56,162 nucleotides of DNA, taken from the NCBI GenBank assembly GCA_039936115.1, contig JBDTIZ010000066.1, forward strand, positions 1 through 56,162, read 5' to 3'. A program made the translations under genes and the position numbers. Positions 1 through 56,162 of this stretch are shown here, one piece after another. The notes beneath the pieces were generated by a model that saw only the letters and a list, made by a program, of their open reading frames with translations, had not been told where the DNA came from and searched no databases. Positions within the stretch are counted from its first letter, which is position 1, and each line of letters opens with the position of its first letter. This stretch comes from Gammaproteobacteria bacterium (GTDB lineage: Bacteria; Pseudomonadota; Gammaproteobacteria; DSM-16500).

Positions 1-2
1 TT

Positions 3-47
3 TTCTTCGATAGAGAGGGCGAACACACAGGTTCGCCCCTACAAAAG
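3..47. repeat. REP-like palindromic intergenic element, copy 1 (hairpin core GGGCGAAC-N6-GTTCGCCC)
   Basis: TTCTTCGATAGAGAGGGCGAACACACAGGTTCGCCCCTACAAAAG. It matches 3897-3941 at 43/45 positions. Inverted copies lie at 3844-3876 and, degenerate, at 1206-1241. Confidence 0.7.
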
Positions 48-249
48 CAAAAAAATCTGCAACAACGTCAGCTTTTCCGCGGAATCCAGTCAAATTGGCA
101 TCGATTTTCATTTGTAGAAATTATAAAAATAAAAAAAAATTAAGTCCCTGTTGTTAGCCGAAATTCCATCTCGCTTGTAATTTTAATTATGTTAACTGTT
201 AAAGTAACTCTGTCCTGAATAACCATAATCTATTTACACTGCATTCAAG

Positions 250-1089
250 CTATTTTCTGCGCTTATTATTTTTATGACTGTCCATATTGTCACTTGAATT
301 AAGGTCAATATCATTTTCCGTCTCGTTTTCGCTCTTGCAACAGCACCAAAAACCCGAAGATGATTTTTTTGCTTTTTGTGTGGTGTTTGAAGTCTTTTCT
401 GCTAGATCACGTTGGCTACCATAACGAGCACTTAGTTTCTCAGCTTCCGCAAATGCGTCTGGAGTTTTTTGTATTTCTTTTTGAACTGCAATTGCCAAGC
501 TAGCTTTTGTATCGGCCAGTTTTTGTTTTACCTCTTCAATGTTATTTTTCTTATTGTCGGGTGATCTTGCTTTAGGAGTGGAGTCTAGCAAAGGTTGTGT
601 AAGCGTTTTATCTTTTTTATTAAGTAAGGTGGCTTTTTTTACTTTCGCCGTAGTTGAAAAACTGGGCGGTTGGGGATTCGGTTCTACATCGTTTTCTTCT
701 ACAAATTGTTCTGCTCGACTAATCAATTGAGCTTGATCAGAAAGGAATTTTCTTGGGCCCGCCATATCTTGTTTTTTGCTTTCAAGGCCAATGAATATTC
801 CCGCATCAGCAACTAACTTTTGCCACTTAGAAATAGTCTTTGTAATATCTTTTAGTTTTAATTTTGGTTTTGGTTTTGCCTGTTCTTTATTATATTCCGA
901 CTGACACTTTGTAATTTCTTTTTCGTATCGATCCCATTTTTTATATGGCAATTTTTGACGTTGATTAATTTCTTCTGCGAATGCCTGGAAATTTAGACCC
1001 TGACTACCAAGTTCATCTGCTTTAACTTGAGTGTCTTCTAATCGCTTGACCTGATTTAATAATTGCTTCTTAACTTGTCTGAATTGCAT
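250..1089 (-). CDS. hypothetical Lys/Gln-rich protein, probably coiled-coil, with no recognisable domain
   Basis: Long 279-aa ORF between intergenic repeats. It has low-complexity charged composition, a CCC motif near the C-terminus and an acidic/Ser/Asn-rich tail. Confidence 0.55.
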   Translation of the reverse strand: MQFRQVKKQLLNQVKRLEDTQVKADELGSQGLNFQAFAEEINQRQKLPYKKWDRYEKEITKCQSEYNKEQAKPKPKLKLKDITKTISKWQKLVADAGIFIGLESKKQDMAGPRKFLSDQAQLISRAEQFVEENDVEPNPQPPSFSTTAKVKKATLLNKKDKTLTQPLLDSTPKARSPDNKKNNIEEVKQKLADTKASLAIAVQKEIQKTPDAFAEAEKLSARYGSQRDLAEKTSNTTQKAKKSSSGFWCCCKSENETENDIDLNSSDNMDSHKNNKRRK

Positions 1090-1205
1090 TTCTCATCTCC
1101 GTATAACCACTTTAGTCAGCTAAGATAGAGCATAAAACTTAAGATAGTATTAAGAGAAGAAATTCGGATAAATACTATTTTCAGGGTAAGCATGCGTGCC
1201 GTGTG

Positions 1206-1241
1206 TTTTTGTAGGAGCGAATCTTCGTGTTCGACCCATGC
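1206..1241. repeat. degenerate inverted copy of the REP-like element
   Basis: TTTTTGTAGGAGCGAATCTTCGTGTTCGACCCATGC resembles the reverse complement of the 3-47 element, with several mismatches. Confidence 0.45.
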
Positions 1242-1271
1242 AAAATCAACGATAGATTCTATAAGAAGCTA

Positions 1272-1493
1272 TTATTTTTCATCATCTTCATGAGTAGGCA
1301 AAACACTATTCAGATCCACCGATTCTCCTGGAATTCGATGATCTTCAGCCGCCCATGCGCCTAAATCGATTAATTTACAACGGGGAGAGCAGAAAGGTCG
1401 GGTGGGATTGTCTGTTGTCCACGTGTTCTTTTTGCCACAATGAGGACAACAAATATCTTCAGTTTTTGTTTGTTTGGTAGTGATTTTTTTCAT
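1272..1493 (-). CDS. yacG: DNA gyrase inhibitor YacG (zinc finger)
   Basis: CPHCGKK...[18 protein letters not shown] zinc-ribbon motif. I chose the start at MKKITT (ATG at 1493) because it overlaps the zapD stop as ATGA. The zapD-yacG order is conserved. Confidence 0.85.
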
Positions 1494-2266
1494 GATGTGC
1501 AATAAGAAAGCCAAAATGATAGGTTATGTTGATATTGCACTGGTCGATCAATGATATTCGGTTCAAAGAAGCGAATGCTTAAAAAATGTCTTCCAATGCT
1601 GATTTCAGGGTATGCCGTAATATTATCTGGGACAATGACCCGAATCATTCTAAGGTTATTCTGTGGATCGAGCAATTCCTGGTGAAACCCATTTGAAGCC
1701 TGTTTCTGATGGATTTTGCTCTCTTCGCGAACTAGCTTTAAAACCAATTCATTAGCCGAACGAATACTACTAAATTCATCCAGCCAAGCTCTAATGGTTG
1801 CAGTTCGCTCCGCAGCTGGTTGTTGCAGCCAATAATAATAAACCGGCGTATCAAAACTACATCCGCCACCTGGGGTCGCCAAATGCAATCTAAGGTTATT
1901 TAGCAATTCAATTTCGCGCAAATTCTGTGCAATTTTGCCATTGCTACTGATCAAATTTCTACTGAGTTCATCCAGTTGCTTCAAGAGCGCATTGAGCTTT
2001 GTTTTATCAATATCCGGCGTATTTTCGAGTCGCGCAAGTAACTGCATTTGATGAGCAAGTTCTTTGGCAAGTTTTGCTTTTAAATCAGGGCGATCTAGAA
2101 GTTGTAGGATATTAATAATAGCGGCAATAAGATTGCGAGTGCCGAAGGCCGAAACATCTGCGATTTGATGCTCAACTTGAAGGAATAATTGCTCCAATCG
2201 GAGGCATACCCGAATGAGCTCATTCAGTGGTTGTTCGTAAGTCGTTATGTTATCGATCATGACCAT
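1490..2266 (-). CDS. zapD: cell division protein ZapD
   Basis: The N-terminal [19 protein letters not shown] signature is typical of ZapD (DUF1342). It is syntenic with coaE and yacG. Confidence 0.85.
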
Positions 2267-2542
2267 TCGAAGAATAGGTTAAGTTGGTCGAATATTATCA
2301 TGATTTCAAAAGAATTGCCTACTTTTATCGTGTTTTAAGGGACGATAATCCGCAGAGACATCCACATTCAGCGAGGCTTTTATTATGTGTAGGTGCCAGC
2401 GCTGGATTAATATTTCCTTTAGATGAAGACTAAAATCTGTATAATTACAGTCCGCCAGAAGTTGAATTTTTTGCACAACAAGAAAACCGCTGTGTAAATT
2501 GCTCTCAGTCTAGCTATTATTTTTCTTACAGAGGATTTGTTG

Positions 2543-3838
2543 ATGCCAAAAATACAAATGTGGAAAAGATCGTCACGGTTTCGGTTCGATGGGGTGATGC
2601 AATATTCACCTACCAAAAGGAGTGTTTATCAATATGGTGTCGATCCTTATAGTTGCGAGCTTAGCTCTACAGATATTTGTTATGCGGTACCTGAATCAAA
2701 AGAATTGGCAGTATCCAAACACGAACACGATCCAATTGAACTTTTTTATCTAGATGCCCAATATAGCGATAGCTTTTTTATTCTTCGAGATATCACAACG
2801 GGTAACTGTTTCGTTTATAAAAACGCTGAGGATATGGCAGCTTTAGCGCAGAGCAAAGCAGATCACGGGATTACTGAAAAATCAATCGTTCAAATGTGCG
2901 TGGTTATGCATGAGTCTTCAGATGAACTGAAAGATGTTGAGCTTAAGTTATCGGCGCCCTGCGAGTTAGCATCCATGTCAGTTCTAGTAACTCATGTATT
3001 GGATAATGATATAAAGCGATTTTATGGAATCGAGTTTTATCCTGAGACAGAAAAAGTAGCTATTAATTATATACAGTATCGTGCTGAATTCTCTAATGTG
3101 TTTGAAAAAGATCGGATTATTTCTAAATTCACAATGGCAATTAAAGATCAAAGCGTATTTACAAAATCCTTAGAAGCTGCAATTAAAACGAATCAATTTA
3201 TTGAAAAAGAAACTTTTTCCGTCTTAAGAGATTATCCATCTACAACCACGCTTAGAGAATTAATTTTTTCTCCATCCGCGGCAGTTACTAAGGTTTGGAA
3301 AGAAAACACAAATTTAATACAACAAAATCTTAAATTATTAGTATGTTTACTGAGAAAATCACATTTCCCTCAAATTGATTGCTATTATGCAGACGCATTT
3401 TTAAATGTGCAGAGCAAATTAGGCTTGTTGTATTTGGCAGATAATAATATCCAAAAAGCAGCAGAACATTTTGCATGTGCTGGCACATACTATCATCAGC
3501 AACGGTCTTGTCAGACAGACTGGGGTCAAAGAACTTTCTGTAGTTTAGCTGGAGCAGCTTATGAAAAATTGGGTGACTATCGACAAGCATCCATTTTTTA
3601 TGGAAGGGCATTAAGTGTCTATGCTAATGAGGGAGATAAATTAAACTGTGAAAGAATTGCTACGTTACTCAAAAACGAAGAAGTAGCAAAAAAATCAGCA
3701 GAGGTGAGAGACCAGCCTAAGTCTCGACCTTTGTTGCAGGGAATTATTGCTACTCCAAAGCAAACCTCAGCAACTAGTCTTGAGTCCGTGCAGGTTAAAA
3801 CTGAAGAAGAAAATAGAGGATTGGTACACAGCTTCTAG
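2543..3838 (+). CDS. hypothetical protein with a TPR-like C-terminal region
   Basis: Long ORF. ATG at 2543 lies 7 nt after GAGGA. Helical repeat-like segments are present (AAEHFACAGTYY..., AGAAYEKLGDYRQASIFYGRALSVY). The C-terminal tail is KTEEENRGLVHSF. Confidence 0.6.
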   Translation: MPKIQMWKRSSRFRFDGVMQYSPTKRSVYQYGVDPYSCELSSTDICYAVPESKELAVSKHEHDPIELFYLDAQYSDSFFILRDITTGNCFVYKNAEDMAALAQSKADHGITEKSIVQMCVVMHESSDELKDVELKLSAPCELASMSVLVTHVLDNDIKRFYGIEFYPETEKVAINYIQYRAEFSNVFEKDRIISKFTMAIKDQSVFTKSLEAAIKTNQFIEKETFSVLRDYPSTTTLRELIFSPSAAVTKVWKENTNLIQQNLKLLVCLLRKSHFPQIDCYYADAFLNVQSKLGLLYLADNNIQKAAEHFACAGTYYHQQRSCQTDWGQRTFCSLAGAAYEKLGDYRQASIFYGRALSVYANEGDKLNCERIATLLKNEEVAKKSAEVRDQPKSRPLLQGIIATPKQTSATSLESVQVKTEEENRGLVHSF

Positions 3839-3843
3839 GAGCT

Positions 3844-3941
3844 CTGTAGGGGCGAATCTATGTGTTCGCCCTGCGGCCTCATAATGCAAATGTTATTTCT
3901 TCGATTGAGAGGGCGAACACATAGGTTCGCCCCTACAAAAG
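3844..3941. repeat. pair of REP-like elements in inverted orientation (composite hairpin / MITE-like)
   Basis: The reverse complement of 3846-3873 (TGTAGGGGCGAATCTATGTGTTCGCCCT) nearly matches 3910-3937 (AGGGCGAACACATAGGTTCGCCCCTACA). The pair sits between convergent genes. Confidence 0.7.
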
Positions 3942-3967
3942 TCTAACTAATGAATTATTTATAACGT

Positions 3968-4561
3968 TTAACCTGTAATCGACAAATAAAACTCATGCAA
4001 TTTTTTCACTTGCAGAATAAGCTCATCAAGCCCGCCATCATTACGAATCACATCATCCGCCAAACCTAATCGCTTTTCCCTATCCACCTGAGTTTTCAAA
4101 ATAGCTGCCACTTCAGCATCAGAAGAACCATCGCGTTGCAAAGTACGCGTTAATTGTGATTCCTCACTTGCATCAACCACAAGCACTCGTTGAATTAGCG
4201 GATTTCGATCGGTTTCAAATAAAAGCGGAATCACAACAATGCAATAAGGCGATTCTGATTCTTCAGCTTGCCGTTTCATTTCAATTCGAATAAGTGGATG
4301 CAAAAGTTGTTCTAACCATAATCGATTTGTTTCATCCGCAAAAATAATTTTTCGCAATCGTGCTCGATCAAGCGCGCCATTTGCCAATAAAATCTCACGC
4401 CCAAATTTATCACTAATTTGTTTTAATGCAGGACTATCAGGCAGCGTCAAATCACGTGACAGTTTATCGGTATCAATGATAGTCACGCCTTTTTGAGCAA
4501 ATAAATTAGCGACGGTGGTTTTACCACTTCCTATCCCACCAGTTAGACCGATAACCAACAT
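3968..4561 (-). CDS. coaE: dephospho-CoA kinase
   Basis: LVIGLTGGIGSGKTTVANLF P-loop at the N-terminus. The ~197-aa size and the position next to pilD are typical. Confidence 0.9.
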   Translation of the reverse strand: MLVIGLTGGIGSGKTTVANLFAQKGVTIIDTDKLSRDLTLPDSPALKQISDKFGREILLANGALDRARLRKIIFADETNRLWLEQLLHPLIRIEMKRQAEESESPYCIVVIPLLFETDRNPLIQRVLVVDASEESQLTRTLQRDGSSDAEVAAILKTQVDREKRLGLADDVIRNDGGLDELILQVKKLHEFYLSITG

Positions 4562-4579
4562 GCCTTATACCTAGATTAT

Positions 4580-5452
4580 TTACGCCAACACTTTATGAAT
4601 ATAAATACTCACAATTTCAGGACCCCACATCAAACTAATCCAGCCAGCAAATGCCAGATAGGGACCAAATGGGATCGGTACACTTTTAAATTGATGTTTG
4701 ATCGCCATTTGAGTTATCCCAAAAATCAAACCAATGACTGAGGCTAATAAAATAATGACAGGTAATTGTTGCCAGCCGAGAAAAGCGCCCATCCCAGCCA
4801 GGAATTTATAATCACCTTCACCCATGCCTATTTTTCCCGTCGCCATTTTAAACAGCCACTGCACAGCGGCAAAAATAAGATAGCCGGCAATTGCGCCAAT
4901 GATGGCATCGTGACTATTGGTAAATACATTGAACATACTCAAAAATAAACCAGCCCAGACTAACAATAAAGTGAGTTGATCGGGCAACAAATGATGATCA
5001 AGATCAATAAAAATCAAACTAATCGCAATCCAAGTAAAAATAAGACCGCCAAATGTCTGCCAAGTAAAGCCAAAGCGCCAGGCAACATAAACTGATGCGA
5101 TACAGCAGAGGAATTCAACGAAAGGGTAACGCATAGAAATTTTTGCACCGCAAAATGCACATTTGCCCCATAAGACCAAATAACTAATGACGGGAATGTT
5201 ATGCCATAATTTGAGGGGCTTTTTGCATTGGGTACAATGGGAGAGTGGCAGATATAAATTTATTTTTTCAATATCAGAGGGAAGTGCTTTTAATCCGAGG
5301 TATTCACGGCATTCCTGGCCCCACTCGTTTTTCATCATTTGCGGTAAACGGTAAATCACAACATTTAAGAAACTGCCGATAATTAACGCAAGTGCAGCAA
5401 TCAAAATCAAAAAGAAATCAGGATGTTCTATTATAAAGTTAATTGTATCCAT
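4580..5452 (-). CDS. pilD: prepilin leader peptidase / N-methyltransferase
   Basis: Polytopic membrane protein with the CxxC...CxxC cluster (CTQCKK...CAFCGAK) and GMGEGDYKFLA aspartyl peptidase motif of the A24 family. Confidence 0.9.
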   Translation of the reverse strand: MDTINFIIEHPDFFLILIAALALIIGSFLNVVIYRLPQMMKNEWGQECREYLGLKALPSDIEKINLYLPLSHCTQCKKPLKLWHNIPVISYLVLWGKCAFCGAKISMRYPFVEFLCCIASVYVAWRFGFTWQTFGGLIFTWIAISLIFIDLDHHLLPDQLTLLLVWAGLFLSMFNVFTNSHDAIIGAIAGYLIFAAVQWLFKMATGKIGMGEGDYKFLAGMGAFLGWQQLPVIILLASVIGLIFGITQMAIKHQFKSVPIPFGPYLAFAGWISLMWGPEIVSIYIHKVLA

Positions 5453-6666
5453 TAGATTACAGCCCCTAGTTTGAATATGGGTAAATACATAGCAATAACA
5501 AGCCCTCCGATTACAACACCAAGAATAATCATAATCAAGGGTTCGAGCAGCCGACTTAAATTAGCAATTAAATGATCTAGGTCTGACTCATAAAAGTCAG
5601 CGATTTTAGCTAACATTTTTTCGAGTGTTCCAGATTCTTCACCTATTTGAATCATTTGCAACATCATTGGAGGGAATAGTTTACAGGTTTGCATCGCAAA
5701 ATGCAGTTGCTTACCAATAGAAATATCCAAACAAAGTGCTTGAATCGCATTGGCATAGACTGTGTTGCCTGTTGTATGAGTTAAAATTTTAAGCGCTTCA
5801 GTAATAGGAATGCCAGCGGCAAAAATGGTCGCGAGACTACGAGCAAAGCGTGCGAGAATAAACTTTTGCAGCGGAATGCCTAAGCCCGGGAGGCGAAGTA
5901 ATAGCAAATCAAGAGCCAGTCTGATACGTGGAATATGTCTAGTGTAATAAAGTAATCCACTTATACCTAAAGTAATCACTATCATAAGCAAACAATAACG
6001 GCGGCAGAAATTGGCTAACCTAATGACACCTGTTGTAAACAAAGGAAGCTGACTATGCATGCTGTGAAAGAGTTCAGCAAAACGCGGTACAACAAAAGTT
6101 AACATGATGACAGTTACACTCATTGCAACAATAAAAATGATGGCTGGATACAACATAGCTTGTTTGATTTTATTCTTAAGTACAGATGAATTTTCTTTAT
6201 AAGTCGCTACACGATCTAACATGATATTTAGAGTTCCTGTTTTCTCACCTGCGTGAATTAGATGATGGGTGATTTCATCAAAATGGCGTGGAAATTTCTG
6301 CAAACTATGTGCTAATCCGTTACCAGCCGCGATATCGTCTTTTATGATAGAAATAATAGGCAGTAATTTTGTCTGATCCGAGTTTTGACTTAAGATGTGA
6401 ATAGCTTGTGTGACGGGAATATTTGCGATAATCAATGTTGAAAGTTGGCGCAAAAACAAAATAATATCTATCGCAGTTATCTGCGTGTTGAATTTGAAAC
6501 TCAGTTTGCGCTTTTTACGAATCGAAATAATTTGTACACCTTTTTTGGCTAAAGCACTTTTTGCCAAATTTAAACTCTGCGCAAGAATTTCGCCGGACAT
6601 ACGTTGTCCCTGATTGATAACTCCAATCCACTGATAGGTCGTATTTTCAAAATGGGATATATTCAT
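5452..6666 (-). CDS. pilC: type IV pilus assembly platform protein PilC (GspF family)
   Basis: 404 aa with duplicated GspF-like modules (GESGTLEKML, AGEKTGTLNIML). It lies between pilB and pilD. Confidence 0.9.
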   Translation of the reverse strand: MNISHFENTTYQWIGVINQGQRMSGEILAQSLNLAKSALAKKGVQIISIRKKRKLSFKFNTQITAIDIILFLRQLSTLIIANIPVTQAIHILSQNSDQTKLLPIISIIKDDIAAGNGLAHSLQKFPRHFDEITHHLIHAGEKTGTLNIMLDRVATYKENSSVLKNKIKQAMLYPAIIFIVAMSVTVIMLTFVVPRFAELFHSMHSQLPLFTTGVIRLANFCRRYCLLMIVITLGISGLLYYTRHIPRIRLALDLLLLRLPGLGIPLQKFILARFARSLATIFAAGIPITEALKILTHTTGNTVYANAIQALCLDISIGKQLHFAMQTCKLFPPMMLQMIQIGEESGTLEKMLAKIADFYESDLDHLIANLSRLLEPLIMIILGVVIGGLVIAMYLPIFKLGAVI

Positions 6667-8339
6667 GATAGTAGTACACGATTAATTTCGGAAAGACTGG
6701 TGATTCCTTGCAAGACTTGTTTAATTCCAGCCTCTTTAAGAGGAATAAAACCGTCTAATTTTGCTTGGTGAATGAGCGCTTGTATATCGGCACCCAATGT
6801 AATTAATTTGGCTAATTGTTCAGTGATCCTCACAAATTCATAAATTGCCAGCCTATCGGTATAACCTTGAGAGCATTTGGAACAACCTATTGCACGATAG
6901 ATTTTTTGCGGTAACTTATATTGCTCTAGATTAAGTTCAGCGATCAGTTGATCCGAGATATTTTCAGGTTGTTTGCAATGTGGACATAATTTTCTAATTA
7001 AGCGCTGTGCAATAATCAATGAAATGGAGCCAGCAATATTATAAGAAAGTACGCCCATAGCTTGTAAACGCGTGACGGATTCAATTGCACAATTGGTATG
7101 TAATGTTGATAACACTAAATGACCTGTTTGCGCTGCTTGAATTGCAATATTTGCGGTTTCTGTATCTCGAATTTCACCAAGCATAATAATATCAGGATCT
7201 TGGCGTAAAAAAGTTCTGAGCACTGTTGAAAAAGTCAAACCAATTTTTGCATTCACGTTAACTTGATTGATACCGCTCAAACGAATTTCAATAGGATCTT
7301 CCACGGTTGAAATATTTTTTTCTGTTTGATTTAAAAAATTAAGTGCTGAATAAAGTGTGACAGTTTTGCCACTACCGGTCGGTCCGGTTACTAGTATCAT
7401 ACCTTGTGGCTGAGAAATTGATTTTAAAAATAATCGTTTTTGCGCACTCGACAAATCAAGATCATTAATGTTAAGTGAAATATTTCCCGTGTTTAGTAGT
7501 CGTAATACAATTTTTTCACCGAATAGAGTAGGGCAGGTATTGATTCGAATATCTATCAAATTAAGTTGAAAGCGACCATCCTGCGGCAAACGTCTTTCTG
7601 AAATATCCAATCGTGCAATGACTTTTAAACGTGTTGCAACGCGTGCTGCCAACGGAATGGGAATTTCATGGATAGGGTAGAGCACCCCATGTTGTCGATA
7701 ACGAATCCGACAAATTGTTTCATAAGGTTCGATATGAATGTCTGATGCAGACTGTTGAAATGCATGTAAAATAATATTATCCACGAATTGTATTAACGGT
7801 TCATCGTATTGAATATTTCTTTCGTGTGTTGCTTGCAATGGATCATCGAGCGTAATTTGTTTCAACAAATTCATTTGTAAATTTTTATTAACATCTTGTT
7901 TGCTACAATAGGATTCAATAAATGCTGCCAATTGATCTTCTGCCACCAAAACAGGCGTTACTCTGAATCCAGTCTGAAAAGCGAGTGTATCAAGCGCTTG
8001 CTGATCCGTCGGATCTGCCAAACCCACTTGTAAAATATTATTTATTTTTTTCAGCGGTATCACCCGATATTGACGAATAAACTCTGGGCTAAGTGCTGAT
8101 GCTGCAAGCCAAGCAGGATCATAACGTTGTAAATCAAAACTAGTTAGGCTAAAAATATTTTCGCAACACTGCAAGATGTCTGTGCTGGATAGAATTTTAT
8201 TTTTGACTAAATAGCTAATAATAGAAATCTCTTGCGTTTTAGCGCATTCAATTGCGTGCAGAGCCATTTTCTGTTCAAGCAAACCATAATTCACTAAATG
8301 ATTTGCTAAACTTAGATAAGTAATTTCGCGATTTAGCAT
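6663..8339 (-). CDS. pilB: type IV pilus assembly ATPase PilB (GspE family)
   Basis: Walker A VTGPTGSGKT, the GEIRD Asp box, a tetracysteine cluster (CPHC...CSKC) and an N-terminal GSPII_E_N-like region. Confidence 0.92.
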   Translation of the reverse strand: MLNREITYLSLANHLVNYGLLEQKMALHAIECAKTQEISIISYLVKNKILSSTDILQCCENIFSLTSFDLQRYDPAWLAASALSPEFIRQYRVIPLKKINNILQVGLADPTDQQALDTLAFQTGFRVTPVLVAEDQLAAFIESYCSKQDVNKNLQMNLLKQITLDDPLQATHERNIQYDEPLIQFVDNIILHAFQQSASDIHIEPYETICRIRYRQHGVLYPIHEIPIPLAARVATRLKVIARLDISERRLPQDGRFQLNLIDIRINTCPTLFGEKIVLRLLNTGNISLNINDLDLSSAQKRLFLKSISQPQGMILVTGPTGSGKTVTLYSALNFLNQTEKNISTVEDPIEIRLSGINQVNVNAKIGLTFSTVLRTFLRQDPDIIMLGEIRDTETANIAIQAAQTGHLVLSTLHTNCAIESVTRLQAMGVLSYNIAGSISLIIAQRLIRKLCPHCKQPENISDQLIAELNLEQYKLPQKIYRAIGCSKCSQGYTDRLAIYEFVRITEQLAKLITLGADIQALIHQAKLDGFIPLKEAGIKQVLQGITSLSEINRVLLS

Positions 8340-8342
8340 AAA

Positions 8343-8744
8343 TTAAGATTCACATAATCCATTCGTAAAACAAGTTCCTTCGACGGCCCAAATACTGCCA
8401 TCAGAATTGGGCTTCAATATGTAAGTACTACCACTCGCTGTTGCTGTTGCAGATGAAGTAATGACACCATTTTTCACTTTGACTGCCGCTAAATTTTTTG
8501 TAGCAGCTGGTTGCGTTGGAATGCCATGCACACCGTTGGTTAATTCATTTAACGGAGTGCCTTGTTGAAGAGCGAGAGAGACAGCGGTTTTAAATGGAGC
8601 GGTTGCAGAAATCACTTCAACGAATCGTGCTCGCTGTGTGTAATTCTGATAAGAGGGCATCGCGATGACAGCTAAAATCCCAATGATTGCGACAACAATC
8701 ATTAATTCAATTAATGAAAATCCCAGTTGAGAATTTGATCTCAT
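8343..8744 (-). CDS. pilA: type IVa pilin
   Basis: Class III signal [25 protein letters not shown] with a hydrophobic N-terminal helix. A C-terminal Cys pair (CFTNGLC) forms the disulfide loop. Confidence 0.9.
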
Positions 8745-8980
8745 TGTGGCTCCAGAAAAAATTTAAAAAAAGTTTTTTGAATCAGTATGTGATGTATTGA
8801 GGTGTGAAAAAGAATGATAAAAAAACTGAGAGATAATTGATTAGCGCTAGAAGTCGAATTTATATCTGATTTTTTATAACAGTGCAACAGAAGTTAAAAA
8901 ATTTTTTAGTTTGTATTTCCAAACAGACGCGAGTATAAATTTGCCGTTAGTCATTTTAATTAGACCGGGGATATTGAAAC

Positions 8981-9199
8981 ATGAATTTAAAAAAAGTACT
9001 TCTAGCAACCTTAATCGGCACAATCTCAGTCTCGGCATATGCAGCCGGAGGTTTCTTTGCCAAAAATACCACGAACCACACTGTCACTATCAGAGTAGGT
9101 AATATTATCCCTGAAACAATTGTAATCAGTCCTCATTCAAGCCGATATGTCACCGTATCAACCAATAACCAGAACATCGAAATAAGCAATATTTCATAA
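8981..9199 (+). CDS. small secreted hypothetical protein
   Basis: 72 aa with a clear Sec signal peptide (MNLKKVLLATLIGTISVSAYA/AG). There is a purine-rich stretch upstream and no family call. Confidence 0.45.
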   Translation: MNLKKVLLATLIGTISVSAYAAGGFFAKNTTNHTVTIRVGNIIPETIVISPHSSRYVTVSTNNQNIEISNIS

Positions 9200-9310
9200 A
9201 AATCAGAACGTAATCTCAGCTGGACAGCAACCTTTTTGCTCCCAGCTATTGCGTTCCCCCGAGCTTTATCCTAAGATTCACCCCTCAATAATATAGCAAT
9301 TGATCAAAAA

Positions 9311-9383
<73 letters not shown>

Positions 9384-9639
9384 GTAATAGAATCAATAAG
9401 TTATAGTAGAAAATTCCTACCAAATTGCTCTTCTGAATAAATCTGAAGTGCAAATGAAGTGCAAAATAAATGAATCCTGACATACAAAAATGAAGTGGCT
9501 TGAGAATCGAATATTGCTGGTCGTACCTCGTTGATAAATCTTCCTCAATCTTTAACAGCAATATCATTGGATGTGCCGTGTATGGTGGGCGAACTACTTG
9601 GTTTATTCTTGATTCATTTCTATAAAAAACAGGAGCGTA

Positions 9640-10311
9640 GTGATGAAAAACATTAAAAGCATTAAAAGTATTCTCTGCTATGGCGATTCTCTCACTTGGG
9701 GTTATGATCCTGAAACTATAAATCGATATCCTTTCGAGCAGCGGTGGACTGGGTTTTTACAGCATCAATTAGGTCTAAATTATCGAATAATTGAAGAAGG
9801 ATTAAATGGTAGAAGTACAGCTTTTGATGATCCCTTTGTGGCAGACAGAAATGGCAGTAATACGTTGCCTCTTTTATTGGAATCTCATGCGCCATTAGAT
9901 TTAATTATCTTGTTATTAGGAACAAATGATCTCAAAGAATACATAAAAGGAAGTGCAAAATTAGCTGCTATTGGGTGTAGTAAGCTGGTTCGTTTAATTA
10001 TGGCTAGTCAAACAAATCTAGCAGCGAAATCTCCCAATATTTTGTTGCTTTCACCGCCTATCATTACAAAGCCACTCAATTTTATGGCCACTATTTTTGA
10101 CGGTGCTGAAAAAGAGTCAAAAAAATTCGCTGAACATTATCGTAATATTGCTGATTTCTTTAAAATTAATTTTTTAGATACCAGTCAATTTATACAGCCT
10201 TCGCGAACAGATGGAGTTCATTTGGATGTTAATAATAATAAATTACTTGCTGAAAAAGTTGCAATTGAGGTAGAGAAAATTTTTTCAAAAGCTAATGCAC
10301 CTAAACTATAA
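9640..10311 (+). CDS. SGNH/GDSL-family hydrolase (arylesterase/lipase-like)
   Basis: Block I CYGDSLTWG, block II LNGRST, block III LLGTNDL, block V DGVHL. The start is either GTG 9640 or ATG 9643, after AGGAG. Confidence 0.8.
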   Translation: MMKNIKSIKSILCYGDSLTWGYDPETINRYPFEQRWTGFLQHQLGLNYRIIEEGLNGRSTAFDDPFVADRNGSNTLPLLLESHAPLDLIILLLGTNDLKEYIKGSAKLAAIGCSKLVRLIMASQTNLAAKSPNILLLSPPIITKPLNFMATIFDGAEKESKKFAEHYRNIADFFKINFLDTSQFIQPSRTDGVHLDVNNNKLLAEKVAIEVEKIFSKANAPKL

Positions 10312-10340
10312 AATCTGAGTATCTGACGACTAGCATTAAT

Positions 10341-10368
10341 AAAACCGTGCTATGCACGGCTTTATTTT
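10341..10368. terminator. bidirectional Rho-independent terminator
   Basis: AAAA-CCGTGC-TAT-GCACGG-CTTTATTTT, flanked by an A-run and a T-run. It sits between the convergent SGNH hydrolase and alpA genes. Confidence 0.65.
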
Positions 10369-10378
10369 ATGGGCTAGC

Positions 10379-10579
10379 TTAAATTCTATTGACCCGATGT
10401 TCAAGCAGCCAGCTATCTAAGTCTTCCCTGAGATACCGTATGCTCCGACCCAATTTTAAAAATTTAGGCCCTTGTGTTCTATTTTCACGGATTCCATTCA
10501 TGCGATCCTGACGTAAAAAGCTTCTGCTCATGTTGATGTATTCTGAGGCTTCTTTTTCTGTGAGAGTTATTTTATGCAT
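10379..10579 (-). CDS. alpA: AlpA-family prophage/island regulatory protein (small HTH, excisionase-like)
   Basis: 66 aa. EASEYINMSRSFLRQDR...GPKFLKLGRSIRYLREDLDSWL is the typical AlpA/Phage_AlpA pattern, and the gene sits close to a tRNA. Confidence 0.75.
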   Translation of the reverse strand: MHKITLTEKEASEYINMSRSFLRQDRMNGIRENRTQGPKFLKLGRSIRYLREDLDSWLLEHRVNRI

Positions 10580-10985
10580 TGTGTTTCTCTAAATAAATTA
10601 TTGTCATCCTCTATCTGCCATAATGTACAGCAATATCCAGTGAGAATTAATTCTCATCATTTGTATAGTGATTGTCAATAAATAAATAGTGGTATTAGAT
10701 GATAAAAAAGCAAGGTGCAAAATGTGCATATTGCTAATTTAACCAAGCTGTCTATGCTTATGGGCGAATACAAAAAATCAACGCTGGCTTAATATTCAGG
10801 CAGAGAGCAAGAAAAAAGATGAGGAGTGTAATAAGAGAGAAGCTGGTTAAGTTCTAAGCTAGTAAAGGAGTTTTCTACACTTAGATTGATTGTACTATTT
10901 GTCTTCATAATCAATCATAATACATAATCTCAGTGTATTAGAGAGAGACGTGCTCCTAGAGATATAGAATCAAAAAAATACAGTT

Positions 10986-11006
10986 GCATTCTATCTATTA
11001 GAATGC
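10986..11006. promoter_or_regulatory. perfect 8-bp inverted repeat upstream of hxsA (possible operator or 5' leader hairpin)
   Basis: GCATTCTA-TCTAT-TAGAATGC lies about 36 bp upstream of the hxsA ATG. Confidence 0.25.
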
Positions 11007-11041
11007 GATCTTATTAGGTATTAATCCAGGATGGATATACT

Positions 11042-11326
11042 ATGACTGACACAAATGGGAAGAAAAGGAAGTTTCTTAAACCGATTGAATTTGCAGTTGC
11101 AGCACTCCTATCGATAGCATTACCTGCGACAGCAGCAACAGTACCAAGTGGGGTTGATGGCCAAGCTAGTAACCCAATTGTAAATCCAGCTCCTCAGGTA
11201 AAACATTCCAAGCAGAAACAGCTTCTAGTTAAACCATCAGATCAAAAGAATAAAGAGCAGCTTGCAGGTCATTACTCTCATTCATCTCATAGCTCGCACT
11301 CTTCACACTACTCAAGTAGTCGGTAA
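11042..11326 (+). CDS. hxsA: His-Xaa-Ser repeat protein HxsA (putative precursor/substrate peptide)
   Basis: The C-terminus is GHYSHSSHSSHSSHSSHYSSSR, six consecutive H-x-S triplets. The N-terminus has a signal-peptide-like segment, FAVAALLSIALPATAAT. The gene is followed directly by the hxsD/B/C-type genes. Confidence 0.85.
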   Translation: MTDTNGKKRKFLKPIEFAVAALLSIALPATAATVPSGVDGQASNPIVNPAPQVKHSKQKQLLVKPSDQKNKEQLAGHYSHSSHSSHSSHYSSSR

Positions 11327-11331
11327 TTGAT

Positions 11332-11676
11332 ATGCCGGTATGTGAAGTTCAGTACATTGAATCTAACAGCGCTGAATCTGTAGATATTTTGATCGATCTT
11401 GGTTTGTATAGCGTTACAGCAGTAAAAAAATCTTGCTATAAGTTCACTGCTGATTGTTCTATCCAGATTAATTCAATTAATCAGAATAAATTGCGATTAA
11501 TTTTAACCTTCCCAATCAGCACTAGTATTGAGGTCAGGAATAAGTTAATTGCTGATTTCCATAATGAACTTTTAGATCAAGACTTAAGAGAGATTATATC
11601 TAAAGAAGCTGAGTCTGTTAGAAATTTAATATTGGCAGAGTCATTTTCAAAAACTTCTATACTAGAATCTGAATAA
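11332..11676 (+). CDS. hxsD: His-Xaa-Ser system protein HxsD
   Basis: Small 114-aa protein 5 nt after hxsA and 1 nt before the first radical SAM gene. Its position and size match the HxsD family (TIGR03976, from memory). Confidence 0.65.
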   Translation: MPVCEVQYIESNSAESVDILIDLGLYSVTAVKKSCYKFTADCSIQINSINQNKLRLILTFPISTSIEVRNKLIADFHNELLDQDLREIISKEAESVRNLILAESFSKTSILESE

Positions 11677-11677
11677 T

Positions 11678-13144
11678 ATGATTGTTGAGAGATCGAAATT
11701 TAAATCATTGAGCAGTTATTATAGTGATGAGGGTGGTTACAAGTTACTTCCCTTTAAATTTATTTCGTTAGATGCCGATAGATATGTGCTGACCAATATG
11801 GTTGGTGAGTATGTAGTTCTATCACGAGATCATATCTTTCGTTTTGTGCATAAAAAATTGTCTCAGCACTCAGATATATATAATTCTTTAAAAGCAAAGC
11901 ATTTTCTATACGATGAAAAATCGGATGTGGCAATTAATTTGCTTGCATTAAAATACCGTACAAAGAAAAGTCGATTATCCAATTTCACTAGTTTGCATAT
12001 TTTTGTTGTTAGTCTCCGATGTGATCATTCATGCCCCTATTGCCAGGTGTCACGACAAAATTTAAAAAGTTCACTTTATAATATGAGTCAAGAAACAGCC
12101 GATAAAGGGTTGGATTTTGCATTTAAAAGCCCCTCATTGAGCATAAAAATAGAATTTCAAGGGGGGGAACCTTTATTAAATTTCGATTTAATTAAATATA
12201 TTGTTCTTGTTGCAGAAGAGCGAAATAGGCTGGCGAAAAAAGAAATTCAATTTGTTATAGCGACTAATCTTGCATTTATTGACGAGGAAATTCTTCTATT
12301 CTGCTATGAGCATAAGATTCAGATATCGACTTCACTTGATGGTCCAGAAGAGTTGCATAATAAAAACAGACCACGACCAGGAAAAAATAGTTACGAACTA
12401 ACAATTAATGGAATTAATAAAGTAAAGCAGGCACTTGGATATGATAACGTGTCTGCATTGATGACAACTACAAAAAATAGTTTGGGGAGAGTAAATGAAA
12501 TCATTGATGAATATATTAAGCAGGGATTTAATTCTATATTCTTACGGCCATTAAGCCCTTATGGTTTTGCTATAAAAACCAAAACGTTCAGTAAATACGA
12601 TACGCAGGCATGGTTAGATTTTTATTTTAAAGGTCTTGAGTATATTCTTGAAATAAATAAGCAGGGATATTATTTTTCTGAACAGTATGCAGCTATCATA
12701 TTAAGTAAGATGTTTAGTCCCGAAGAACCTGGTTATGTCGATTTGCAATCACCAGCGGGTATAGGAATGGCTGCTATCGTATTTAATTATGATGGTGATG
12801 TGTATGCTTCTGATGAAGCTAGAATGCTTGCTGAAATGCATGACAAAACTTTTAAGCTAGGTAATCTACATAAGGATTCATACGAAAATATTATAGGTTC
12901 TGATGTATTGTTAGATACGTTAGAACAAACTATGACAGAGAGTATGCCAGGATGTTCGGATTGCGGATTTCAAGCATTTTGCGGTAGTGACCCTGTGTTT
13001 CATCATGCTACTCAAGGAGATAGGGTGGGGCACAAACCTACGAGTGCTTTCTGTCACAAGAATATGGAGATATTCCGCTATCTTATTCGTTTAATGGAAG
13101 ATAATGCGAATGCAAAATCTATATTGATGAGTTGGGTGAGGTAA
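11678..13144 (+). CDS. hxsB: His-Xaa-Ser system radical SAM/SPASM maturase HxsB
   Basis: CDHSCPYC CxxxCxxC radical SAM motif, GGEPLL SAM-binding motif, and a C-terminal Cys-rich SPASM-like region (CSDCGFQAFCGSDP...AFCHKN). Confidence 0.8.
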   Translation: MIVERSKFKSLSSYYSDEGGYKLLPFKFISLDADRYVLTNMVGEYVVLSRDHIFRFVHKKLSQHSDIYNSLKAKHFLYDEKSDVAINLLALKYRTKKSRLSNFTSLHIFVVSLRCDHSCPYCQVSRQNLKSSLYNMSQETADKGLDFAFKSPSLSIKIEFQGGEPLLNFDLIKYIVLVAEERNRLAKKEIQFVIATNLAFIDEEILLFCYEHKIQISTSLDGPEELHNKNRPRPGKNSYELTINGINKVKQALGYDNVSALMTTTKNSLGRVNEIIDEYIKQGFNSIFLRPLSPYGFAIKTKTFSKYDTQAWLDFYFKGLEYILEINKQGYYFSEQYAAIILSKMFSPEEPGYVDLQSPAGIGMAAIVFNYDGDVYASDEARMLAEMHDKTFKLGNLHKDSYENIIGSDVLLDTLEQTMTESMPGCSDCGFQAFCGSDPVFHHATQGDRVGHKPTSAFCHKNMEIFRYLIRLMEDNANAKSILMSWVR

Positions 13145-13148
13145 TAAC

Positions 13149-14333
13149 ATGCTTAAGTTGTATTCAAAGATCAATCCCATCACGCCTATAGTGATCACAT
13201 CCAAACTCATTGCTAAACTAACAGATAACAAAACTATTCCAATGCCACTTCGTTCAAACTTGATATTTTTAAGCAAAGAAAATCATCCTTCTATTTTGCC
13301 TGAAGGTTTTATTGGGTATTTAACGCATACTTCAGAAGTATTGAATCTACATTTATTGAAGAATGTGTATCATTTACCTAGCGATTTATATTATCTTTCT
13401 TCTGAAGATATTGTATCGATTAATCCTGGTCTTCAAACACTTCGCACACTTTATAGAAGAAATTCGCATCATAACTCATTGCTTGTCACGGAAAATTGTA
13501 ATAATTATTGTTTAATGTGTTCTCAGCCACCGAGAAATATCAATGATAGATATATAGTCAATGAGATTCTAACTATGATTCCCTTAATGAGTAGGGATAC
13601 AAGGGAAGTGGGTATCACTGGCGGGGAGCCTACACTTCTTGGTGATGACCTTATTGCGATATTTAAAAGTTTTAAAAATAACCTACCAAACACAGCATTG
13701 CATGTGCTAACGAACGGTAGAAATTTCGTGGATACTGAGTTTGTTGCTAAAATTGCTTCTATTGAACACCATGATTTGATGTTTGGCATACCGGTTTATT
13801 CTGATGTGTCTAATATTCATGATTATGTAGTGCAAGCTGACAATGCATACAATGAAACTATTAAAGGTATTATTAATTTAAAGTCATTTGGTTTAAGAGT
13901 TGAAATTCGCGTTGTTCTTCATAAACAGACCTATCAGCGACTTCCTAAATTAGCTGAGTTTATTGCTCGCAATTTATTATTTGTTGATCATGTAGCTTTA
14001 ATGGGATTAGAAATGACTGGCTTCACCAAAGCAAATATAAATGATCTCTGGATTGATCCTGTCGATTATCAACTACAGCTTGAAGAGGCTATTGATATTT
14101 TGGCGCGCGCAGGAATAAATGTATCAGTATATAATCATCAGTTATGCTTAATACCCGAAAGCATTTGGCGATACACGAAAAAAAGTATTTCTGATTGGAA
14201 AAATGGATACATGCCAGAATGTGAAGGATGTGAAGTGCGTGCCGAGTGTGGTGGTTTTTTTAGTTCAGCACATTTTAAGTATAGTAGTAATATTAAGCCC
14301 GTAAAAGAACATAATAAGGCAGTCACGTTGTAA
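13149..14333 (+). CDS. hxsC: His-Xaa-Ser system radical SAM maturase HxsC
   Basis: CNNYCLMC CxxxCxxC motif, ITGGEPTL, and a C-terminal Cys cluster PECEGCEVRAECGGFF. It is paired with HxsB. Confidence 0.8.
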   Translation: MLKLYSKINPITPIVITSKLIAKLTDNKTIPMPLRSNLIFLSKENHPSILPEGFIGYLTHTSEVLNLHLLKNVYHLPSDLYYLSSEDIVSINPGLQTLRTLYRRNSHHNSLLVTENCNNYCLMCSQPPRNINDRYIVNEILTMIPLMSRDTREVGITGGEPTLLGDDLIAIFKSFKNNLPNTALHVLTNGRNFVDTEFVAKIASIEHHDLMFGIPVYSDVSNIHDYVVQADNAYNETIKGIINLKSFGLRVEIRVVLHKQTYQRLPKLAEFIARNLLFVDHVALMGLEMTGFTKANINDLWIDPVDYQLQLEEAIDILARAGINVSVYNHQLCLIPESIWRYTKKSISDWKNGYMPECEGCEVRAECGGFFSSAHFKYSSNIKPVKEHNKAVTL

Positions 14334-14383
14334 GCGTTTAAATAGATACGGTGAACGTTTACATTAACAATGTGCTAACCCAA

Positions 14384-16519
14384 TCAAAAAGGCGGCTCTT
14401 TGCCTACAATATCTTTAATCCAGTACATCTCAGGAAAATCTGCTCGCGAATACCCCGTAGATAAGTAAATAGTTCTAAATCCCTTCTCATATAATTCTTT
14501 GGCATAATCCTGTCCTTTCATAACATCATTTAAATCTGAGTCAATAAAAATAGGTGTATCAACATCATATTTATTTAAATCAATTTTAAGAGCGCGGATC
14601 GAATTATATGAAGCAATTGCTTTACCTTTAGAGAGGCCATGCAATTTCCAGGCATCCGTGATGTCTGAGTTATCATCAACAAATATTAAATCAACAGGCT
14701 TAATAGGGTTGTGTTTAGACACAAATATTGGAATGTATACCGCAAAGGTCTTTGGGATAATTTTTAATCCAATCTTCTCACAGCGTTCTCGAACACTTAA
14801 GTCTTCATGACGGCTTGTGACTAAGTAAGACCGATCAGTAATATTCAATTCTTCAATAATACTTAATCCACTCTTGTTAGAACCAATCAGTTCGTAGTCA
14901 ATCAAGAAAATATTTTCACCAAACGATTTATTTTCTCTATACCAAGTTAATAAATCTTGAGGATTATAGTGATTCACAAAATTCAAATAACCATGCTCTT
15001 CTTTGAAGCGCTTTTTCCACACCTGATGAATAGATTCATCATCGTCTAAAATTACGATAGACTCTTTAGGATCAATAATTAATTCAGAAAGAAACCATTT
15101 TGGCGTGCAGGTTTGCGGTAAAGTAATATCAATTGTTGTACCGCTATTAACGGAAGAACGTATCTGGAAGTGTCCGTTCCATTCTTTTTTGATAGTCTTT
15201 ATTGCATTCAGCAAGCCTAGCCCATGACCTTTTACTTTGCTGGAAACGCATTCGCCATTAGTAATTTTCCCAAGTGTATCTGATGATATGCCGCATCCAT
15301 TATCTTGTATTTGAATAGTTAAAACATTTTTCCTATCTAATTTTGATGTACTCAGACGGATTTTAATTTCACTCGATAATGCTTCAATTGAGTTATCAAT
15401 TAAATTGGACAATACCCTATTAAATGCAGAGGCTGATATCATCGAAAATTTACCATAGGCATTTTCTTCTAAGCATATTATTAATTTTGTAGTATCATTT
15501 CTATACTGCACCCGTTTTTCAGATATCAGGCTCATAAGCAGATCAGACAAAAGTTCAGGCTTAATATTTTCAAAGTCATCAGAGGCAGTGTTTTTTTTGC
15601 GTTTATACTGGGTCAATAGATTGTTCGCAATGTCTGTTATACGGTTTGCTGAATTGCGAATCACTATTCGTTGTTCCTCAGGAATGTTTTTAATGTCTTT
15701 AATGATGATATCTAATGCTGTCAAGGGGGAGCGGATATCGTGTGCCACAGCAGCAGCAAGATCAAGTAACGCATTCATTTTTTCAGCTTCTATGCGTTTA
15801 CCATATTCATCTTGTAGATTTAAAAGCAGCCCTTCAAAAGCATCTTTAATTTCAATTAATTCTCTAGGCGCATTCACAATATCAGGTGTTATTGAAGTAT
15901 TTAATATGTGATCTTTCAGCGTCACTAACGGTTTCAATAACCGACGATATAGCATTCTTCTAAATAATATTATCAAAAACAAAAATAAACCAATTAGTAA
16001 TCCAACAAAATAAAATATAATAGGAGAAAATGAAAACCATTTGTAAGTAGTGAAGCTTAATAATGTGCCTGCGTTTTTCTCACCCGCAATTTCATTGGTG
16101 TTTTTTAAAATTGAACAATTAACTAAATATTTTTTACCATCAATATACTTATAAACAATTTCTAGATTTTTACAGTCACTAGTTGATTTATAGGAAGCTG
16201 AAACAAATTTCGAAAAGTGACTCTTTTCATAATCTGACATGATAATAGTGCCGTCATTATCAACTACTACAAATGTTTCTTCCTCTCCGGATGCCATAAA
16301 TAACAGCCGCTTAACTTCAGATAAATCAGAAATTATTAGTGAAGGTGCGATTAACTGAGACAGCATTCTATGAATTCTTTGCAGATTATTCTTTTGTTTT
16401 TCCTGTTCATCATATTTATTAAAATAAAGCCCAGCCGACAGGGTTGCTATTAAGATAGCAAGCCCAGCGATAATAAAAAATCGCTCAATTAGAAAGTGAA
16501 TTTTTGGTTTGCTAGTCAT
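14384..16519 (-). CDS. hybrid sensor histidine kinase (TM sensor, HisKA, HATPase_c and two receiver-like domains)
   Basis: Two TM segments bracket a ~140-aa periplasmic region. The H-box is AAAVAHDIRSPLTAL. The N/G boxes are DNSIEAL, QDNGCGI and GHGLGL. The C-terminal REC-like modules are IVILDDDES...FLIDYEL and LIFVDDNSD...IFIDSDL. Confidence 0.85.
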   Translation of the reverse strand: MTSKPKIHFLIERFFIIAGLAILIATLSAGLYFNKYDEQEKQKNNLQRIHRMLSQLIAPSLIISDLSEVKRLLFMASGEEETFVVVDNDGTIIMSDYEKSHFSKFVSASYKSTSDCKNLEIVYKYIDGKKYLVNCSILKNTNEIAGEKNAGTLLSFTTYKWFSFSPIIFYFVGLLIGLFLFLIILFRRMLYRRLLKPLVTLKDHILNTSITPDIVNAPRELIEIKDAFEGLLLNLQDEYGKRIEAEKMNALLDLAAAVAHDIRSPLTALDIIIKDIKNIPEEQRIVIRNSANRITDIANNLLTQYKRKKNTASDDFENIKPELLSDLLMSLISEKRVQYRNDTTKLIICLEENAYGKFSMISASAFNRVLSNLIDNSIEALSSEIKIRLSTSKLDRKNVLTIQIQDNGCGISSDTLGKITNGECVSSKVKGHGLGLLNAIKTIKKEWNGHFQIRSSVNSGTTIDITLPQTCTPKWFLSELIIDPKESIVILDDDESIHQVWKKRFKEEHGYLNFVNHYNPQDLLTWYRENKSFGENIFLIDYELIGSNKSGLSIIEELNITDRSYLVTSRHEDLSVRERCEKIGLKIIPKTFAVYIPIFVSKHNPIKPVDLIFVDDNSDITDAWKLHGLSKGKAIASYNSIRALKIDLNKYDVDTPIFIDSDLNDVMKGQDYAKELYEKGFRTIYLSTGYSRADFPEMYWIKDIVGKEPPF

Positions 16520-16527
16520 TTTTCATT

Positions 16528-18012
16528 TCACATAGGTTGTCTTGTTATATTGCCGAGATAGTATTGATGAATCGAAATTAATCCTATTCCTGGCGTTCTA
16601 AGAGTTTTTCTCACATAAATTCTTTTTTGAGGGGAAGTAAAAAGAGGTCGAATTATACAGAAATCACCTATCTCTTTTACAATTTTCTGATATTCAGTGG
16701 CTCTGCCTTCAGCGCTCAATATGTCTTGGCTATGTAAAATTTGATTTGAAATAGTCTTATTGTAAATCCCAGAGAAATTACCCTCGTTTTTTTGAAAAAC
16801 GGTTAGATACTCATATCCATCAAGATAATTTGATTTCCACGCAAATAATATAGCATCGCAATTATCATTCAAAAAATCTTTGCCGAACTTTTTGACATCG
16901 CTGATGGGTTTCATAATAACGGTAGGATAGTGTTTTTTAAACATCTTTAAATATTCATTCTTATATTTTTCTTGAATCGATACCGTCAAATAAGACAAGC
17001 AAAAAGGCTGCGGTTTTGCATCTAATTTCCCATTGATCGACTTTCTCGACAGCATAGTCATTTGATCATTAAAATTTTCATTTATATTGTAGCCTAGAAC
17101 GCCTTTAGGCAATAAATCATTGGCTTCTTTCATAGTGTTTCCATAGCTGGCTAATAATCCGTTTATGTCAAGTTCAGATAAAAATTTACAACGCTCGTAT
17201 TTGCTTTTCCATTTCTTACTATTTGAATTCAGGCCGACATAAAATTGGATGGGATCAAACATTTCTAATTCATTAAAATTATCTAATTCTTTTGATGTAC
17301 CAATAACATTTATGCCAACAATATCGTATTTTTCTAGCTCACTAGCATCTATTTGACTAGTTTTGCTTAAAAAGAAGGTTATCGGTAAACCCTGAGAAAC
17401 AGGAGTTAATTTAATATAATTATTATTAAAATCAGCAACTTTATACCCGCCGCATCCAAGTGGGTTTTTCCAGAGGCTCTTATCAGTTTTAGCTTTATCG
17501 AGAAAGTCTTTATTAAATATAGTGTAATTTGTAGAAGATAAAACCTTTAAAAATTGTGGAATAGGTCTTTTAAGCGCAAATGAAATTGTTTTATTATCAA
17601 TAATGTCGATTTTGTCAATCCAAGTAAAAAGGTTATTAAGAATGGTTCTTGATTTTTTAATATAGTTAAAACTTGCGAGTACATCATCTGACGTCACTGG
17701 TGAACCATCATGAAATCTCGCTTTATTGCTTATTTTTAAAATGATTTTTAACGGTGTGATATATCTGATCGATTCCGCAGCATCTAAAACAAATACTGAT
17801 CCTTGGCTGCGAACTAGCTGACAGTTAACTTGCCGCGAAACGATCCAGCTTTGAGAATCTTGTACCCCAGCCGGATCAAGAGAAATCACAGAAGGTTGTA
17901 GAGTCATTCTTAGAGGTTCATTATCTGAATTTGCATTTGTTAAAGTTGGAGTAATAAACAATAAAAATCCAAATAGTATTAAAATATGTTTCATCAAATT
18001 CATTTTTACCAA
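16528..18012 (-). CDS. periplasmic solute-binding protein, family 5 (oligopeptide/dipeptide-binding type), orphan
   Basis: Signal peptide MKHILILFGFLLFITPTLTNA. The length (~494 aa) and N-terminal pattern (LDPAGVQDSQS..., RFHDGSPVTSDDV) fit SBP_bac_5. There are no adjacent ABC permease or ATPase genes. Confidence 0.7.
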   Translation of the reverse strand: MVKMNLMKHILILFGFLLFITPTLTNANSDNEPLRMTLQPSVISLDPAGVQDSQSWIVSRQVNCQLVRSQGSVFVLDAAESIRYITPLKIILKISNKARFHDGSPVTSDDVLASFNYIKKSRTILNNLFTWIDKIDIIDNKTISFALKRPIPQFLKVLSSTNYTIFNKDFLDKAKTDKSLWKNPLGCGGYKVADFNNNYIKLTPVSQGLPITFFLSKTSQIDASELEKYDIVGINVIGTSKELDNFNELEMFDPIQFYVGLNSNSKKWKSKYERCKFLSELDINGLLASYGNTMKEANDLLPKGVLGYNINENFNDQMTMLSRKSINGKLDAKPQPFCLSYLTVSIQEKYKNEYLKMFKKHYPTVIMKPISDVKKFGKDFLNDNCDAILFAWKSNYLDGYEYLTVFQKNEGNFSGIYNKTISNQILHSQDILSAEGRATEYQKIVKEIGDFCIIRPLFTSPQKRIYVRKTLRTPGIGLISIHQYYLGNITRQPM

Positions 18013-20270
18013 TCTATTAATTGAGGGAATTCTATCGGCATCGGTGTAAAGGTGTAATTTTTTGGTGGTGTTTCATCTAGAAGATGTTGCACGAAGTAAT
18101 CCCAGTGACGGCGGTTATAATAAGGATGATCGAAAGTCGAGCTGTGATTTTGATTAGGCATAATCAGCATATCAAAATCTTTATTATGTTTTATCAATGC
18201 ATCCACAAATTGCATTGTGGCACAAGGATGTACGTTGTCATCCATTTCACCATGAATCAGAAGTAATTTTCCTTCTAAATTCGCTGCATGAGCCGCATTG
18301 CTTTGTGTTTCATAAGTCGTGGTATCCATGCTGTTGTATTTCTCACCGTAGCTCGCTGGATAACAGCGTAAATCGTGATTTCCTGCGGCTGCTACACCTA
18401 CTTTGAAAAATTCTGGATACATCAGCATGGCACGAGCTGCTGCAAAAGCACCGCCTGAATATCCCGTGATGCCTACTTTATTCAATTCTATGAAGCTATA
18501 TAGTTCTGCCAGCTGCTTAATAGCTGTAACATGATCTGGAATACCGCAATCACTCATGTTCTTATAGGTCATATCATGAAATGCTTTTGAACGGCCTGGG
18601 GTGCCAAAGCCATCAATATGCAGCACGATAAATCCAAGTTCTGCGATGGCTTGAGCTGTCCATTGGGATCTAAATATAGATCCGTACAAAGTAAAATGCT
18701 CAGAGGTTCTATAAACTTGCGGTCCCGGGTAAATATGATCAATAAGCGGATATTTTTTATCGGGATCAAAGTGAGAAGGAAAATATAAATTTCCATAAAT
18801 AGGCGTTATGCCATCTCTTGCTTTTAAACAGATACGTTTAGGCGGGACCCACTTGAGTTTTGCTAATCCAGAGATATCTGCTGTTTCAAGATGCGAAATT
18901 AATTTCCCATCCATAGTTTTTAAATGACTAACAGGAGCTGTGTCGATAGTGGAGTAGGTATCTAAAAAGCAATGCTTGTCTGGAGAGATATAAATGGAAT
19001 GACTAGCATTTTCTTCTGTCAGGCATTGTATCTCTGACCCATCCAAATGGCAGCGAAATAGTTGCTTATAATAAGGATCAATATCTTTGTTGTAACCAGT
19101 GGCGGTAAAATATAGCCAGTTTGTCTTAGCATCATAAAAATGCACTTCTCTTACGTTCCATTCGCCTTGCGTAATAGCTTTTTTAGCAACATTGCTACCC
19201 ATATCATAGAGGTATAAGTGGGCATTACCACTGCGCTCAGAAAGCCAAATTATTTCTTTGCTATCTTCTAAAGCAATAACTTGATGAGGCCATAAAAAAT
19301 GTTGGCTAGGTTCAATATAGGTATCGGCAGTTTCAGTGATAAGTGTTTCTGTTACGCCTGAATGAGCATCAGCTACACACAGCATCAATTGTTTTGATGA
19401 TCGAGTATCGCGTAAAAAATAAATTTTTTGATTATCGTCACTCCACCAAACCCATTTAAATTCAAGAGGAGTTAAATAAGGTGACAACATTGAATCTGAT
19501 TTTATGGGAGTAATTTTCTGTGTCAAAGTGTCAATTATTAATAATTCTGCCATGGGTAAATTCGCATCGCCTGAAAACGACATACGGTAGTTGTGCAATT
19601 CAGGTCGTTGGCTTCCTTCGGGAGAGTTTTGTAGAAGAAAGAGGAAATCAACATTTCGCTGATCTAACTTGTGTGTAACTATCTTATGGGAATCAGCTGA
19701 CCATAGTGCTACTGGCGGGGTAATAGTGTTTTCAAATTTAAGTCGAATCGTGCGTGTATTCGTTTCGGGTGAAGTAGCATAATCAAGATACCTTTCACCG
19801 TCTTTCGTCAGTTGAAAATCTTGATGACTTACCAAATCATTTAAAACCAGGTTATGTTCTTTAATCGACAAAGCCCAATTTTTATCGGGCGATTTTAAAT
19901 ATTCAGGAGAATTATCTTCTTGTATGCAGGTATTTTTTTCAAAATCATAATACCAATTATTTTTTTGATAAGAAAAATGTAATCGCCTTGGGCTTTCATC
20001 CATTGAAAATATATCCAGAGGTAATTGGATTGGATCAATCTCTTGTTTGAGCTGAGTAGAAAGTAAGTTCAATAATTGTTGATACTCAAATATTTTTTCT
20101 GTGTTACCAGACTTAATATCAATTCTTAGCAATGATTTCCCTGTGGCAGTTTCTTGAAAATAATAAAGTGCTTCAGCAGTCCAATAGGGAAATATTGTGC
20201 TATTAAATACACTATGTTGTAGGTTCCAAGGGAGAAAGCATTCTGCACGCTGGTAAACATGGCTATCCAT
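18006..20270 (-). CDS. S9-family serine peptidase, dipeptidyl-peptidase IV-like (beta-propeller plus alpha/beta hydrolase)
   Basis: GITGYSGGAF nucleophile elbow (GxSxGG), HGEMDDNVH (Asp) and NQNHS (His) form the catalytic triad region. The long N-terminal DPPIV_N-like propeller has no obvious signal peptide. Confidence 0.8.
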   Translation of the reverse strand: MDSHVYQRAECFLPWNLQHSVFNSTIFPYWTAEALYYFQETATGKSLLRIDIKSGNTEKIFEYQQLLNLLSTQLKQEIDPIQLPLDIFSMDESPRRLHFSYQKNNWYYDFEKNTCIQEDNSPEYLKSPDKNWALSIKEHNLVLNDLVSHQDFQLTKDGERYLDYATSPETNTRTIRLKFENTITPPVALWSADSHKIVTHKLDQRNVDFLFLLQNSPEGSQRPELHNYRMSFSGDANLPMAELLIIDTLTQKITPIKSDSMLSPYLTPLEFKWVWWSDDNQKIYFLRDTRSSKQLMLCVADAHSGVTETLITETADTYIEPSQHFLWPHQVIALEDSKEIIWLSERSGNAHLYLYDMGSNVAKKAITQGEWNVREVHFYDAKTNWLYFTATGYNKDIDPYYKQLFRCHLDGSEIQCLTEENASHSIYISPDKHCFLDTYSTIDTAPVSHLKTMDGKLISHLETADISGLAKLKWVPPKRICLKARDGITPIYGNLYFPSHFDPDKKYPLIDHIYPGPQVYRTSEHFTLYGSIFRSQWTAQAIAELGFIVLHIDGFGTPGRSKAFHDMTYKNMSDCGIPDHVTAIKQLAELYSFIELNKVGITGYSGGAFAAARAMLMYPEFFKVGVAAAGNHDLRCYPASYGEKYNSMDTTTYETQSNAAHAANLEGKLLLIHGEMDDNVHPCATMQFVDALIKHNKDFDMLIMPNQNHSSTFDHPYYNRRHWDYFVQHLLDETPPKNYTFTPMPIEFPQLIDW

Positions 20271-20478
20271 TTTATTTTCCTGATTCTCTTGTATTTGTGG
20301 GTTAGATTTAAAGATAAATATTAAGGTATATCAACAATAACTGAAAAACTTCTACAGGAAGCGCTGCACGAAGCTAGCTCCCTTTAAAATAAATAAACGT
20401 CAAATTTTACACAATTATTTAGTGATAGTAAAATTGTAAAAAATATCAATAGATGCAGCTAATTACGGGGCTTTTCAT

Positions 20479-20512
20479 AGGCAGATATAGCATTTGAATG
20501 CTATATCTGCCT
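20479..20512. terminator. strong palindromic hairpin between the response-regulator gene and the peptidase gene (possible terminator/attenuator)
   Basis: AGGCAGATATAGCATT-TG-AATGCTATATCTGCCT has perfect 16-nt arms. It lies immediately downstream of the 20527 stop on the minus strand and has no clear U-tract. Confidence 0.4.
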
Positions 20513-20526
20513 GATAATTTCTTAAT

Positions 20527-21450
20527 TTATACCACTTCGGAGTTAACTGCCGCCCAAACTAATTTCTCGTCATTCATTACCGAATTCGCAGGGTGTAAGA
20601 ATCCATCCCACTCGCTCGCAGCTATTTGCCAATATTTTTGATGGCCAAAGAATGGTATAACATTACCTTCTTGCAGCCGATTTATTGTCTCATTTGAGCC
20701 TTCATCATCTAATGCTAATTTAGATAACTCTTGCAGGTGTGCTCTATCTCTCACAAGCAAGTACTTCTGCTCCGAATTTTTATTTTTTAATAAAAAATTC
20801 CCATCAGTGTCAGTTAGACAAAATGACACAATATTATTGTCTCGAATATACTGTTTAAATTCTCTAATGAAATGATTGTTACTAAGATAGCTGAAATCAG
20901 GCATGTTTGTTACTAGACCGCTTAACGAAGAAAAATATTTCCATTCCAATTCTAAAGCAGTTTGTTGAAATTTATTCATGAAGTCAGGATCGTCTTTTCT
21001 AATGTAGCTGTCTACTAAGCCGCTATTAAGTGCATCTACACCAATTTTATAATCTCTCTCGCCAGTGATTAATGCCTTTTTCATGGGTAAATGTTGAATT
21101 TCTTTTAAAAAATCTAATCCATACATTTCTGGCATGTGATAATCAACAAATAGAACGCTAACATCATGTTGAGCTGAGTTCGTTATTGTCTGTTGAAGTG
21201 CATCAATCTGAATGTTGATAGTACGCTGCGTAGTTGGGATTGCTGCGGTTATATCTAAAGTGGCTACGTGATCCTTGGTTAGCATTACTTTATATTCGTC
21301 TAGCAAATAGCGCATTGCCTGCTTAGGTGAATTATACCCTGAAAAATTTTTTCCATGCATTTTTAATAGAATACTTTCTGTAAAGCTTTGGTCGTCATCT
21401 AAAATTATTTTCCGCATTGGGAATAAGCAGATAGGAATTGCTGTGGTCAT
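20527..21450 (-). CDS. response regulator with an N-terminal receiver domain and an uncharacterised ~150-aa output domain
   Basis: KIILDDDQS...VLFVDYHMPEMYGLDFLKEI...KALITGE is the receiver pattern. The C-terminal half carries no recognisable DNA-binding motif. Confidence 0.75.
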   Translation of the reverse strand: MTTAIPICLFPMRKIILDDDQSFTESILLKMHGKNFSGYNSPKQAMRYLLDEYKVMLTKDHVATLDITAAIPTTQRTINIQIDALQQTITNSAQHDVSVLFVDYHMPEMYGLDFLKEIQHLPMKKALITGERDYKIGVDALNSGLVDSYIRKDDPDFMNKFQQTALELEWKYFSSLSGLVTNMPDFSYLSNNHFIREFKQYIRDNNIVSFCLTDTDGNFLLKNKNSEQKYLLVRDRAHLQELSKLALDDEGSNETINRLQEGNVIPFFGHQKYWQIAASEWDGFLHPANSVMNDEKLVWAAVNSEVV

Positions 21451-21920
21451 TATTCATCCTGAGGCTTTTTCATCGCCGATAATAGTTCTTGCATTTGGAT
21501 TGTTGTTTTGAGGAGGTTTTTAGCATTCAGCGGCAGCAAAGGTAAGATTTCTGCTGTGAGTTCTTCACCAATTAAATTAGCCGAGAGTGCTTTTTGATAG
21601 CCATCGACTAGCGTAGGTAAAAGATCAGCTAAAATGCTCGCAATAGTTTTGATAGTGGTGAGTTTGCTATTAAGACTATGCAGAAGAGCGCTATCAATAA
21701 CCGCCTGATTATTTAACGGGGTTATGCCAAGCAACTGATCCAGACTTACGCCAAAATACTCCGCTATTGGTTTTATAGTTAAAACCTGCGGATTTTCGGT
21801 TACGCCAGTCATCAAACGATAAACGACCGGTTGGCCAACCCCTGTTTTTCTTCCAAGTTCTGCGCATTTGATGCCCTTCACTGACATAAGGTAGGAGAGC
21901 ACGCTTGATAAATTATTCAT
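21450..21920 (-). CDS. XRE-family helix-turn-helix protein
   Basis: LSYLMSVKGIKCAELGRKTGVGQPVVYRLMTG...IAEYFGVSLDQLLG is the HTH_3 pattern. Its stop overlaps the response-regulator start. Confidence 0.75.
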   Translation of the reverse strand: MNNLSSVLSYLMSVKGIKCAELGRKTGVGQPVVYRLMTGVTENPQVLTIKPIAEYFGVSLDQLLGITPLNNQAVIDSALLHSLNSKLTTIKTIASILADLLPTLVDGYQKALSANLIGEELTAEILPLLPLNAKNLLKTTIQMQELLSAMKKPQDE

Positions 21921-22090
21921 ATTATTCAGTACACTGAGTTTGTAATTATATTTGCATTATATTTATGTTTATATGATATGTCAACATTGCTGATATTTTG
22001 TTTTGAAATACTAATCAAGCCAGCATGCACAATAGAATTGGCTGGTTATCCGATAAAATAGCTTCATAAAATAACATTATGAAAAAAGTG

Positions 22091-22132
22091 TTGACATCGC
22101 AATCATAGATTAATATGCTTCAAAGCATAATA
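22091..22132 (+). promoter_or_regulatory. sigma70-like promoter candidate with an overlapping imperfect inverted repeat (operator-like)
   Basis: TTGACA (22091-22096), a 17-nt spacer, then TATGCT (22114-22119). TAATATGCTT-CA-AAGCATAATA forms an 8/10 inverted repeat across the -10 region. The site lies in the 820-bp AT-rich divergent intergenic region. Confidence 0.3.
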
Positions 22133-22213
22133 TATTACTCATATATGAATTAAAAATGCATATAAGTTAACTTTTTGATTTCACACGTATATAGGGCTGC
22201 GAGAGCCTAGGAT

Positions 22214-22549
22214 GTGTTTAATCGTGCTCTGAGGTGTGCGGTGTCATTTATTGATAAACGAAGCGATGTGGCGTCGCTTACTAAAAAAATAAAAAAGCTA
22301 CGGGTTAAAAATATTAACGATTTAGTAACAATTGAAGTCTTATCAGAAGCCATTTTCAACGAATGGGTAAAGCTGAAAATAAAATATCAAAAAAATTTGA
22401 TACGTAATTCATCAAACAAGAGGAGGCAATATTTTAAGTATGAGGCAGAAGTTGAAATAATTTTTGGGTTGATGTTTTTGTTAAATGAAAAAATTACTAA
22501 TTCAATTATGGCGACTGTGAATAATGATAAAGACGAAACAATAAAATAA
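22214..22549 (+). CDS. hypothetical basic protein (GTG start), doubtful
   Basis: 111-aa ORF only. It is Lys-rich with no motif, in an AT-rich intergenic zone. Confidence 0.3.
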   Translation: MFNRALRCAVSFIDKRSDVASLTKKIKKLRVKNINDLVTIEVLSEAIFNEWVKLKIKYQKNLIRNSSNKRRQYFKYEAEVEIIFGLMFLLNEKITNSIMATVNNDKDETIK

Positions 22550-22739
22550 GTATGCGTCAAGTCTACTCGAGAAGAAAAATTTTTTGGATAACTAACTCAG
22601 CTTGTTTTAAATGAAAGAGTATTAAATTCATATTATCTATTAATAAAAAGGAGCGTGTGCAGATATTAAATTAATAAGAAGTATTTAGAAACATAGATCA
22701 AAAACATAAACGTAATTAAAATAAATCTTAGGGAATATT

Positions 22740-24422
22740 ATGCAAATTATAAAAAAATTTGAAACACCAGGCCCAGGCGTTTGGGAATTGGATAACTCTC
22801 ATTTTTCAAGACCAATGAGTTTGTTTAGCAAAGAAATGTTTACCACTAGTTTAGTGCAAGGACTTAAAGAAGGAACTAATCGTTATGGGTTAGCGCTTAG
22901 TCATTTAGCATATGCAATGGTTAATGGTTTTTTCTATAAAAAACCTGTTTTATGCGGAATATCTGATGATCATTATGGTCCACTTCCTAGAGACTTATTC
23001 GAGAGAAATTATATTTTAAATAGATTAGAGGTTGGTAAAAAAGCATTAGAAACCAAACTTTGGCGTGAAGATTTAAAAAAATGGGACAATGAAGTAAAAC
23101 CAGATTCGATAAATAGAAATAAGTGCTTGCAAGCAATATTACCTCATTCATTAAGTGACACAGCTTTAATTCAACATCTAAAAACATGTTACGAAAATGC
23201 GCTAGAAATGATGTATCGACATCATGTATTTACAATTCCTGCCGTATTGCCGATAGGATTATTCGTGAGCAAAGTCCGTGAATGGACTGGTTTGCCTTCT
23301 TCTGAATTGCTCTATTTACTTAAAGGCTCGACTCCAATTTCTAAGGGTGCAGCTGATAATGAATTAGATAGTATTGTTACATGTTTTAAACGCGAAAGGA
23401 TTTGCCCGGAAAACTATGTTGGGGAATCAGCGTTAGACGTATTAAATGATATCAAATCGAAATGTGATCCGATCACAAAGCAAGCGCTAAATAGCTATCT
23501 AGATTTCGTCAATTACAGATTAATCACTGGATATGACGTTACAGATAAATTTGGCCTAGATATGCCAGACTTAATTGTCAGCAATATATGGAATCGTTAT
23601 TTGCAAACTAATAATACAAATAGCGATGTCTCATTGCATGAAAAAACAGAGTATGTCCGATCGAAAGTACCAGCTATTCATCAGAATGAATTTGATTCAC
23701 TTTTAATTGAAGCAAGAATGATTAATCGATTAAGAGATGAGAGAGGAATATATAACGATGTATTAGGAACAGGTCTAGCAAGACGTGCAATTTTAGAAGC
23801 AGGGAAAAGGCTAGAAGAACAAAATTGTCTGCCTGATCGCAATCTTCTTTTACATGCATCTTATGAAGAAATTATTGTGCTTCTAAATGATAAGACATCC
23901 GCATTAAACAATGAGCTTGTTGATCGAGCAACATGGTTTGAAAATCACACAGTTGATGATGCGCCACTAATTTTAGGCGGCGAATCAGTATCAAAGCCGC
24001 CCATATCAGCATTTCCGGAAATTGCTAGACCTGGAATGATCGCTTTATTTACTGCAATCGGAGAGATTTACGATAGTTCAGAAAATAATGCTAAGAAAAA
24101 TGAATTAATTTCAGGCACTCCAGTTAGCTCAGGTGTTTATGAAGGAACAGCAAGAGTTATTTGTACTACAAAAGATTTCAATAATCTAATGCAAGGTGAT
24201 GTCCTAGTAACAAAAAATACTACGGCTGCATTCAATGCAATTTTATCTTTGCTCGGTGCAATTATAACTGATAGAGGTGGCCAATTGTCACATGCTGCAA
24301 TTGTGTCAAGAGAGTATGGCATTCCAGCAGTAGTTAGCACAGGAAATGCAACGCAAATAATAAAGGACGGGGCTAGGGTTAGAGTAGATGGAATCAAAGG
24401 AACTGTAGAGGTTTTATCATGA
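22740..24422 (+). CDS. PEP-utilising-enzyme mobile (phosphohistidine swivel) domain protein with a large N-terminal substrate-domain-like region
   Basis: The C-terminus GTPVSSGVYEGTARVI...VLVTKNTTAAFNAILSLLGAIITDRGGQLSHAAIVSREYGIPAVV is the PEP_utilizers motif with the catalytic His. The preceding ~450 aa are alpha-helical, like the substrate-binding domain of rifampin phosphotransferase-type enzymes. Confidence 0.8.
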   Translation: MQIIKKFETPGPGVWELDNSHFSRPMSLFSKEMFTTSLVQGLKEGTNRYGLALSHLAYAMVNGFFYKKPVLCGISDDHYGPLPRDLFERNYILNRLEVGKKALETKLWREDLKKWDNEVKPDSINRNKCLQAILPHSLSDTALIQHLKTCYENALEMMYRHHVFTIPAVLPIGLFVSKVREWTGLPSSELLYLLKGSTPISKGAADNELDSIVTCFKRERICPENYVGESALDVLNDIKSKCDPITKQALNSYLDFVNYRLITGYDVTDKFGLDMPDLIVSNIWNRYLQTNNTNSDVSLHEKTEYVRSKVPAIHQNEFDSLLIEARMINRLRDERGIYNDVLGTGLARRAILEAGKRLEEQNCLPDRNLLLHASYEEIIVLLNDKTSALNNELVDRATWFENHTVDDAPLILGGESVSKPPISAFPEIARPGMIALFTAIGEIYDSSENNAKKNELISGTPVSSGVYEGTARVICTTKDFNNLMQGDVLVTKNTTAAFNAILSLLGAIITDRGGQLSHAAIVSREYGIPAVVSTGNATQIIKDGARVRVDGIKGTVEVLS

Positions 24423-25225
24423 GATTAGTTAAATTGAAAGATGCTATAGAAGAATCGGAGTTTGGTGGTAAAGCAGCGAATTTAGCTAAGGGTATAAAGG
24501 CTGAATTACCTGTTCCTGACGGTTTTGCACTGAATACTGTATTCGTGAATAAGATTTTAGAAAAAAACACTTTAGCAACAAATAATCTTAAAAGCGCATT
24601 TGAAGATTTAAATTCAATGGTGGCAGTCCGTTCATCTGCGACTGGGGAAGATTCTAAAAATGCAAGCTTCGCTGGACAATATCTCACTATGTTAAATATC
24701 AATTCCTTCGAGCAGTTAATTGAGGCTATTGAAAGCGTAGCAAACTCAGCGTTAGAAATTTCTGTATTAGATTATAGAGAAAAACTCGGTTTAGCTCAAA
24801 AACCACAAATGGCAATTGTAGTGCAGAAACTAATCGATGTAAAAACAGCAGGTGTTTTATTCACTCGTAATCCTATCACCCAAGCCAAAGAATTTTTGGT
24901 TGAAGCTTCATGGGGCATAGGAGAAGCAGTTGTAGCGGGATTGGTTATCCCAGATTTCTTTAAATTAAATATTGATGGAGAACTTGTAGAAAGCAAAATT
25001 GGTATTAAAGACAAGGCGCTAAATTTGAATTTAAACGGTGGGTTAGATGAAGTATCCATTGATAAAGTTCAGGCTGTCAGATCTTCATTGACTAATAATG
25101 ATTTAAAAAATCTGTATCAATTAGCTAATGCCTGCAAAAGTGTATATGGAGATGACCTGGACATCGAGTGGGGAATTACGAATGGCAAAGTACATCTCTT
25201 GCAGTGTCGCTCCATAACAACTTAA
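24419..25225 (+). CDS. PEP/pyruvate-binding (PPDK_N, ATP-grasp) domain protein
   Basis: FGGKAANLA...VAVRSSATGEDSKNASFAGQY...VVQKLI...AGVLFTRNP...GEAVVAG...LDIEW is the classic PPDK_N/PEP synthase nucleotide-binding pattern. It has an ATGA overlap with the upstream gene. Confidence 0.85.
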   Translation: MRLVKLKDAIEESEFGGKAANLAKGIKAELPVPDGFALNTVFVNKILEKNTLATNNLKSAFEDLNSMVAVRSSATGEDSKNASFAGQYLTMLNINSFEQLIEAIESVANSALEISVLDYREKLGLAQKPQMAIVVQKLIDVKTAGVLFTRNPITQAKEFLVEASWGIGEAVVAGLVIPDFFKLNIDGELVESKIGIKDKALNLNLNGGLDEVSIDKVQAVRSSLTNNDLKNLYQLANACKSVYGDDLDIEWGITNGKVHLLQCRSITT

Positions 25226-25262
25226 AAATATTTTTTGATTTTGTCTGGATTAGGATAAGAAA

Positions 25263-26525
25263 ATGTTTGATAGATTTTACACGACAGCTAGTAATAATTA
25301 TTTATTACTAGCATGTATTTTAAGTTCTATATTAGTTCCATTAAACTCAACAATGATAGCTAGTGCATTACCAGAAATTGGTAAAACATTTAATGTTAGT
25401 CTGAGTTTTCTAACAATATATCTTATTGATGCCTATTTACTAGTTAATATACTGTTACAGGCAGTTGCTGGAAGAATGGGTGATATTTATGGGAGACATA
25501 TTGTATTAAATGTCGCACATTCATTAATAATTCTCGGCAGCTTGTTTGCATTGGTAAAATTTAGTTTTAGTCTGCTGGTGGTCGGACGAATACTTGTGGC
25601 GGCTGGCGGTTCTATTATCGTACCTAACACAATAGCTTTAATCTGCGAAACTCAAAATAATATTCGCAAAACGTATATGCTAGGGATTGCAAATAGTGCT
25701 TTCTGTTTCTCGGCAGGTTTTGGTCCATTGATAGGAGGAATCATTACTCATTTGTATGGTTGGCAATCAATTTTTCTTATTAACATTCCCTTTTTATTGT
25801 TCTCATGGAGTTTGATAATAAAAAAGGAAAGTTTTAAAAATGAAACAATCAAAAGGACTACTGAAAACTTTTCAAGTTCAACATTTATAACGAAAAAAAT
25901 TTACAAAAATTACCAGTTCATCATTGGTAATGCACTAATCTTTACTCAAAATGTAATTTTATATGGGTTGCTTATCGCAGTCCCATTTTTGTTATCAACG
26001 GCTTTTAATGAAAATTCATTTGAAACAGGTCGGATTATATTTCTAATGACGATTTTTATGGCCATTTTTACATTTTTAATGACGCAAGTTAGATCGGAAA
26101 GCAGGAATGTCTTCTTTTTGTTAGTTGAAATATTTTCAACTTTTACCGGACTTGTTTTATTGTATTTTTCTCTAAAAGTAGTATCACTAGATATTTTGTT
26201 GATTGCCTTGTGCTTAATTGGCGCTAGCATAGGAGCTGGTTACGCATCGGCTCAATCATTAATTTTGTCGGCATCACTACCCGAATGCAGAGGTTTTGTC
26301 TCAGGTATAACGTCAATGATCAGATATCTTGGTGGAATAACTGGCATAACAATCTTCTCAATAATTTCCGCAACATTAAATATTGAAAACATAATAATGC
26401 AAAGTCGAATATGTGCATTAATTTATGCTTGCATCAGTGCATTCACTTTATTAGTGCTATTAGCTCTCGTATTAACAAATCTTAAAAAAGATAATGATAA
26501 TTTTTTAATTCCAACCTTAAATTAG
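25263..26525 (+). CDS. MFS transporter (drug/metabolite:H+ antiporter-like)
   Basis: 420 aa and about 12 predicted TM helices. The N-terminal pattern LNSTMIASALPEIGKTFNVS and GRMGDIYGRH (motif A-like) fit the family. Confidence 0.8.
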   Translation: MFDRFYTTASNNYLLLACILSSILVPLNSTMIASALPEIGKTFNVSLSFLTIYLIDAYLLVNILLQAVAGRMGDIYGRHIVLNVAHSLIILGSLFALVKFSFSLLVVGRILVAAGGSIIVPNTIALICETQNNIRKTYMLGIANSAFCFSAGFGPLIGGIITHLYGWQSIFLINIPFLLFSWSLIIKKESFKNETIKRTTENFSSSTFITKKIYKNYQFIIGNALIFTQNVILYGLLIAVPFLLSTAFNENSFETGRIIFLMTIFMAIFTFLMTQVRSESRNVFFLLVEIFSTFTGLVLLYFSLKVVSLDILLIALCLIGASIGAGYASAQSLILSASLPECRGFVSGITSMIRYLGGITGITIFSIISATLNIENIIMQSRICALIYACISAFTLLVLLALVLTNLKKDNDNFLIPTLN

Positions 26526-26556
26526 TTGTTCTGAATATTATATATAGGAGTAATAA

Positions 26557-27768
26557 ATGAAATATCAGTATGTGAAAGTAGATTGCAATCTTGTACATCA
26601 AGTTAGTCCAGAGGATGTGCTTATTTGTAATGGATATGTTGGATTGCCATCTTTCATAACCAAAGAAACATATGATAATGATCTCGGCGTACATTTGAAT
26701 GAAGCTGAAAGTGAGGTTTTTCATAAGTTATATGGTTTTCATATAAGATATGATCACGCAATGGGAATGCAAGAATGTTATGTTCTTAAAACTATTTTTC
26801 CTGAAATACAAAAAAATGCACTTAGAAAGATATCTAAAGAAATAGTTGATATTTTAAATAAATACTATTTAGAAATTGATGAAAAATATATCTTGTCTAG
26901 TGACTTTATTGATGAAAATAGTGAAAAATTGCTACTGAAATTAATGGGAAGAATTGATTTAAATATTAGTGAAAATGATAGAGCCACTCTTGGAAGAGTT
27001 TTTGAATGTATTAACTTTTCTCTAAGTGTAAAAGTTTATTATTCAACAATGTTTAATGATACTAATCATCCCTATTACTATAAAAAAGAACATGAACATG
27101 TTCCAGGTATGATGGTGATCGAATCTGTAAGACAAGCACTCTACGCGTATGCCTATACATTTAAAAAATGTAAACGTGGTGATGTTTCTATCTCAATTTC
27201 AACATTAAATAGTAATTTTTATAGATATACCCAGTCAAATTATCCATTAAAAATAATGGTCGAAGATAATTCTGAGCCAGCTGATGATATTAATCGAGTT
27301 TTAAAACTTAAGGCAAAATTATTTCAAAGAAATAGTCTTGTGGCTGAGATAGTTTACGAGGGATCAATAATGAAATTGAACACTTTTAAGCGATTACGAG
27401 TTATGGGTAGTGATGAAGATGAATATGTTTTTTATCCGATTAAGGACGGTTATGACACTCTGATCTTAATTAGTGATAATTCATCTTGTATATCGATATC
27501 TAAGTTAAAGGAAATATCTATGAAAGGCATGAGGCTATTTATTTCAAATAAAGACATCTATGAAAGCAATCAAAAATTTAAATTCATCTTAGGCATTAAA
27601 AATAACAGAAAAATAATAGCTGAGTGTTTATTGGAATCAAAAGAGGATATTGATAATGGTATGGATATATTCGTTCGTTTTATCGATCTCTCTAAAAATA
27701 CCATTATGGATATATCAGACTATATTAAAAATTATACCTATATATATGAAAAAGGATTAATAATTTAA
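26557..27768 (+). CDS. AfsA/ScbA-family hotdog protein (gamma-butyrolactone/butenolide synthase-like) with a ~120-aa C-terminal extension
   Basis: EHVPGMMVIESVRQALYAYAY matches the AfsA-repeat signature (H-V-P-G-M...E-x-x-R-Q). The N-terminal LVHQVSPEDVLICNG matches the start of an AfsA repeat. Residues ~285-403 are an additional domain. Confidence 0.6.
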   Translation: MKYQYVKVDCNLVHQVSPEDVLICNGYVGLPSFITKETYDNDLGVHLNEAESEVFHKLYGFHIRYDHAMGMQECYVLKTIFPEIQKNALRKISKEIVDILNKYYLEIDEKYILSSDFIDENSEKLLLKLMGRIDLNISENDRATLGRVFECINFSLSVKVYYSTMFNDTNHPYYYKKEHEHVPGMMVIESVRQALYAYAYTFKKCKRGDVSISISTLNSNFYRYTQSNYPLKIMVEDNSEPADDINRVLKLKAKLFQRNSLVAEIVYEGSIMKLNTFKRLRVMGSDEDEYVFYPIKDGYDTLILISDNSSCISISKLKEISMKGMRLFISNKDIYESNQKFKFILGIKNNRKIIAECLLESKEDIDNGMDIFVRFIDLSKNTIMDISDYIKNYTYIYEKGLII

Positions 27769-28979
27769 TGTCACATTTTCTATCGAACAACATAAGCATG
27801 AGTGATCTATCCAAAAAAGGAGTAAAAAAATATCCTTATATTTTTACTCCTTTGGTAATCAATAAAATTGTTATTCCTAATAGAATTTATTTTTCTCCGT
27901 TTGGAATAGATGACGCCAATATTGATGGAACAATATCGGATTCTCTTGAAAACTTTTATCGTAATATTGCTAAAGGTGGTTGTGGATTAATAATGTTAAG
28001 CAATTGCTCTGTTTCACCTGATTCTATTTTAAATCCTCGTGGCCTGAAGATGCATAACAATATTCACTCAAATAGACTGAAAAGAATAATTAATAGAGTC
28101 GAATGTTATGGTGGAATATTGGGTATTCAGCTTCAGCATTATGGGGCTCAAGCGGTTACAACATTTACAAACCAAGCTTTGCTTTCCCCAAGTGGATTTG
28201 CATGTAAACACTATGGCAAAAAAGATTCTCAATATAAGGTGCGTGAAATGACCCTTGATGATATTGAAGAAGTAAAGCAGCAATTCATTGATGCTGCTGT
28301 TCTAAGTGCAAGTGCTGGCGTAAAGTTCATCCAGTTACAAGCTGCTAATGGATATTTGTTACATAGTTTTATGTCACCTTACACAAACAAGAGAACGGAT
28401 GGATATGGTGGTAATTATGAAAATCGAGCCAGATTATTGATCGAAATTATACGCGGTATTAAATTAAAACTTAAAGATAATATTATTTTATCAGCAACTA
28501 TTGGTATTAACGACTGCCTAGATCAGGAGGGTGTTAGGCCGAGTGATTATAAGTTCATAATGCCATTATTAGAGAGCTCAGGAATAGATTCAATCACAGT
28601 TTCTATCTCAATCGCTGAAACTTTTAAGAATCTTATTATACGTACACACGAGTCAGAAAAAAAACTTCACAGTTCAATTTTTGATATTAAGAAACATATG
28701 CTTTCTTCTATTCCAATTGGCTTTTCTGGGTTTACAAATTCGCTTCAATCAGCAGAAGATTTAATAAAAAAAGGTACGTCTAATTTTATCGGCATGGGTC
28801 GTTCTTTATTTGCGGATAATGATTTAATTCTTAAATCTATCGATGGAAATAATAACAGCATATTTCAATGTTTATGGGATGGTAACTGTTTTAAAGATAA
28901 ATCAAATTCATTGCTGGATAGAGTGTACTGCTGCGTAAATCCAAAATATAAAAGACCCAATTCTATCAAATATAATTAA
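27768..28979 (+). CDS. Old Yellow Enzyme-family NAD(P)H:flavin oxidoreductase (ene-reductase-like)
   Basis: GIQLQHYGAQ and IQLQAANGYLLHSFMSPYTNKRTDGYGGNYENRARLLIEII are canonical Oxidored_FMN motifs. It has an ATG/TAA overlap with the upstream gene. Confidence 0.85.
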   Translation: MSHFLSNNISMSDLSKKGVKKYPYIFTPLVINKIVIPNRIYFSPFGIDDANIDGTISDSLENFYRNIAKGGCGLIMLSNCSVSPDSILNPRGLKMHNNIHSNRLKRIINRVECYGGILGIQLQHYGAQAVTTFTNQALLSPSGFACKHYGKKDSQYKVREMTLDDIEEVKQQFIDAAVLSASAGVKFIQLQAANGYLLHSFMSPYTNKRTDGYGGNYENRARLLIEIIRGIKLKLKDNIILSATIGINDCLDQEGVRPSDYKFIMPLLESSGIDSITVSISIAETFKNLIIRTHESEKKLHSSIFDIKKHMLSSIPIGFSGFTNSLQSAEDLIKKGTSNFIGMGRSLFADNDLILKSIDGNNNSIFQCLWDGNCFKDKSNSLLDRVYCCVNPKYKRPNSIKYN

Positions 28980-28994
28980 GTAGGAATAAACACT

Positions 28995-29780
28995 ATGGAT
29001 CGTTTCAAAAATTCAATAGTTCTAGTCACGGGTGGAACTCAAGGAATGGGATTAGCTGCTGCATTAAGATTTGCACAAGAAGGTGCTTCTGTATGTGTAT
29101 CGGGTAGAGATTCAAACAAAGGAGAAGATGCTTTAAAAATTCTAAATGGAATATCGAATAATGTAATTTTTATTCAATGCGATATAGCAAACAGTCAAGA
29201 TGCAGAAAATTTGGTATCAAGATGCGTTGAAAGATTTGGTCGACTTGATATTGCTTTTAATAATGCCGGTGTTACTTCCGAGTATGCACTTTTAGCTGAT
29301 TCAGATGATGCGCATTGGGAAAATGTTATTAAAACTAATTCATGTGGAACATATTACTGTATGAAATATGAAATAAGGGCAATGCTAAAAAACAAAGGAG
29401 GTGTGATTATAAATAATGCTTCATGCGTTGGTCTGATGCCCATTCCAAAGCAATCTGCTTATGTTGCAAGTAAGCATGCTGTAATTGGATTAACTAAAAG
29501 CGCGGCAATGGATTATGCGGATACAAGCGCTGGACAGCCTCAAATAAGGATTAATGCAGTTGCCCCAGGTCCTATTTTAGGAGGAATGAATAGTACCTCT
29601 AAACATGCCAACAACTCAGATAACGTGATCCGTAAGAGCGGGTTTACTGCGATGAATCGGTTTGGCAGTCAAGAGGAGGTTGCAGCAACAGTGTTGTGGC
29701 TTGCTTCAGACGAAGCATCTTATATTACTGGTACGGTTATATCTATAGATGGTGGGATGAGTGCGGGAAAATGGCATTAG
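28995..29780 (+). CDS. classical short-chain dehydrogenase/reductase
   Basis: TGGTQGMGLA (TGxxxGxG), NNAG and YVASKHAV (YxxxK). Confidence 0.9.
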   Translation: MDRFKNSIVLVTGGTQGMGLAAALRFAQEGASVCVSGRDSNKGEDALKILNGISNNVIFIQCDIANSQDAENLVSRCVERFGRLDIAFNNAGVTSEYALLADSDDAHWENVIKTNSCGTYYCMKYEIRAMLKNKGGVIINNASCVGLMPIPKQSAYVASKHAVIGLTKSAAMDYADTSAGQPQIRINAVAPGPILGGMNSTSKHANNSDNVIRKSGFTAMNRFGSQEEVAATVLWLASDEASYITGTVISIDGGMSAGKWH

Positions 29781-29790
29781 AGGAGCTAAT

Positions 29791-30546
29791 ATGAAAACTG
29801 CGGTTATTACCGGAGTTAGCTCAGGTATTGGATTTGAGCTAGCAAAAGCATTATTGAAAAAAAATTTCAATGTTTATGGAATTAGCAGGCGTACACCTAA
29901 AGAACTATTTGATTATGAGAATTTTAATTTCTTATGTATTGATCTGAATAATTTTGAAAATCTAACTAATAAGATTTCAGAATTTCTAATTAAAAAATTT
30001 AATATTACTAAAATAGATTACCTATTTTTGAATGCGGGTGAATTTAATAAACGGATTGCACCAATTTCAGATACACCAATATCTGAATATGACTATTTAA
30101 TGCGAGTCAATGTATGGAGCTATAAAATAATTCTTGATGTTCTGTTAAGAGCAAGTGTGTTGCTCGACACAGTAATTTTTTCCTCATCTATATCAAGTTT
30201 ACGTGCAAGAAAAGGCATGGGAGCTTATGCGATATCTAAAGCTGCGCTGAATATGATGGCTAAGCTCTACGCGTTAGAGCATCCAGAGGTTTTCTTTTCG
30301 GTTCTAGGGTTATGTAATGTCAACACTTTTGTGGCCGATAATATTTTAAATTTACCGTTATTAGGTGATTTTAATGAATTGGCTGAGCTGAGAGACAGGG
30401 CAAGCATACCAGGATATTTAACTTCACCATTTGATAGAGCAGAGCAGATATTGTTATTGCTTGAATCTGATTTAAAGAAGAAATCTACAAGTGGTGAATT
30501 CATTGAAATAAGGCAATTATTAGAAATAAATAGGATAACAGAATGA
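29791..30546 (+). CDS. short-chain dehydrogenase/reductase (second, divergent)
   Basis: ITGVSSGIGFELAK, LNAG and YAISKAAL (YxxxK). I chose the start at ATG 29791 after GGAG rather than the track start at 29761. Confidence 0.85.
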   Translation: MKTAVITGVSSGIGFELAKALLKKNFNVYGISRRTPKELFDYENFNFLCIDLNNFENLTNKISEFLIKKFNITKIDYLFLNAGEFNKRIAPISDTPISEYDYLMRVNVWSYKIILDVLLRASVLLDTVIFSSSISSLRARKGMGAYAISKAALNMMAKLYALEHPEVFFSVLGLCNVNTFVADNILNLPLLGDFNELAELRDRASIPGYLTSPFDRAEQILLLLESDLKKKSTSGEFIEIRQLLEINRITE

Positions 30547-31211
30547 ATGTATTTATATTGTTAGCTCATCCAGAAATACAAAGTTTTAATGGCGCGTTAT
30601 TTAATGAATCAATTAATTTATTCAATAAAGGTGGCGCTGTGGTAAATAGTACAGATCTTTATCGTTCCAATTTTCATCCTCTATCAGATAGAAGTAATTT
30701 TTCAACTTGTTTTGATTCTAGTTATCTAAAGCTTCAGCTAGAGGAAATACATGCTTCGTGCAATAATGGATTTATGAATGATGTTGAAACTGAGATGTCT
30801 AAAATCGAAGCCTGTGATCTCATGATCTGGCAATTTCCTTTGTGGTGGTTTAGTGTTCCTTCAATTTTGAAAGGTTGGATTGATCGGGTTTTTGCTATGG
30901 GTCGCATGTATGATCATGAGCATGTATTTCAAAATGGTAAATTACGAGGTAAAAGAGCAATGTTATCTCTAACTGTCGGTGGTGAAGAAGCCATGTACCT
31001 AAAAAACGGATTTCTTGGAGATATGGATGCAATTTTACGTCCTATCCATAGAGGGATTTTGCAATTTGTTGGTTTTGATATTTTGAAACCCCATATCACA
31101 TATGCTCCAGTTAGAATGCACCAGTCAGAGCGTACAGGAATATTAACACAATTTTGTGAAAGATTAGCTAAAATTGAAAATGAAAAACCGATTGATGTAG
31201 GTTGTTTTTAG
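30543..31211 (+). CDS. flavodoxin-like-fold NAD(P)H dehydrogenase (quinone), NQO1/KefF-like
   Basis: MNVFILLAHPEIQSFNGAL...DLMIWQFPLWWFSVPSILKGWIDRVF is the Flavodoxin_2 pattern. It has an ATGA overlap with the upstream SDR. Confidence 0.8.
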   Translation: MNVFILLAHPEIQSFNGALFNESINLFNKGGAVVNSTDLYRSNFHPLSDRSNFSTCFDSSYLKLQLEEIHASCNNGFMNDVETEMSKIEACDLMIWQFPLWWFSVPSILKGWIDRVFAMGRMYDHEHVFQNGKLRGKRAMLSLTVGGEEAMYLKNGFLGDMDAILRPIHRGILQFVGFDILKPHITYAPVRMHQSERTGILTQFCERLAKIENEKPIDVGCF

Positions 31212-31256
31212 TTGTCTAATTTTAATAATTAAAAATATAATTTGATGGAGCTAATA

Positions 31257-31775
31257 ATGAACATACACGAATGCATTTTTCCTGACAGAAGTTTAATAGC
31301 AAATGAGATTATTTCTGCTGATTTTCATGACTCATTTAGATTGTTATCTTTAGAAGGCAATCTAGACCCTTTAGATATCTATTTAATAATGGTAAATAAT
31401 ACACCCAGTTGGATCAATCGACTTTTATCATTAAGAAATAAATTAGTTCATCTATTGGGTTTGAACGACGTTGGTAATTTAGGCGCTATTAATGGTTTGG
31501 ATTTTGTTGATAGAGAGAATTTGATTGGTGAAAAACTGGATATTTTTATAATTGAATCATTTAGTAAAAATGAAATGATTCTGACACAGAAGGATAAACA
31601 TCTTGATATAAAAATATCAATATTAAAGCATGAAAATTCTTTAAAAACAGATTTAATTGTATCTACAGTGGTTAATTTTCACAATAAGCTAGGTAAAATA
31701 TATATGACATTAATAGCGCCATTTCATAAGGTTGTTGTAAAAAGACTAATGAAAAATGTTATTTGCAAAAAATGA
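31257..31775 (+). CDS. DUF2867-like protein
   Basis: ADFHDSF...PSWINRLLSLRNKLVHLLGL...EMILTQKDKHLDIKISIL fits my memory of the DUF2867 pattern. I chose ATG 31257, 6 nt after GGAG (the track start is 31242). Confidence 0.55.
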   Translation: MNIHECIFPDRSLIANEIISADFHDSFRLLSLEGNLDPLDIYLIMVNNTPSWINRLLSLRNKLVHLLGLNDVGNLGAINGLDFVDRENLIGEKLDIFIIESFSKNEMILTQKDKHLDIKISILKHENSLKTDLIVSTVVNFHNKLGKIYMTLIAPFHKVVVKRLMKNVICKK

Positions 31776-31813
31776 TAAGTTATCACTATTAGATAAAAAT
31801 TTCTGCAGCATAT

Positions 31814-32353
31814 TTATTTATATGCTGCAAAAAATTCATTTAATAATTTAATTTGTGTATTTTGGGAAGAAGTTGATGAGGTTATACGTTTGTATATTTT
31901 AATTGTTTCCTGTGCTATTGACTTCGCAGCATTGTCTGATAGACATATTCCTTGAATATTTAGCAATTCCTTTAAAATTTTAGCTACTAATTTTGGGTTA
32001 GTGATATTTAGACTATTTTTTGATGTTGAAGCTATTTTCTGGTTTACAAGGATTTGGCTATTAGAGTCCAAGTTTTTTAGATCAATTAATTCTTCAGCAA
32101 GAATGGTTTTTTTTATTTGGTTTATATTTTTAAAGGGCTGTCCTGCGCCTGCTAGGAGCCAGTTAAAATTTACACCCAGGGCTTTGCTATAAAATTTCAA
32201 AGTATCATCATCTGGTGTTCGTGAGCCAGATTCATGTTGTGAGTAAGTAGATGCAGGAATTTTAAATTTTTTCAAAAAATCTTTTGATGTTTTAAATCCA
32301 GCGGCTTTTCTTGCCGCTCTTAAGCGTGCGCCTAAACGTATCATTTCTGTCAT
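31814..32353 (-). CDS. XRE/cI-like repressor (LvrR-like)
   Basis: LGARLRAARKAAGFKTSKDFLKKFKIPASTYSQHESGSRTP...ALGVNFNWLLAG is an HTH_3 domain. It is divergent from the csrA paralog. Confidence 0.8.
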   Translation of the reverse strand: MTEMIRLGARLRAARKAAGFKTSKDFLKKFKIPASTYSQHESGSRTPDDDTLKFYSKALGVNFNWLLAGAGQPFKNINQIKKTILAEELIDLKNLDSNSQILVNQKIASTSKNSLNITNPKLVAKILKELLNIQGICLSDNAAKSIAQETIKIYKRITSSTSSQNTQIKLLNEFFAAYK

Positions 32354-32533
32354 TCAAACACCCTGATTTAGTAAAATCACAATGATGCTATCATATGAGA
32401 ATAGTTTCTCATTGTCTAGTGAGGTGCATGAAATAATTTTGTTGTATATATTTGTTCATTGACAATCATCTAAATAAATTGAAAAAACACATTAAAATAT
32501 TTGACATACAACATGTGGCATGAGAATTTGTAC

Positions 32534-32580
32534 TCACAGAGGATGTGAAGATAAATTCTCAGTAACAAGGATGGAGAATA
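32534..32580 (+). promoter_or_regulatory. CsrA-type binding sites in the csrA-paralog leader (GGA in a hairpin loop plus two GGA motifs)
   Basis: TCACA-GAGGA-TGTGA hairpin at 32534-32548. AAGGATGGAGA at 32567-32577 lies 23-33 nt upstream of the ATG at 32600. Confidence 0.4.
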
Positions 32581-32599
32581 TTATATTAGGTGAAATTTT

Positions 32600-32803
32600 A
32601 TGTTGGTATTAAGAAGAAAAGTTGGTCAGTCCATTATCCTTCATGGGAGGGAAGTCATCACTGTTAAAGTTCTGCGGGAGTCTCAAGGTATTATTACAAT
32701 CGGTGTTAACGCTCCAAGATATATTCAGGTTGATCGAGAAGAAATTTATTTGAAAAAGCAGAAGAATGATTTCATGTTTAAATCAATATCACATTCCAAC
32801 TAA
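32600..32803 (+). CDS. csrA: carbon storage regulator CsrA paralog (ICE-associated, LvrC/CsrT-like)
   Basis: MLVLRRKVGQSIILHGREVITVKVLRESQGIITIGVNAPRYIQVDREEIY is the canonical CsrA fold sequence (MLxLxRKxGE/QSI...GIxAP...V.REEIY). Confidence 0.9.
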   Translation: MLVLRRKVGQSIILHGREVITVKVLRESQGIITIGVNAPRYIQVDREEIYLKKQKNDFMFKSISHSN

Positions 32804-33024
32804 TCTGTGATTAAGATGGTGTTAAGATTATAGGGTTTTGGTCTAGGCAAAAAATATATTGTTTAGACCTCAGCTAGAAACTACAGGATAGCAATAAAGC
32901 CAGGATTATCAATTACGTGTTTTAGTATTCGGTAATATGGAATGTACATTCAATCTTATTATTTGCAATTAGCTAGTCTCACCACTGAAACAACCATGTC
33001 TCATTCGCATTTTTTGAGGTGTAA

Positions 33025-33840
33025 ATGAGAATTTACGGCGCAATACAAATTTGCTTTTGGGAAAAACCAGAAACTCAGCAATTATCTGATGAAGGTAAAT
33101 TGCTCGCAATTTATTTGTTAACTGGCCCGCATAGTAATATGGTCGGTTGCTTTCGCTTACCTGATGGCTACATAACAGAAGATTTACGCTGGGATATGCA
33201 GAAGGTTAAAGATGCGTTCAATGAGCTATCTTCAATCGAGTTTTTGACCCGTGATGAGAATTCAGGATGGTTAGTAGTTCATAACTTTTTAAAATGGAAC
33301 CCAGTTCAAAATCCACGGCAAGGTATTGGAATTCAAAAGTTATTTGATGTCGTGCCAACTAATTCAGCAGTATTTGAACCCTTAGTAAAGGGTTTATTAA
33401 TGCATGGTAAATATTTTGATTCAAGGTTTCTTGAGAGTTTGTTGATACTTAATAAAAATTGCGTAAACCCTATCGATACACATGATGAAAAGTATCTAAC
33501 AGATAAGGATACAGATCAGGATAAAGATCAGAATAATATAAATATATGTGTGTCAGACTCCGCCGATCGTTCACGTGCAATCGAAGTATTGCATTTTCTC
33601 AATGAAAAAACGGGTCGAGTATATCGACCTGTTGATATTAACTTAAAACTTATTATTGCAAGACTAAAGTCTGGCGCAACCGTAAGCGAGTGTTATCAGG
33701 TTATTGCGAAAAAAACGCGTGAGTGGAAAAGTAATCCGCAAATGGCTGAGTACCTTCGTCCTGCAACATTGTTTAATGCCATTAAATTTGAGCAATACGT
33801 CGGTGAGTTAGTTGTCTCTACCTCTGGAGACGAAAAATGA
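33025..33840 (+). CDS. LvrA-like protein with a conserved phage C-terminus (Phg_2220_C) domain
   Basis: AIEVLHFLNEKTGRVYRPVDINLKLIIARLKSGATVSECYQVIAKKTREWKSNPQMAEYLRPATLFNAIKFEQYVGE matches the Phg_2220_C pattern. Confidence 0.7.
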   Translation: MRIYGAIQICFWEKPETQQLSDEGKLLAIYLLTGPHSNMVGCFRLPDGYITEDLRWDMQKVKDAFNELSSIEFLTRDENSGWLVVHNFLKWNPVQNPRQGIGIQKLFDVVPTNSAVFEPLVKGLLMHGKYFDSRFLESLLILNKNCVNPIDTHDEKYLTDKDTDQDKDQNNINICVSDSADRSRAIEVLHFLNEKTGRVYRPVDINLKLIIARLKSGATVSECYQVIAKKTREWKSNPQMAEYLRPATLFNAIKFEQYVGELVVSTSGDEK

Positions 33841-34121
33841 TGAATCGAAATAACTGTTGTCCTGAATGCAAACAATTACTGATCGAAAATCAACAGGACT
33901 GTGTCTGTGGCTGGAAGCTGAAGACAGCAACAGTTGTAAGAGATCGACGCTGCCAATATCAGCTTCCGGAAAGTCGATGCGATATGCCTGGCACCATGTC
34001 GCCTTCTGCTTATGGAAATAGCTGGTTTTGCCCTATTCATTACCATCAATTTAATGAAGCAAGATTAAAAAAAATTATTCTATTTAATTCTAAGCTACAA
34101 AATAATTTCAAGACTGAGTAG
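33837..34121 (+). CDS. small Cys-rich (zinc-ribbon-like) protein, in the LvrB position
   Basis: CCPEC...CVCGW...C...C...CPIH. It has an ATGA overlap with the upstream gene and no family call. Confidence 0.5.
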   Translation: MMNRNNCCPECKQLLIENQQDCVCGWKLKTATVVRDRRCQYQLPESRCDMPGTMSPSAYGNSWFCPIHYHQFNEARLKKIILFNSKLQNNFKTE

Positions 34122-34163
34122 TTAAAATGTTCCACATATAACATGAAAATGGAGAAATAAAAA

Positions 34164-34481
34164 ATGCAAAACTTAAATATAAAATCCAGGCTAAAAAATA
34201 TTTTTATTATATTTTCTAATTTATGTGTTTTTGTGTTTCCTGCAATAGCTTTTGCAAGAGGCGAAACACCTGTGAGTGATGGTCTAAGTTATATTACTAA
34301 CGCAATGTATGGAGCAACAGGCGTTGCTATTGCAACTATAGCAGTTATGTCGGTTGGCTTGCTCTGTATGGGACATATCCTGAAATGGACTGCACTAGGT
34401 TACACAATCATGGGTGTCTCAATCATATTTGGTGCTGGATCAATCGTAAAAGGCATAACAGCACTAACCACTACATTTTAA
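34164..34481 (+). CDS. virB2: T4SS pilin VirB2/TrbC family
   Basis: 105 aa with a long leader ending AIAFA/RG followed by two hydrophobic helices. It lies directly upstream of virB3/virB4. Confidence 0.8.
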   Translation: MQNLNIKSRLKNIFIIFSNLCVFVFPAIAFARGETPVSDGLSYITNAMYGATGVAIATIAVMSVGLLCMGHILKWTALGYTIMGVSIIFGAGSIVKGITALTTTF

Positions 34482-34491
34482 GAGTATCGCA

Positions 34492-34794
34492 ATGAACAAT
34501 GATGAATATTTTTGTGAAGTAGACTACCTAGCAGTCGGATTAACAAAATCGCCAATGTTTATGGGTGTTAATATCAAAATGTTTTTTGCCAATATCGCAT
34601 TTTCCGTTTTGATTTGTATCGATGCACATACACCTCTTGGGATTCCATTTTTCATTGTTAGTCATTTGTTCATGGTTAAGAGTTCAATGAAAGAACCGAA
34701 TTTTTTATACATATGGGTTAAATCATATATAAAAACCCCTCCAATATTAAATTTTTGGTATTGGGGAAAAACAAACAGTTACGAGGCGTGGTGA
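34492..34794 (+). CDS. virB3: T4SS protein VirB3
   Basis: 100 aa. LAVGLTKSPMFMGVN is followed by a TM segment, which is the VirB3 pattern. Confidence 0.8.
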   Translation: MNNDEYFCEVDYLAVGLTKSPMFMGVNIKMFFANIAFSVLICIDAHTPLGIPFFIVSHLFMVKSSMKEPNFLYIWVKSYIKTPPILNFWYWGKTNSYEAW

Positions 34795-34799
34795 TCAGC

Positions 34800-37205
34800 A
34801 TGTTTAAAATGTCTAAGGCATATGATTGGATACTCAAAGGAGAAGATAAGTCCTCCAGGCATATCAATATTTTGACGCATTATAATGATGATACGTTGCT
34901 AGATAAAAGCGGAAAATTAATTAAGCTTATCAAGTTAGAGGGTATCGATTTTGTTACTAAAGATAATCAAACACTTGATATCTATAAAAATCGTCGTAAT
35001 AACCTATTCAAAAACTTTACTTCAGAATTTGCTGTTTATTTTTGGGAAGTGAGACGTAAGACAACATTTTTTACTGAAGGTGATTTTCCTGAAGGATATG
35101 CAAAACAGGTCAATGAAAAATATAAGAACAAGATCAATGATACAGAAATGTATTCTAGTGAGCTTTATTTAGCGATTATGACTAAACAGCCTGAGGGGTT
35201 TTTTCATAAAGGGTTTAATATTTTAAAAGGCTTGAATCACGCAATAGATAAAACAGAAAAGCAAAGCTATCTAGCCAAGCGTCATCTAGAGCTTTGTGAT
35301 GCTACTCGCAAGCTTATGAGCACACTAGCTGAATACAAACCTACGCTTTTGTCAGTTTACACTCATAACAATGTAAAATTTTCTGCGCCCTTAGAATTTC
35401 TTTCGCAAGTGATAAATTTTGATAAAGCCTCTGTGCCGCTTGATATCGGAGATGCCTCTATAGTCCTACCAAGAAATCGGCTTTTCTTTAATCGAAAGGC
35501 AGGGATATTGGAAATGCGCATGGCAGATGGGAATAAAAAATTCGCTGCTATGCTCTCAATCAAAGCATATCAGCCAATTACCTATCAAGGTTTACTTGAT
35601 GAAATAAGTATACTAAAGATCGAATACGTTCTCTCACAGTCATTTCGATTCTATGACCGTCATGTCGCAAAAACAAAACTTCGTGATCAACAAAAAGAAA
35701 TGATGCAGACCAAAGATGAATCACTGAGCCAAACAGAGCAAATTGATGATGCATTTGATAATACCGCAAGCGGTGAAGTAGGTTACGGGGCTCACCACCT
35801 AACTTTGACTTGTTATGCTAATAGCATAGAAGAATTAAATAAAAATATTGCGATGATTGTGTCTAGATTTTCAGACATTGACATTACTTGTGTCCGTGAA
35901 GACGTAGCAAGTGAATGCGCTTTCTGGGCGCAGCTGCCAGGAAATTTTGGTTATATTCTTAGAGCAGCGGATATCTCAACTAAAAATATGGCTGCATTTG
36001 TAAGTTTACATAACTACGCATTAGGTAAGCTGAAAGGGAACCATTGGGGCGATTCTGTCACAATTTTTGAAACATTAGCAGGCAGTCCTTATTATTTCAA
36101 TTTTCATTACAAGGATGTGGGCAATTTTCTGGTCTTTGGATCAATGGGCAGTGGAAAAACCGTCATTATTGGTTTTTTGATTCTTCAAAGTATGAAATTT
36201 GGCGGCAAGCGGATTATCTTTGATAAAGATCGCGGTCTGGAAATACTCGTCAGAGCGATGGGTGGAGTTTATGAGGTTATTAAACCTGGTATTGCAACTG
36301 GATTTAACCCTTGTCATTTAGAGGATGCACCAGAGAACCGCAAATTCTTGTCCTCACTATTTAAGAAAATGTTAACAGCCAACGATGAGCTTTTGACAGA
36401 GAGTGATATTGCACTGATTGAAAATGCAATTGATGGCATGTATCGACTTGATAGACATGAACGCCAATTTAGGCATATCGCATCATTTTTTGGAACTAAA
36501 AAGAAGGACACTCTACGTGCTCGTTTTGACCAATGGCATGGCAATGGAACACATGCTTGGTTATTCGACAATGCGACAGACAGTTTAAATTTAGAGTCAG
36601 ATGTCATGGGGTTCGATTTAGGCAATATTTTATCAGATAAAGAATGTAAAACACCGGCGTTAATGTATTTGACCTATAGAGTCGGTAAAGCAATCGAGGG
36701 ACAAAGAGGATTACTATTTTGTGATGAAGGATGGATATTTCTAGCAGATGAATATTTTCGAGAGTTAATCAATGATTGGTCTAGAACGCCTAGAAAAAAA
36801 GATAATATTTTTGGCCTGGCAACTCAGGTGGCAAATGACACTGTAAACAGTGCTGTAAGTAAATCCATTAATGAATCATCCTTTTGTAAAATATTCTTTC
36901 CCAATCCTAATGCAGATAAAAAAGTGTACGTTAATGATTTTGGTTTAACCGATCATGAATATGAGTTAGTTAAAACTCTTCCAGATGACCAACATTACTT
37001 TTTGCTTATTCATGGCAGAGGTACTAACAAACAATCAGTTGTTATTCGAGCTAATTTAGCTGGTTTAGAAGATGAAATTGCAGTTATTTCAGCTAGAGAA
37101 GAAACAATTAACCTGCTAGATGATATTCGTACAGAAGTTGGTGATGATCCAGCTGACTGGCTACCGCTTTTTCAGAGTAAAAGAAAAGCAGGTAAATTCT
37201 TATGA
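34800..37205 (+). CDS. virB4: T4SS ATPase VirB4
   Basis: ~800 aa. Walker A FGSMGSGKT, Walker B-like LLFCDEGW and a CagE/TrbE/VirB-like N-terminus. I chose ATG 34800, 14 nt after GAGG and just past the virB3 stop. Confidence 0.9.
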   Translation: MFKMSKAYDWILKGEDKSSRHINILTHYNDDTLLDKSGKLIKLIKLEGIDFVTKDNQTLDIYKNRRNNLFKNFTSEFAVYFWEVRRKTTFFTEGDFPEGYAKQVNEKYKNKINDTEMYSSELYLAIMTKQPEGFFHKGFNILKGLNHAIDKTEKQSYLAKRHLELCDATRKLMSTLAEYKPTLLSVYTHNNVKFSAPLEFLSQVINFDKASVPLDIGDASIVLPRNRLFFNRKAGILEMRMADGNKKFAAMLSIKAYQPITYQGLLDEISILKIEYVLSQSFRFYDRHVAKTKLRDQQKEMMQTKDESLSQTEQIDDAFDNTASGEVGYGAHHLTLTCYANSIEELNKNIAMIVSRFSDIDITCVREDVASECAFWAQLPGNFGYILRAADISTKNMAAFVSLHNYALGKLKGNHWGDSVTIFETLAGSPYYFNFHYKDVGNFLVFGSMGSGKTVIIGFLILQSMKFGGKRIIFDKDRGLEILVRAMGGVYEVIKPGIATGFNPCHLEDAPENRKFLSSLFKKMLTANDELLTESDIALIENAIDGMYRLDRHERQFRHIASFFGTKKKDTLRARFDQWHGNGTHAWLFDNATDSLNLESDVMGFDLGNILSDKECKTPALMYLTYRVGKAIEGQRGLLFCDEGWIFLADEYFRELINDWSRTPRKKDNIFGLATQVANDTVNSAVSKSINESSFCKIFFPNPNADKKVYVNDFGLTDHEYELVKTLPDDQHYFLLIHGRGTNKQSVVIRANLAGLEDEIAVISAREETINLLDDIRTEVGDDPADWLPLFQSKRKAGKFL

Positions 37206-37900
37206 ATAAAAAACATTGGCTCATATTTCTAATTTGTATCAATACACTCTGCAATAAATGCTATGCAGATGCTATCTACTCAATTTTAAATTCAACCCGT
37301 CATTTAGAAGCCATTTCCATGGCAATTAACAATGACCAATCGGGCATTTTAAGAAGCCAGCTCGATATTGAAGGCTTAATGAAACAGGTAAGTAATCACA
37401 TGGCAGGAAATTCCGGATGGGGTACTTACCAGTTTCACGATTATCAATCATACGGGGCAGGTGCACATACCTGGGGCGATGTGCAAAGAATGGTAAAAAA
37501 TGGTGGCGGCGGAAGTCAGTTAGGTCAGGCAATAAATGCAATATCAAACCAGTTTCCTTCAAATAATGCGCTATTCAATAAAGGTATTACTGATCCGAGA
37601 ACTCAAACCTACTACAGCTTGCAATCACAAACAATTTTAGCAGCGCGTGCAGCGAGCCAGGTTGACTATGACAAAGTACAAGATCAAATCGGTTATCAAC
37701 AAATGTTGCAGCAGCAAATCGAGAAAACAAAGGATTTAAAAGCAGCTGTCGATCTTAATAATCGGATTCAAGTTGAAGCTAATTTAATAAGTTTGGAGGT
37801 ACTTAGGCAATCTGCAATTGCAAATCAGCAAAGAGCAGTCACTGAACAAGCGGGTATGAACAACGCGTTATTAAACGCTAAATTTTTAACAAAAAGGTAG
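37202..37900 (+). CDS. virB5: T4SS minor pilin/adhesin-like VirB5 family
   Basis: 232 aa, signal peptide (..CNKCYA/DA), helical and Gln-rich. It lies between virB4 and virB6, with an ATGA overlap. Confidence 0.65.
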   Translation: MNKKHWLIFLICINTLCNKCYADAIYSILNSTRHLEAISMAINNDQSGILRSQLDIEGLMKQVSNHMAGNSGWGTYQFHDYQSYGAGAHTWGDVQRMVKNGGGGSQLGQAINAISNQFPSNNALFNKGITDPRTQTYYSLQSQTILAARAASQVDYDKVQDQIGYQQMLQQQIEKTKDLKAAVDLNNRIQVEANLISLEVLRQSAIANQQRAVTEQAGMNNALLNAKFLTKR

Positions 37901-37907
37901 GGCAAAT

Positions 37908-38039
37908 ATGAAAATAAAATTATTTATTATGGCAGTCATTATAAGTGTGATGACGGGTTGTGCAAGTCAGGGAATGAAATCTCCTTGCAATGAACATGCT
38001 AACTTTTGCGGCAATAAAACTAAAATCAATTTGTGGTAA
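37908..38039 (+). CDS. virB7: small lipoprotein, VirB7-like (not in the supplied ORF track)
   Basis: Manual translation gives MKIKLFIMAVIISVMTGCASQGMKSPCNEHANFCGNKTKINLW (43 aa). It has a lipobox VMTG/C and fills the 147-bp gap between virB5 and virB6. Confidence 0.6.
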   Translation: MKIKLFIMAVIISVMTGCASQGMKSPCNEHANFCGNKTKINLW

Positions 38040-38047
38040 TAAAATAA

Positions 38048-39037
38048 ATGATAACAGCACAATCTTTTTTTACAGATACGCTAAATACAGTAGATGCAGT
38101 CATTGGAAATTTTGTCAAGACTGCATATACCAATTTTCTAGAGACCAATTCTGGTGTTATCACATTATTATTTACACTTTATATTATATTTTTAGGATAC
38201 CGTTTTCTTAACCATGATGAAAAAGTGAGTCTGAGTTATCTGACACGCCACCTAATAGTCATGCTTTGTGTCTACAGTATGCTTATGAGCTGGCATTTAT
38301 ATAATCTATTTGTTTATAACATCTTTACGAATGAGCCAAATAATATTTCACAAATATTAGTAAACTCGGCGAAAAACATGCATTCGGGCGAAACAATCGC
38401 CACTGCTTTAGATGAAATATACAAATCAGTTATAAATGCCACTATAGGCTTTTTTGGGCAAGTCAGTTTTAGTGCATCGGGAATAGCGTTTCTTTTCTAT
38501 GGAGTATTAGTTTTTTTCATTGGATCACTTCTGTGTGTGTTTGCATTGCTTCTTTTCATCTATGCAAAAATGATGATGGCAGTATCACTTGCATTAGGCC
38601 CCATGTTTATTTCATTTATTTTGTGGGAACCCACTAAAGGAATGTTTAATGCGTGGCTGAATAAATTAATAACCATAGCTTTAATACCTGTGATTACCTC
38701 AGCAATTTTAGTACTCATGTTGTCCGTTATTAATGTCACTCTTCCGAGCATCAATCAGTCAACTCAAACCATGCAGTTTTATGGCATCGTGCCATTTCTG
38801 GCGCTTACTGTAACAACGACATTAATACTTTCACAGGTGTTTCGTATAGCTAGTGCATTAGGTGGGGGGATAACACTGACCAGCTTATCTAAGGGAGGGG
38901 AGATTATTAAAGAATCTTTAGATAAAGCAGGCGTTGTATCGGCGACCCGCGCTGCATCGAATTGGGTCATGAAACAAGTCACAAGTTCTAAAAAAAATAA
39001 ATACAGGGGAGGCAAGAAGTGGCTACGAAAATATTAA
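38048..39037 (+). CDS. virB6: T4SS inner-membrane protein VirB6/TrbL family
   Basis: 329 aa, polytopic with at least 5 TM helices, and a basic C-terminal tail. The position in the operon is conserved. Confidence 0.8.
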   Translation: MITAQSFFTDTLNTVDAVIGNFVKTAYTNFLETNSGVITLLFTLYIIFLGYRFLNHDEKVSLSYLTRHLIVMLCVYSMLMSWHLYNLFVYNIFTNEPNNISQILVNSAKNMHSGETIATALDEIYKSVINATIGFFGQVSFSASGIAFLFYGVLVFFIGSLLCVFALLLFIYAKMMMAVSLALGPMFISFILWEPTKGMFNAWLNKLITIALIPVITSAILVLMLSVINVTLPSINQSTQTMQFYGIVPFLALTVTTTLILSQVFRIASALGGGITLTSLSKGGEIIKESLDKAGVVSATRAASNWVMKQVTSSKKNKYRGGKKWLRKY

Positions 39038-39720
39038 AGAATTCCTTTGTTGAAAAGGATTTCTATCAATCAAGTTCTGACTGGATATATAGCATGTATC
39101 AAAGCCAGACCGTCTGGTTAATGCGATCACTTGTTGCCTCATTGTTTTTGTTGATTCTACTTGGGTTGTCACTAACAGCAAATATATGTTTACTCCCATT
39201 AAAAGAAAAGGTTCCCTATCTTTATGCTTTTGATCATGCGACAGGTGAAGTTACTAAAATTGGTGTACTTGATAAAACTAATGTGTCATCAAATTGGGAA
39301 GTAGCGCGATATTTTCTGATTCATTATGTTATCAATTATGAAGGCTATAATGCCGATAATATTGATTATCCTTATCAAATGGTTTGGGCGCAATCAAGCG
39401 ACGAAGTGAGAAAGCAATTTGATAATCAAGTGAATAGCACTAATGTAAATTCGCCTTACAAAATATACGGCAAAGATAAATTTGTTACAGCCAAGGTTAT
39501 TTCAGTTAATCGATTAAATGAAAATACTGTGGACATAAAATTTGAAAAGAAGCTACATGATCGTACATCCAATGTGGATCAAATCACTTATAAGGAAGCA
39601 ATTGTTAAATGGGATTTTTCAAATGCGGAATTAACGCAAAAAATGTTAGATCGAGATCCGCTTGGATTCAAGGTCACATATTACCAAGTTAGTCAGGTCA
39701 CTTTAGATAATAATTTATAG
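39019..39720 (+). CDS. virB8: T4SS protein VirB8
   Basis: 233 aa. It is bitopic, with a single TM (LVASLFLLILLGLSL) followed by an NTF2-like periplasmic domain (ARYFLIHYVINYEGY...). The start is GTG after GGGAGG. Confidence 0.8.
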   Translation: MATKILKNSFVEKDFYQSSSDWIYSMYQSQTVWLMRSLVASLFLLILLGLSLTANICLLPLKEKVPYLYAFDHATGEVTKIGVLDKTNVSSNWEVARYFLIHYVINYEGYNADNIDYPYQMVWAQSSDEVRKQFDNQVNSTNVNSPYKIYGKDKFVTAKVISVNRLNENTVDIKFEKKLHDRTSNVDQITYKEAIVKWDFSNAELTQKMLDRDPLGFKVTYYQVSQVTLDNNL

Positions 39721-39729
39721 GAAAAAAGA

Positions 39730-40461
39730 ATGAACAAATTAATGTTATTCACATGTGTATGTTGTCTCACCGTAGGTTCCAATCTTTCGTATGCAGAAAG
39801 TGTTCCGAGAGGAATTGCAACAGATAATCGGGTTAAAGTTGTTATGTATGATCCTAATAATGTCGTGCTACTTAAAGAAAGATATGGGTATCAAACACAA
39901 ATTGCATTTTCTGCTAATGAAACCGTTCAAAGCGTCTCAGTCGGCGATAGCCTCGCATGGCAAGTTGTACCTATAAATAATAATTTATTTATCAAGCCTG
40001 TTGCTCTATCCAAAACTAATATGACAGTTTTGACTAATATGAATAGCTATAATTTCCAGTTGGATTCCTCTGATTCTACGTCTAAGTTGACTTATAAATT
40101 ACAGTTTACCTATCCAGAAGTAGGTTATGACCAATCAGGTAAGTCTGATGCGGTTGATACTTTTAATCCTGAAAAATTTAACTGGAAATATAGTTTTACA
40201 GGCGACAGGTCTTTAGCGCCGATTGAAGCATTTGATAATAACCAATTTACTTACTTTAAATTTAAGTCTGACGGAATGAGTCATTTGCCAGCAGTTTTTG
40301 TAGTCGATAAAGATCGAAAAGAAACTTTGGTGAATTATCACATGCAAGGCGGTTACATGGTGATTAATTCTATCGCAAAACAGTTCACATTACGCGATGG
40401 GTCATCTGTCACAAGTATTTATAACGATTATGCAATTGGTGATTGGAAAAAATTATCTTGA
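39730..40461 (+). CDS. virB9: T4SS outer-membrane core protein VirB9/CagX family
   Basis: Signal peptide. VVMYDPNNVVLLKERYGYQTQIAF...VGDSLAWQV...NNLFIKP is the typical VirB9 N-domain pattern. Confidence 0.85.
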   Translation: MNKLMLFTCVCCLTVGSNLSYAESVPRGIATDNRVKVVMYDPNNVVLLKERYGYQTQIAFSANETVQSVSVGDSLAWQVVPINNNLFIKPVALSKTNMTVLTNMNSYNFQLDSSDSTSKLTYKLQFTYPEVGYDQSGKSDAVDTFNPEKFNWKYSFTGDRSLAPIEAFDNNQFTYFKFKSDGMSHLPAVFVVDKDRKETLVNYHMQGGYMVINSIAKQFTLRDGSSVTSIYNDYAIGDWKKLS

Positions 40462-40471
40462 GGTAAATACC

Positions 40472-41569
40472 ATGAAATTATCTAACAAAACTAAAAATAG
40501 CACATTAGAAAGTGGACTGCCTGAAGTGGCGCAGAAATATCGTAATAAAAAGCCAATAGTATTAGTTATATTTGGCATTATATTAATTGTATTTTTATTT
40601 GTGCATTTTCATACAAAATCAGGTGCAAAAGTTACTGCTCCAGTAGAAGAAACATATACACCACAAAACCAGGTAAGCGGTGAAGTTAACAAAATTGAGG
40701 TGCCTGTAACTGCTGGCTCTGTTAGTGAGCCGAAGCTGGATAGTCAAATAACAAGTGAGGCGGTGGAGGAACATAAGCTATACATTCAGGAAAAAGAAAA
40801 GGAATTACAACAACGGCTTTCTGCACCATTAATGCTTGTAGCAAGTAATTCAGGTAGTAAGCCAGTTGAAGCATCGTCGAACACGAGTAGTCAATCACAA
40901 GATCCTAATACTCAATTTATGAATCAAGTTTCAATGCAAGACGCTGAAACCATCAATGCGACATCAATAGGTTCATTAAGTTCAGTGATTGCTGAAGGAA
41001 GTCTAATTCATGCAATTCTAGAACCCGCCACTGATTCAGATCTGCCTGGATATTTGAGAGCCATTGTGAGTGAGCCTTGTTATTCGGAAGATGGAAGCCA
41101 AATTTTAGTGCCGGTTGGAAGTCGATTAATAGGTCAATACAAAAGTGGAATGACAATGGGTCAATCGAGAATTTTCATTGTATGGACACGGCTGCTAACT
41201 CCAGCGGGAATTTCAATCAATCTCGGATCGCCTGGTGTTGATAGCTTAGGCGTTGCAGGAATGGGTGCAGATGAAATCAACAGACATTTCTGGGCGCGAT
41301 TTGGCACGGCTTCTTTACTTTCTATTATGGGTGTTGGTGCTGCAAATTCCGGTGTGTCAGGTGATGATCAGGCGAACTCAGCTTCTGCTTATCGGGCAGC
41401 CATTGCAAATAGCTTTTCTCAGTCGGCAGCGCAAAGTTTGCAACAAGAAAGCATGATTCCGCCTACGCTCAAGACTTATCAAGGGAAGCCAATTATGGTT
41501 TTTGTTGCGCATGATTTGAGTTTTCAAAACGTAATCAAACAAGGCATCTCAAAGATCAAAGTATTTTAG
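40472..41569 (+). CDS. virB10: T4SS core protein VirB10/TrbI family
   Basis: N-terminal TM, a Pro/Ser/Gln-rich linker and a C-terminal TrbI domain (GSLIHAILEPATDSDLPGYLRAIV...GQSRIFIVWTRLLTPAGISI). I chose ATG 40472 (MKLSNK), after the virB9 stop, over the track start at 40397. Confidence 0.85.
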   Translation: MKLSNKTKNSTLESGLPEVAQKYRNKKPIVLVIFGIILIVFLFVHFHTKSGAKVTAPVEETYTPQNQVSGEVNKIEVPVTAGSVSEPKLDSQITSEAVEEHKLYIQEKEKELQQRLSAPLMLVASNSGSKPVEASSNTSSQSQDPNTQFMNQVSMQDAETINATSIGSLSSVIAEGSLIHAILEPATDSDLPGYLRAIVSEPCYSEDGSQILVPVGSRLIGQYKSGMTMGQSRIFIVWTRLLTPAGISINLGSPGVDSLGVAGMGADEINRHFWARFGTASLLSIMGVGAANSGVSGDDQANSASAYRAAIANSFSQSAAQSLQQESMIPPTLKTYQGKPIMVFVAHDLSFQNVIKQGISKIKVF

Positions 41570-41580
41570 AGAAGTAAAAT

Positions 41581-42558
41581 ATGTCAATAAAAGCGCTAGA
41601 GCGGCATTTGATACCATTATTACCATTTTTAAAATCTGATAATGTGACTGAAATTTGCATTAATCGGAGTAAAGAAATATATGTCGAAAAAAAGGGAAAA
41701 TTTACCAGTTATAAGATTGAAGAGTTAGAAATTGGATTTTTAGAATCATTTGCTGCTTTAGTTGCTGAATTTAACAATAAAGACTTTCCTTCGCCGCTAC
41801 TTTCGGGCGCATTGCCAACGGGAGAAAGAATTCAATTTGTCATGAGTCCAGCCTGTGATAGTGACAAATTGATTTGCTCTATTCGAAGGCATCAAATGCG
41901 AAATATGACATTAAATGATTACGATGAGAGGGGTGTTTTTAATGAAATAGTCTCCAATGATACGTCATCTACGACAATGATTGATGATGAACTAAAACGA
42001 CTTTACCAGGAAAAAAATGTTTTAAGTTTTTTGAAGCTAGCCATTCAGAGCAAAAAAAATATTCTAATTAGCGGCGGAACTGGTACAGGTAAAACTACTT
42101 TTTTGAATGCATGCTTGAAATGGATGCCACCGCACGAGAGATTGATTACTGTGGAGGACACGCGTGAAGTTGTTGTTACTCAGGCGAATGCTGCGCATTT
42201 ACTTTTTAATGAAGAAGACGAACGTATTAGTGCGTTGAAAATCTTTAAAGCCTGTTTGCGATTGCGTCCTGATAGAATTTTTCTTTCTGAGTTGAGAGGT
42301 TCAGAAGTATGGCCTTATTTGCGTGCTGCAAACAGCGGACATCCAGGCAGTATAAGCACGGTACATGCGGACACACCAAGGGGTGCATTTACGCAACTTG
42401 TTTTTATGATGCAGCAAGCTGGATCAACATCAACTGACTTAAGAATTTTAGATTATGTTAAATCGATTATTAATGTGGTGATACAGCTAAAGCGTTGTTC
42501 CAGACCAGATCGGTTCATGTATGTTTCGGATATCTATTTCGATGGAATTCATACTTAA
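41581..42558 (+). CDS. virB11: T4SS ATPase VirB11
   Basis: Walker A ISGGTGTGKTT, ITVEDTRE, SELRG and the His box GHPGSISTVHA. Confidence 0.9.
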   Translation: MSIKALERHLIPLLPFLKSDNVTEICINRSKEIYVEKKGKFTSYKIEELEIGFLESFAALVAEFNNKDFPSPLLSGALPTGERIQFVMSPACDSDKLICSIRRHQMRNMTLNDYDERGVFNEIVSNDTSSTTMIDDELKRLYQEKNVLSFLKLAIQSKKNILISGGTGTGKTTFLNACLKWMPPHERLITVEDTREVVVTQANAAHLLFNEEDERISALKIFKACLRLRPDRIFLSELRGSEVWPYLRAANSGHPGSISTVHADTPRGAFTQLVFMMQQAGSTSTDLRILDYVKSIINVVIQLKRCSRPDRFMYVSDIYFDGIHT

Positions 42559-42574
42559 AACTAAAAGAGGTAAA

Positions 42575-42919
42575 ATGAAGTCACTAAATCAAATTCAGTT
42601 AATTGGACATGTCGGGAATGATCCTGAGTTTAAGGAAAGTAACGGGACTGTTTTTTCAAAATTCAGGCTTGCGACAGATGAAGGGTGGACAGACAAAAAG
42701 ACAAATGAAAAGCATGAGAATACTGAATGGCATAGGATTGTGTGCTTCAGCGGGTTAGGAGAAGTCGTTAAAAATTACGTTAAGAAAGGCGCAAGAATTT
42801 ATATCTCAGGCAAGCTAACGACTTCTATTTGGAAAGATAAAAATAATGAGACTCGGCATACCACTGAAATTATTGCTGACAATATTATTATGTTAGACGG
42901 TAAGAAAAGTACGGAATAA
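42575..42919 (+). CDS. ssb: single-stranded DNA-binding protein (short, element-encoded)
   Basis: LNQIQLIGHVGNDPEF...TEWHRIVCFSGLGEVVKNYVKKGARIYISGKL is the OB-fold SSB pattern. The start is at MKSLNQ, after AAGAGG. Confidence 0.85.
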   Translation: MKSLNQIQLIGHVGNDPEFKESNGTVFSKFRLATDEGWTDKKTNEKHENTEWHRIVCFSGLGEVVKNYVKKGARIYISGKLTTSIWKDKNNETRHTTEIIADNIIMLDGKKSTE

Positions 42920-42936
42920 AAGAGAGTTAAGACTTA

Positions 42937-43116
42937 CCTGTATTCTGGCCTGTATTCTCGGAGTATACAGGCCAGTGTCAGAGGCGACTCTTTGTAAGCC
43001 ATATGGTTGTTGGGTTTATCGAGAAATTATCTCAACCCACTGGTTCCTGACCACCCACTTACATCGTCCCGATGAGAGTAATTGGGTGGTCAGGAACCAG
43101 TGGGTTGAGATAATTA
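42937..43116. repeat. candidate oriT region: tandem CCTGTATTCT repeats, a 13-bp-arm hairpin and a perfect 33-bp inverted repeat
   Basis: CCTGTATTCT occurs at 42937-42946 and 42949-42958. The hairpin GGCCTGTATTCTC-G-GAGTATACAGGCC lies at 42947-42973. AATTATCTCAACCCACTGGTTCCTGACCACCCA (43025-43057) is the exact reverse complement of 43084-43116. Confidence 0.45.
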
Positions 43117-43124
43117 TTTTTATA

Positions 43125-43748
43125 ATGAAGATGAGAATGAAGATAACAGATAGAGATATAGAAGTGATGAGATTTATTAATGAGTTTGGGTATTGTGGGA
43201 TGCCGGAGATTCAGAAGAGGTTTGGTATTGGAAAAGTGTCAGGTTATAGATTGCTGAGGCGATTGGTTAAAGAAGGATATATGTGTCATAGGCGATTATT
43301 TTTTTCAGGGCATGGAGTTTATTATTTGAGTGCAAGAGGTGCTAAGTGGACGGATTTACCGGCGATTAGTCATATTTCATTTGATTATTATGAACATCAA
43401 ATGTCGTTGATTCATGTCTATATTCGTTTGCGGCAACTTAATCCTAATGCTACTTGGATGAGCGAGCGGCGTTTGAAGCATGAGAAATTTTATGATGGTG
43501 TTGGGAAGCTTGGTCATGTGTCGGATGGTATTTTGATATTGCCGGATGAGAAACAAATTGCCATAGAGGTTGAGCTTAGCTTGAAAGGCAAAACTAGAAT
43601 TGAGCGGATTTTTAAACAGTATAGTACGCAATTTTCTATTAAAGAGGTTTGGTATTACTGTCCGGAGAATATGGTGAAATCATTAAGCTTGTTGGCGCAG
43701 CGAATGCCATTTATTAAAATTCATAATATAGCGGATTTTTTAGCATGA
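43125..43748 (+). CDS. replication-relaxation family-like winged-helix protein (possible relaxosome component)
   Basis: ITDRDIEVMRFINEFGYCGMPEIQKRFGIGKVSGYRLLRRLVKEGYM is a wHTH motif. The rest resembles Replic_Relax proteins, from memory. I moved the start to ATG 43125 because the track ORF's first 50 codons run through the 33-bp inverted repeat. Confidence 0.5.
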   Translation: MKMRMKITDRDIEVMRFINEFGYCGMPEIQKRFGIGKVSGYRLLRRLVKEGYMCHRRLFFSGHGVYYLSARGAKWTDLPAISHISFDYYEHQMSLIHVYIRLRQLNPNATWMSERRLKHEKFYDGVGKLGHVSDGILILPDEKQIAIEVELSLKGKTRIERIFKQYSTQFSIKEVWYYCPENMVKSLSLLAQRMPFIKIHNIADFLA

Positions 43749-45445
43749 ATGACGATGTGATTGGAAACTATATTAATAGTCATCCTAAGCAGTCTTTGCA
43801 AATACTAGTGATTGGTTTAATGGGTGCCTGGCAGAGTATTGCAGCTATTTTAGGGATTTTTTTGTATGTGATATTTAGACAATTATTTCAATTGCAGTGG
43901 TGGATTACATTATTTGTTGGAGTTGTGGTGGCTTTTGCAGCAATTCTTTTGCAGGAGAGTAGTTTTTTAAAGTTTATTCATGATGGCTTGATTTTAAATA
44001 TAGGGTTTTGGAAACGATTTTTTACGAATGATGTGTTGGGCGCTATGTTGTTTGTTTATCATGATGCATTTAGTTACGTGATAGGTTTTCCCATTTTTGT
44101 GGCGGGGATTTTGGATGCGTTAAATCTTATTTCAGAAAATCCTCATCAAGCGGTAATGCAGAATTTACAGCGGGGGATTAATTCTGACAAATTGTTAGAA
44201 ATTAGTGATAAAGCTGTTGAGCAGGCTTTATTAAAATTACGTGATGAAAATTATGATGGTACGGTTTTGGGTGTATCAAAATATACGGGAGAATATTCGG
44301 TAATTCCTGATCGAGTCATTAATCAAGTGTTACTTGTTTTAGGCACAACCGGTAGTGGAAAAACTATTACGTTAAGACGATTTTATAAGCGTGCAATTAC
44401 TAAAGGGTATCCGCTTATTATTGTTGATGGTAAACCAGATGAAGCTAATATTTGCTGGCTGATGAAGTTAGCCGAGCAAAATGGGCGTCGGTTTATAGGA
44501 TTTAACTGCGGTAATTATTTGCCTTATGATCCCTTGGCTAATGGTGGTTACACAGAATTAAAAGACAAAATTATTAGTTTAAAAGATGAATGGTCTAGTG
44601 ATTATTACCGTTCTATTGCAGAAGATTATCTACAGACAACTTTTGAAGTATTGATTAAATCAAAAAAACCTTTTGATTTGAGGATGGTGGTAGATTATTT
44701 AAATTATGACGAGCTAACATTATTGATGCGGGAGATTGAAGATGAAAGTCTAATAAAAAGAGCGAGCAGTCTTGCGCATTATGATCGTAAAGATATAACC
44801 GGATTGCAAGCTCATCTCAATATTTTGATACATTCAGAACTAGGCCAGTATTTTGAGAAAAATGAAACTACATTTTCTCTACCCGATGCAGTCAATCAAA
44901 ATGCGGTTGTTTATTTTGCTTTACCCGCTTTGCGCTTTCCTAGTTTTTCTAAAGTGTTAGGTAAGCTTGTGATTAATGATTTGAAGGCCGTCATTGATCG
45001 TGATGTATGCGTTAATAAACGATTGTTTGCAGTATTTGATGAATTCTCAGTGTTTGCTGGCGAACAAGTTTTAAATCTGGTTAATATGGGAAGAGGAAAG
45101 GGCGTACATGCAATTTTTGGTACACAAGGATTGGCTGATTTGGATAAAGTTGATGTGACATTCAAGAATCAGATATTAAATTGTGCTAATACGCTGATTT
45201 GTCATCGTTTGAATGATCAAGAGAGTGCGGAAAATATTTCAAGTTGGGTAGGGACTCGCGACGTTTTTACTGTGACTGCACAACTTAATGCTAAAAAATC
45301 AGATTCAGGAATGGGTTCAGTGAGACTTAAAAAAGAGTTTATTATACACCCTGATACCATTAAGCAAGGATTACGGACAGGTGAGGCTTTTTATGTAACT
45401 AAGGTTGGAAATTTCAAACAGGATAAAATTATAGTGAGATTTTAA
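43745..45445 (+). CDS. virD4: type IV coupling protein (VirD4/TraD-TraG family)
   Basis: Two N-terminal TM helices, Walker A LGTTGSGKT and Walker B-like RLFAVFDEFSVFAG. It has an ATGA overlap with the upstream gene. Confidence 0.8.
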   Translation: MNDDVIGNYINSHPKQSLQILVIGLMGAWQSIAAILGIFLYVIFRQLFQLQWWITLFVGVVVAFAAILLQESSFLKFIHDGLILNIGFWKRFFTNDVLGAMLFVYHDAFSYVIGFPIFVAGILDALNLISENPHQAVMQNLQRGINSDKLLEISDKAVEQALLKLRDENYDGTVLGVSKYTGEYSVIPDRVINQVLLVLGTTGSGKTITLRRFYKRAITKGYPLIIVDGKPDEANICWLMKLAEQNGRRFIGFNCGNYLPYDPLANGGYTELKDKIISLKDEWSSDYYRSIAEDYLQTTFEVLIKSKKPFDLRMVVDYLNYDELTLLMREIEDESLIKRASSLAHYDRKDITGLQAHLNILIHSELGQYFEKNETTFSLPDAVNQNAVVYFALPALRFPSFSKVLGKLVINDLKAVIDRDVCVNKRLFAVFDEFSVFAGEQVLNLVNMGRGKGVHAIFGTQGLADLDKVDVTFKNQILNCANTLICHRLNDQESAENISSWVGTRDVFTVTAQLNAKKSDSGMGSVRLKKEFIIHPDTIKQGLRTGEAFYVTKVGNFKQDKIIVRF

Positions 45446-45697
45446 TGGGTTGTGAGATCGTAGAAGAATATAAAATACTAAGGAAGCGCACACATAAAGG
45501 GTGTTGAGTAGAGTGCGATGAAGTCATTGATTTGAACTATTTTGCATGGTGCTATACTTTTATTTAACATAGCTATTAAATTATTTTTAAATTTTTCATG
45601 CGCCATCAAATCACTCTATGTTGCATTAAAGTAAATACGTGTAAAGTGGTGCTGATGAGTGTAATCATTTTACATGTTTCAAATTAGGAGTCGAGGG

Positions 45698-45982
45698 ATG
45701 AACCAAGAGCAAATAAATACTCTAATCAAAGAAAGCGAACAAAAGGGCGAAAAAGAAGTTAGACAAGAATTGGCCGCAGGCAAGTATACGACATGGAAAG
45801 AAAAAATTGTTAATAATTGGCTGGCAGAATTAGAAAGAAAATCAGAAGATAAAAAACACAGTGATCATTTGGAAATTAACAGATCATTTAAAAACAGTTC
45901 TTGGATAGGTGCTATAACATCAGTTATATCGGCAATAGTAGCAATTTGTGCCGCCGTAATTGCATTTTATAATAACAAATAA
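45698..45982 (+). CDS. small tail-anchored membrane protein, hypothetical
   Basis: ATG 45698 lies 7 nt after AGGAG. The N-terminal part is a charged helix and the C-terminal TM is WIGAITSVISAIVAICAAVIAF. Confidence 0.45.
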   Translation: MNQEQINTLIKESEQKGEKEVRQELAAGKYTTWKEKIVNNWLAELERKSEDKKHSDHLEINRSFKNSSWIGAITSVISAIVAICAAVIAFYNNK

Positions 45983-46005
45983 GCAGGCTATCACTCCACT
46001 AATAG

Positions 46006-47313
46006 GAGTATGAAAAATATTTTGTGTAAACGGCCGTCTCATTGATTAAACTCTACCTTCGAATTCAATCATAAACCTAGCTAATGCCGGTTTCCAATCG
46101 CGAATCGGCATTGTCCACTTCTTCGAAATATTTTGCAAGGCTAGATAAATTTGTTTAAACGCAGCCTCATCAGAGGGGAACATGCGTTTGTTTTTCATAA
46201 CTTTTCGTAAAGTCATATTCATTGATTCAATTGCATTGGTAGTATAAATCACTTTACGAATTTCAGGCGGATAGTCAAAAAATGGTGTGATATTTTCCCA
46301 ATGACGCAGCCAAATTTGACTGATCGTTGGAAACTGAGTGTCCCATTTGTCAGCAAAGGCAGTGAGTGCCATTTCTGCTTCATCAAGGGTTGCAGAGCCG
46401 TATATCCGCTTCAAGTCAGCAGCGACAGCTTTACGCTCTTTCCAGCCCACAAATCGCAGCGATTGACGGACCAAATGGACAATGCAAAGTTGAACTTTAG
46501 CCTTCGGATAAACTGCTTCAATCGCATCAGGAAAGCCTGTTAATCCATCGCAACAGCACACTAGCACATCATGCAGGCCGCGATTTTTTAATTCAGTTAA
46601 AACAGAAAGCCAGAATTTTGCACCTTCTGTCACATTGCACCACATGCCCAATAATTCTTTTTCTCCATCCATGTTAATTCCCAACGCAAGATGGATAGCT
46701 TTATTGATAACCTGTTTATCCATGCGGATCTTAACAACAATTGCATCAAAATAAATAATTGGGTAAACACGATCGAGTGGCCGAGATTGCCATACTTTTA
46801 CTTCATCTAGAACGGCATCAGTGACGTTTGAAATTAATGTTGGAGACACCTCAACACCATAAAGCTCTTGCAGTTGAGCCTGAATATCACGAGTGGTTAA
46901 GCCGCGCGCATACATTGATAAAATTTTAGAATCAAAACCATCAAAACGAGTTTCACCTTTGGGAATAAATCGTGGTTCGAATGTGCCTGCACGATCACGG
47001 GGAATGGCTATTTCCGCCTCACCAAATTCACCTTTTAGTGTTTTAGAGCTCATTCCATTACGTGAATTACCTGTGTTTTTACCTTTAATTTCGTGCTTTT
47101 CATAACCAAGATGCGTCGTCAATTCTGCTTGTAAGGCGCGCTCTGAAATTGCTTTCACTAGCTTCTTAAAAATACCATTTTCACCAAAAACATCTTCTTG
47201 AGTCGTGCAGCCCTTTAGCAATTCATCTATTAATTCTACTTTCATAGTCATAGTCCATAAAAATTTACGTTATAGTACACTATGACCGTTTACACAGGAA
47301 AATTTACAGACTC
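46006..47313 (-). mobile_element. IS256-family insertion sequence (1308 bp) with imperfect ~30-bp terminal inverted repeats
   Basis: IRL GAGTATGAAAAATATTTTGTGTAAACGGCC matches the reverse complement of IRR, GAGTCTGTAAATTTTCCTGTGTAAACGGTC, at 22/30 positions. The TTGTGTAAA core sits at the same offset as in IS256 ends, as I recall them. The flanking 8-mers ACTAATAG and GAGTTTGT differ, so there is no target-site duplication. Confidence 0.8.
46046..47251 (-). CDS. IS256-family (Mutator-type) transposase
   Basis: 401 aa. CCCDGLTGFPDAIEAVYPKAKVQLCIVHLVRQSL and YTTNAIESMN are hallmark Transposase_mut motifs. Confidence 0.92.
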   Translation of the reverse strand: MTMKVELIDELLKGCTTQEDVFGENGIFKKLVKAISERALQAELTTHLGYEKHEIKGKNTGNSRNGMSSKTLKGEFGEAEIAIPRDRAGTFEPRFIPKGETRFDGFDSKILSMYARGLTTRDIQAQLQELYGVEVSPTLISNVTDAVLDEVKVWQSRPLDRVYPIIYFDAIVVKIRMDKQVINKAIHLALGINMDGEKELLGMWCNVTEGAKFWLSVLTELKNRGLHDVLVCCCDGLTGFPDAIEAVYPKAKVQLCIVHLVRQSLRFVGWKERKAVAADLKRIYGSATLDEAEMALTAFADKWDTQFPTISQIWLRHWENITPFFDYPPEIRKVIYTTNAIESMNMTLRKVMKNKRMFPSDEAAFKQIYLALQNISKKWTMPIRDWKPALARFMIEFEGRV

Positions 47314-47323
47314 GAGTTTGTTG

Positions 47324-47366
47324 AAAATCAGCGTTTACATTGCAACATGTGGCGCTGATTTTTTTG
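47324..47366 (+). terminator. Rho-independent terminator-like hairpin with a T-tract
   Basis: The arms AAAATCAGCG and CGCTGATTTT flank a 19-nt loop and run into a T-tract ending at 47365. It lies immediately right of the IS. Confidence 0.5.
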
Positions 47367-47451
47367 CTAATATTTATCTCCGCGTGTTTCACAGTTGATC
47401 TGCACTGATTGTTATCATGCTAGCATGCTTTTACGGGGCATGAAAAAAACA

Positions 47452-47784
47452 CTAGCGGCTCTCTTCAGGAGAACTATAGCCCAAATAATTTGGAAAAGTG
47501 TGTTTAATTGCTGAGGTATTCAGCCATATTCTTAATAAATGTCGAACAGCTTGATTCTCAGGATAATTAAATGTCGTTCTACCATGTAAAAGTTTTTCAT
47601 TGTTAATAAATATTAGATCACCTGGCTCTACTTTTATTTCAAAAGCGACATCGTTTCGTTTCGAAATAGAATCGAATAATTCAAACGCTTCGAGTTGTTT
47701 TATAGTGAGCCGAGGGAGATGCAGATATTTTTCATAGGCATCCCTACAAAAAGGTTGGTGATACTGACACTTTAATTCATCGCG
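47452..47784 (-). pseudogene. 5'-truncated TauD/TfdA-family Fe(II)/2-oxoglutarate dioxygenase remnant (C-terminal ~110 codons only)
   Basis: Manual minus-strand translation gives RDELKCQYHQPF...AFEIKVEPGDLIFINNEKLLHGRTTFNYPENQAVRHLLRIWLNTS...*. The DxxxxDNxxxLHGR...R.L.R.W pattern is the C-terminus of TauD-like enzymes. There is an in-frame TAA immediately upstream and no Met anywhere in the frame. Confidence 0.6.
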
Positions 47785-47905
47785 AATTTAAATGGCGATT
47801 ATTATATAAAAGCAAATAGTAATATTTCATGTGTTATCAGTAAAAAGATCAAAAATCCAGTGACATAAACAATTTCATAAGCTATCAATTCCATTGAAAT
47901 ATTCC

Positions 47906-49993
47906 TTAGCTTAAACTACCCGCATGTAAAAAAGTCTCAATATGAATTCTCTCTTGAGTTATGCCTTGCGATTTCAGCAGAGTCTCAATTGCCATCTGAT
48001 ATCGTTTGTGACCACAAACATAGAATTTTGCTCCAGGAAATTCAGCTAGTATTTTAGCTACTTTATCTTCAGTTAAAATACCATCTTCATCCGTTTTTCT
48101 AAAATGAACACTAAAATTAGGATGTGATTTCTCTATAGTTAAAAATTCATCTGAAAAAATTAATTCTTTTTCAGTATCCGCTGAATAATCAATATGAAAT
48201 TTTCCCTGATAATTTTTGACATCTAATGAACGCGCGAATGCGACTGCAGGAGCAACTCCTATACCGCCTGCAAAAAACACGATGGGAGAATTCGACCTTA
48301 CATCAATCGTAAAATTTCCTTGTGGTTTGGATACACGTATCAATGGTTCTTCCGCCTCATTCAGAAAGAGCCAGTGAGAAAAATATCCATGCGGCTCTTC
48401 TTTAACTACAATTTCGTAGTATTCATCATGATCTGGAACGGATATTAAAGAATAATATCTCTCTACCCAATGATCTTCTATCAAAGCCTGAATAATGACT
48501 ATTTGGCCAGGTTGGTAAGATAATATTTTATTTTGATGCGGTTTAAGGCGATACAAGTGAATTGATGGTGTTAAAGGAATGACTTTGTCTATATAAACCA
48601 GTGTCCACTCCGCTTTACCTAAAAATTCGTTTATTTTATATCGGCAAGCACCACAGACAGTTCCAGCACCGGTAACCTTAGATACCTCTTCAAGCTCTTT
48701 TAGACCAGTACGTATCACGTTTTTTATCGTACCTACTTTAATTCTCATGCAATAACAAAATATTTCATCGTCATTGAAATTATTAACAGCTTTTTCATGA
48801 ACGAAGTTGCCTGTTTTTTGGAATAATTTAATTTCCAAGGGTTTTATTGCTTTATTATCTAATAGTAAACTACACGCATGACTTAACTGCTCCCATATTC
48901 CAATGCTTGTGATGCCAATCAGTTTATCATCAGCAAGAATTATTTCACGTGTAATCCCTGATGGTTCTTCATATCGTAATACTTGTGGTAGCTTTATCTC
49001 TTTCACTTCCATCATCGTAAAAATGTTTTTTCCTAAAGCCTGCAGTGCGATTATTTGTCGATTATCAAAATCATAAGTGGTTTTTATTGCATCCAAATCC
49101 AGAAATTTACTTTTCGCAGCCGAAGACACAATACCACGACGAGGAATTGCATACATGCGTTGCATAGCTTCTACCCATGTTTGCAAACGTGGATTTGCCC
49201 AATATACATCATAGAAAATTTTACCCTCGACAACTAAAAGCTCAGTTTCGCCACATGTAATAGCAGTGCCTTCTCTCGTTATTCCTTTTAGAACACCTAA
49301 CTCACCGAATAGTTGTTCTTGTCCTATCTTAACAACAACATCAGCGGTTTCTTTCTCATATTTCAGGTAAATTTTTACTTCACCAGACATGATAAAATAC
49401 ACATGGTGTGCCTCGTCACCTTGAGAAAAAATAACGTGCTTATCTGGATATTGATAGACACGACCCGTCAGTTGGTTAAATAAATTTTCAGGAATCGATT
49501 GAAAAAGTGGTGATTTAGTCAGTATCTTTTTGATTAACTGTTCATGACCGATAGTTTTAAGGATTTTTTTCAACTGTTGATTTTCATATAATGAAGGGTG
49601 CACATCAGAATAGAAAATTTTTAAAAGTTCTACATCACTTAATGCCTTGATGCTTGCATTACGTCGGCCCAAGCTTTCATCCACCAATGCTTGCTCGCCA
49701 AAAAAACTGCCTTCTTTCAAACAAGACAATGGAATTTCTTCACCTTCAGCATTAATACTGAAAACACAAACCTCGCCTTTTTCTAGCAGAAAAAAAGAAT
49801 CGCCTATTTCGCCTTCTTTTAAAATTAATTCGCCTGATGAAAAACTTACTTTTTTAGCAGCTTGATACAATTTCTTAAATTCTTTTCTGTTTAAATGCTC
49901 AAATAAGCCGGTTTTTTTTAAAACTTTTTTTACTTTATTTCCCAATACAAATTTTCGAAATTTTTCTTTAATTATTTTTTGTATTGAGCTCAT
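47906..49993 (-). CDS. multidomain reductase: 2x cyclic-nucleotide-binding, linker, BFD-like [2Fe-2S], and FNR-type FAD/NAD(P)H oxidoreductase domains
   Basis: The cNMP-binding beta-barrel motifs are GEIGDSFFLLEKGEV...FFGEQAL and GDEAHHVYFIMSGEV...LFGELGVL. The BFD-type cluster is CYC...GAGTVCGAC. The FNR motifs are RYYSL, FFAGGIGVAPAVAF and YVCGHKRY. Confidence 0.8.
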   Translation of the reverse strand: MSSIQKIIKEKFRKFVLGNKVKKVLKKTGLFEHLNRKEFKKLYQAAKKVSFSSGELILKEGEIGDSFFLLEKGEVCVFSINAEGEEIPLSCLKEGSFFGEQALVDESLGRRNASIKALSDVELLKIFYSDVHPSLYENQQLKKILKTIGHEQLIKKILTKSPLFQSIPENLFNQLTGRVYQYPDKHVIFSQGDEAHHVYFIMSGEVKIYLKYEKETADVVVKIGQEQLFGELGVLKGITREGTAITCGETELLVVEGKIFYDVYWANPRLQTWVEAMQRMYAIPRRGIVSSAAKSKFLDLDAIKTTYDFDNRQIIALQALGKNIFTMMEVKEIKLPQVLRYEEPSGITREIILADDKLIGITSIGIWEQLSHACSLLLDNKAIKPLEIKLFQKTGNFVHEKAVNNFNDDEIFCYCMRIKVGTIKNVIRTGLKELEEVSKVTGAGTVCGACRYKINEFLGKAEWTLVYIDKVIPLTPSIHLYRLKPHQNKILSYQPGQIVIIQALIEDHWVERYYSLISVPDHDEYYEIVVKEEPHGYFSHWLFLNEAEEPLIRVSKPQGNFTIDVRSNSPIVFFAGGIGVAPAVAFARSLDVKNYQGKFHIDYSADTEKELIFSDEFLTIEKSHPNFSVHFRKTDEDGILTEDKVAKILAEFPGAKFYVCGHKRYQMAIETLLKSQGITQERIHIETFLHAGSLS

Positions 49994-50001
49994 AGTTAAA
50001 T

Positions 50002-51621
50002 TTATCTCGGCAGAAAAAATGAGACATAGGTTTCATTTGCGACATGTCGATAAAACAAGGATTGAATTGAAGTTTCATCTAATCGTTTCGAACCAAAAGG
50101 CATTAACATCTCATCTCGCCGCTTCCAGACACTAGGTGCAAGCCATGGTTGTAATAAAATTATTTTGAATGCAACACATGATAACATTCTTTGTAATAAC
50201 ATAGGAAAAAGCCTATCTTTCTGAACTTTTTCTGCGATTAAACCAACATAAAATTCTACATCATCGACAGATTTATAATGCTTATGCAGTGCTTCAACCA
50301 CCGATGGATCTGGGTTGATCTCTTCAAAACTTAATGCCCTAAGCAAACCCATTCTTTCTCGATAATCATTATAAGTCGCTAAATTAGCTTGACGCCCTGC
50401 TTCAATTGTATTTTTTTCTGCAGGCAGCAAGAAAAATGGCGTATTTTGTGGTCCAAAAGGACAAATGGGATATCTTGATAACTGATCAACTACGGCATCC
50501 AATCCATGTTGTACGACGAAATCAGGTCGATATAACACGGATGCAATTGGCATTTCCTTGCTATTAAATTTCATCGTGTCTGGTACGAATGAATGGAAGC
50601 GATACAGATGATTCCATTCGATTGGAACACGTGTCACACTGCCAAAAGACCACTGTGGACCTGTTAATACTTCAGGCGAAAATGGAATATCCATTGCTAA
50701 ATGATGTCCATTGTGTCGTCCGATGTAGTCTACCACAACAATTTTATTTAATATCAGCGTGCAAATATTTCGTGCGGTTTGATACAAGCGCTCATCATCC
50801 CAATCGGGATATATTTTTTGTAACTCATCACAAATTTGATTATGTTCTCGCAAAAAAACGATTCCCCAAACCATTGCACCAGGCGTTGAATTAATTTGAA
50901 TTTGGCCAAATGCAAATAATGTCTCAGAATCAATAACGCCTCTATCAGTATTATTTATAGCTGCATGTGTTGCCGTTCTTTGCAAAAAAGCACTCATTAA
51001 AGGAGATTCTTTGATTTCAGGTAAATCTTTTATATACATAGGATATTCTTGGCCATTGATTTTTTGACTTTTAAGTTTTCCTCCAGACATGGATCGCAGA
51101 ACACGGCGGGTTTTTTCATCATTACCATACACTGTATTTACATTTGCTGTACTTGTTGGATAGAGCCCAGAACGCCCATGATGAGTAGGATCTGTTAATA
51201 GAAATCCTGCGGCAAACCATTGCGCAAAACCCCCAAATAATAAACTGCTGTTTCGATCCGTATGCTGTGATGAATCAGACTTATGTCTTCTTAAAAAAAT
51301 ATCTTTGACTAACTCATCAACGGGGGGATATTTATAATCGGCGGCGCGGGGTTTTTCAGGCAACATACGTGCGTAATAACTATAATCTTCGATGCCATCT
51401 ACCGTCACGTAAGGATGTTTGGTGGTGTAAGGAAAAGGATAAACAGCGCCACTTCCAACTAGATTATATAAAAAGCGCCGTGAATATTTTTTTAAACCCG
51501 GCGTATTTAAGAAGATATACCACAAGACTTTGAAATGGGTTAATAAGTATTGAAAAAATGCAATTCGCATTTGGAGAAGTTTTCTCTTTAAAATAGAAAC
51601 CTTTTTTTGGGAGGGGTCCAT
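50002..51621 (-). CDS. cyclooxygenase / alpha-dioxygenase / linoleate-diol-synthase-like haem protein (animal haem peroxidase superfamily)
   Basis: LLFGGFAQWFAAGFLLT aligns to COX FAFFAQHFTHQFFKT. VYGNDEKTRRVLRSMSGGKLKSQKINGQEYP aligns to COX IYG(D/E)xLxRQxxLRLFKDGK(L/M)KYQxxxGExYP. EWNHLYRFHSFVPD aligns to COX EFNxLYHWHPLxPD and the alpha-DOX YRMHSLLPD, which carry the catalytic Tyr and the proximal His. The stop lies 8 nt before the reductase gene start. Confidence 0.7.
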   Translation of the reverse strand: MDPSQKKVSILKRKLLQMRIAFFQYLLTHFKVLWYIFLNTPGLKKYSRRFLYNLVGSGAVYPFPYTTKHPYVTVDGIEDYSYYARMLPEKPRAADYKYPPVDELVKDIFLRRHKSDSSQHTDRNSSLLFGGFAQWFAAGFLLTDPTHHGRSGLYPTSTANVNTVYGNDEKTRRVLRSMSGGKLKSQKINGQEYPMYIKDLPEIKESPLMSAFLQRTATHAAINNTDRGVIDSETLFAFGQIQINSTPGAMVWGIVFLREHNQICDELQKIYPDWDDERLYQTARNICTLILNKIVVVDYIGRHNGHHLAMDIPFSPEVLTGPQWSFGSVTRVPIEWNHLYRFHSFVPDTMKFNSKEMPIASVLYRPDFVVQHGLDAVVDQLSRYPICPFGPQNTPFFLLPAEKNTIEAGRQANLATYNDYRERMGLLRALSFEEINPDPSVVEALHKHYKSVDDVEFYVGLIAEKVQKDRLFPMLLQRMLSCVAFKIILLQPWLAPSVWKRRDEMLMPFGSKRLDETSIQSLFYRHVANETYVSFFLPR

Positions 51622-51769
51622 GGCTACATCCTTTAGACTTTCTTAAATAGCTTAGCGCATTTTAGATGTATTGTGTTATTTAATTATAAGACAGTCTTTT
51701 CAGATTCGCTATTATCATTTGCATATGAAATAATAACTTAAGTTATTACGCCTATTTACAATCAATGTT

Positions 51770-52795
51770 ATGATTATTTATAGAATGGAGTATGGTCCCA
51801 TGAATAAGCTTCTAAAGTTTTTACCACGAATTATTCCTGGCTTTCCTATCATCCTGAACACCCAAACTGAGATTTTTAAAGCAGAAGAATCGGGTGATTT
51901 GTCTTTTGGTATGATTGATACACCCAATCACCCTCAACTGCCCTCAAGAATTCGTTATATTGTTTCGTTGCTGTACGAGCATCCAGATGGCAATGATCAA
52001 AATCTATTTATCCATCTTAAAGATCATGATACTTATCCTCCTTCTGAGGAAAGGAAGGCTGCAAGACAAGAAACCTGGGAAAAGCTAAACGCTGTTCTCC
52101 AACAATTGAAATCTATGGATGATCAATCATCGGCATTATTACGCTATATTAGCTCAGCTAAAAACAAGGAGCTGTATACTCCCGATCTTGAAGCACAAGC
52201 AAGAATCGAATTGATTACGATGGTTCTACATCAATGGAATGACAAAATTACCATTGATTTAAAGTTTCTTGAATGTCAGGACGTATTTGTGACTGCCAAA
52301 GCTCATATACTGAAGTCTGTACTTTTTCCTGATCGTGATGCATTTGAAAAGGCGAAAAAATATATGGCAACAAAGGTGGGAAATAATCCTACTCTCTATC
52401 ATCATTCTTGGGGTATTGGCATAACATTATGGGGCGGGATTAAAAAACTTTATGAAGAAATTGAAAAACCTGCATTTAAATCAATGCTACAAAAAGGTGA
52501 ATGGTCCCCTGCTGGATTTTTGGCGCAATTTAATGTGCCGCCTAAATCAGAATTTCGTGTTGCCTCTCGCAAAACGAACTTAGGTGGCGTTCTTCCTTAT
52601 CAAATTAATCGTGGTAAATTTGTAATTCTGGCAAGCAGTAGTGCTGCCGAAAACGTGGAAGGACTCTTCTTAAATTCTTGTAGCGCTGCTAATTTTATTT
52701 TAGATCTTATTACATTTCTTGTTTTACGTAATAATACAGCTGACTCAGAAAAAATTTGTCCCTATAAAAACACTATTACAAGACCTCTTTACTAA
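51770..52795 (+). CDS. hypothetical protein (start uncertain: 51770, 51785 or 51800)
   Basis: Long ORF of ~330-341 aa with no recognisable motif. It is divergent from the COX-like operon. Confidence 0.55.
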   Translation: MIIYRMEYGPMNKLLKFLPRIIPGFPIILNTQTEIFKAEESGDLSFGMIDTPNHPQLPSRIRYIVSLLYEHPDGNDQNLFIHLKDHDTYPPSEERKAARQETWEKLNAVLQQLKSMDDQSSALLRYISSAKNKELYTPDLEAQARIELITMVLHQWNDKITIDLKFLECQDVFVTAKAHILKSVLFPDRDAFEKAKKYMATKVGNNPTLYHHSWGIGITLWGGIKKLYEEIEKPAFKSMLQKGEWSPAGFLAQFNVPPKSEFRVASRKTNLGGVLPYQINRGKFVILASSSAAENVEGLFLNSCSAANFILDLITFLVLRNNTADSEKICPYKNTITRPLY

Positions 52796-52821
52796 AACCA
52801 AGACTCAAACAAGGATAGTTT

Positions 52822-53943
52822 ATGACAATATCAAATCGATATAGTTTATTTTGGTTATTAACATTACTCCTCTTATTTTGCAGCACAATAAATTTAGCTT
52901 GGGGATGTACTGGCATTCAGATTAAAGCCAAAGATGGATCTATTGTAAATGGTCGCACTATTGAGTTTGGATTAAATCTAGAGCTAGGTGGAGTTATTGT
53001 TCCAAGAAATTATCAATTTAAAGGTACGTTACCTGATGGAACTGCGGGTCTTGTCTATACGTCCAAATATGGTGCGGTTGGCGGTGGAATGTTTGGCGAA
53101 GCAGCAATCGCAGATGGCATTAATGAGAAAGGCTTGGCGATAGGAGATTTTTATTTTCCGGGTTATGCAAGCTATGCGAAGATTACGCCAGATAACAAAA
53201 AGAAAGCGTTATCGCCTACAGAATTTTCAAACTGGATTTTGACGCAATTTGCGACGGTTGATGAAGTAAAGCAAGGACTACAATCCGTTGTTATCGCACC
53301 AACAACTCCAAAAGGTTGGCCTGTTTTACCGCCGTTTCATTATATTGTTTACGATAAAACGGGTAAAAGTATTGTGATTGAACCGATCAATGGGCAATTA
53401 AAAGTTTATGATAACCCATTGGGTGTTTTTACTAATTCTCCTACATTTGATTGGCATATGACAAATTTAGCTAATTATGTCAATCTTTCGACAGTCAATG
53501 TCGCGCCGATTAATTTTAATGGTGTTGAGTTACAACAGTTCGGTTCGGGTTCCGGACTACACGGATTGCCAGGGGATTTTACCCCGCCTTCACGTTTTGT
53601 GCGCGCCGCTGTTTTTTCAAGCGCTGTTATTCCCGCGGATAATGCAGAACTCTCTGTATTTCGAGTATTTCATTTATTGAATCAGTTTGATATTCCGATT
53701 GGAGCGGTACGTCAAGATCAAGGTACAACCATGATTCCGGAATATACATTAGCCACGGTAGTGAGAGATCCGCAAAATTTGAAATTTTACTTCAGATCTT
53801 TTGACGATCAAACGATTAAAATGGTGAATTTAAACTCGTTTGATTTGAATGCGAAAGATATTAAAACATTTACTATGAATGGTGCTCAGCAAGTGATGGA
53901 TATTTCTAAGTCTGTAGTTACGTATTCTGGTAATAAAAATTAA
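52822..53943 (+). CDS. secreted Ntn-hydrolase of the choloylglycine hydrolase / linear amide C-N hydrolase family (PVA/BSH/NAAA-acid ceramidase relatives)
   Basis: The signal peptide ends LAWG/CTGIQIKAKDGSIVNGRTIEF, so the nucleophile Cys would become residue 1 after cleavage. NSPTFDWH and GLPGDFTPPSRF motifs are typical of the CBAH family. Confidence 0.8.
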   Translation: MTISNRYSLFWLLTLLLLFCSTINLAWGCTGIQIKAKDGSIVNGRTIEFGLNLELGGVIVPRNYQFKGTLPDGTAGLVYTSKYGAVGGGMFGEAAIADGINEKGLAIGDFYFPGYASYAKITPDNKKKALSPTEFSNWILTQFATVDEVKQGLQSVVIAPTTPKGWPVLPPFHYIVYDKTGKSIVIEPINGQLKVYDNPLGVFTNSPTFDWHMTNLANYVNLSTVNVAPINFNGVELQQFGSGSGLHGLPGDFTPPSRFVRAAVFSSAVIPADNAELSVFRVFHLLNQFDIPIGAVRQDQGTTMIPEYTLATVVRDPQNLKFYFRSFDDQTIKMVNLNSFDLNAKDIKTFTMNGAQQVMDISKSVVTYSGNKN

Positions 53944-53983
53944 GATGATATTTGCGACTACTGACAAGCTACGTCCGAATTGA

Positions 53984-54007
53984 CCACCGTCATTGCAATG
54001 ACGGTGG
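53984..54007. terminator. perfect 24-nt palindrome downstream of the Ntn hydrolase gene (possible terminator, no U-tract)
   Basis: CCACCGTCATTG/CAATGACGGTGG, followed by a G-rich run. Confidence 0.35.
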
Positions 54008-54123
54008 TGGGTGGGGGAAGAAAAGGGGCATCTTAAGCGACTGGTCCGCCGCGCCGCGCTTGGCTTATGCGCTTATTACTCGCCTTACTCACGAAATAGC
54101 AGTAAAATGATGATTAGACATTC

Positions 54124-56162
54124 ATGAATATATGGATAGTTATGCCTAATGCATTGAATGACATTATTACCTCAGCGATTAAACAATGCGGTGTATTTAG
54201 CACACTGCCTGAATCCAAAATTATTGAATTACTTCCAGACCTAAAAAAAATTAAACTCGAAAAAGGCCAAATCCTATTTAACCAGGGCGACGACTCTAAT
54301 CTTGTTTATGTCGTTATCAGCGGTAAATTATCTGCCTTCTTCGTATCTTCAACTGGCACGTTTAAAACAATTGGAATTATTGAACCGCCTGAACCCATTG
54401 GTGAGTTTGGTGCATTATCTGGCGAGTCGCGCAGTTTGACTATTCGAGCGGATATTGATACTGAATTAGTTGCAATGTCTTCTGAGCACTTCAAAAAGCT
54501 TTGTCAGGAATACCCTACTATCTTGCTTGATACTGTTAAACCCATTATTACTCGTTCGTTAAAGACGATACGATTATTTGAAGAACCTGTACTGGACACT
54601 GAAGCTGAAACCTTAGCTCAAGTAAATAAATTATCCGATGCAGATCGCAACCTTTTAGAAGCCATCAAGCGAGCTAAAGTATTCATCAGCGTAGAAGCAA
54701 CTCGCATTATTCAACTGCTTCCACACTTTAAACAAGTGAAACTAAGCGCAGGTAAAATACTTTTTCGTCAAGGCGAAGATTCTGACTACATTTACATTGT
54801 CGTCAAAGGTAAATTATCCGCCGTTTTAACAACAGCCCGAGGCGAATATAGAACACTTGGAGTAATTGGGCCGGGTGAAACAGTTGGAGAACTTGGTGTG
54901 TTATCGGGCTTCGCTCGCAGCTTAACGATTGGCGTATTAGAAGAAGCAGAATTAGTTGGATTACCAAGTCCTATCTTTAGACAATTATGCCAAAAGTATA
55001 CTTCGGTTTTATTAACAACTGTAGATCCTATTATTAATCGTGCATTACAGACAATTAAACTGCTGCAAGGTGAAAAATTAATTGAAAATTCAGTTTTATT
55101 TCCTGCCACCCAGAATTTTGATTTTACATCTTTCAGACAACAAATTGAAGAACATGTGTCACAGCTTAAACCCATGAAACTCATTTCAAAAAATCCCACC
55201 GATCCACATGAATATTTAAAATTAGAACGCATTTCAGAAAAAGATGGCACAAAAACACATGTTTTTTTCCTCGAGACAATTGAGAAAATTGCATTACAAT
55301 ATCTCACAGAAAAAGTTAGCAAATTTTACTTAGTTGCCGATGGCACTAAAGAAGTTCACATCGACGAATTTGCTACTCAAGTCTTAAAAATTATTTCCAG
55401 CTTTCCTCATGTCAAATTATTTTTGGTGTTAGTCTATCCCGATGGCACGAAAACACCTAAACGTACAAATGCTTGGTTAAGTCAAAAATTAGATTTTCAT
55501 TTGCATCATCATGTACGTAAAAATCGACATGAAGATTTTCAACGTTTATGCCGATTTATGAATGGTTCTGCGGTGGGTGTCGTATTTGGTGGTGGTGGCG
55601 CAAAAGGTCTTGCGCACATTGGTGTGATAAAAGCATTAATGGCAAAAAATATTGATATTGATGCGGTGGGTGGCACCAGTATTGGTGCACTTGCAGCTGC
55701 GAGCTTTATATTGAATACACGATTTGACAAAATTGATAAAAATTTCAGATGGATGTTAGAAAAGTGTTATGACGTTCTTTCGTATCGCCATTTAGTTTGG
55801 CCGATTGTTTCTTTACTAAGTTCAAATCCTATTACTGAATCGGCTATAAACTTTTTTAATGATACAAGAATTGAAAATATGTGGCTTCCTTTCTTTTGTA
55901 TTTCCGCTAATTTAGCTGAAAACCGAGAAGAGGTGCATAGAACGGGTTTACTCTGGCAAGCTTTAAGAGCCAGTGCATCAACGCCAGGTGTTGTTCCACC
56001 CGTCGTCATCAATGGTCAACTTCATCTTGACGGCGGTTTGTTGAATAATCTACCCGTCGATGTGATGAGAAATTTGTTAGGCCCTGGCTGCAAAATAATT
56101 GCGTCAAAACTGTCTAGCAGTGAACATGATTTATCACAATATGATTTTCCACCTACCTTGAC
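54124..56162 (+). CDS. cyclic-nucleotide-binding (x2) patatin-like phospholipase (NTE/RssA-like), 3'-partial and running off the window
   Basis: Manual frame read from ATG 54124 (alternative 54142). The cNMP motifs are GDDSNLVYVVISGKL...IGEFGALSG and GEDSDYIYIVVKGKL...VGELGVLSG. The patatin motifs are VVFGGGGAKGLAHIG (oxyanion), GTSIGAL (GxSxG) and HLDGGL (catalytic Asp). It is absent from the ORF track because no stop is reached. Confidence 0.85.
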   Translation, partial: MNIWIVMPNALNDIITSAIKQCGVFSTLPESKIIELLPDLKKIKLEKGQILFNQGDDSNLVYVVISGKLSAFFVSSTGTFKTIGIIEPPEPIGEFGALSGESRSLTIRADIDTELVAMSSEHFKKLCQEYPTILLDTVKPIITRSLKTIRLFEEPVLDTEAETLAQVNKLSDADRNLLEAIKRAKVFISVEATRIIQLLPHFKQVKLSAGKILFRQGEDSDYIYIVVKGKLSAVLTTARGEYRTLGVIGPGETVGELGVLSGFARSLTIGVLEEAELVGLPSPIFRQLCQKYTSVLLTTVDPIINRALQTIKLLQGEKLIENSVLFPATQNFDFTSFRQQIEEHVSQLKPMKLISKNPTDPHEYLKLERISEKDGTKTHVFFLETIEKIALQYLTEKVSKFYLVADGTKEVHIDEFATQVLKIISSFPHVKLFLVLVYPDGTKTPKRTNAWLSQKLDFHLHHHVRKNRHEDFQRLCRFMNGSAVGVVFGGGGAKGLAHIGVIKALMAKNIDIDAVGGTSIGALAAASFILNTRFDKIDKNFRWMLEKCYDVLSYRHLVWPIVSLLSSNPITESAINFFNDTRIENMWLPFFCISANLAENREEVHRTGLLWQALRASASTPGVVPPVVINGQLHLDGGLLNNLPVDVMRNLLGPGCKIIASKLSSSEHDLSQYDFPPTL

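Follow-up and report, generated by a model that had tools for sequence, protein, structure and literature searches.

An intact short-precursor (HxsA2-like) His-Xaa-Ser cassette in a variable chromosomal region of an uncultured Legionellales bacterium

Background

The His-Xaa-Ser (HXS) system of Escherichia coli has been shown to be an anti-phage system which delays the entry of phage DNA (Li et al., Nat Commun 2026, PMC13128918). It restricted 110 of 113 coliphages, and all four of its genes were required (PMC13128918). Its HxsA protein is exported, periplasmic and matured by radical SAM enzymes, with a signal peptide at residues 1-22, a segment needed for defence at residues 23-47, and a +8 Da modification placed on the last repeat, SHRSS (PMC13128918). 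Mutation of the peptidoglycan-binding domain of HxsA, or of Y23, D61 and R65 in HxsD, abolished defence (PMC13128918). The published survey assigned 99.7% of HXS systems to Pseudomonadota and the gene order D-B-C-A to 99.6% of them, and electrostatic trapping of DNA has been proposed as the model of action (PMC13128918). The Klebsiella example used here for comparison is encoded by plasmid NZ_CP031801.1 (locus L006), and its residues are numbered as in PMC13128918.

Another arrangement is found on plasmid p057_G of Nostoc sp. C057 (locus L005), annotated by PGAP as hxsA2-hxsD-hxsB-hxsC; its HxsA2 has 96 amino acids and ends with SHYSSSR.

In this work we have analyzed an hxs locus on a rhizosphere-metagenome contig of a Legionellales bacterium (JBDTIZ010000066.1:1-56162; the whole stretch of 56,162 nucleotides is referred to as the window). 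The original prediction had regarded the chemistry and the role of such systems as uncharacterised, a view overtaken by the anti-phage function, the delay of DNA entry and the +8 Da modification published in 2026 (PMC13128918). The locus is not an uncharacterised novelty, because the related E. coli/Klebsiella version blocks phage DNA entry; it is a real but fairly ordinary addition to the already catalogued short-precursor type.

Results

Organization of the cassette

Reading of the open reading frames recovered the four adjoining same-strand genes as predicted, with their coordinates, gaps of 1-5 nt and both radical SAM motifs:

10978-11041, + strand: conserved sequence at the 5′ end of the cassette, probably the promoter-proximal region with the ribosome binding site
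11042-11326, + strand: hxsA, 94 amino acids, short (HxsA2-like) His-Xaa-Ser precursor/effector
11332-11676, + strand: hxsD, accessory protein of 114 amino acids
11678-13144, + strand: hxsB, 488 amino acids, CDHSCPYC, radical SAM maturase with a partial SPASM tail
13149-14333, + strand: hxsC, 394 amino acids, CNNYCLMC, second radical SAM maturase

The intergenic spacing is 5 nt (A-D), 1 nt (D-B) and 4 nt (B-C). The sequence AGGA lies 12 nt 5′ of the hxsA ATG, promoter prediction upstream of hxsA gave no call exceeding chance, and a search of sequence data sets placed the cassette in DNA metagenomes only.

The claim of a complete His-Xaa-Ser system is borne out by HxsD, HxsB and HxsC, which matched their NCBIfam profiles at full length and above the trusted cutoffs: HxsD with 61.2 bits against TIGR03976 (cutoff 50), HxsB with 647.1 bits against TIGR03978 (cutoff 370; residues 23-487 on profile positions 1-466 of 466) and HxsC with 409.6 bits against TIGR03977 (cutoff 267.9). 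The profile check succeeded for these three but not for HxsA, which reaches none of the three NCBIfam HxsA trusted cutoffs and in which no Pfam domain was found. Its best NCBIfam match, HxsA2 (NF038296; 38.5 bits, cutoff 48, E 1.7e-9), is aligned end to end (residues 7-93 on 2-96 of 96), and TIGR03979 is matched with 33.2 bits (cutoff 121.65) by residues 46-93 only, on positions 26-76 of 190. To miss the HxsA2 cutoff is usual for this fast-evolving peptide; judged by an E-value proxy, no more than 19 of 40 short HxsA of undoubted identity attain it. The window protein has the size (about 80-110 amino acids), the stop just past the HxS array and the position upstream of hxsD-hxsB-hxsC that define the HxsA2 subtype. 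That the locus is a His-Xaa-Ser (Hxs) system is virtually certain; its hxsA-hxsD-hxsB-hxsC cassette is intact and self-contained and belongs to the short-precursor (HxsA2-like) branch.

The HxsA precursor

The following elements were distinguished within hxsA:

11042-11134, + strand: signal-peptide-like N-terminus, HxsA residues 1-31 (KKRKFLKP, AVAALLSIALP, ATA/A)
11222-11236, + strand: LLVKP, a conserved hydrophobic motif, HxsA residues 61-65; P65 precedes the first His by 12 residues
11270-11314, + strand: (HxS)5 array, HYS HSS HSS HSS HYS, HxsA residues 77-91, then SSR

The in-register H-x-S array predicted near the C-terminus is present, with five triplets and not six, and the protein does not end on it: the tail reads AG HYS HSS HSS HSS HYS SSR before the stop codon. 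All eight HxsA homologues found among 5.8 billion proteins have the array and the terminal SHYSSS unchanged, and His and Ser of the first four triplets are invariant across 40 short HxsA from many phyla; on sequence grounds the array is not a product of chance. Its serine codons (TCT, TCA, AGC, TCG, AGT) are varied; what is maintained is therefore the protein sequence, and the repeat is not one produced by slippage of the DNA. The X residues are Y, S, S, S and Y, with no Arg or Lys among them, and Lys residues are located upstream of the array. By alignment with Klebsiella HxsA, S88-H89-Y90-S91-S92 matches the E. coli SHRSS that carries the +8 Da modification.

In the LLVKP motif L61 and L62 are invariant among the HxsA homologues. 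The equivalent motifs include FVLKR, LVIAP and FLMKP among the 40 short HxsA, and Klebsiella HxsA has LVIAP at residues 42-46, likewise 12 residues before the first His and within the segment (23-47) needed for defence in E. coli. We consider LLVKP a candidate maturase-recognition or processing element.

The N-terminus holds five K/R at positions 7-13, a hydrophobic core (AVAALLSIAL) with a mean Kyte-Doolittle value of 2.65, and A-T-A at 29-31; signal-peptide likeness was judged by an in-house heuristic (n-region, h-region, AxA). F11, L12 and P14 do not vary within the HxsA subfamily of nine members, the plan K/R-x-FLxP-Φ-x-x-A-x-AAL is common to short HxsA across phyla, and small residues at -3/-1 recur in the homologues; the predicted cleavage site follows ATA. 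The signal-like start, singled out earlier as unusual, proved to be the family norm (53 of 54 short HxsA), to which the signal peptide of E. coli HxsA also conforms. The export deduced from it agrees with the experiments on the E. coli homologue (PMC13128918).

HxsB, HxsC and HxsD

The radical SAM CX3CX2C motif and an auxiliary-cluster Cys set are present in both HxsB and HxsC. The conserved cysteines of HxsB are C115/C119/C122 and, in the C-terminal part, only C426, C429, C435 and C459; those of HxsC are C117/C121/C124 and, C-terminally, C333, C358, C361 and C367. With four C-terminal cysteines in each enzyme, these are therefore the putative ligands of one auxiliary cluster each. The Pfam SPASM score was 20.7 vs the gathering score of 21.5. 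Of the SPASM-like and Cys-rich tails proposed originally, the auxiliary-cluster cysteines were found in both enzymes, but as four Cys apiece and with a partial SPASM only.

The nearest solved structure to HxsB is that of CteB, the maturase of the SCIFF system, to which its radical SAM core and C-terminal Fe-S region align (5WGG, E 3e-19), as they do to anSME (PDB 4K36-4K39, E 8e-10); the next-best NCBIfam matches are the PapB, CcpM and SCIFF maturases. HxsB differs from these SPASM/twitch enzymes (CteB, anSME, PapB) in having one auxiliary cluster with four C-terminal Cys and in being paired with a second radical SAM enzyme, HxsC, for which no solved relative was found by sequence. The Hxs substrate also bears a predicted export signal instead of a classical cytoplasmic leader, and the partner HxsD is not PqqD/RRE-like in its AF2 model. 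This model (pLDDT 83.7) consists of β-β-α-β-β and a 47-residue helix, and no confident PDB relative of it was found. Y36, D82 and R86 of HxsD are invariant or nearly so among 62 homologues, R86 fully.

Comparison with the E. coli/Klebsiella and Nostoc systems

The E. coli/Klebsiella systems are built of the same four protein families, with the same cysteine sets in HxsB and HxsC (CX3CX2C and CX2CX5C...C) and the same Tyr and LLNDYxLRE-type D...R motif in HxsD. C98/C101/C399/C402 of Klebsiella HxsB correspond to C119/C122/C426/C429 of the window protein, C105/C108/C342/C345 of HxsC to C121/C124/C358/C361, and Y23 (the LYW Tyr), D61 and R65 of E. coli HxsD to Y36, D82 and R86; the residues mutated in the E. 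coli HXS study, these cysteines included, are all conserved in the window locus. Common to the HxsA proteins are a start resembling a signal peptide, a ΦΦΦxP motif located 12 residues ahead of the first His, and five HxS repeats, the last one being SH[R/Y]SS. The gene order is A-D-B-C in the window vs D-B-C-A, and HxsA has 94 vs 211 amino acids; unlike its E. coli/Klebsiella counterparts, it has neither the Ser-rich linker nor PG_binding_1 (detected by Pfam in Klebsiella, Agrobacterium and Microvirga HxsA) and ends three residues past the array. Its repeats contain no Arg, whereas the E. coli-type repeats are basic (Arg-rich). Identity amounts to 34% for HxsB and 39% for HxsC; by BLASTP, similarity of HxsD is not detectable and HxsA is not alignable.

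The Nostoc C057 locus has the gene order of the window, with identities of 66% (HxsB), 58% (HxsC), 49% (HxsD) and 34% (HxsA, E 2e-8). Its HxsA2 has in common with window HxsA the FLKP...AALLS start and the LVIAPS / KEQL motifs, but it carries six repeats with two Arg vs five with none, its A-to-D gap is 530 nt vs 5 nt, and the window protein scores below the cutoff of the HxsA2 subtype.

Distribution and neighbourhood of short HxsA

An upstream short HxsA was found in 45 of the 80 nearest species-level loci. The short-HxsA profile was matched by 1,060 protein clusters at 50% identity, and 142 of its best 150 matches are at most 129 amino acids long and aligned end to end. The order A-D-B-C with a short HxsA is a recognised, common form. 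All that the short arrays universally share is the fixed phase of His and Ser with small residues at X; charge varies (pI from 5.3 to 12). Since X is never basic in 31 of 54 short HxsA and many of the mature peptides are predicted to be acidic, the published model in which basic repeats bind DNA cannot be general. The C-terminal module also varies across the HxsA family, being PG_binding_1, an unknown domain or none.

A small SAM methyltransferase is added in 7 of the 45 short-type loci. Within two genes of these loci (raw counts, no matched background) we found the known or candidate defence genes PDC-S41 (3 loci), OLD/GajA/AriA-like, AbiU, AIPR, PDC-S71, PDC-S64, PD-T4-5 and HEC-08, as well as integrases and transposases, which gives these surroundings a resemblance to defence islands. 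The flank survey revealed no conserved transporter, receptor or metal-uptake gene beside short-type cassettes.

Genomic context and mobility

The cassette occupies a variable region next to tRNA-Thr in the chromosome of an uncultured Legionellales bacterium, with these landmarks:

9311-9383, + strand: tRNA-Thr(CGU), 1.66 kb upstream of hxsA, where the variable region borders on core genes (zapD, pilBCD, pilin)
10379-10579, - strand: AlpA-like HTH_17 small regulator (PF12728, 28.7 bits), typical of islands
34164-45445, + strand: VirB2-B11/VirD4-type T4SS genes, an ICE-like module 20 kb from the cassette

Within the T4SS module VirB4, VirB5-like, VirB6, VirB10 and VirD4-type genes were recognised, with matches to CagE_TrbE_VirB, T4SS, TrbL, TrbI, TrwB/TraG-D and, weakly, MobC. 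Pfam identified a GDSL lipase, an HTH protein, a hybrid kinase, a peptide-binding protein and a DPP-IV peptidase in the flanks of the cassette, and no recognisable defence gene flanking it in the window. DNA similarity to the closest relative, a Coxiellaceae MAG (L001), covers 10978-14285 (77% identity), and the sequences on either side are unrelated. Among the four closest relatives it is limited to 10978/11017-14318, and their flanks (smpB, IS66 and others) are unlike those of the window. Homology thus ends at the edges of the cassette, which is therefore mobile; 16 Hxs loci are carried by IMG/VR viral contigs.

The description of the system as island cargo holds in part. The tRNA-Thr gene, the AlpA-like regulator next door, the T4SS 20 kb away and the unrelated contexts in relatives fit it, but the window contains neither an integrase nor an att repeat, and read depth is flat over the tRNA junction. 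No Phage_integrase, rve or Recombinase match was obtained among the ORFs scanned, the only mobile-element enzyme in the window being an IS256-family transposase (46046-47251). No second copy of the tRNA-Thr 3′ end at up to 3 mismatches and no relevant direct repeat was found in the 56 kb, although the contig may be too short to include the far end. These results, together with the equal depth on both sides of the tRNA (19 vs 20, run X1) and a G+C of the cassette (0.34-0.35) barely under that of the core flank (0.36-0.41), would suit an independent small insertion into a variable region that is old and decayed, rather than cargo carried by the T4SS element or by a tRNA-integrated island; the genes between cassette and T4SS are likewise not conserved beside hxs elsewhere. 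Such an insertion, which concerns location only, is plausible if somewhat short of an even chance, as the tRNA, the AlpA-like regulator, the T4SS and the IS256-family transposase form one block after the tRNA and the contig may stop before the far junction.

Discussion

On balance, the locus is best explained as encoding an exported, modified HxsA peptide that would take part in envelope-level defence, and we hold this reading to be probable. HxsA would be made as a pre-protein of 94 amino acids with an N-terminal Sec-type signal, the putative LLVKP recognition motif and the C-terminal (HxS)5 array. In the cytoplasm HxsB and HxsC, with HxsD as the partner of HxsC, would covalently modify the array, most likely at its last repeat, SHYSS, the counterpart of the E. 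coli SHRSS (+8 Da), and would also license the N-terminal processing of HxsA. A Lys/His-rich product of about 60 residues (predicted pI about 9.8) would then be exported to the periplasm and, as in E. coli, may act at the envelope, in a non-abortive way, as a barrier against the entry of phage (or other foreign) DNA. Maturation and export along these lines are highly probable, and for an anti-phage or anti-DNA-entry role the chances seem slightly better than even. The identity and intactness of the genes, the conservation of essential residues and the mobility of the cassette are direct observations on this locus. Defence, export, processing and modification have been demonstrated for a homologue with a 34% identical HxsB, and for the window we infer them, the defence role above all; window HxsA is devoid of the peptidoglycan-binding anchor essential in E. 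coli.

The points that speak against a defence role are this missing anchor, the absence of basic repeats, the low identity of HxsB and HxsC (34% and 39%), an HxsA below the cutoffs and the lack of a flanking defence gene. To our knowledge, phages of Legionellales are scarcely known.

The same enzymology could also serve another job, the matured, exported and unanchored His/Ser-rich HxsA acting in metal binding, as the original prediction suggested, or as a metallophore, in signalling, or in exclusion of conjugative DNA on behalf of the neighbouring T4SS element. An HxsA without the anchor, the conservation of nothing but the His/Ser phase and small X residues with charge left free, and the interchangeable C-terminal module of the family would all be in keeping with this, as would the cargo-like metabolic genes and the T4SS in the region of the cassette and the methyltransferase of some short-type loci, which resembles the tailoring enzymes of natural-product clusters. 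We nevertheless regard it as unlikely, though far from negligible: the short-type cassettes lack a conserved neighbouring gene for a transporter, a receptor or metal uptake, their flanks repeatedly contain mobile-element genes and genes of known or candidate defence systems, and the sole experimental data on any Hxs system indicate defence (PMC13128918). It is very improbable that the cassette is an inactive relic, with genes intact by chance or unexpressed, or with an HxsA that is no longer a substrate. HxsA does fall under all NCBIfam cutoffs, the sequence comes from DNA metagenomes only and no promoter call exceeded chance; yet the four ORFs are full-length with all catalytic and experimentally essential residues kept, the 1-5 nt spacing is preserved, a relative at 77% DNA identity keeps the four frames open, and fewer than half of the undoubted short HxsA reach the HxsA2 cutoff.

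Besides envelope-level defence as the preferred reading for the window, we tentatively raise a wider proposal, which we rate as rather improbable. Short anchor-less HxsA form a wide branch that has been little studied (over 1,000 clusters at the 50% identity level, at least 12 phyla), and after maturation their product may be a peptide exported in free form, with an activity independent of peptidoglycan tethering or positive charge, acting otherwise than the E. coli effector or in another job such as metal handling or conjugative-DNA exclusion. If this is true, the published picture of HXS (Pseudomonadota, D-B-C-A, electrostatic trapping) would describe only one over-sampled branch of the family.

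The hxsA-hxsD-hxsB-hxsC cassette

The cassette at 11042-14333 comprises four ORFs on the same strand, separated by 5, 1 and 4 nt. ORF calling confirmed the gene positions, the cysteine motifs and the 1-5 nt gaps of the original prediction. The genes and their NCBIfam assignments are as follows.

Genes of the cassette
11042-11326, + strand: hxsA, 94 aa; HxsA2 model NF038296, 38.5 bits (cutoff 48, below), matched end to end; HxsA model TIGR03979, 33.2 bits (cutoff 121.65, below); HxsA3 model, 15.7 bits (cutoff 65, below)
11332-11676, + strand: hxsD, 114 aa; TIGR03976, 61.2 bits (cutoff 50, above)
11678-13144, + strand: hxsB, 488 aa, with CDHSCPYC; TIGR03978, 647.1 bits (cutoff 370, above)
13149-14333, + strand: hxsC, 394 aa, with CNNYCLMC; TIGR03977, 409.6 bits (cutoff 267.9, above)

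With HxsD, HxsB and HxsC above their cutoffs, the proposal of a complete His-Xaa-Ser (HXS) system is borne out. Missing the HxsA2 cutoff is usual for the fast-evolving short HxsA peptides, only 19 of 40 of which score at about that level. A Pfam scan detected Radical_SAM in both HxsB and HxsC, a sub-threshold SPASM match in HxsB, and no domain in HxsA or HxsD. Each enzyme has only four conserved C-terminal cysteines (C426/C429/C435/C459 in HxsB, C333/C358/C361/C367 in HxsC), enough for one auxiliary cluster; the "SPASM-like" tail was thus named correctly as to its kind, and the domain is partial. The numbers of promoter and terminator motifs did not exceed the shuffled expectation, and a search of sequencing runs returned no RNA run containing the window sequence.

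The AF2 model of HxsD is confident (pLDDT 83.7) and consists of a β-β-α-β-β arrangement with one 47-residue helix. Since this arrangement is not PqqD/RRE-like, a role as a PqqD-like RiPP recognition element was rejected. No PDB structure matched the model at E ≤ 1e-3, and a profile search of PDB sequences gave nothing meaningful. The top small-protein matches, type III secretion chaperones, had TM scores of 0.38-0.45, too weak for a relationship to be claimed.

The HxsA precursor

The C-terminus of HxsA reads ...LAG-HYS-HSS-HSS-HSS-HYS-SSR, so that the array consists of five in-phase H-x-S triplets (residues 77-91) followed by three residues, and not of six triplets as originally counted. The ten serines of the tail are encoded by TCT, TCA, AGC, TCG and AGT, a mixture indicating that the repeat is kept at the protein level. 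The X positions are Y, S, S, S and Y, with no arginine; the predicted mature protein is still basic (pI ~9.8, net charge ~+4) because of six lysines upstream of the array. A hydrophobic motif ending in proline, LLVKP (61-65), lies 12 residues before the first histidine.

The sequence subfamily of this HxsA is small (8 other proteins), and its plan is common to 40 aligned short HxsA proteins, i.e. precursors ending just after the array: an N-terminal K/R-x-F-L-x-P-Φ-x-x-A-x-A-A-L, a variable spacer, Φ-x-Φ-Φ-x-[K/R/P], 6-9 residues, the array and a tail of 2-3 residues. The signal-peptide-like start, previously considered unusual, is the family norm. It was judged only by the presence of an n-region and an h-region; the cleavage sites given by a simple signal-peptidase picker were discarded as they were placed too early, within the hydrophobic core.

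Correspondence with the tested E. coli system

The view that the role of Hxs systems is uncharacterised has been overtaken by the anti-phage function published in 2026. The E. coli hxsD-B-C-A system (Li et al., Nat Commun 2026, PMC13128918) restricts 110 of 113 coliphages with neither abortive infection nor adsorption loss; phage DNA entry is delayed, and T7 escape mutations fall in gp15 and gp16, which are ejectosome proteins. In the same study all four genes were required for defence, HxsC bound HxsD, HxsA carried a +8.0 Da change (+C, -4H) at SHRSS, the last repeat, the chemistry of which could not be reconstituted, and the HxsA segment 23-47, containing LVIAP, was needed for defence.

A Klebsiella plasmid copy of the system has residue numbers identical to those of that study, and alignment with it revealed a window counterpart for every residue mutated in E. 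coli: C119/C122 and C426/C429 in HxsB, C121/C124 and C358/C361 in HxsC, and Y36, D82 and R86 in HxsD, the last three being invariant or nearly so among 62 HxsD sequences. Overall identity to the Klebsiella proteins is only 34% for HxsB and 39% for HxsC.

The two systems differ in gene order (A-D-B-C in the window, D-B-C-A in E. coli) and in the precursor. Whereas the window HxsA stops after the array at 94 aa, those of Klebsiella, Agrobacterium and Microvirga are 202-264 aa long and extend past it through SSSGGG and a low-complexity linker into PG_binding_1, all missing from the window protein. The short protein is equivalent to the N-terminal module of the long ones: it starts like a signal peptide and has a proline-terminated hydrophobic motif, five repeats and a final SH[Y/R]SS; LLVKP corresponds to LVIAP (42-46) of Klebsiella HxsA, each lying 12 residues before the first histidine. 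BLASTP gave no alignment between the window HxsA and the canonical Klebsiella HxsA. In hhalign comparison of the pre-array regions of short and long HxsA the signal-like N-terminus alone aligned (probability 88%), so this comparison is not usable as a homology test.

Distribution of the short-precursor form

The best plasmid match is p057_G of Nostoc sp. C057, annotated by PGAP as hxsA2-hxsD-hxsB-hxsC, the same order as in the window. Its HxsB is 66% identical to that of the window; its HxsA2 has 96 aa, is 34% identical (E 2e-8) and ends in ...SHYSSSR. An HxsB alignment used to scan 185,579 species-representative genomes yielded at least 579 relatives, and the loci of the best 80 (49-84% identical) were surveyed.

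HxsA in the loci of the best 80 of at least 579 HxsB relatives
Short HxsA upstream of hxsD, with 2-5 residues after the array: 45 loci, six of them with a tandem pair of precursors
Upstream HxsA with another C-terminal extension: 20 loci
HxsA downstream of hxsC: 5 loci
HxsA both upstream and downstream, each with a C-terminal extension: 1 locus
No HxsA found: 9 loci, mostly at contig ends

More than half of these 80 loci lie outside Pseudomonadota, in phyla including Acidobacteriota, Actinomycetota, Myxococcota, Planctomycetota, Nitrospirota and Cyanobacteria. A search of 1.84 billion representatives with a profile of the window HxsA subfamily gave 1,060 matching clusters (50% identity), and 142 of the 150 best clusters were at most 129 aa long and matched end to end. 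Since the short, upstream form is so widespread, the published values (99.6% in D-B-C-A order, 99.7% in Pseudomonadota; PMC13128918) look to us like a product of seeding with long HxsA and of heavy Klebsiella/E. coli sampling. The window locus is a fresh member of a known, common and already catalogued subtype.

The tandem precursors (L021, L026, L027, L055, L062 and L070) differ in their X residues between copies. Predicted viral contigs of IMG/VR (L091-L095) encode short array-terminal HxsA of 84-104 aa after hxsC, so the short form is not tied to the upstream position. In Coxiellaceae bacterium SSA3 (L010, 3511-3654) the HxsA frame has 47 codons, a Leu-codon start and no signal-like N-terminus; it may be a precursor that has been truncated or frameshifted, next to intact hxsD, hxsB and hxsC.

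Genomic location and mobility

The window is an entire 56-kb contig from rhizosphere metagenomes, and its host is an uncultured soil Legionellales bacterium; among the best 80 of at least 579 HxsB relatives, the nearest proteins belong to Coxiellaceae and Legionella (84%, 72%, 72% and 71% identical). The core left flank contains zapD, pilD/C/B, a pilin gene and tRNA-Thr(CGU) at 9311-9383. Past the tRNA gene follow a GDSL lipase, an AlpA-like HTH protein, the hxs cassette and a convergent sensor-kinase/peptide-binding/DPP-IV block, and farther on a metabolic cluster, VirB/VirD4 T4SS genes and an IS256-family transposase.

Similarity to each closest relative starts at most 65 nt upstream of hxsA and stops at the hxsC stop codon, with 77% DNA identity to a Coxiellaceae MAG; the flanks differ among relatives (smpB in one, IS66 in another), and 16 predicted viral contigs carry hxs loci as well. 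The hxs genes form a mobile unit within a variable region. The earlier designation "island cargo" is only partly supported, membership of a delimited island or ICE being putative. No scanned ORF of the window encodes an integrase; the tRNA-Thr 3' end (up to 3 mismatches) does not recur in the 56-kb window, nor is there a relevant long direct repeat that could serve as an att site. Depth across the tRNA gene was flat in four metagenome runs (19 against 20 on the two sides in one of them), with no sign of an empty site or excision; the loose ends seen there arise because the tRNA sequence is shared with other organisms. G+C content hardly shifts between cassette and core flank.

Other features of the window
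14384-21920, - strand, convergent on hxsC: hybrid histidine kinase/receiver, SBP_bac_5 peptide-binding protein, DPP-IV/S9 peptidase, response regulator, XRE HTH
22740-31775, + strand, cargo-like: split PEP-utilising/PPDK-type enzyme, MFS transporter, AfsA-like hotdog protein (A-factor/butyrolactone synthase family), Old Yellow Enzyme, two SDRs, flavodoxin-like reductase, DUF2867
43025-43115: 38-nt inverted repeat, 97% complementary, 15-nt loop, inside a weak MobC-like ORF (42975-43748) between virB11 and virD4
47906-51621, - strand: protein with two cNMP-binding domains, BFD-like 2Fe-2S and FNR-like reductase, adjoining an animal-haem-peroxidase-family protein
2-47 (contig start) and 3896-3941 (after ORF 2537-3838): 46-nt repeat, 96% identity, containing a G+C-rich hairpin (hairpin with 3845-3872)

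The convergent block resembles a module for sensing peptides; in relatives it does not lie beside hxs, so it is probably unrelated. The 22740-31775 cluster may specify a small-molecule pathway, possibly for a signalling lactone. The inverted repeat may be an oriT-like hairpin; the 33.7-kb contig of the same locus in another assembly has a calculated end near 43054. The pairing at 47906-51621 is unusual for a bacterium, and the 46-nt repeat looks like a REP-type element.

Neighbours of short-type cassettes

At the 45 short-type loci, inspection of the two ORFs closest to the cassette on either side revealed no general fifth gene or conserved partner. These neighbours repeatedly included genes of mobile elements and defence genes, known or candidate: PDC-S41/SLFN-like helicase (3 loci), OLD/GajA/AriA-like, AbiU, AIPR, PDC-S71, PDC-S64, PD-T4-5 and HEC-08. 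As there was no matched background, this association speaks for a defence role in a suggestive way only. Homologous small class-I SAM methyltransferase-like genes (175-225 aa) adjoin hxsC in 7 of the 45 loci, directly after it on the + strand in L017, L020, L023, L055 and L059 and on the - strand in L073 and L081. The product may be an accessory tailoring enzyme; the gene is absent from the window. A Binatia locus has a separate PG-binding-like small ORF after hxsC, and proteins with "CPRSxGPSLWxSC" repeats follow the cassette in Polynucleobacter and Microvirga (candidates for trans-anchoring or accessory proteins: L027 6623-7045, L046 6614-7066 and L008 7254-8942). In some Hxs systems such functions may be encoded in trans.

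Function of the short-precursor system

Maturation and export of HxsA at this locus are predicted steps that conservation supports well. By analogy with E. coli, the cassette would rather act against phage or DNA entry, a reading that we favour by a modest degree. The system differs from its tested homologue exactly where the published model rests, in the peptidoglycan anchor and the basic repeats. In 31 of 54 short HxsA proteins the array has no basic residue, and acidic mature peptides are predicted in many cases; we therefore hold only a restrained preference for defence and give some, clearly smaller, weight to another role for an exported modified peptide.

As one more HXS cassette the locus alone adds little; it is useful mainly because it represents the short-precursor form in a clean and minimal way, self-contained in 3.3 kb, from a branch outside the scope of the sole functional study of HXS. 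A cassette that keeps all residues essential in E. coli, without the peptidoglycan anchor or Arg-rich repeats, could reveal whether HXS defence depends on anchoring and charge, and would provide a small soluble substrate (~60 residues) with which to elucidate the +8 Da radical SAM chemistry.

Follow-up and report, generated by a model that had tools for sequence, protein, structure and literature searches.

In a gammaproteobacterial contig of 56,162 nt (the whole stretch analysed, referred to as the window), the gene of a cyclooxygenase (COX)-like haem protein is closely followed by the gene of an electron-transfer protein with two cyclic-nucleotide (cNMP) binding domains. Because the former has lost residues of the haem pocket and a putative cNMP-sensing electron donor is encoded downstream, the arrangement suggests a previously undescribed, signal-controlled activation route for the cyclooxygenase family. 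In COX, hydroperoxide oxidises the haem, which gives rise to a tyrosyl radical, and physiological control is exerted through how much peroxide is at hand ('peroxide tone'). To our knowledge, all characterised cyclooxygenase-family dioxygenases are self-sufficient. A literature search found no description of a COX-like enzyme paired with a cNMP-gated reductase, in line with the initial annotation of this DNA, which was aware of none.

The COX-like protein and its haem pocket

The features of the region are as follows.

47906..49993, minus strand: gene of the 695-aa electron-transfer protein (ORF and profile search)
49601-49849: CNB-A, residues 49-131
about 49229-49495: CNB-B, about residues 167-255
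residues about 256-412: linker between CNB-B and BFD, without domain assignment
48620-48757: BFD-type [2Fe-2S] domain, Fer2_BFD (PF04324), residues 413-458
48308-48577: FAD_binding_6, residues 473-562
47999-48274: NAD_binding_1, residues 574-665
49994..50001, minus strand: 8-nt spacer from the COX-like stop codon to the reductase ATG
50002..51621, minus strand: gene of the COX-like haem protein, 539 aa (PF03098; ORF and profile search)
51220-51222, 51208-51210 and 50896-50898: codons of Gln134, Ala138 and Gln242
50602-50604 and 50593-50595: codons of Tyr340 (Tyr385 in COX) and His343 (proximal His388)
51622..51769: AT-rich intergenic stretch (promoter region) from which the COX-like operon and the 341-aa gene diverge
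51770..52795, plus strand: conserved 341-aa protein without assigned function
52822..53943, plus strand: exported Ntn-hydrolase of the choloylglycine hydrolase / penicillin V acylase family (linear amide C-N hydrolase)
54124..56162, plus strand: neuropathy-target-esterase-like (NTE-like) protein, open at the window end

The 539-aa protein matched PF03098 with 146 bits (cut-off 25; E 1.6e-42), which places it in the peroxidase-cyclooxygenase superfamily. Three COX signature blocks had been recognised in the initial annotation; they are real and belong to one full-length alignment with PGHS-1/2, in which residues 15-538 correspond to residues 81-583 of ovine COX-1 (E 2e-58), the best sequence match in the PDB. 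Alpha-dioxygenases (E 1e-9 to 1e-12) and myeloperoxidase and lactoperoxidase (1e-7) matched more weakly. An AlphaFold (AF2) model with a pLDDT of 92.5 was compared using Foldseek. COX-1/2 was the best structural match (TM 0.83; 27-28% identity), ahead of alpha-DOX (0.64) and the peroxidases MPO, LPO and DdPoxA (0.62-0.64), indicating a COX-type fold. As COX came first in both sequence and fold, an identity as secreted peroxidase or alpha-DOX was rejected. Amphipathic helices are present at the N-terminus (residues 3-55), whereas a signal peptide is absent.

Residue equivalences to COX were derived from HMMER and MAFFT alignments. Gln134, Ala138, Tyr340, Phe342 and His343 correspond to Gln203, His207, Tyr385, Trp387 and His388, respectively. 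Tyr340-Arg-Phe-His343 is the Y-x-x-H motif of the COX branch, which is accompanied by Tyr299, the equivalent of Tyr348, so that the LYRFH block had been correctly taken to carry the radical Tyr and the proximal His. The equivalents of Tyr385 and His388 were invariant in 120 homologues, and that of Tyr348 was present in 119 of them. Sequence and model thus assign the haem protein to the COX branch, with its radical Tyr and proximal His in place; the findings that would have spoken against it, loss of either residue or grouping with ordinary secreted peroxidases, were not encountered. The protein has the equivalents of Gln203, Tyr348, Tyr385, His388 and Tyr504 in common with COX-1 and COX-2. These enzymes are self-sufficient, peroxide-activated and without reductase partner, whereas the window protein has an adjacent reductase gene. 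Moreover, it lacks characteristics of animal PGHS, namely the distal His207, Arg120, Ser530, Gly526/Gly533 and the EGF domain. Val, Ala and Leu/Ile occupy the Arg120, Ser530 and Gly526/Gly533 positions, respectively, and the alignment takes in COX-1 only from residue 81, which lies within the membrane-binding domain.

At the distal His position, where the initial annotation had left Ala or Gly as alternatives, the residue is Ala (Ala138), and the neighbouring Gln134 is retained as described. His is absent from this position in all 120 bacterial homologues, so that its lack is nothing special; 110 carry Asp. The 113 homologues outside a clade of seven display a distal pocket of Gln203, Asp207 (110/113) and Arg291 (101/113). 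The clade of seven, which includes the window protein, has Gln, Ala (7/7) and Gln (7/7) instead, accompanied by Thr206Ala, Trp387Phe and Leu352His. Joint loss of the distal Asp and the ancestral distal Arg was unique to this clade among the 120 homologues. Residues 238-300 of the window protein matched residues 123-185 of the MPO heavy chain at equal lengths, and Gln242 falls on chain residue 127, which we take to be the distal Arg239 (MPO numbering).

All 20 bootstrap replicates recovered the Ala/Gln clade as monophyletic, and its stem is long; the seven members, which come from a few metagenomes, are 60-69% identical to each other. Phylogenetic placement, proposed at the outset, puts the COX-like protein within the bacterial homologues (33-37% identity) and not with animal COX (28%). 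The relatives include a Coxiellaceae MAG, and Coxiellaceae-like intracellular bacteria are the likely hosts of the gene pair. Ankyrin-repeat genes lie near relatives from Coxiellaceae-type bacteria.

Among characterised enzymes, the linoleate 10S-dioxygenase of Nostoc punctiforme (UniProt B2J5P4; Brash et al. 2014, cited after PMC13049297) belongs to the same bacterial COX-like family. It was represented in the residue comparisons by its probable orthologue, P0072 from N. punctiforme, which has the published FTDSF motif (at 143) and Tyr342 and is 33% identical to the window protein. Both proteins share the COX fold, membrane-binding helices B-D, the Tyr385, His388 and Tyr348 equivalents and Ala at the Ser530 position, and both are devoid of a distal His and an EGF domain. 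In contrast, the distal positions that hold Ala138 and Gln242 in the window protein are occupied in the Nostoc enzyme by Asp (within F-T-D-S-F) and, at the COX-1 Val291 position, by the conserved Arg. Furthermore, the partner gene encodes a catalase-related hydroperoxide lyase in Nostoc and a cNMP/[2Fe-2S]/FNR reductase in the window. According to PMC13049297, the Nostoc enzyme is active without a reductase. The initial proposal that a missing distal His explains the need for a redox partner therefore needs correction: all 120 bacterial homologues, including the one representing this active enzyme, lack the His, and its absence alone cannot explain the reductase.

The reductase and its association with haem enzymes

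The 695-aa protein had been described as a fusion of two cNMP-binding domains, a BFD-type 2Fe-2S motif and an FNR module, and profile searches recovered all these parts with every cofactor motif intact. The two cNMP_binding stretches (PF00027; E 9e-37) had their best PDB matches in PKG and PKA-R. Their phosphate-binding cassettes, FGEQAL...RRNAS in CNB-A and FGELGVL...REGTA in CNB-B, retain the conserved Gly-Glu and Arg. The four cluster cysteines of the BFD domain (C-Y-C ... C-G-A-C) were all present in 16 of 17 homologues, the exception being P0130 with Arg in place of the third. RYYS (RxY[ST]), GGIGVAP (GxGxxP) and VCG (CG), conserved in 16-17 homologues, identify the FNR-type module.

Both open reading frames and the 8-nt gap on the minus strand agree with the initial annotation. 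As the spacer contains no terminator-like site on this strand, the two genes are likely co-transcribed or translationally coupled. The pairing, expected to recur in other genomes, was found at all six clade loci with downstream flank, in the sense that a cNMP/[2Fe-2S] gene was present at each. It directly follows the COX-like gene in five of them: the window, L001/L002 (P0002), L003, L016, and P0004 with P0123, which share one 4.8-kb contig and are taken as the fifth case. At the P0006 locus, the two genes are on opposite strands, about 1.5 kb apart. The two genes overlap by 4 nt in L001 and by 1 nt in L016 and are separated by 11 nt in L003. The L003 partner is devoid of CNB-A, and that of L016 consists of CNB-B, linker and BFD only, without the FNR module. 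In contrast, no cNMP/[2Fe-2S] gene was detected at seven of seven Asp-type loci within flanks of 5-10 kb, even at E<0.01. One of these, L009, carries a catalase homologue in the gene position held by the reductase in the window; no catalase homologue was found in the window or the clade loci. As judged from the sequences compared, the feature that tracks the presence of the reductase is the joint loss of the distal Asp and the ancestral distal Arg.

Adjacency by itself leaves the electron acceptor of this promiscuous reductase family unfixed. The family comprises at least 150 representative clusters matching over nearly the full length. Full-length cNMP2-BFD-FNR homologues (30-34% identity) are fused to NO-synthase oxygenase domains, located at the C terminus of P0173, P0189 and P0223, or to cytochrome P450 domains (P0187, P0216, P0258 and P0280). 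The module thus occurs covalently joined to O2-activating haem domains, which makes electron delivery to a haem partner credible by analogy. Other neighbours or fusions are MonCI-like flavin epoxidases, an amine-oxidase-like flavoprotein, FA_hydroxylase and a multihaem cytochrome. The notion of a redox partner is made credible by the recurrence of the pair (6/6) and the haem-domain fusions, but the family as such is not exclusive to COX-like enzymes. These cNMP-sensing modules appear as a sizeable, uncharacterised family serving NOS, P450, flavin epoxidases and other oxygenases.

A described counterpart is the NO synthase of Sorangium cellulosum (scNOS), in which, according to PMC3701330, an N-terminal reductase with a 2Fe2S ferredoxin subdomain and FAD/NAD motifs feeds the haem oxygenase domain. 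Likeness of this self-sufficient reductase to the window protein concerns the 2Fe2S, FAD and NAD parts, while likeness in the whole cNMP2-BFD-FNR architecture comes from the uncharacterised NOS and P450 fusions. scNOS and the P450s are thiolate-ligated and reductase-fused, whereas the window haem enzyme is a separate, His-ligated polypeptide of the COX family. In dual oxidases (DUOX), a domain of the peroxidase-cyclooxygenase superfamily is likewise joined to an FNR-type NAD(P)H/FAD module, and Ca2+ acts as the controlling second messenger. However, these enzymes are single membrane proteins whose reductase, of the ferric reductase/NOX family, makes H2O2, and the peroxidase domain is no fatty-acid dioxygenase.

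Lipid-related genes in the neighbourhood

A perfect palindrome of 18 bp, TAATAACTTAAGTTATTA (51731-51748), occurs in the divergent intergenic region but lacks conservation at related loci. The 341-aa protein gene accompanies the COX-like gene at each related locus with enough flank; its family numbers just 9 proteins and gave no hit to Pfam, to the PDB or to known folds. The Ntn-hydrolase, with Cys29 after the signal peptide, may be part of the COX-like module. The NTE-like protein contains two cNMP-binding domains, an NTE P-loop-like domain and a patatin phospholipase domain and may be a cNMP-controlled supplier of free fatty acid substrate. A cNMP-patatin gene next to the COX-like pair occurs in this window only; in L015, a patatin gene follows a reductase homologue. 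Lipid genes at related loci encode fatty-acid desaturase, FMO, CMAS and patatin, with FMO and FA_desaturase genes adjoining the pair in L016, and L001 carries a second reductase copy after a MonCI-like gene. A type IV secretion system (T4SS), a VirB-type conjugative set and not Dot/Icm, and an IS element lie beside the cassette.

A possible reductive activation and its alternatives

Taking together the homology, the state of the key residues, the synteny confined to the clade and the fusions of reductase relatives to haem domains, we infer an operon of a divergent fatty-acid dioxygenase and its electron donor, in which the haem would be activated by reduction instead of peroxide under cNMP control. 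We consider this the best explanation and give it about an even chance. The lost Asp and Arg are the residues by which relatives would cleave hydroperoxide and form the ferryl/tyrosyl-radical state. In the clade, electrons would be relayed by the reductase from NAD(P)H via FAD and [2Fe-2S] to the COX-like haem, and the ferrous haem would activate O2 in the fashion of P450 and NOS. The resulting oxidant would generate the Tyr340 radical, or possibly oxygenate the substrate directly, leading to an oxygenated fatty acid. The CNB domains would make electron delivery, and hence initiation, dependent on cAMP or cGMP, replacing the 'peroxide tone' of animal COX, and the cNMP-patatin lipase may free the substrate under the same signal. 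Against this explanation counts that reduction by a partner protein is not known to us for any His-ligated haem of the peroxidase-cyclooxygenase superfamily. Moreover, COX distal-His mutants retain some oxygenase activity, with a lag, so that loss of distal residues need not demand a reductase. The variable domain content of the partner in L003 and L016, the promiscuity of the reductase family, the small sample of seven clade members and the restriction of the patatin neighbour to the window also weigh against it.

A self-activating dioxygenase is a rather unlikely alternative. Here the reductase would act after oxygenation and reduce the hydroperoxide, or ferryl/compound II, at the haem to yield hydroxy fatty acids, a role like that of the reducing cosubstrate of COX peroxidase, the cyanobacterial catalase-related lyase or the fungal fused P450. 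Characterised relatives hand their hydroperoxide to a second activity, the lyase in Nostoc and a P450 in fungi (PMC13049297), the catalase of L009 takes the reductase's gene position, and the electron-transfer motifs are intact. However, it is just this haem-based reduction of peroxide that the lost Asp and Arg would favour, and in the NOS and P450 fusions the module serves to activate O2 reductively and not to reduce peroxide.

Somewhat less probable still, the reductase may be a general cNMP-regulated electron donor that is co-regulated with the dioxygenase but serves another oxygenase of a lipid-modifying pathway (flavin epoxidase, desaturase, hydroxylase or FMO), as its varied neighbours and fusions and the genes in L001 and L016 could indicate. 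Yet COX-like/reductase junctions are tight or overlapping at four independent loci, the distal-pocket change is clade-specific and correlated with the partner, and tblastn of the window with FMO, desaturase, hydroxylase and MonCI-like queries gave no match and revealed no other oxygenase near the pair. That the COX-like protein has given up oxygenase activity and is now a haem sensor, a pseudo-enzyme or a eukaryote-like effector that was acquired recently and is delivered to a host cell, is very improbable: the missing distal residues, the ankyrin-repeat genes and the T4SS and IS element would fit, but the Tyr385, Tyr348 and His388 equivalents in every clade member and the 60-69% identity speak for constraint, the protein nests among bacterial homologues, the T4SS is conjugative, and haem, Fe-S and FAD proteins would be unlikely secretion substrates.

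Returning to reductive activation, the pair might, as a tentative extension, represent the first reductase-dependent superfamily member, with a reduced His-ligated COX-type haem, a tyrosyl radical made from O2 and a cAMP/cGMP switch; with the cNMP-patatin, Coxiellaceae-like intracellular bacteria would possess a second-messenger-controlled oxylipin cascade of the type 'phospholipase then cyclooxygenase'. If reductive activation holds true, the COX scaffold can be reductively driven and switched by a second messenger, and the Ala/Gln clade would be a natural experiment on the contribution of the distal residues. Together with the adjoining cNMP-patatin lipase, the likely Coxiellaceae-like intracellular hosts suggest, as a testable idea, that bacteria produce oxylipins in a regulated manner at the interface with a host.

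The COX-like protein and its operon

The initial annotation had described two adjoining open reading frames, a COX-like protein and a cNMP/2Fe-2S/FNR fusion, without stating their strand. Domain and coordinate checks agreed with this description and placed both genes on the minus strand.

50002..51621, minus strand: COX-like gene, 539 aa, An_peroxidase (PF03098)
47906..49993, minus strand: reductase gene, 695 aa, beginning 8 nt past the COX-like stop codon

No terminator-like site was found between the two genes on the minus strand. The GC content is ~35% across the whole window.

To place the COX-like protein, the initial annotation had proposed a PF03098 HMM search, a structural comparison and a phylogeny. 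The Pfam match to PF03098 had an E-value of 1.6e-42. In a PDB sequence search, residues 15-538 aligned in a single stretch with residues 81-583 of ovine COX-1 (E 2e-58), while alpha-dioxygenases matched at E 1e-9 to 1e-12 and myeloperoxidase and lactoperoxidase at E ~1e-7. An AlphaFold2 model calculated from 120 homologues was confident (pLDDT 92.5, pTM 0.93), and its top structural matches were COX-2 and COX-1 (TM 0.83, 27-28% identity), compared with TM values of 0.64 for alpha-DOX and 0.62-0.64 for peroxidases. The protein is thus a COX-branch member of the peroxidase-cyclooxygenase superfamily, with the bacterial 10S-dioxygenase (10S-DOX) group as nearest relatives, and is not an ordinary secreted peroxidase. 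As it possesses neither an EGF domain nor a signal peptide and its alignment with COX-1 begins within the membrane-binding domain, it looks like a cytoplasmic protein seated on the membrane.

Database searches revealed six close relatives of the COX-like protein with 60-69% identity, followed by sequences with at most 37%. The COX-like protein and these six relatives, here called the clade, formed a monophyletic group in each of 20 bootstrap NJ trees and were separated by a long stem from a small sister group of the Asp-type, as we term homologues with Asp at the distal His position.

Distal pocket and companion gene of the clade

Residue states were taken from a MAFFT alignment of the 120 homologues with ovine COX-1, which agreed with the HMMER alignment.

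Residues of the COX-like protein at positions of ovine COX-1
COX-1 Arg120: Val
COX-1 Gln203: Gln134
COX-1 His207 (distal): Ala138
COX-1 Tyr348: Tyr299
COX-1 Tyr385: Tyr340
COX-1 Trp387: Phe342
COX-1 His388 (proximal): His343
COX-1 Ser530: Ala

The protein does contain the radical Tyr and proximal His that the initial annotation had recognized by eye. Every one of the 120 homologues has the equivalents of Tyr385 and His388, and 119 also have that of Tyr348. The distal His had been read as Ala or Gly and is Ala. At this position, the bacterial homologues carry Asp (110/120), Ala (7/120) or Glu (3/120), and none of the 120 has His. Linoleate 10S-dioxygenase is active with Asp replacing the distal His (PMC13049297). 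P0072 from Nostoc punctiforme, one of the homologues, displays FTDSF at position 143 and Tyr342, exactly the published numbering of this enzyme (PMC13049297), and is therefore probably its orthologue. Since absence of the His is the norm of the bacterial family and 10S-DOX functions with Asp, the missing His alone provides no reason for a reductase, contrary to what had been tentatively suggested.

A comparison of the seven clade sequences with the 113 other homologues revealed clade-specific substitutions. The distal pocket of the non-clade proteins consists of Gln203, Asp207 (110/113) and an Arg at COX-1 position 291 (101/113). All seven clade members have Ala at 207 and Gln at 291. Position 291 appears to be the site at which the superfamily ancestrally carries its catalytic distal Arg, because residues 238-300 of the COX-like protein match myeloperoxidase heavy-chain residues 123-185 over equal lengths, which places Gln242 opposite chain residue 127, Arg239 in myeloperoxidase numbering. 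With Ala207 and Gln291, the clade lacks both of the polar residues with which its relatives would be expected to cleave hydroperoxides heterolytically, while radical Tyr and proximal His are retained. Further clade-specific changes are Trp387Phe and Leu352His (both 7/7) and Thr206Ala and Gln383His (both 6/7).

The COX-like protein differs from animal PGHS in that the defining His207, Arg120, Ser530 and EGF domain are all missing. It also differs from the 10S-DOX type, whose distal Asp/Arg pair and catalase partner are missing. The enzyme that works with 10S-dioxygenase, a catalase-related hydroperoxide lyase, has a gene of its own (PMC13049297), and likewise the COX-like gene of the related locus L009 adjoins a catalase gene. 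Literature searches uncovered no mention of a reductase as partner to a COX-like enzyme or of COX-like proteins in Legionellales.

Failure of the two genes to co-occur in other genomes had been named as a refuting outcome. A homologue of the cNMP/[2Fe-2S] gene was present at all six clade loci with downstream flank and was the immediately next gene in five of them. In contrast, none of seven Asp-type loci contained a reductase homologue within 5-10 kb of flank each, even at E<0.01. A metagenome scan revealed no clade locus beyond one already in the set. The finding is wholly computational, with a clade sample of seven.

Arrangement of COX-like and partner genes in the clade
Window: COX-like gene followed by reductase gene, 8-nt gap
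L001/L002 (P0002): COX-like gene followed by reductase gene, 4-nt overlap
L003/L004 ("uncultured Coxiellaceae bacterium" MAG): 11-nt gap, partner without the first cNMP-binding domain (CNB-A)
L016: 1-nt overlap, partner consisting only of the second cNMP-binding domain (CNB-B), linker and [2Fe-2S] domain (BFD), preceded by an FMO-like gene
P0004 with P0123: apparently one 4.8-kb contig
P0006 (second L001 paralogue): second reductase copy ~1.5 kb off on the other strand, after a MonCI-like gene

As shown by the truncated partners in L003 and L016, the invariant companion of the clade COX-like gene is a CNB domain plus a [2Fe-2S] domain.

Genes surrounding the operon

Three genes are encoded divergently from the operon.

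51770..52795, plus strand: conserved 341-aa protein
52822..53943, plus strand: exported Ntn hydrolase of the choloylglycine hydrolase/penicillin V acylase family, nucleophile Cys directly after the signal peptide
54124-56162, plus strand, running off the window end: NTE-like protein with two cNMP-binding domains, an NTE P-loop-like domain and a patatin phospholipase domain

Proteins related to the 341-aa protein are encoded near the COX-like/reductase pair at four loci, the window, L001 (3089-4111, 15132-16145 and 20919-end), L003 (8752-9759) and L016 (4304-5308). At L019 (1606-3700), which lacks a COX-like gene, they form a tandem pair alongside alpha/beta-hydrolases. The family comprises only 9 members among 5.8 billion proteins; the motifs YHH and WSPA are invariant, and most members also carry CPY at the C terminus. 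The 341-aa protein had no match in Pfam, NCBIfam or PDB sequences, and a Foldseek search with a poor AF2 model (9 sequences, pLDDT 61) gave nothing below E 1.

The Ntn-hydrolase gene is flanked by the 341-aa gene and the cNMP-patatin gene; the latter lies 2.5 kb from the operon. The proximity of a predicted cNMP-controlled lipase to a predicted cNMP-controlled COX-like system suggests a phospholipase-then-dioxygenase cascade. Adjacency of patatin and COX-like genes was found only in the window; a patatin gene also follows the reductase homologue in L015. Recent paralogy of the CNB pairs of the reductase and the patatin protein was ruled out by an identity of only 21%. For the end of the window, an rRNA gene or another type of RNA gene was likewise rejected, since Rfam gave only one tRNA and the region is the cNMP-patatin ORF.

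The promoter region between the operon and the 341-aa gene contains a perfect 18-bp palindrome, TAATAACTTAAGTTATTA (51731-51748). It is found a single time in the window, and the upstream regions of the L001 and L003 orthologues show no conservation of it. DUF5692 genes stand beside the pair in L001 and L003; the DUF5692, MonCI-like, FMO, FA desaturase, FA hydroxylase and CMAS genes of the related loci have no counterpart in the window.

The remaining window contains the following features.

47452-47778, minus strand: open frame without start codon, resembling by eye the C-terminus of TauD/TfdA-type dioxygenases (…GDLIFINNEKLLHGRT…)
46046-47251, minus strand: Mutator/IS256-type transposase, beside the T4SS
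34755..45445, plus strand: complete VirB-type conjugative T4SS (VirB4, B5-like, B6, B8, B9, B10, B11, SSB, coupling protein)
22740-31775, plus strand: possible small-molecule biosynthesis cluster with split PEP-utilising/PPDK-like proteins, MFS transporter, AfsA-like (A-factor/butyrolactone) hotdog protein, Old-Yellow-Enzyme flavoprotein, two SDRs, flavodoxin-like reductase and DUF2867
11678-14333, plus strand: two neighbouring radical-SAM proteins, the first with a SPASM domain, which may be a peptide-modification pair
9311-9383: tRNA gene, which could be an island boundary

The TauD-like frame separates the reductase gene from the IS element and is probably the remnant of a gene. With a transposase and a conjugative T4SS alongside, the COX-like cassette resembles cargo at the margin of a conjugative element, whether integrative or plasmid-borne. 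A DNA search of a plasmid collection with the cassette gave no match, and VirB4 matched proteins with at most 38% identity.

The reductase family and a possible electron path

Pfam assigned four domain types to the reductase.

N-terminal half: cNMP_binding, two stretches
Residues 413-458: BFD-like [2Fe-2S]
Residues 473-562: FAD_binding_6
Residues 574-665: NAD_binding_1

The N-terminal half is closest to PKG and PKA regulatory subunits and the FNR half to flavohaemoprotein, MmoC and BenC-type reductases. The linker (residues 256-415) had no Pfam match even at E 10; residues 318-459 showed weak NirB-like NCBIfam similarity. Both phosphate-binding cassettes, the four cluster Cys, RxY[ST], GxGxxP and CG are kept across 17 homologues with single exceptions, such as Arg at the third cluster Cys position in P0130. 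Apart from its sensory N terminus, which is unusual, the reductase is a standard FNR/[2Fe-2S] chain. A HMMER search of 1.84 billion representative proteins retrieved 355 clusters at E<=1e-30, and most of the best 150 of these matched over nearly full length. The family is sizeable, with at least 150 representative clusters, and appears to be uncharacterised; no description of it was found.

The cNMP2-BFD-FNR module carries a C-terminal NO-synthase oxygenase domain in three homologues (P0173, P0189, P0223) and a C-terminal cytochrome P450 in four (P0187, P0216, P0258, P0280), demonstrating that in several cases it belongs to a haem oxygenase. The inverted order of the NOS fusions is that of scNOS of Sorangium cellulosum, a catalytically self-sufficient enzyme whose reductase (2Fe2S-FAD-NAD) is N-terminal and whose oxygenase domain is C-terminal (PMC3701330). 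In P0124 (L012 8001-11447), the module is fused at its N terminus to a MonCI/Lsd18-related flavin epoxidase, and MonCI/Lsd18 homologues (PDB E 4e-42) are encoded upstream of the reductase in L001 (4472-9783) and L015 (10-12642). Unfused reductase homologues adjoin MonCI-like genes in a PKS/acyltransferase/ACPS/patatin cluster (L015 10-12642), an amine-oxidase-like gene (L013), an FA_hydroxylase (L018) or a multihaem cytochrome (L017). These fusions and varied neighbours indicate that the module is a general, probably cNMP-regulated electron donor for O2-dependent enzymes.

The clade proteins keep the radical machinery without the peroxide-cleaving residues, and their tightly coupled, clade-specific [2Fe-2S] partner comes from a family whose members are designed to reduce haems that activate O2. 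This combination leads us to infer a reductive activation path. Electrons would pass from NAD(P)H via FAD and the [2Fe-2S] cluster to the ferric haem of the COX-like protein, and the ferrous haem would bind and activate O2. The oxidant so formed would generate the Tyr340 radical, which would take a hydrogen from a fatty acid and thereby permit O2 insertion. COX-type chemistry regenerates the radical at every turnover, so electrons would be required mainly at initiation, making this step the natural point of control by the CNB domains.

Judged from the sequences, a direct redox couple of this kind has about an even chance of being correct. It is unlikely that the electrons serve after oxygenation, reducing a hydroperoxide or ferryl species. 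Somewhat less probable still is a reductase that donates to another oxygenase and is merely co-regulated with the COX-like gene. A role of the haem protein as sensor, pseudo-enzyme or effector seems very improbable.

Beyond the COX-like system, the NOS and P450 fusions imply that bacteria possess self-sufficient NOS and P450 enzymes with predicted regulation by cyclic nucleotides. For the COX family itself, a very well-studied group of enzymes, direct coupling of the COX-like protein to its reductase would imply a different activation logic.
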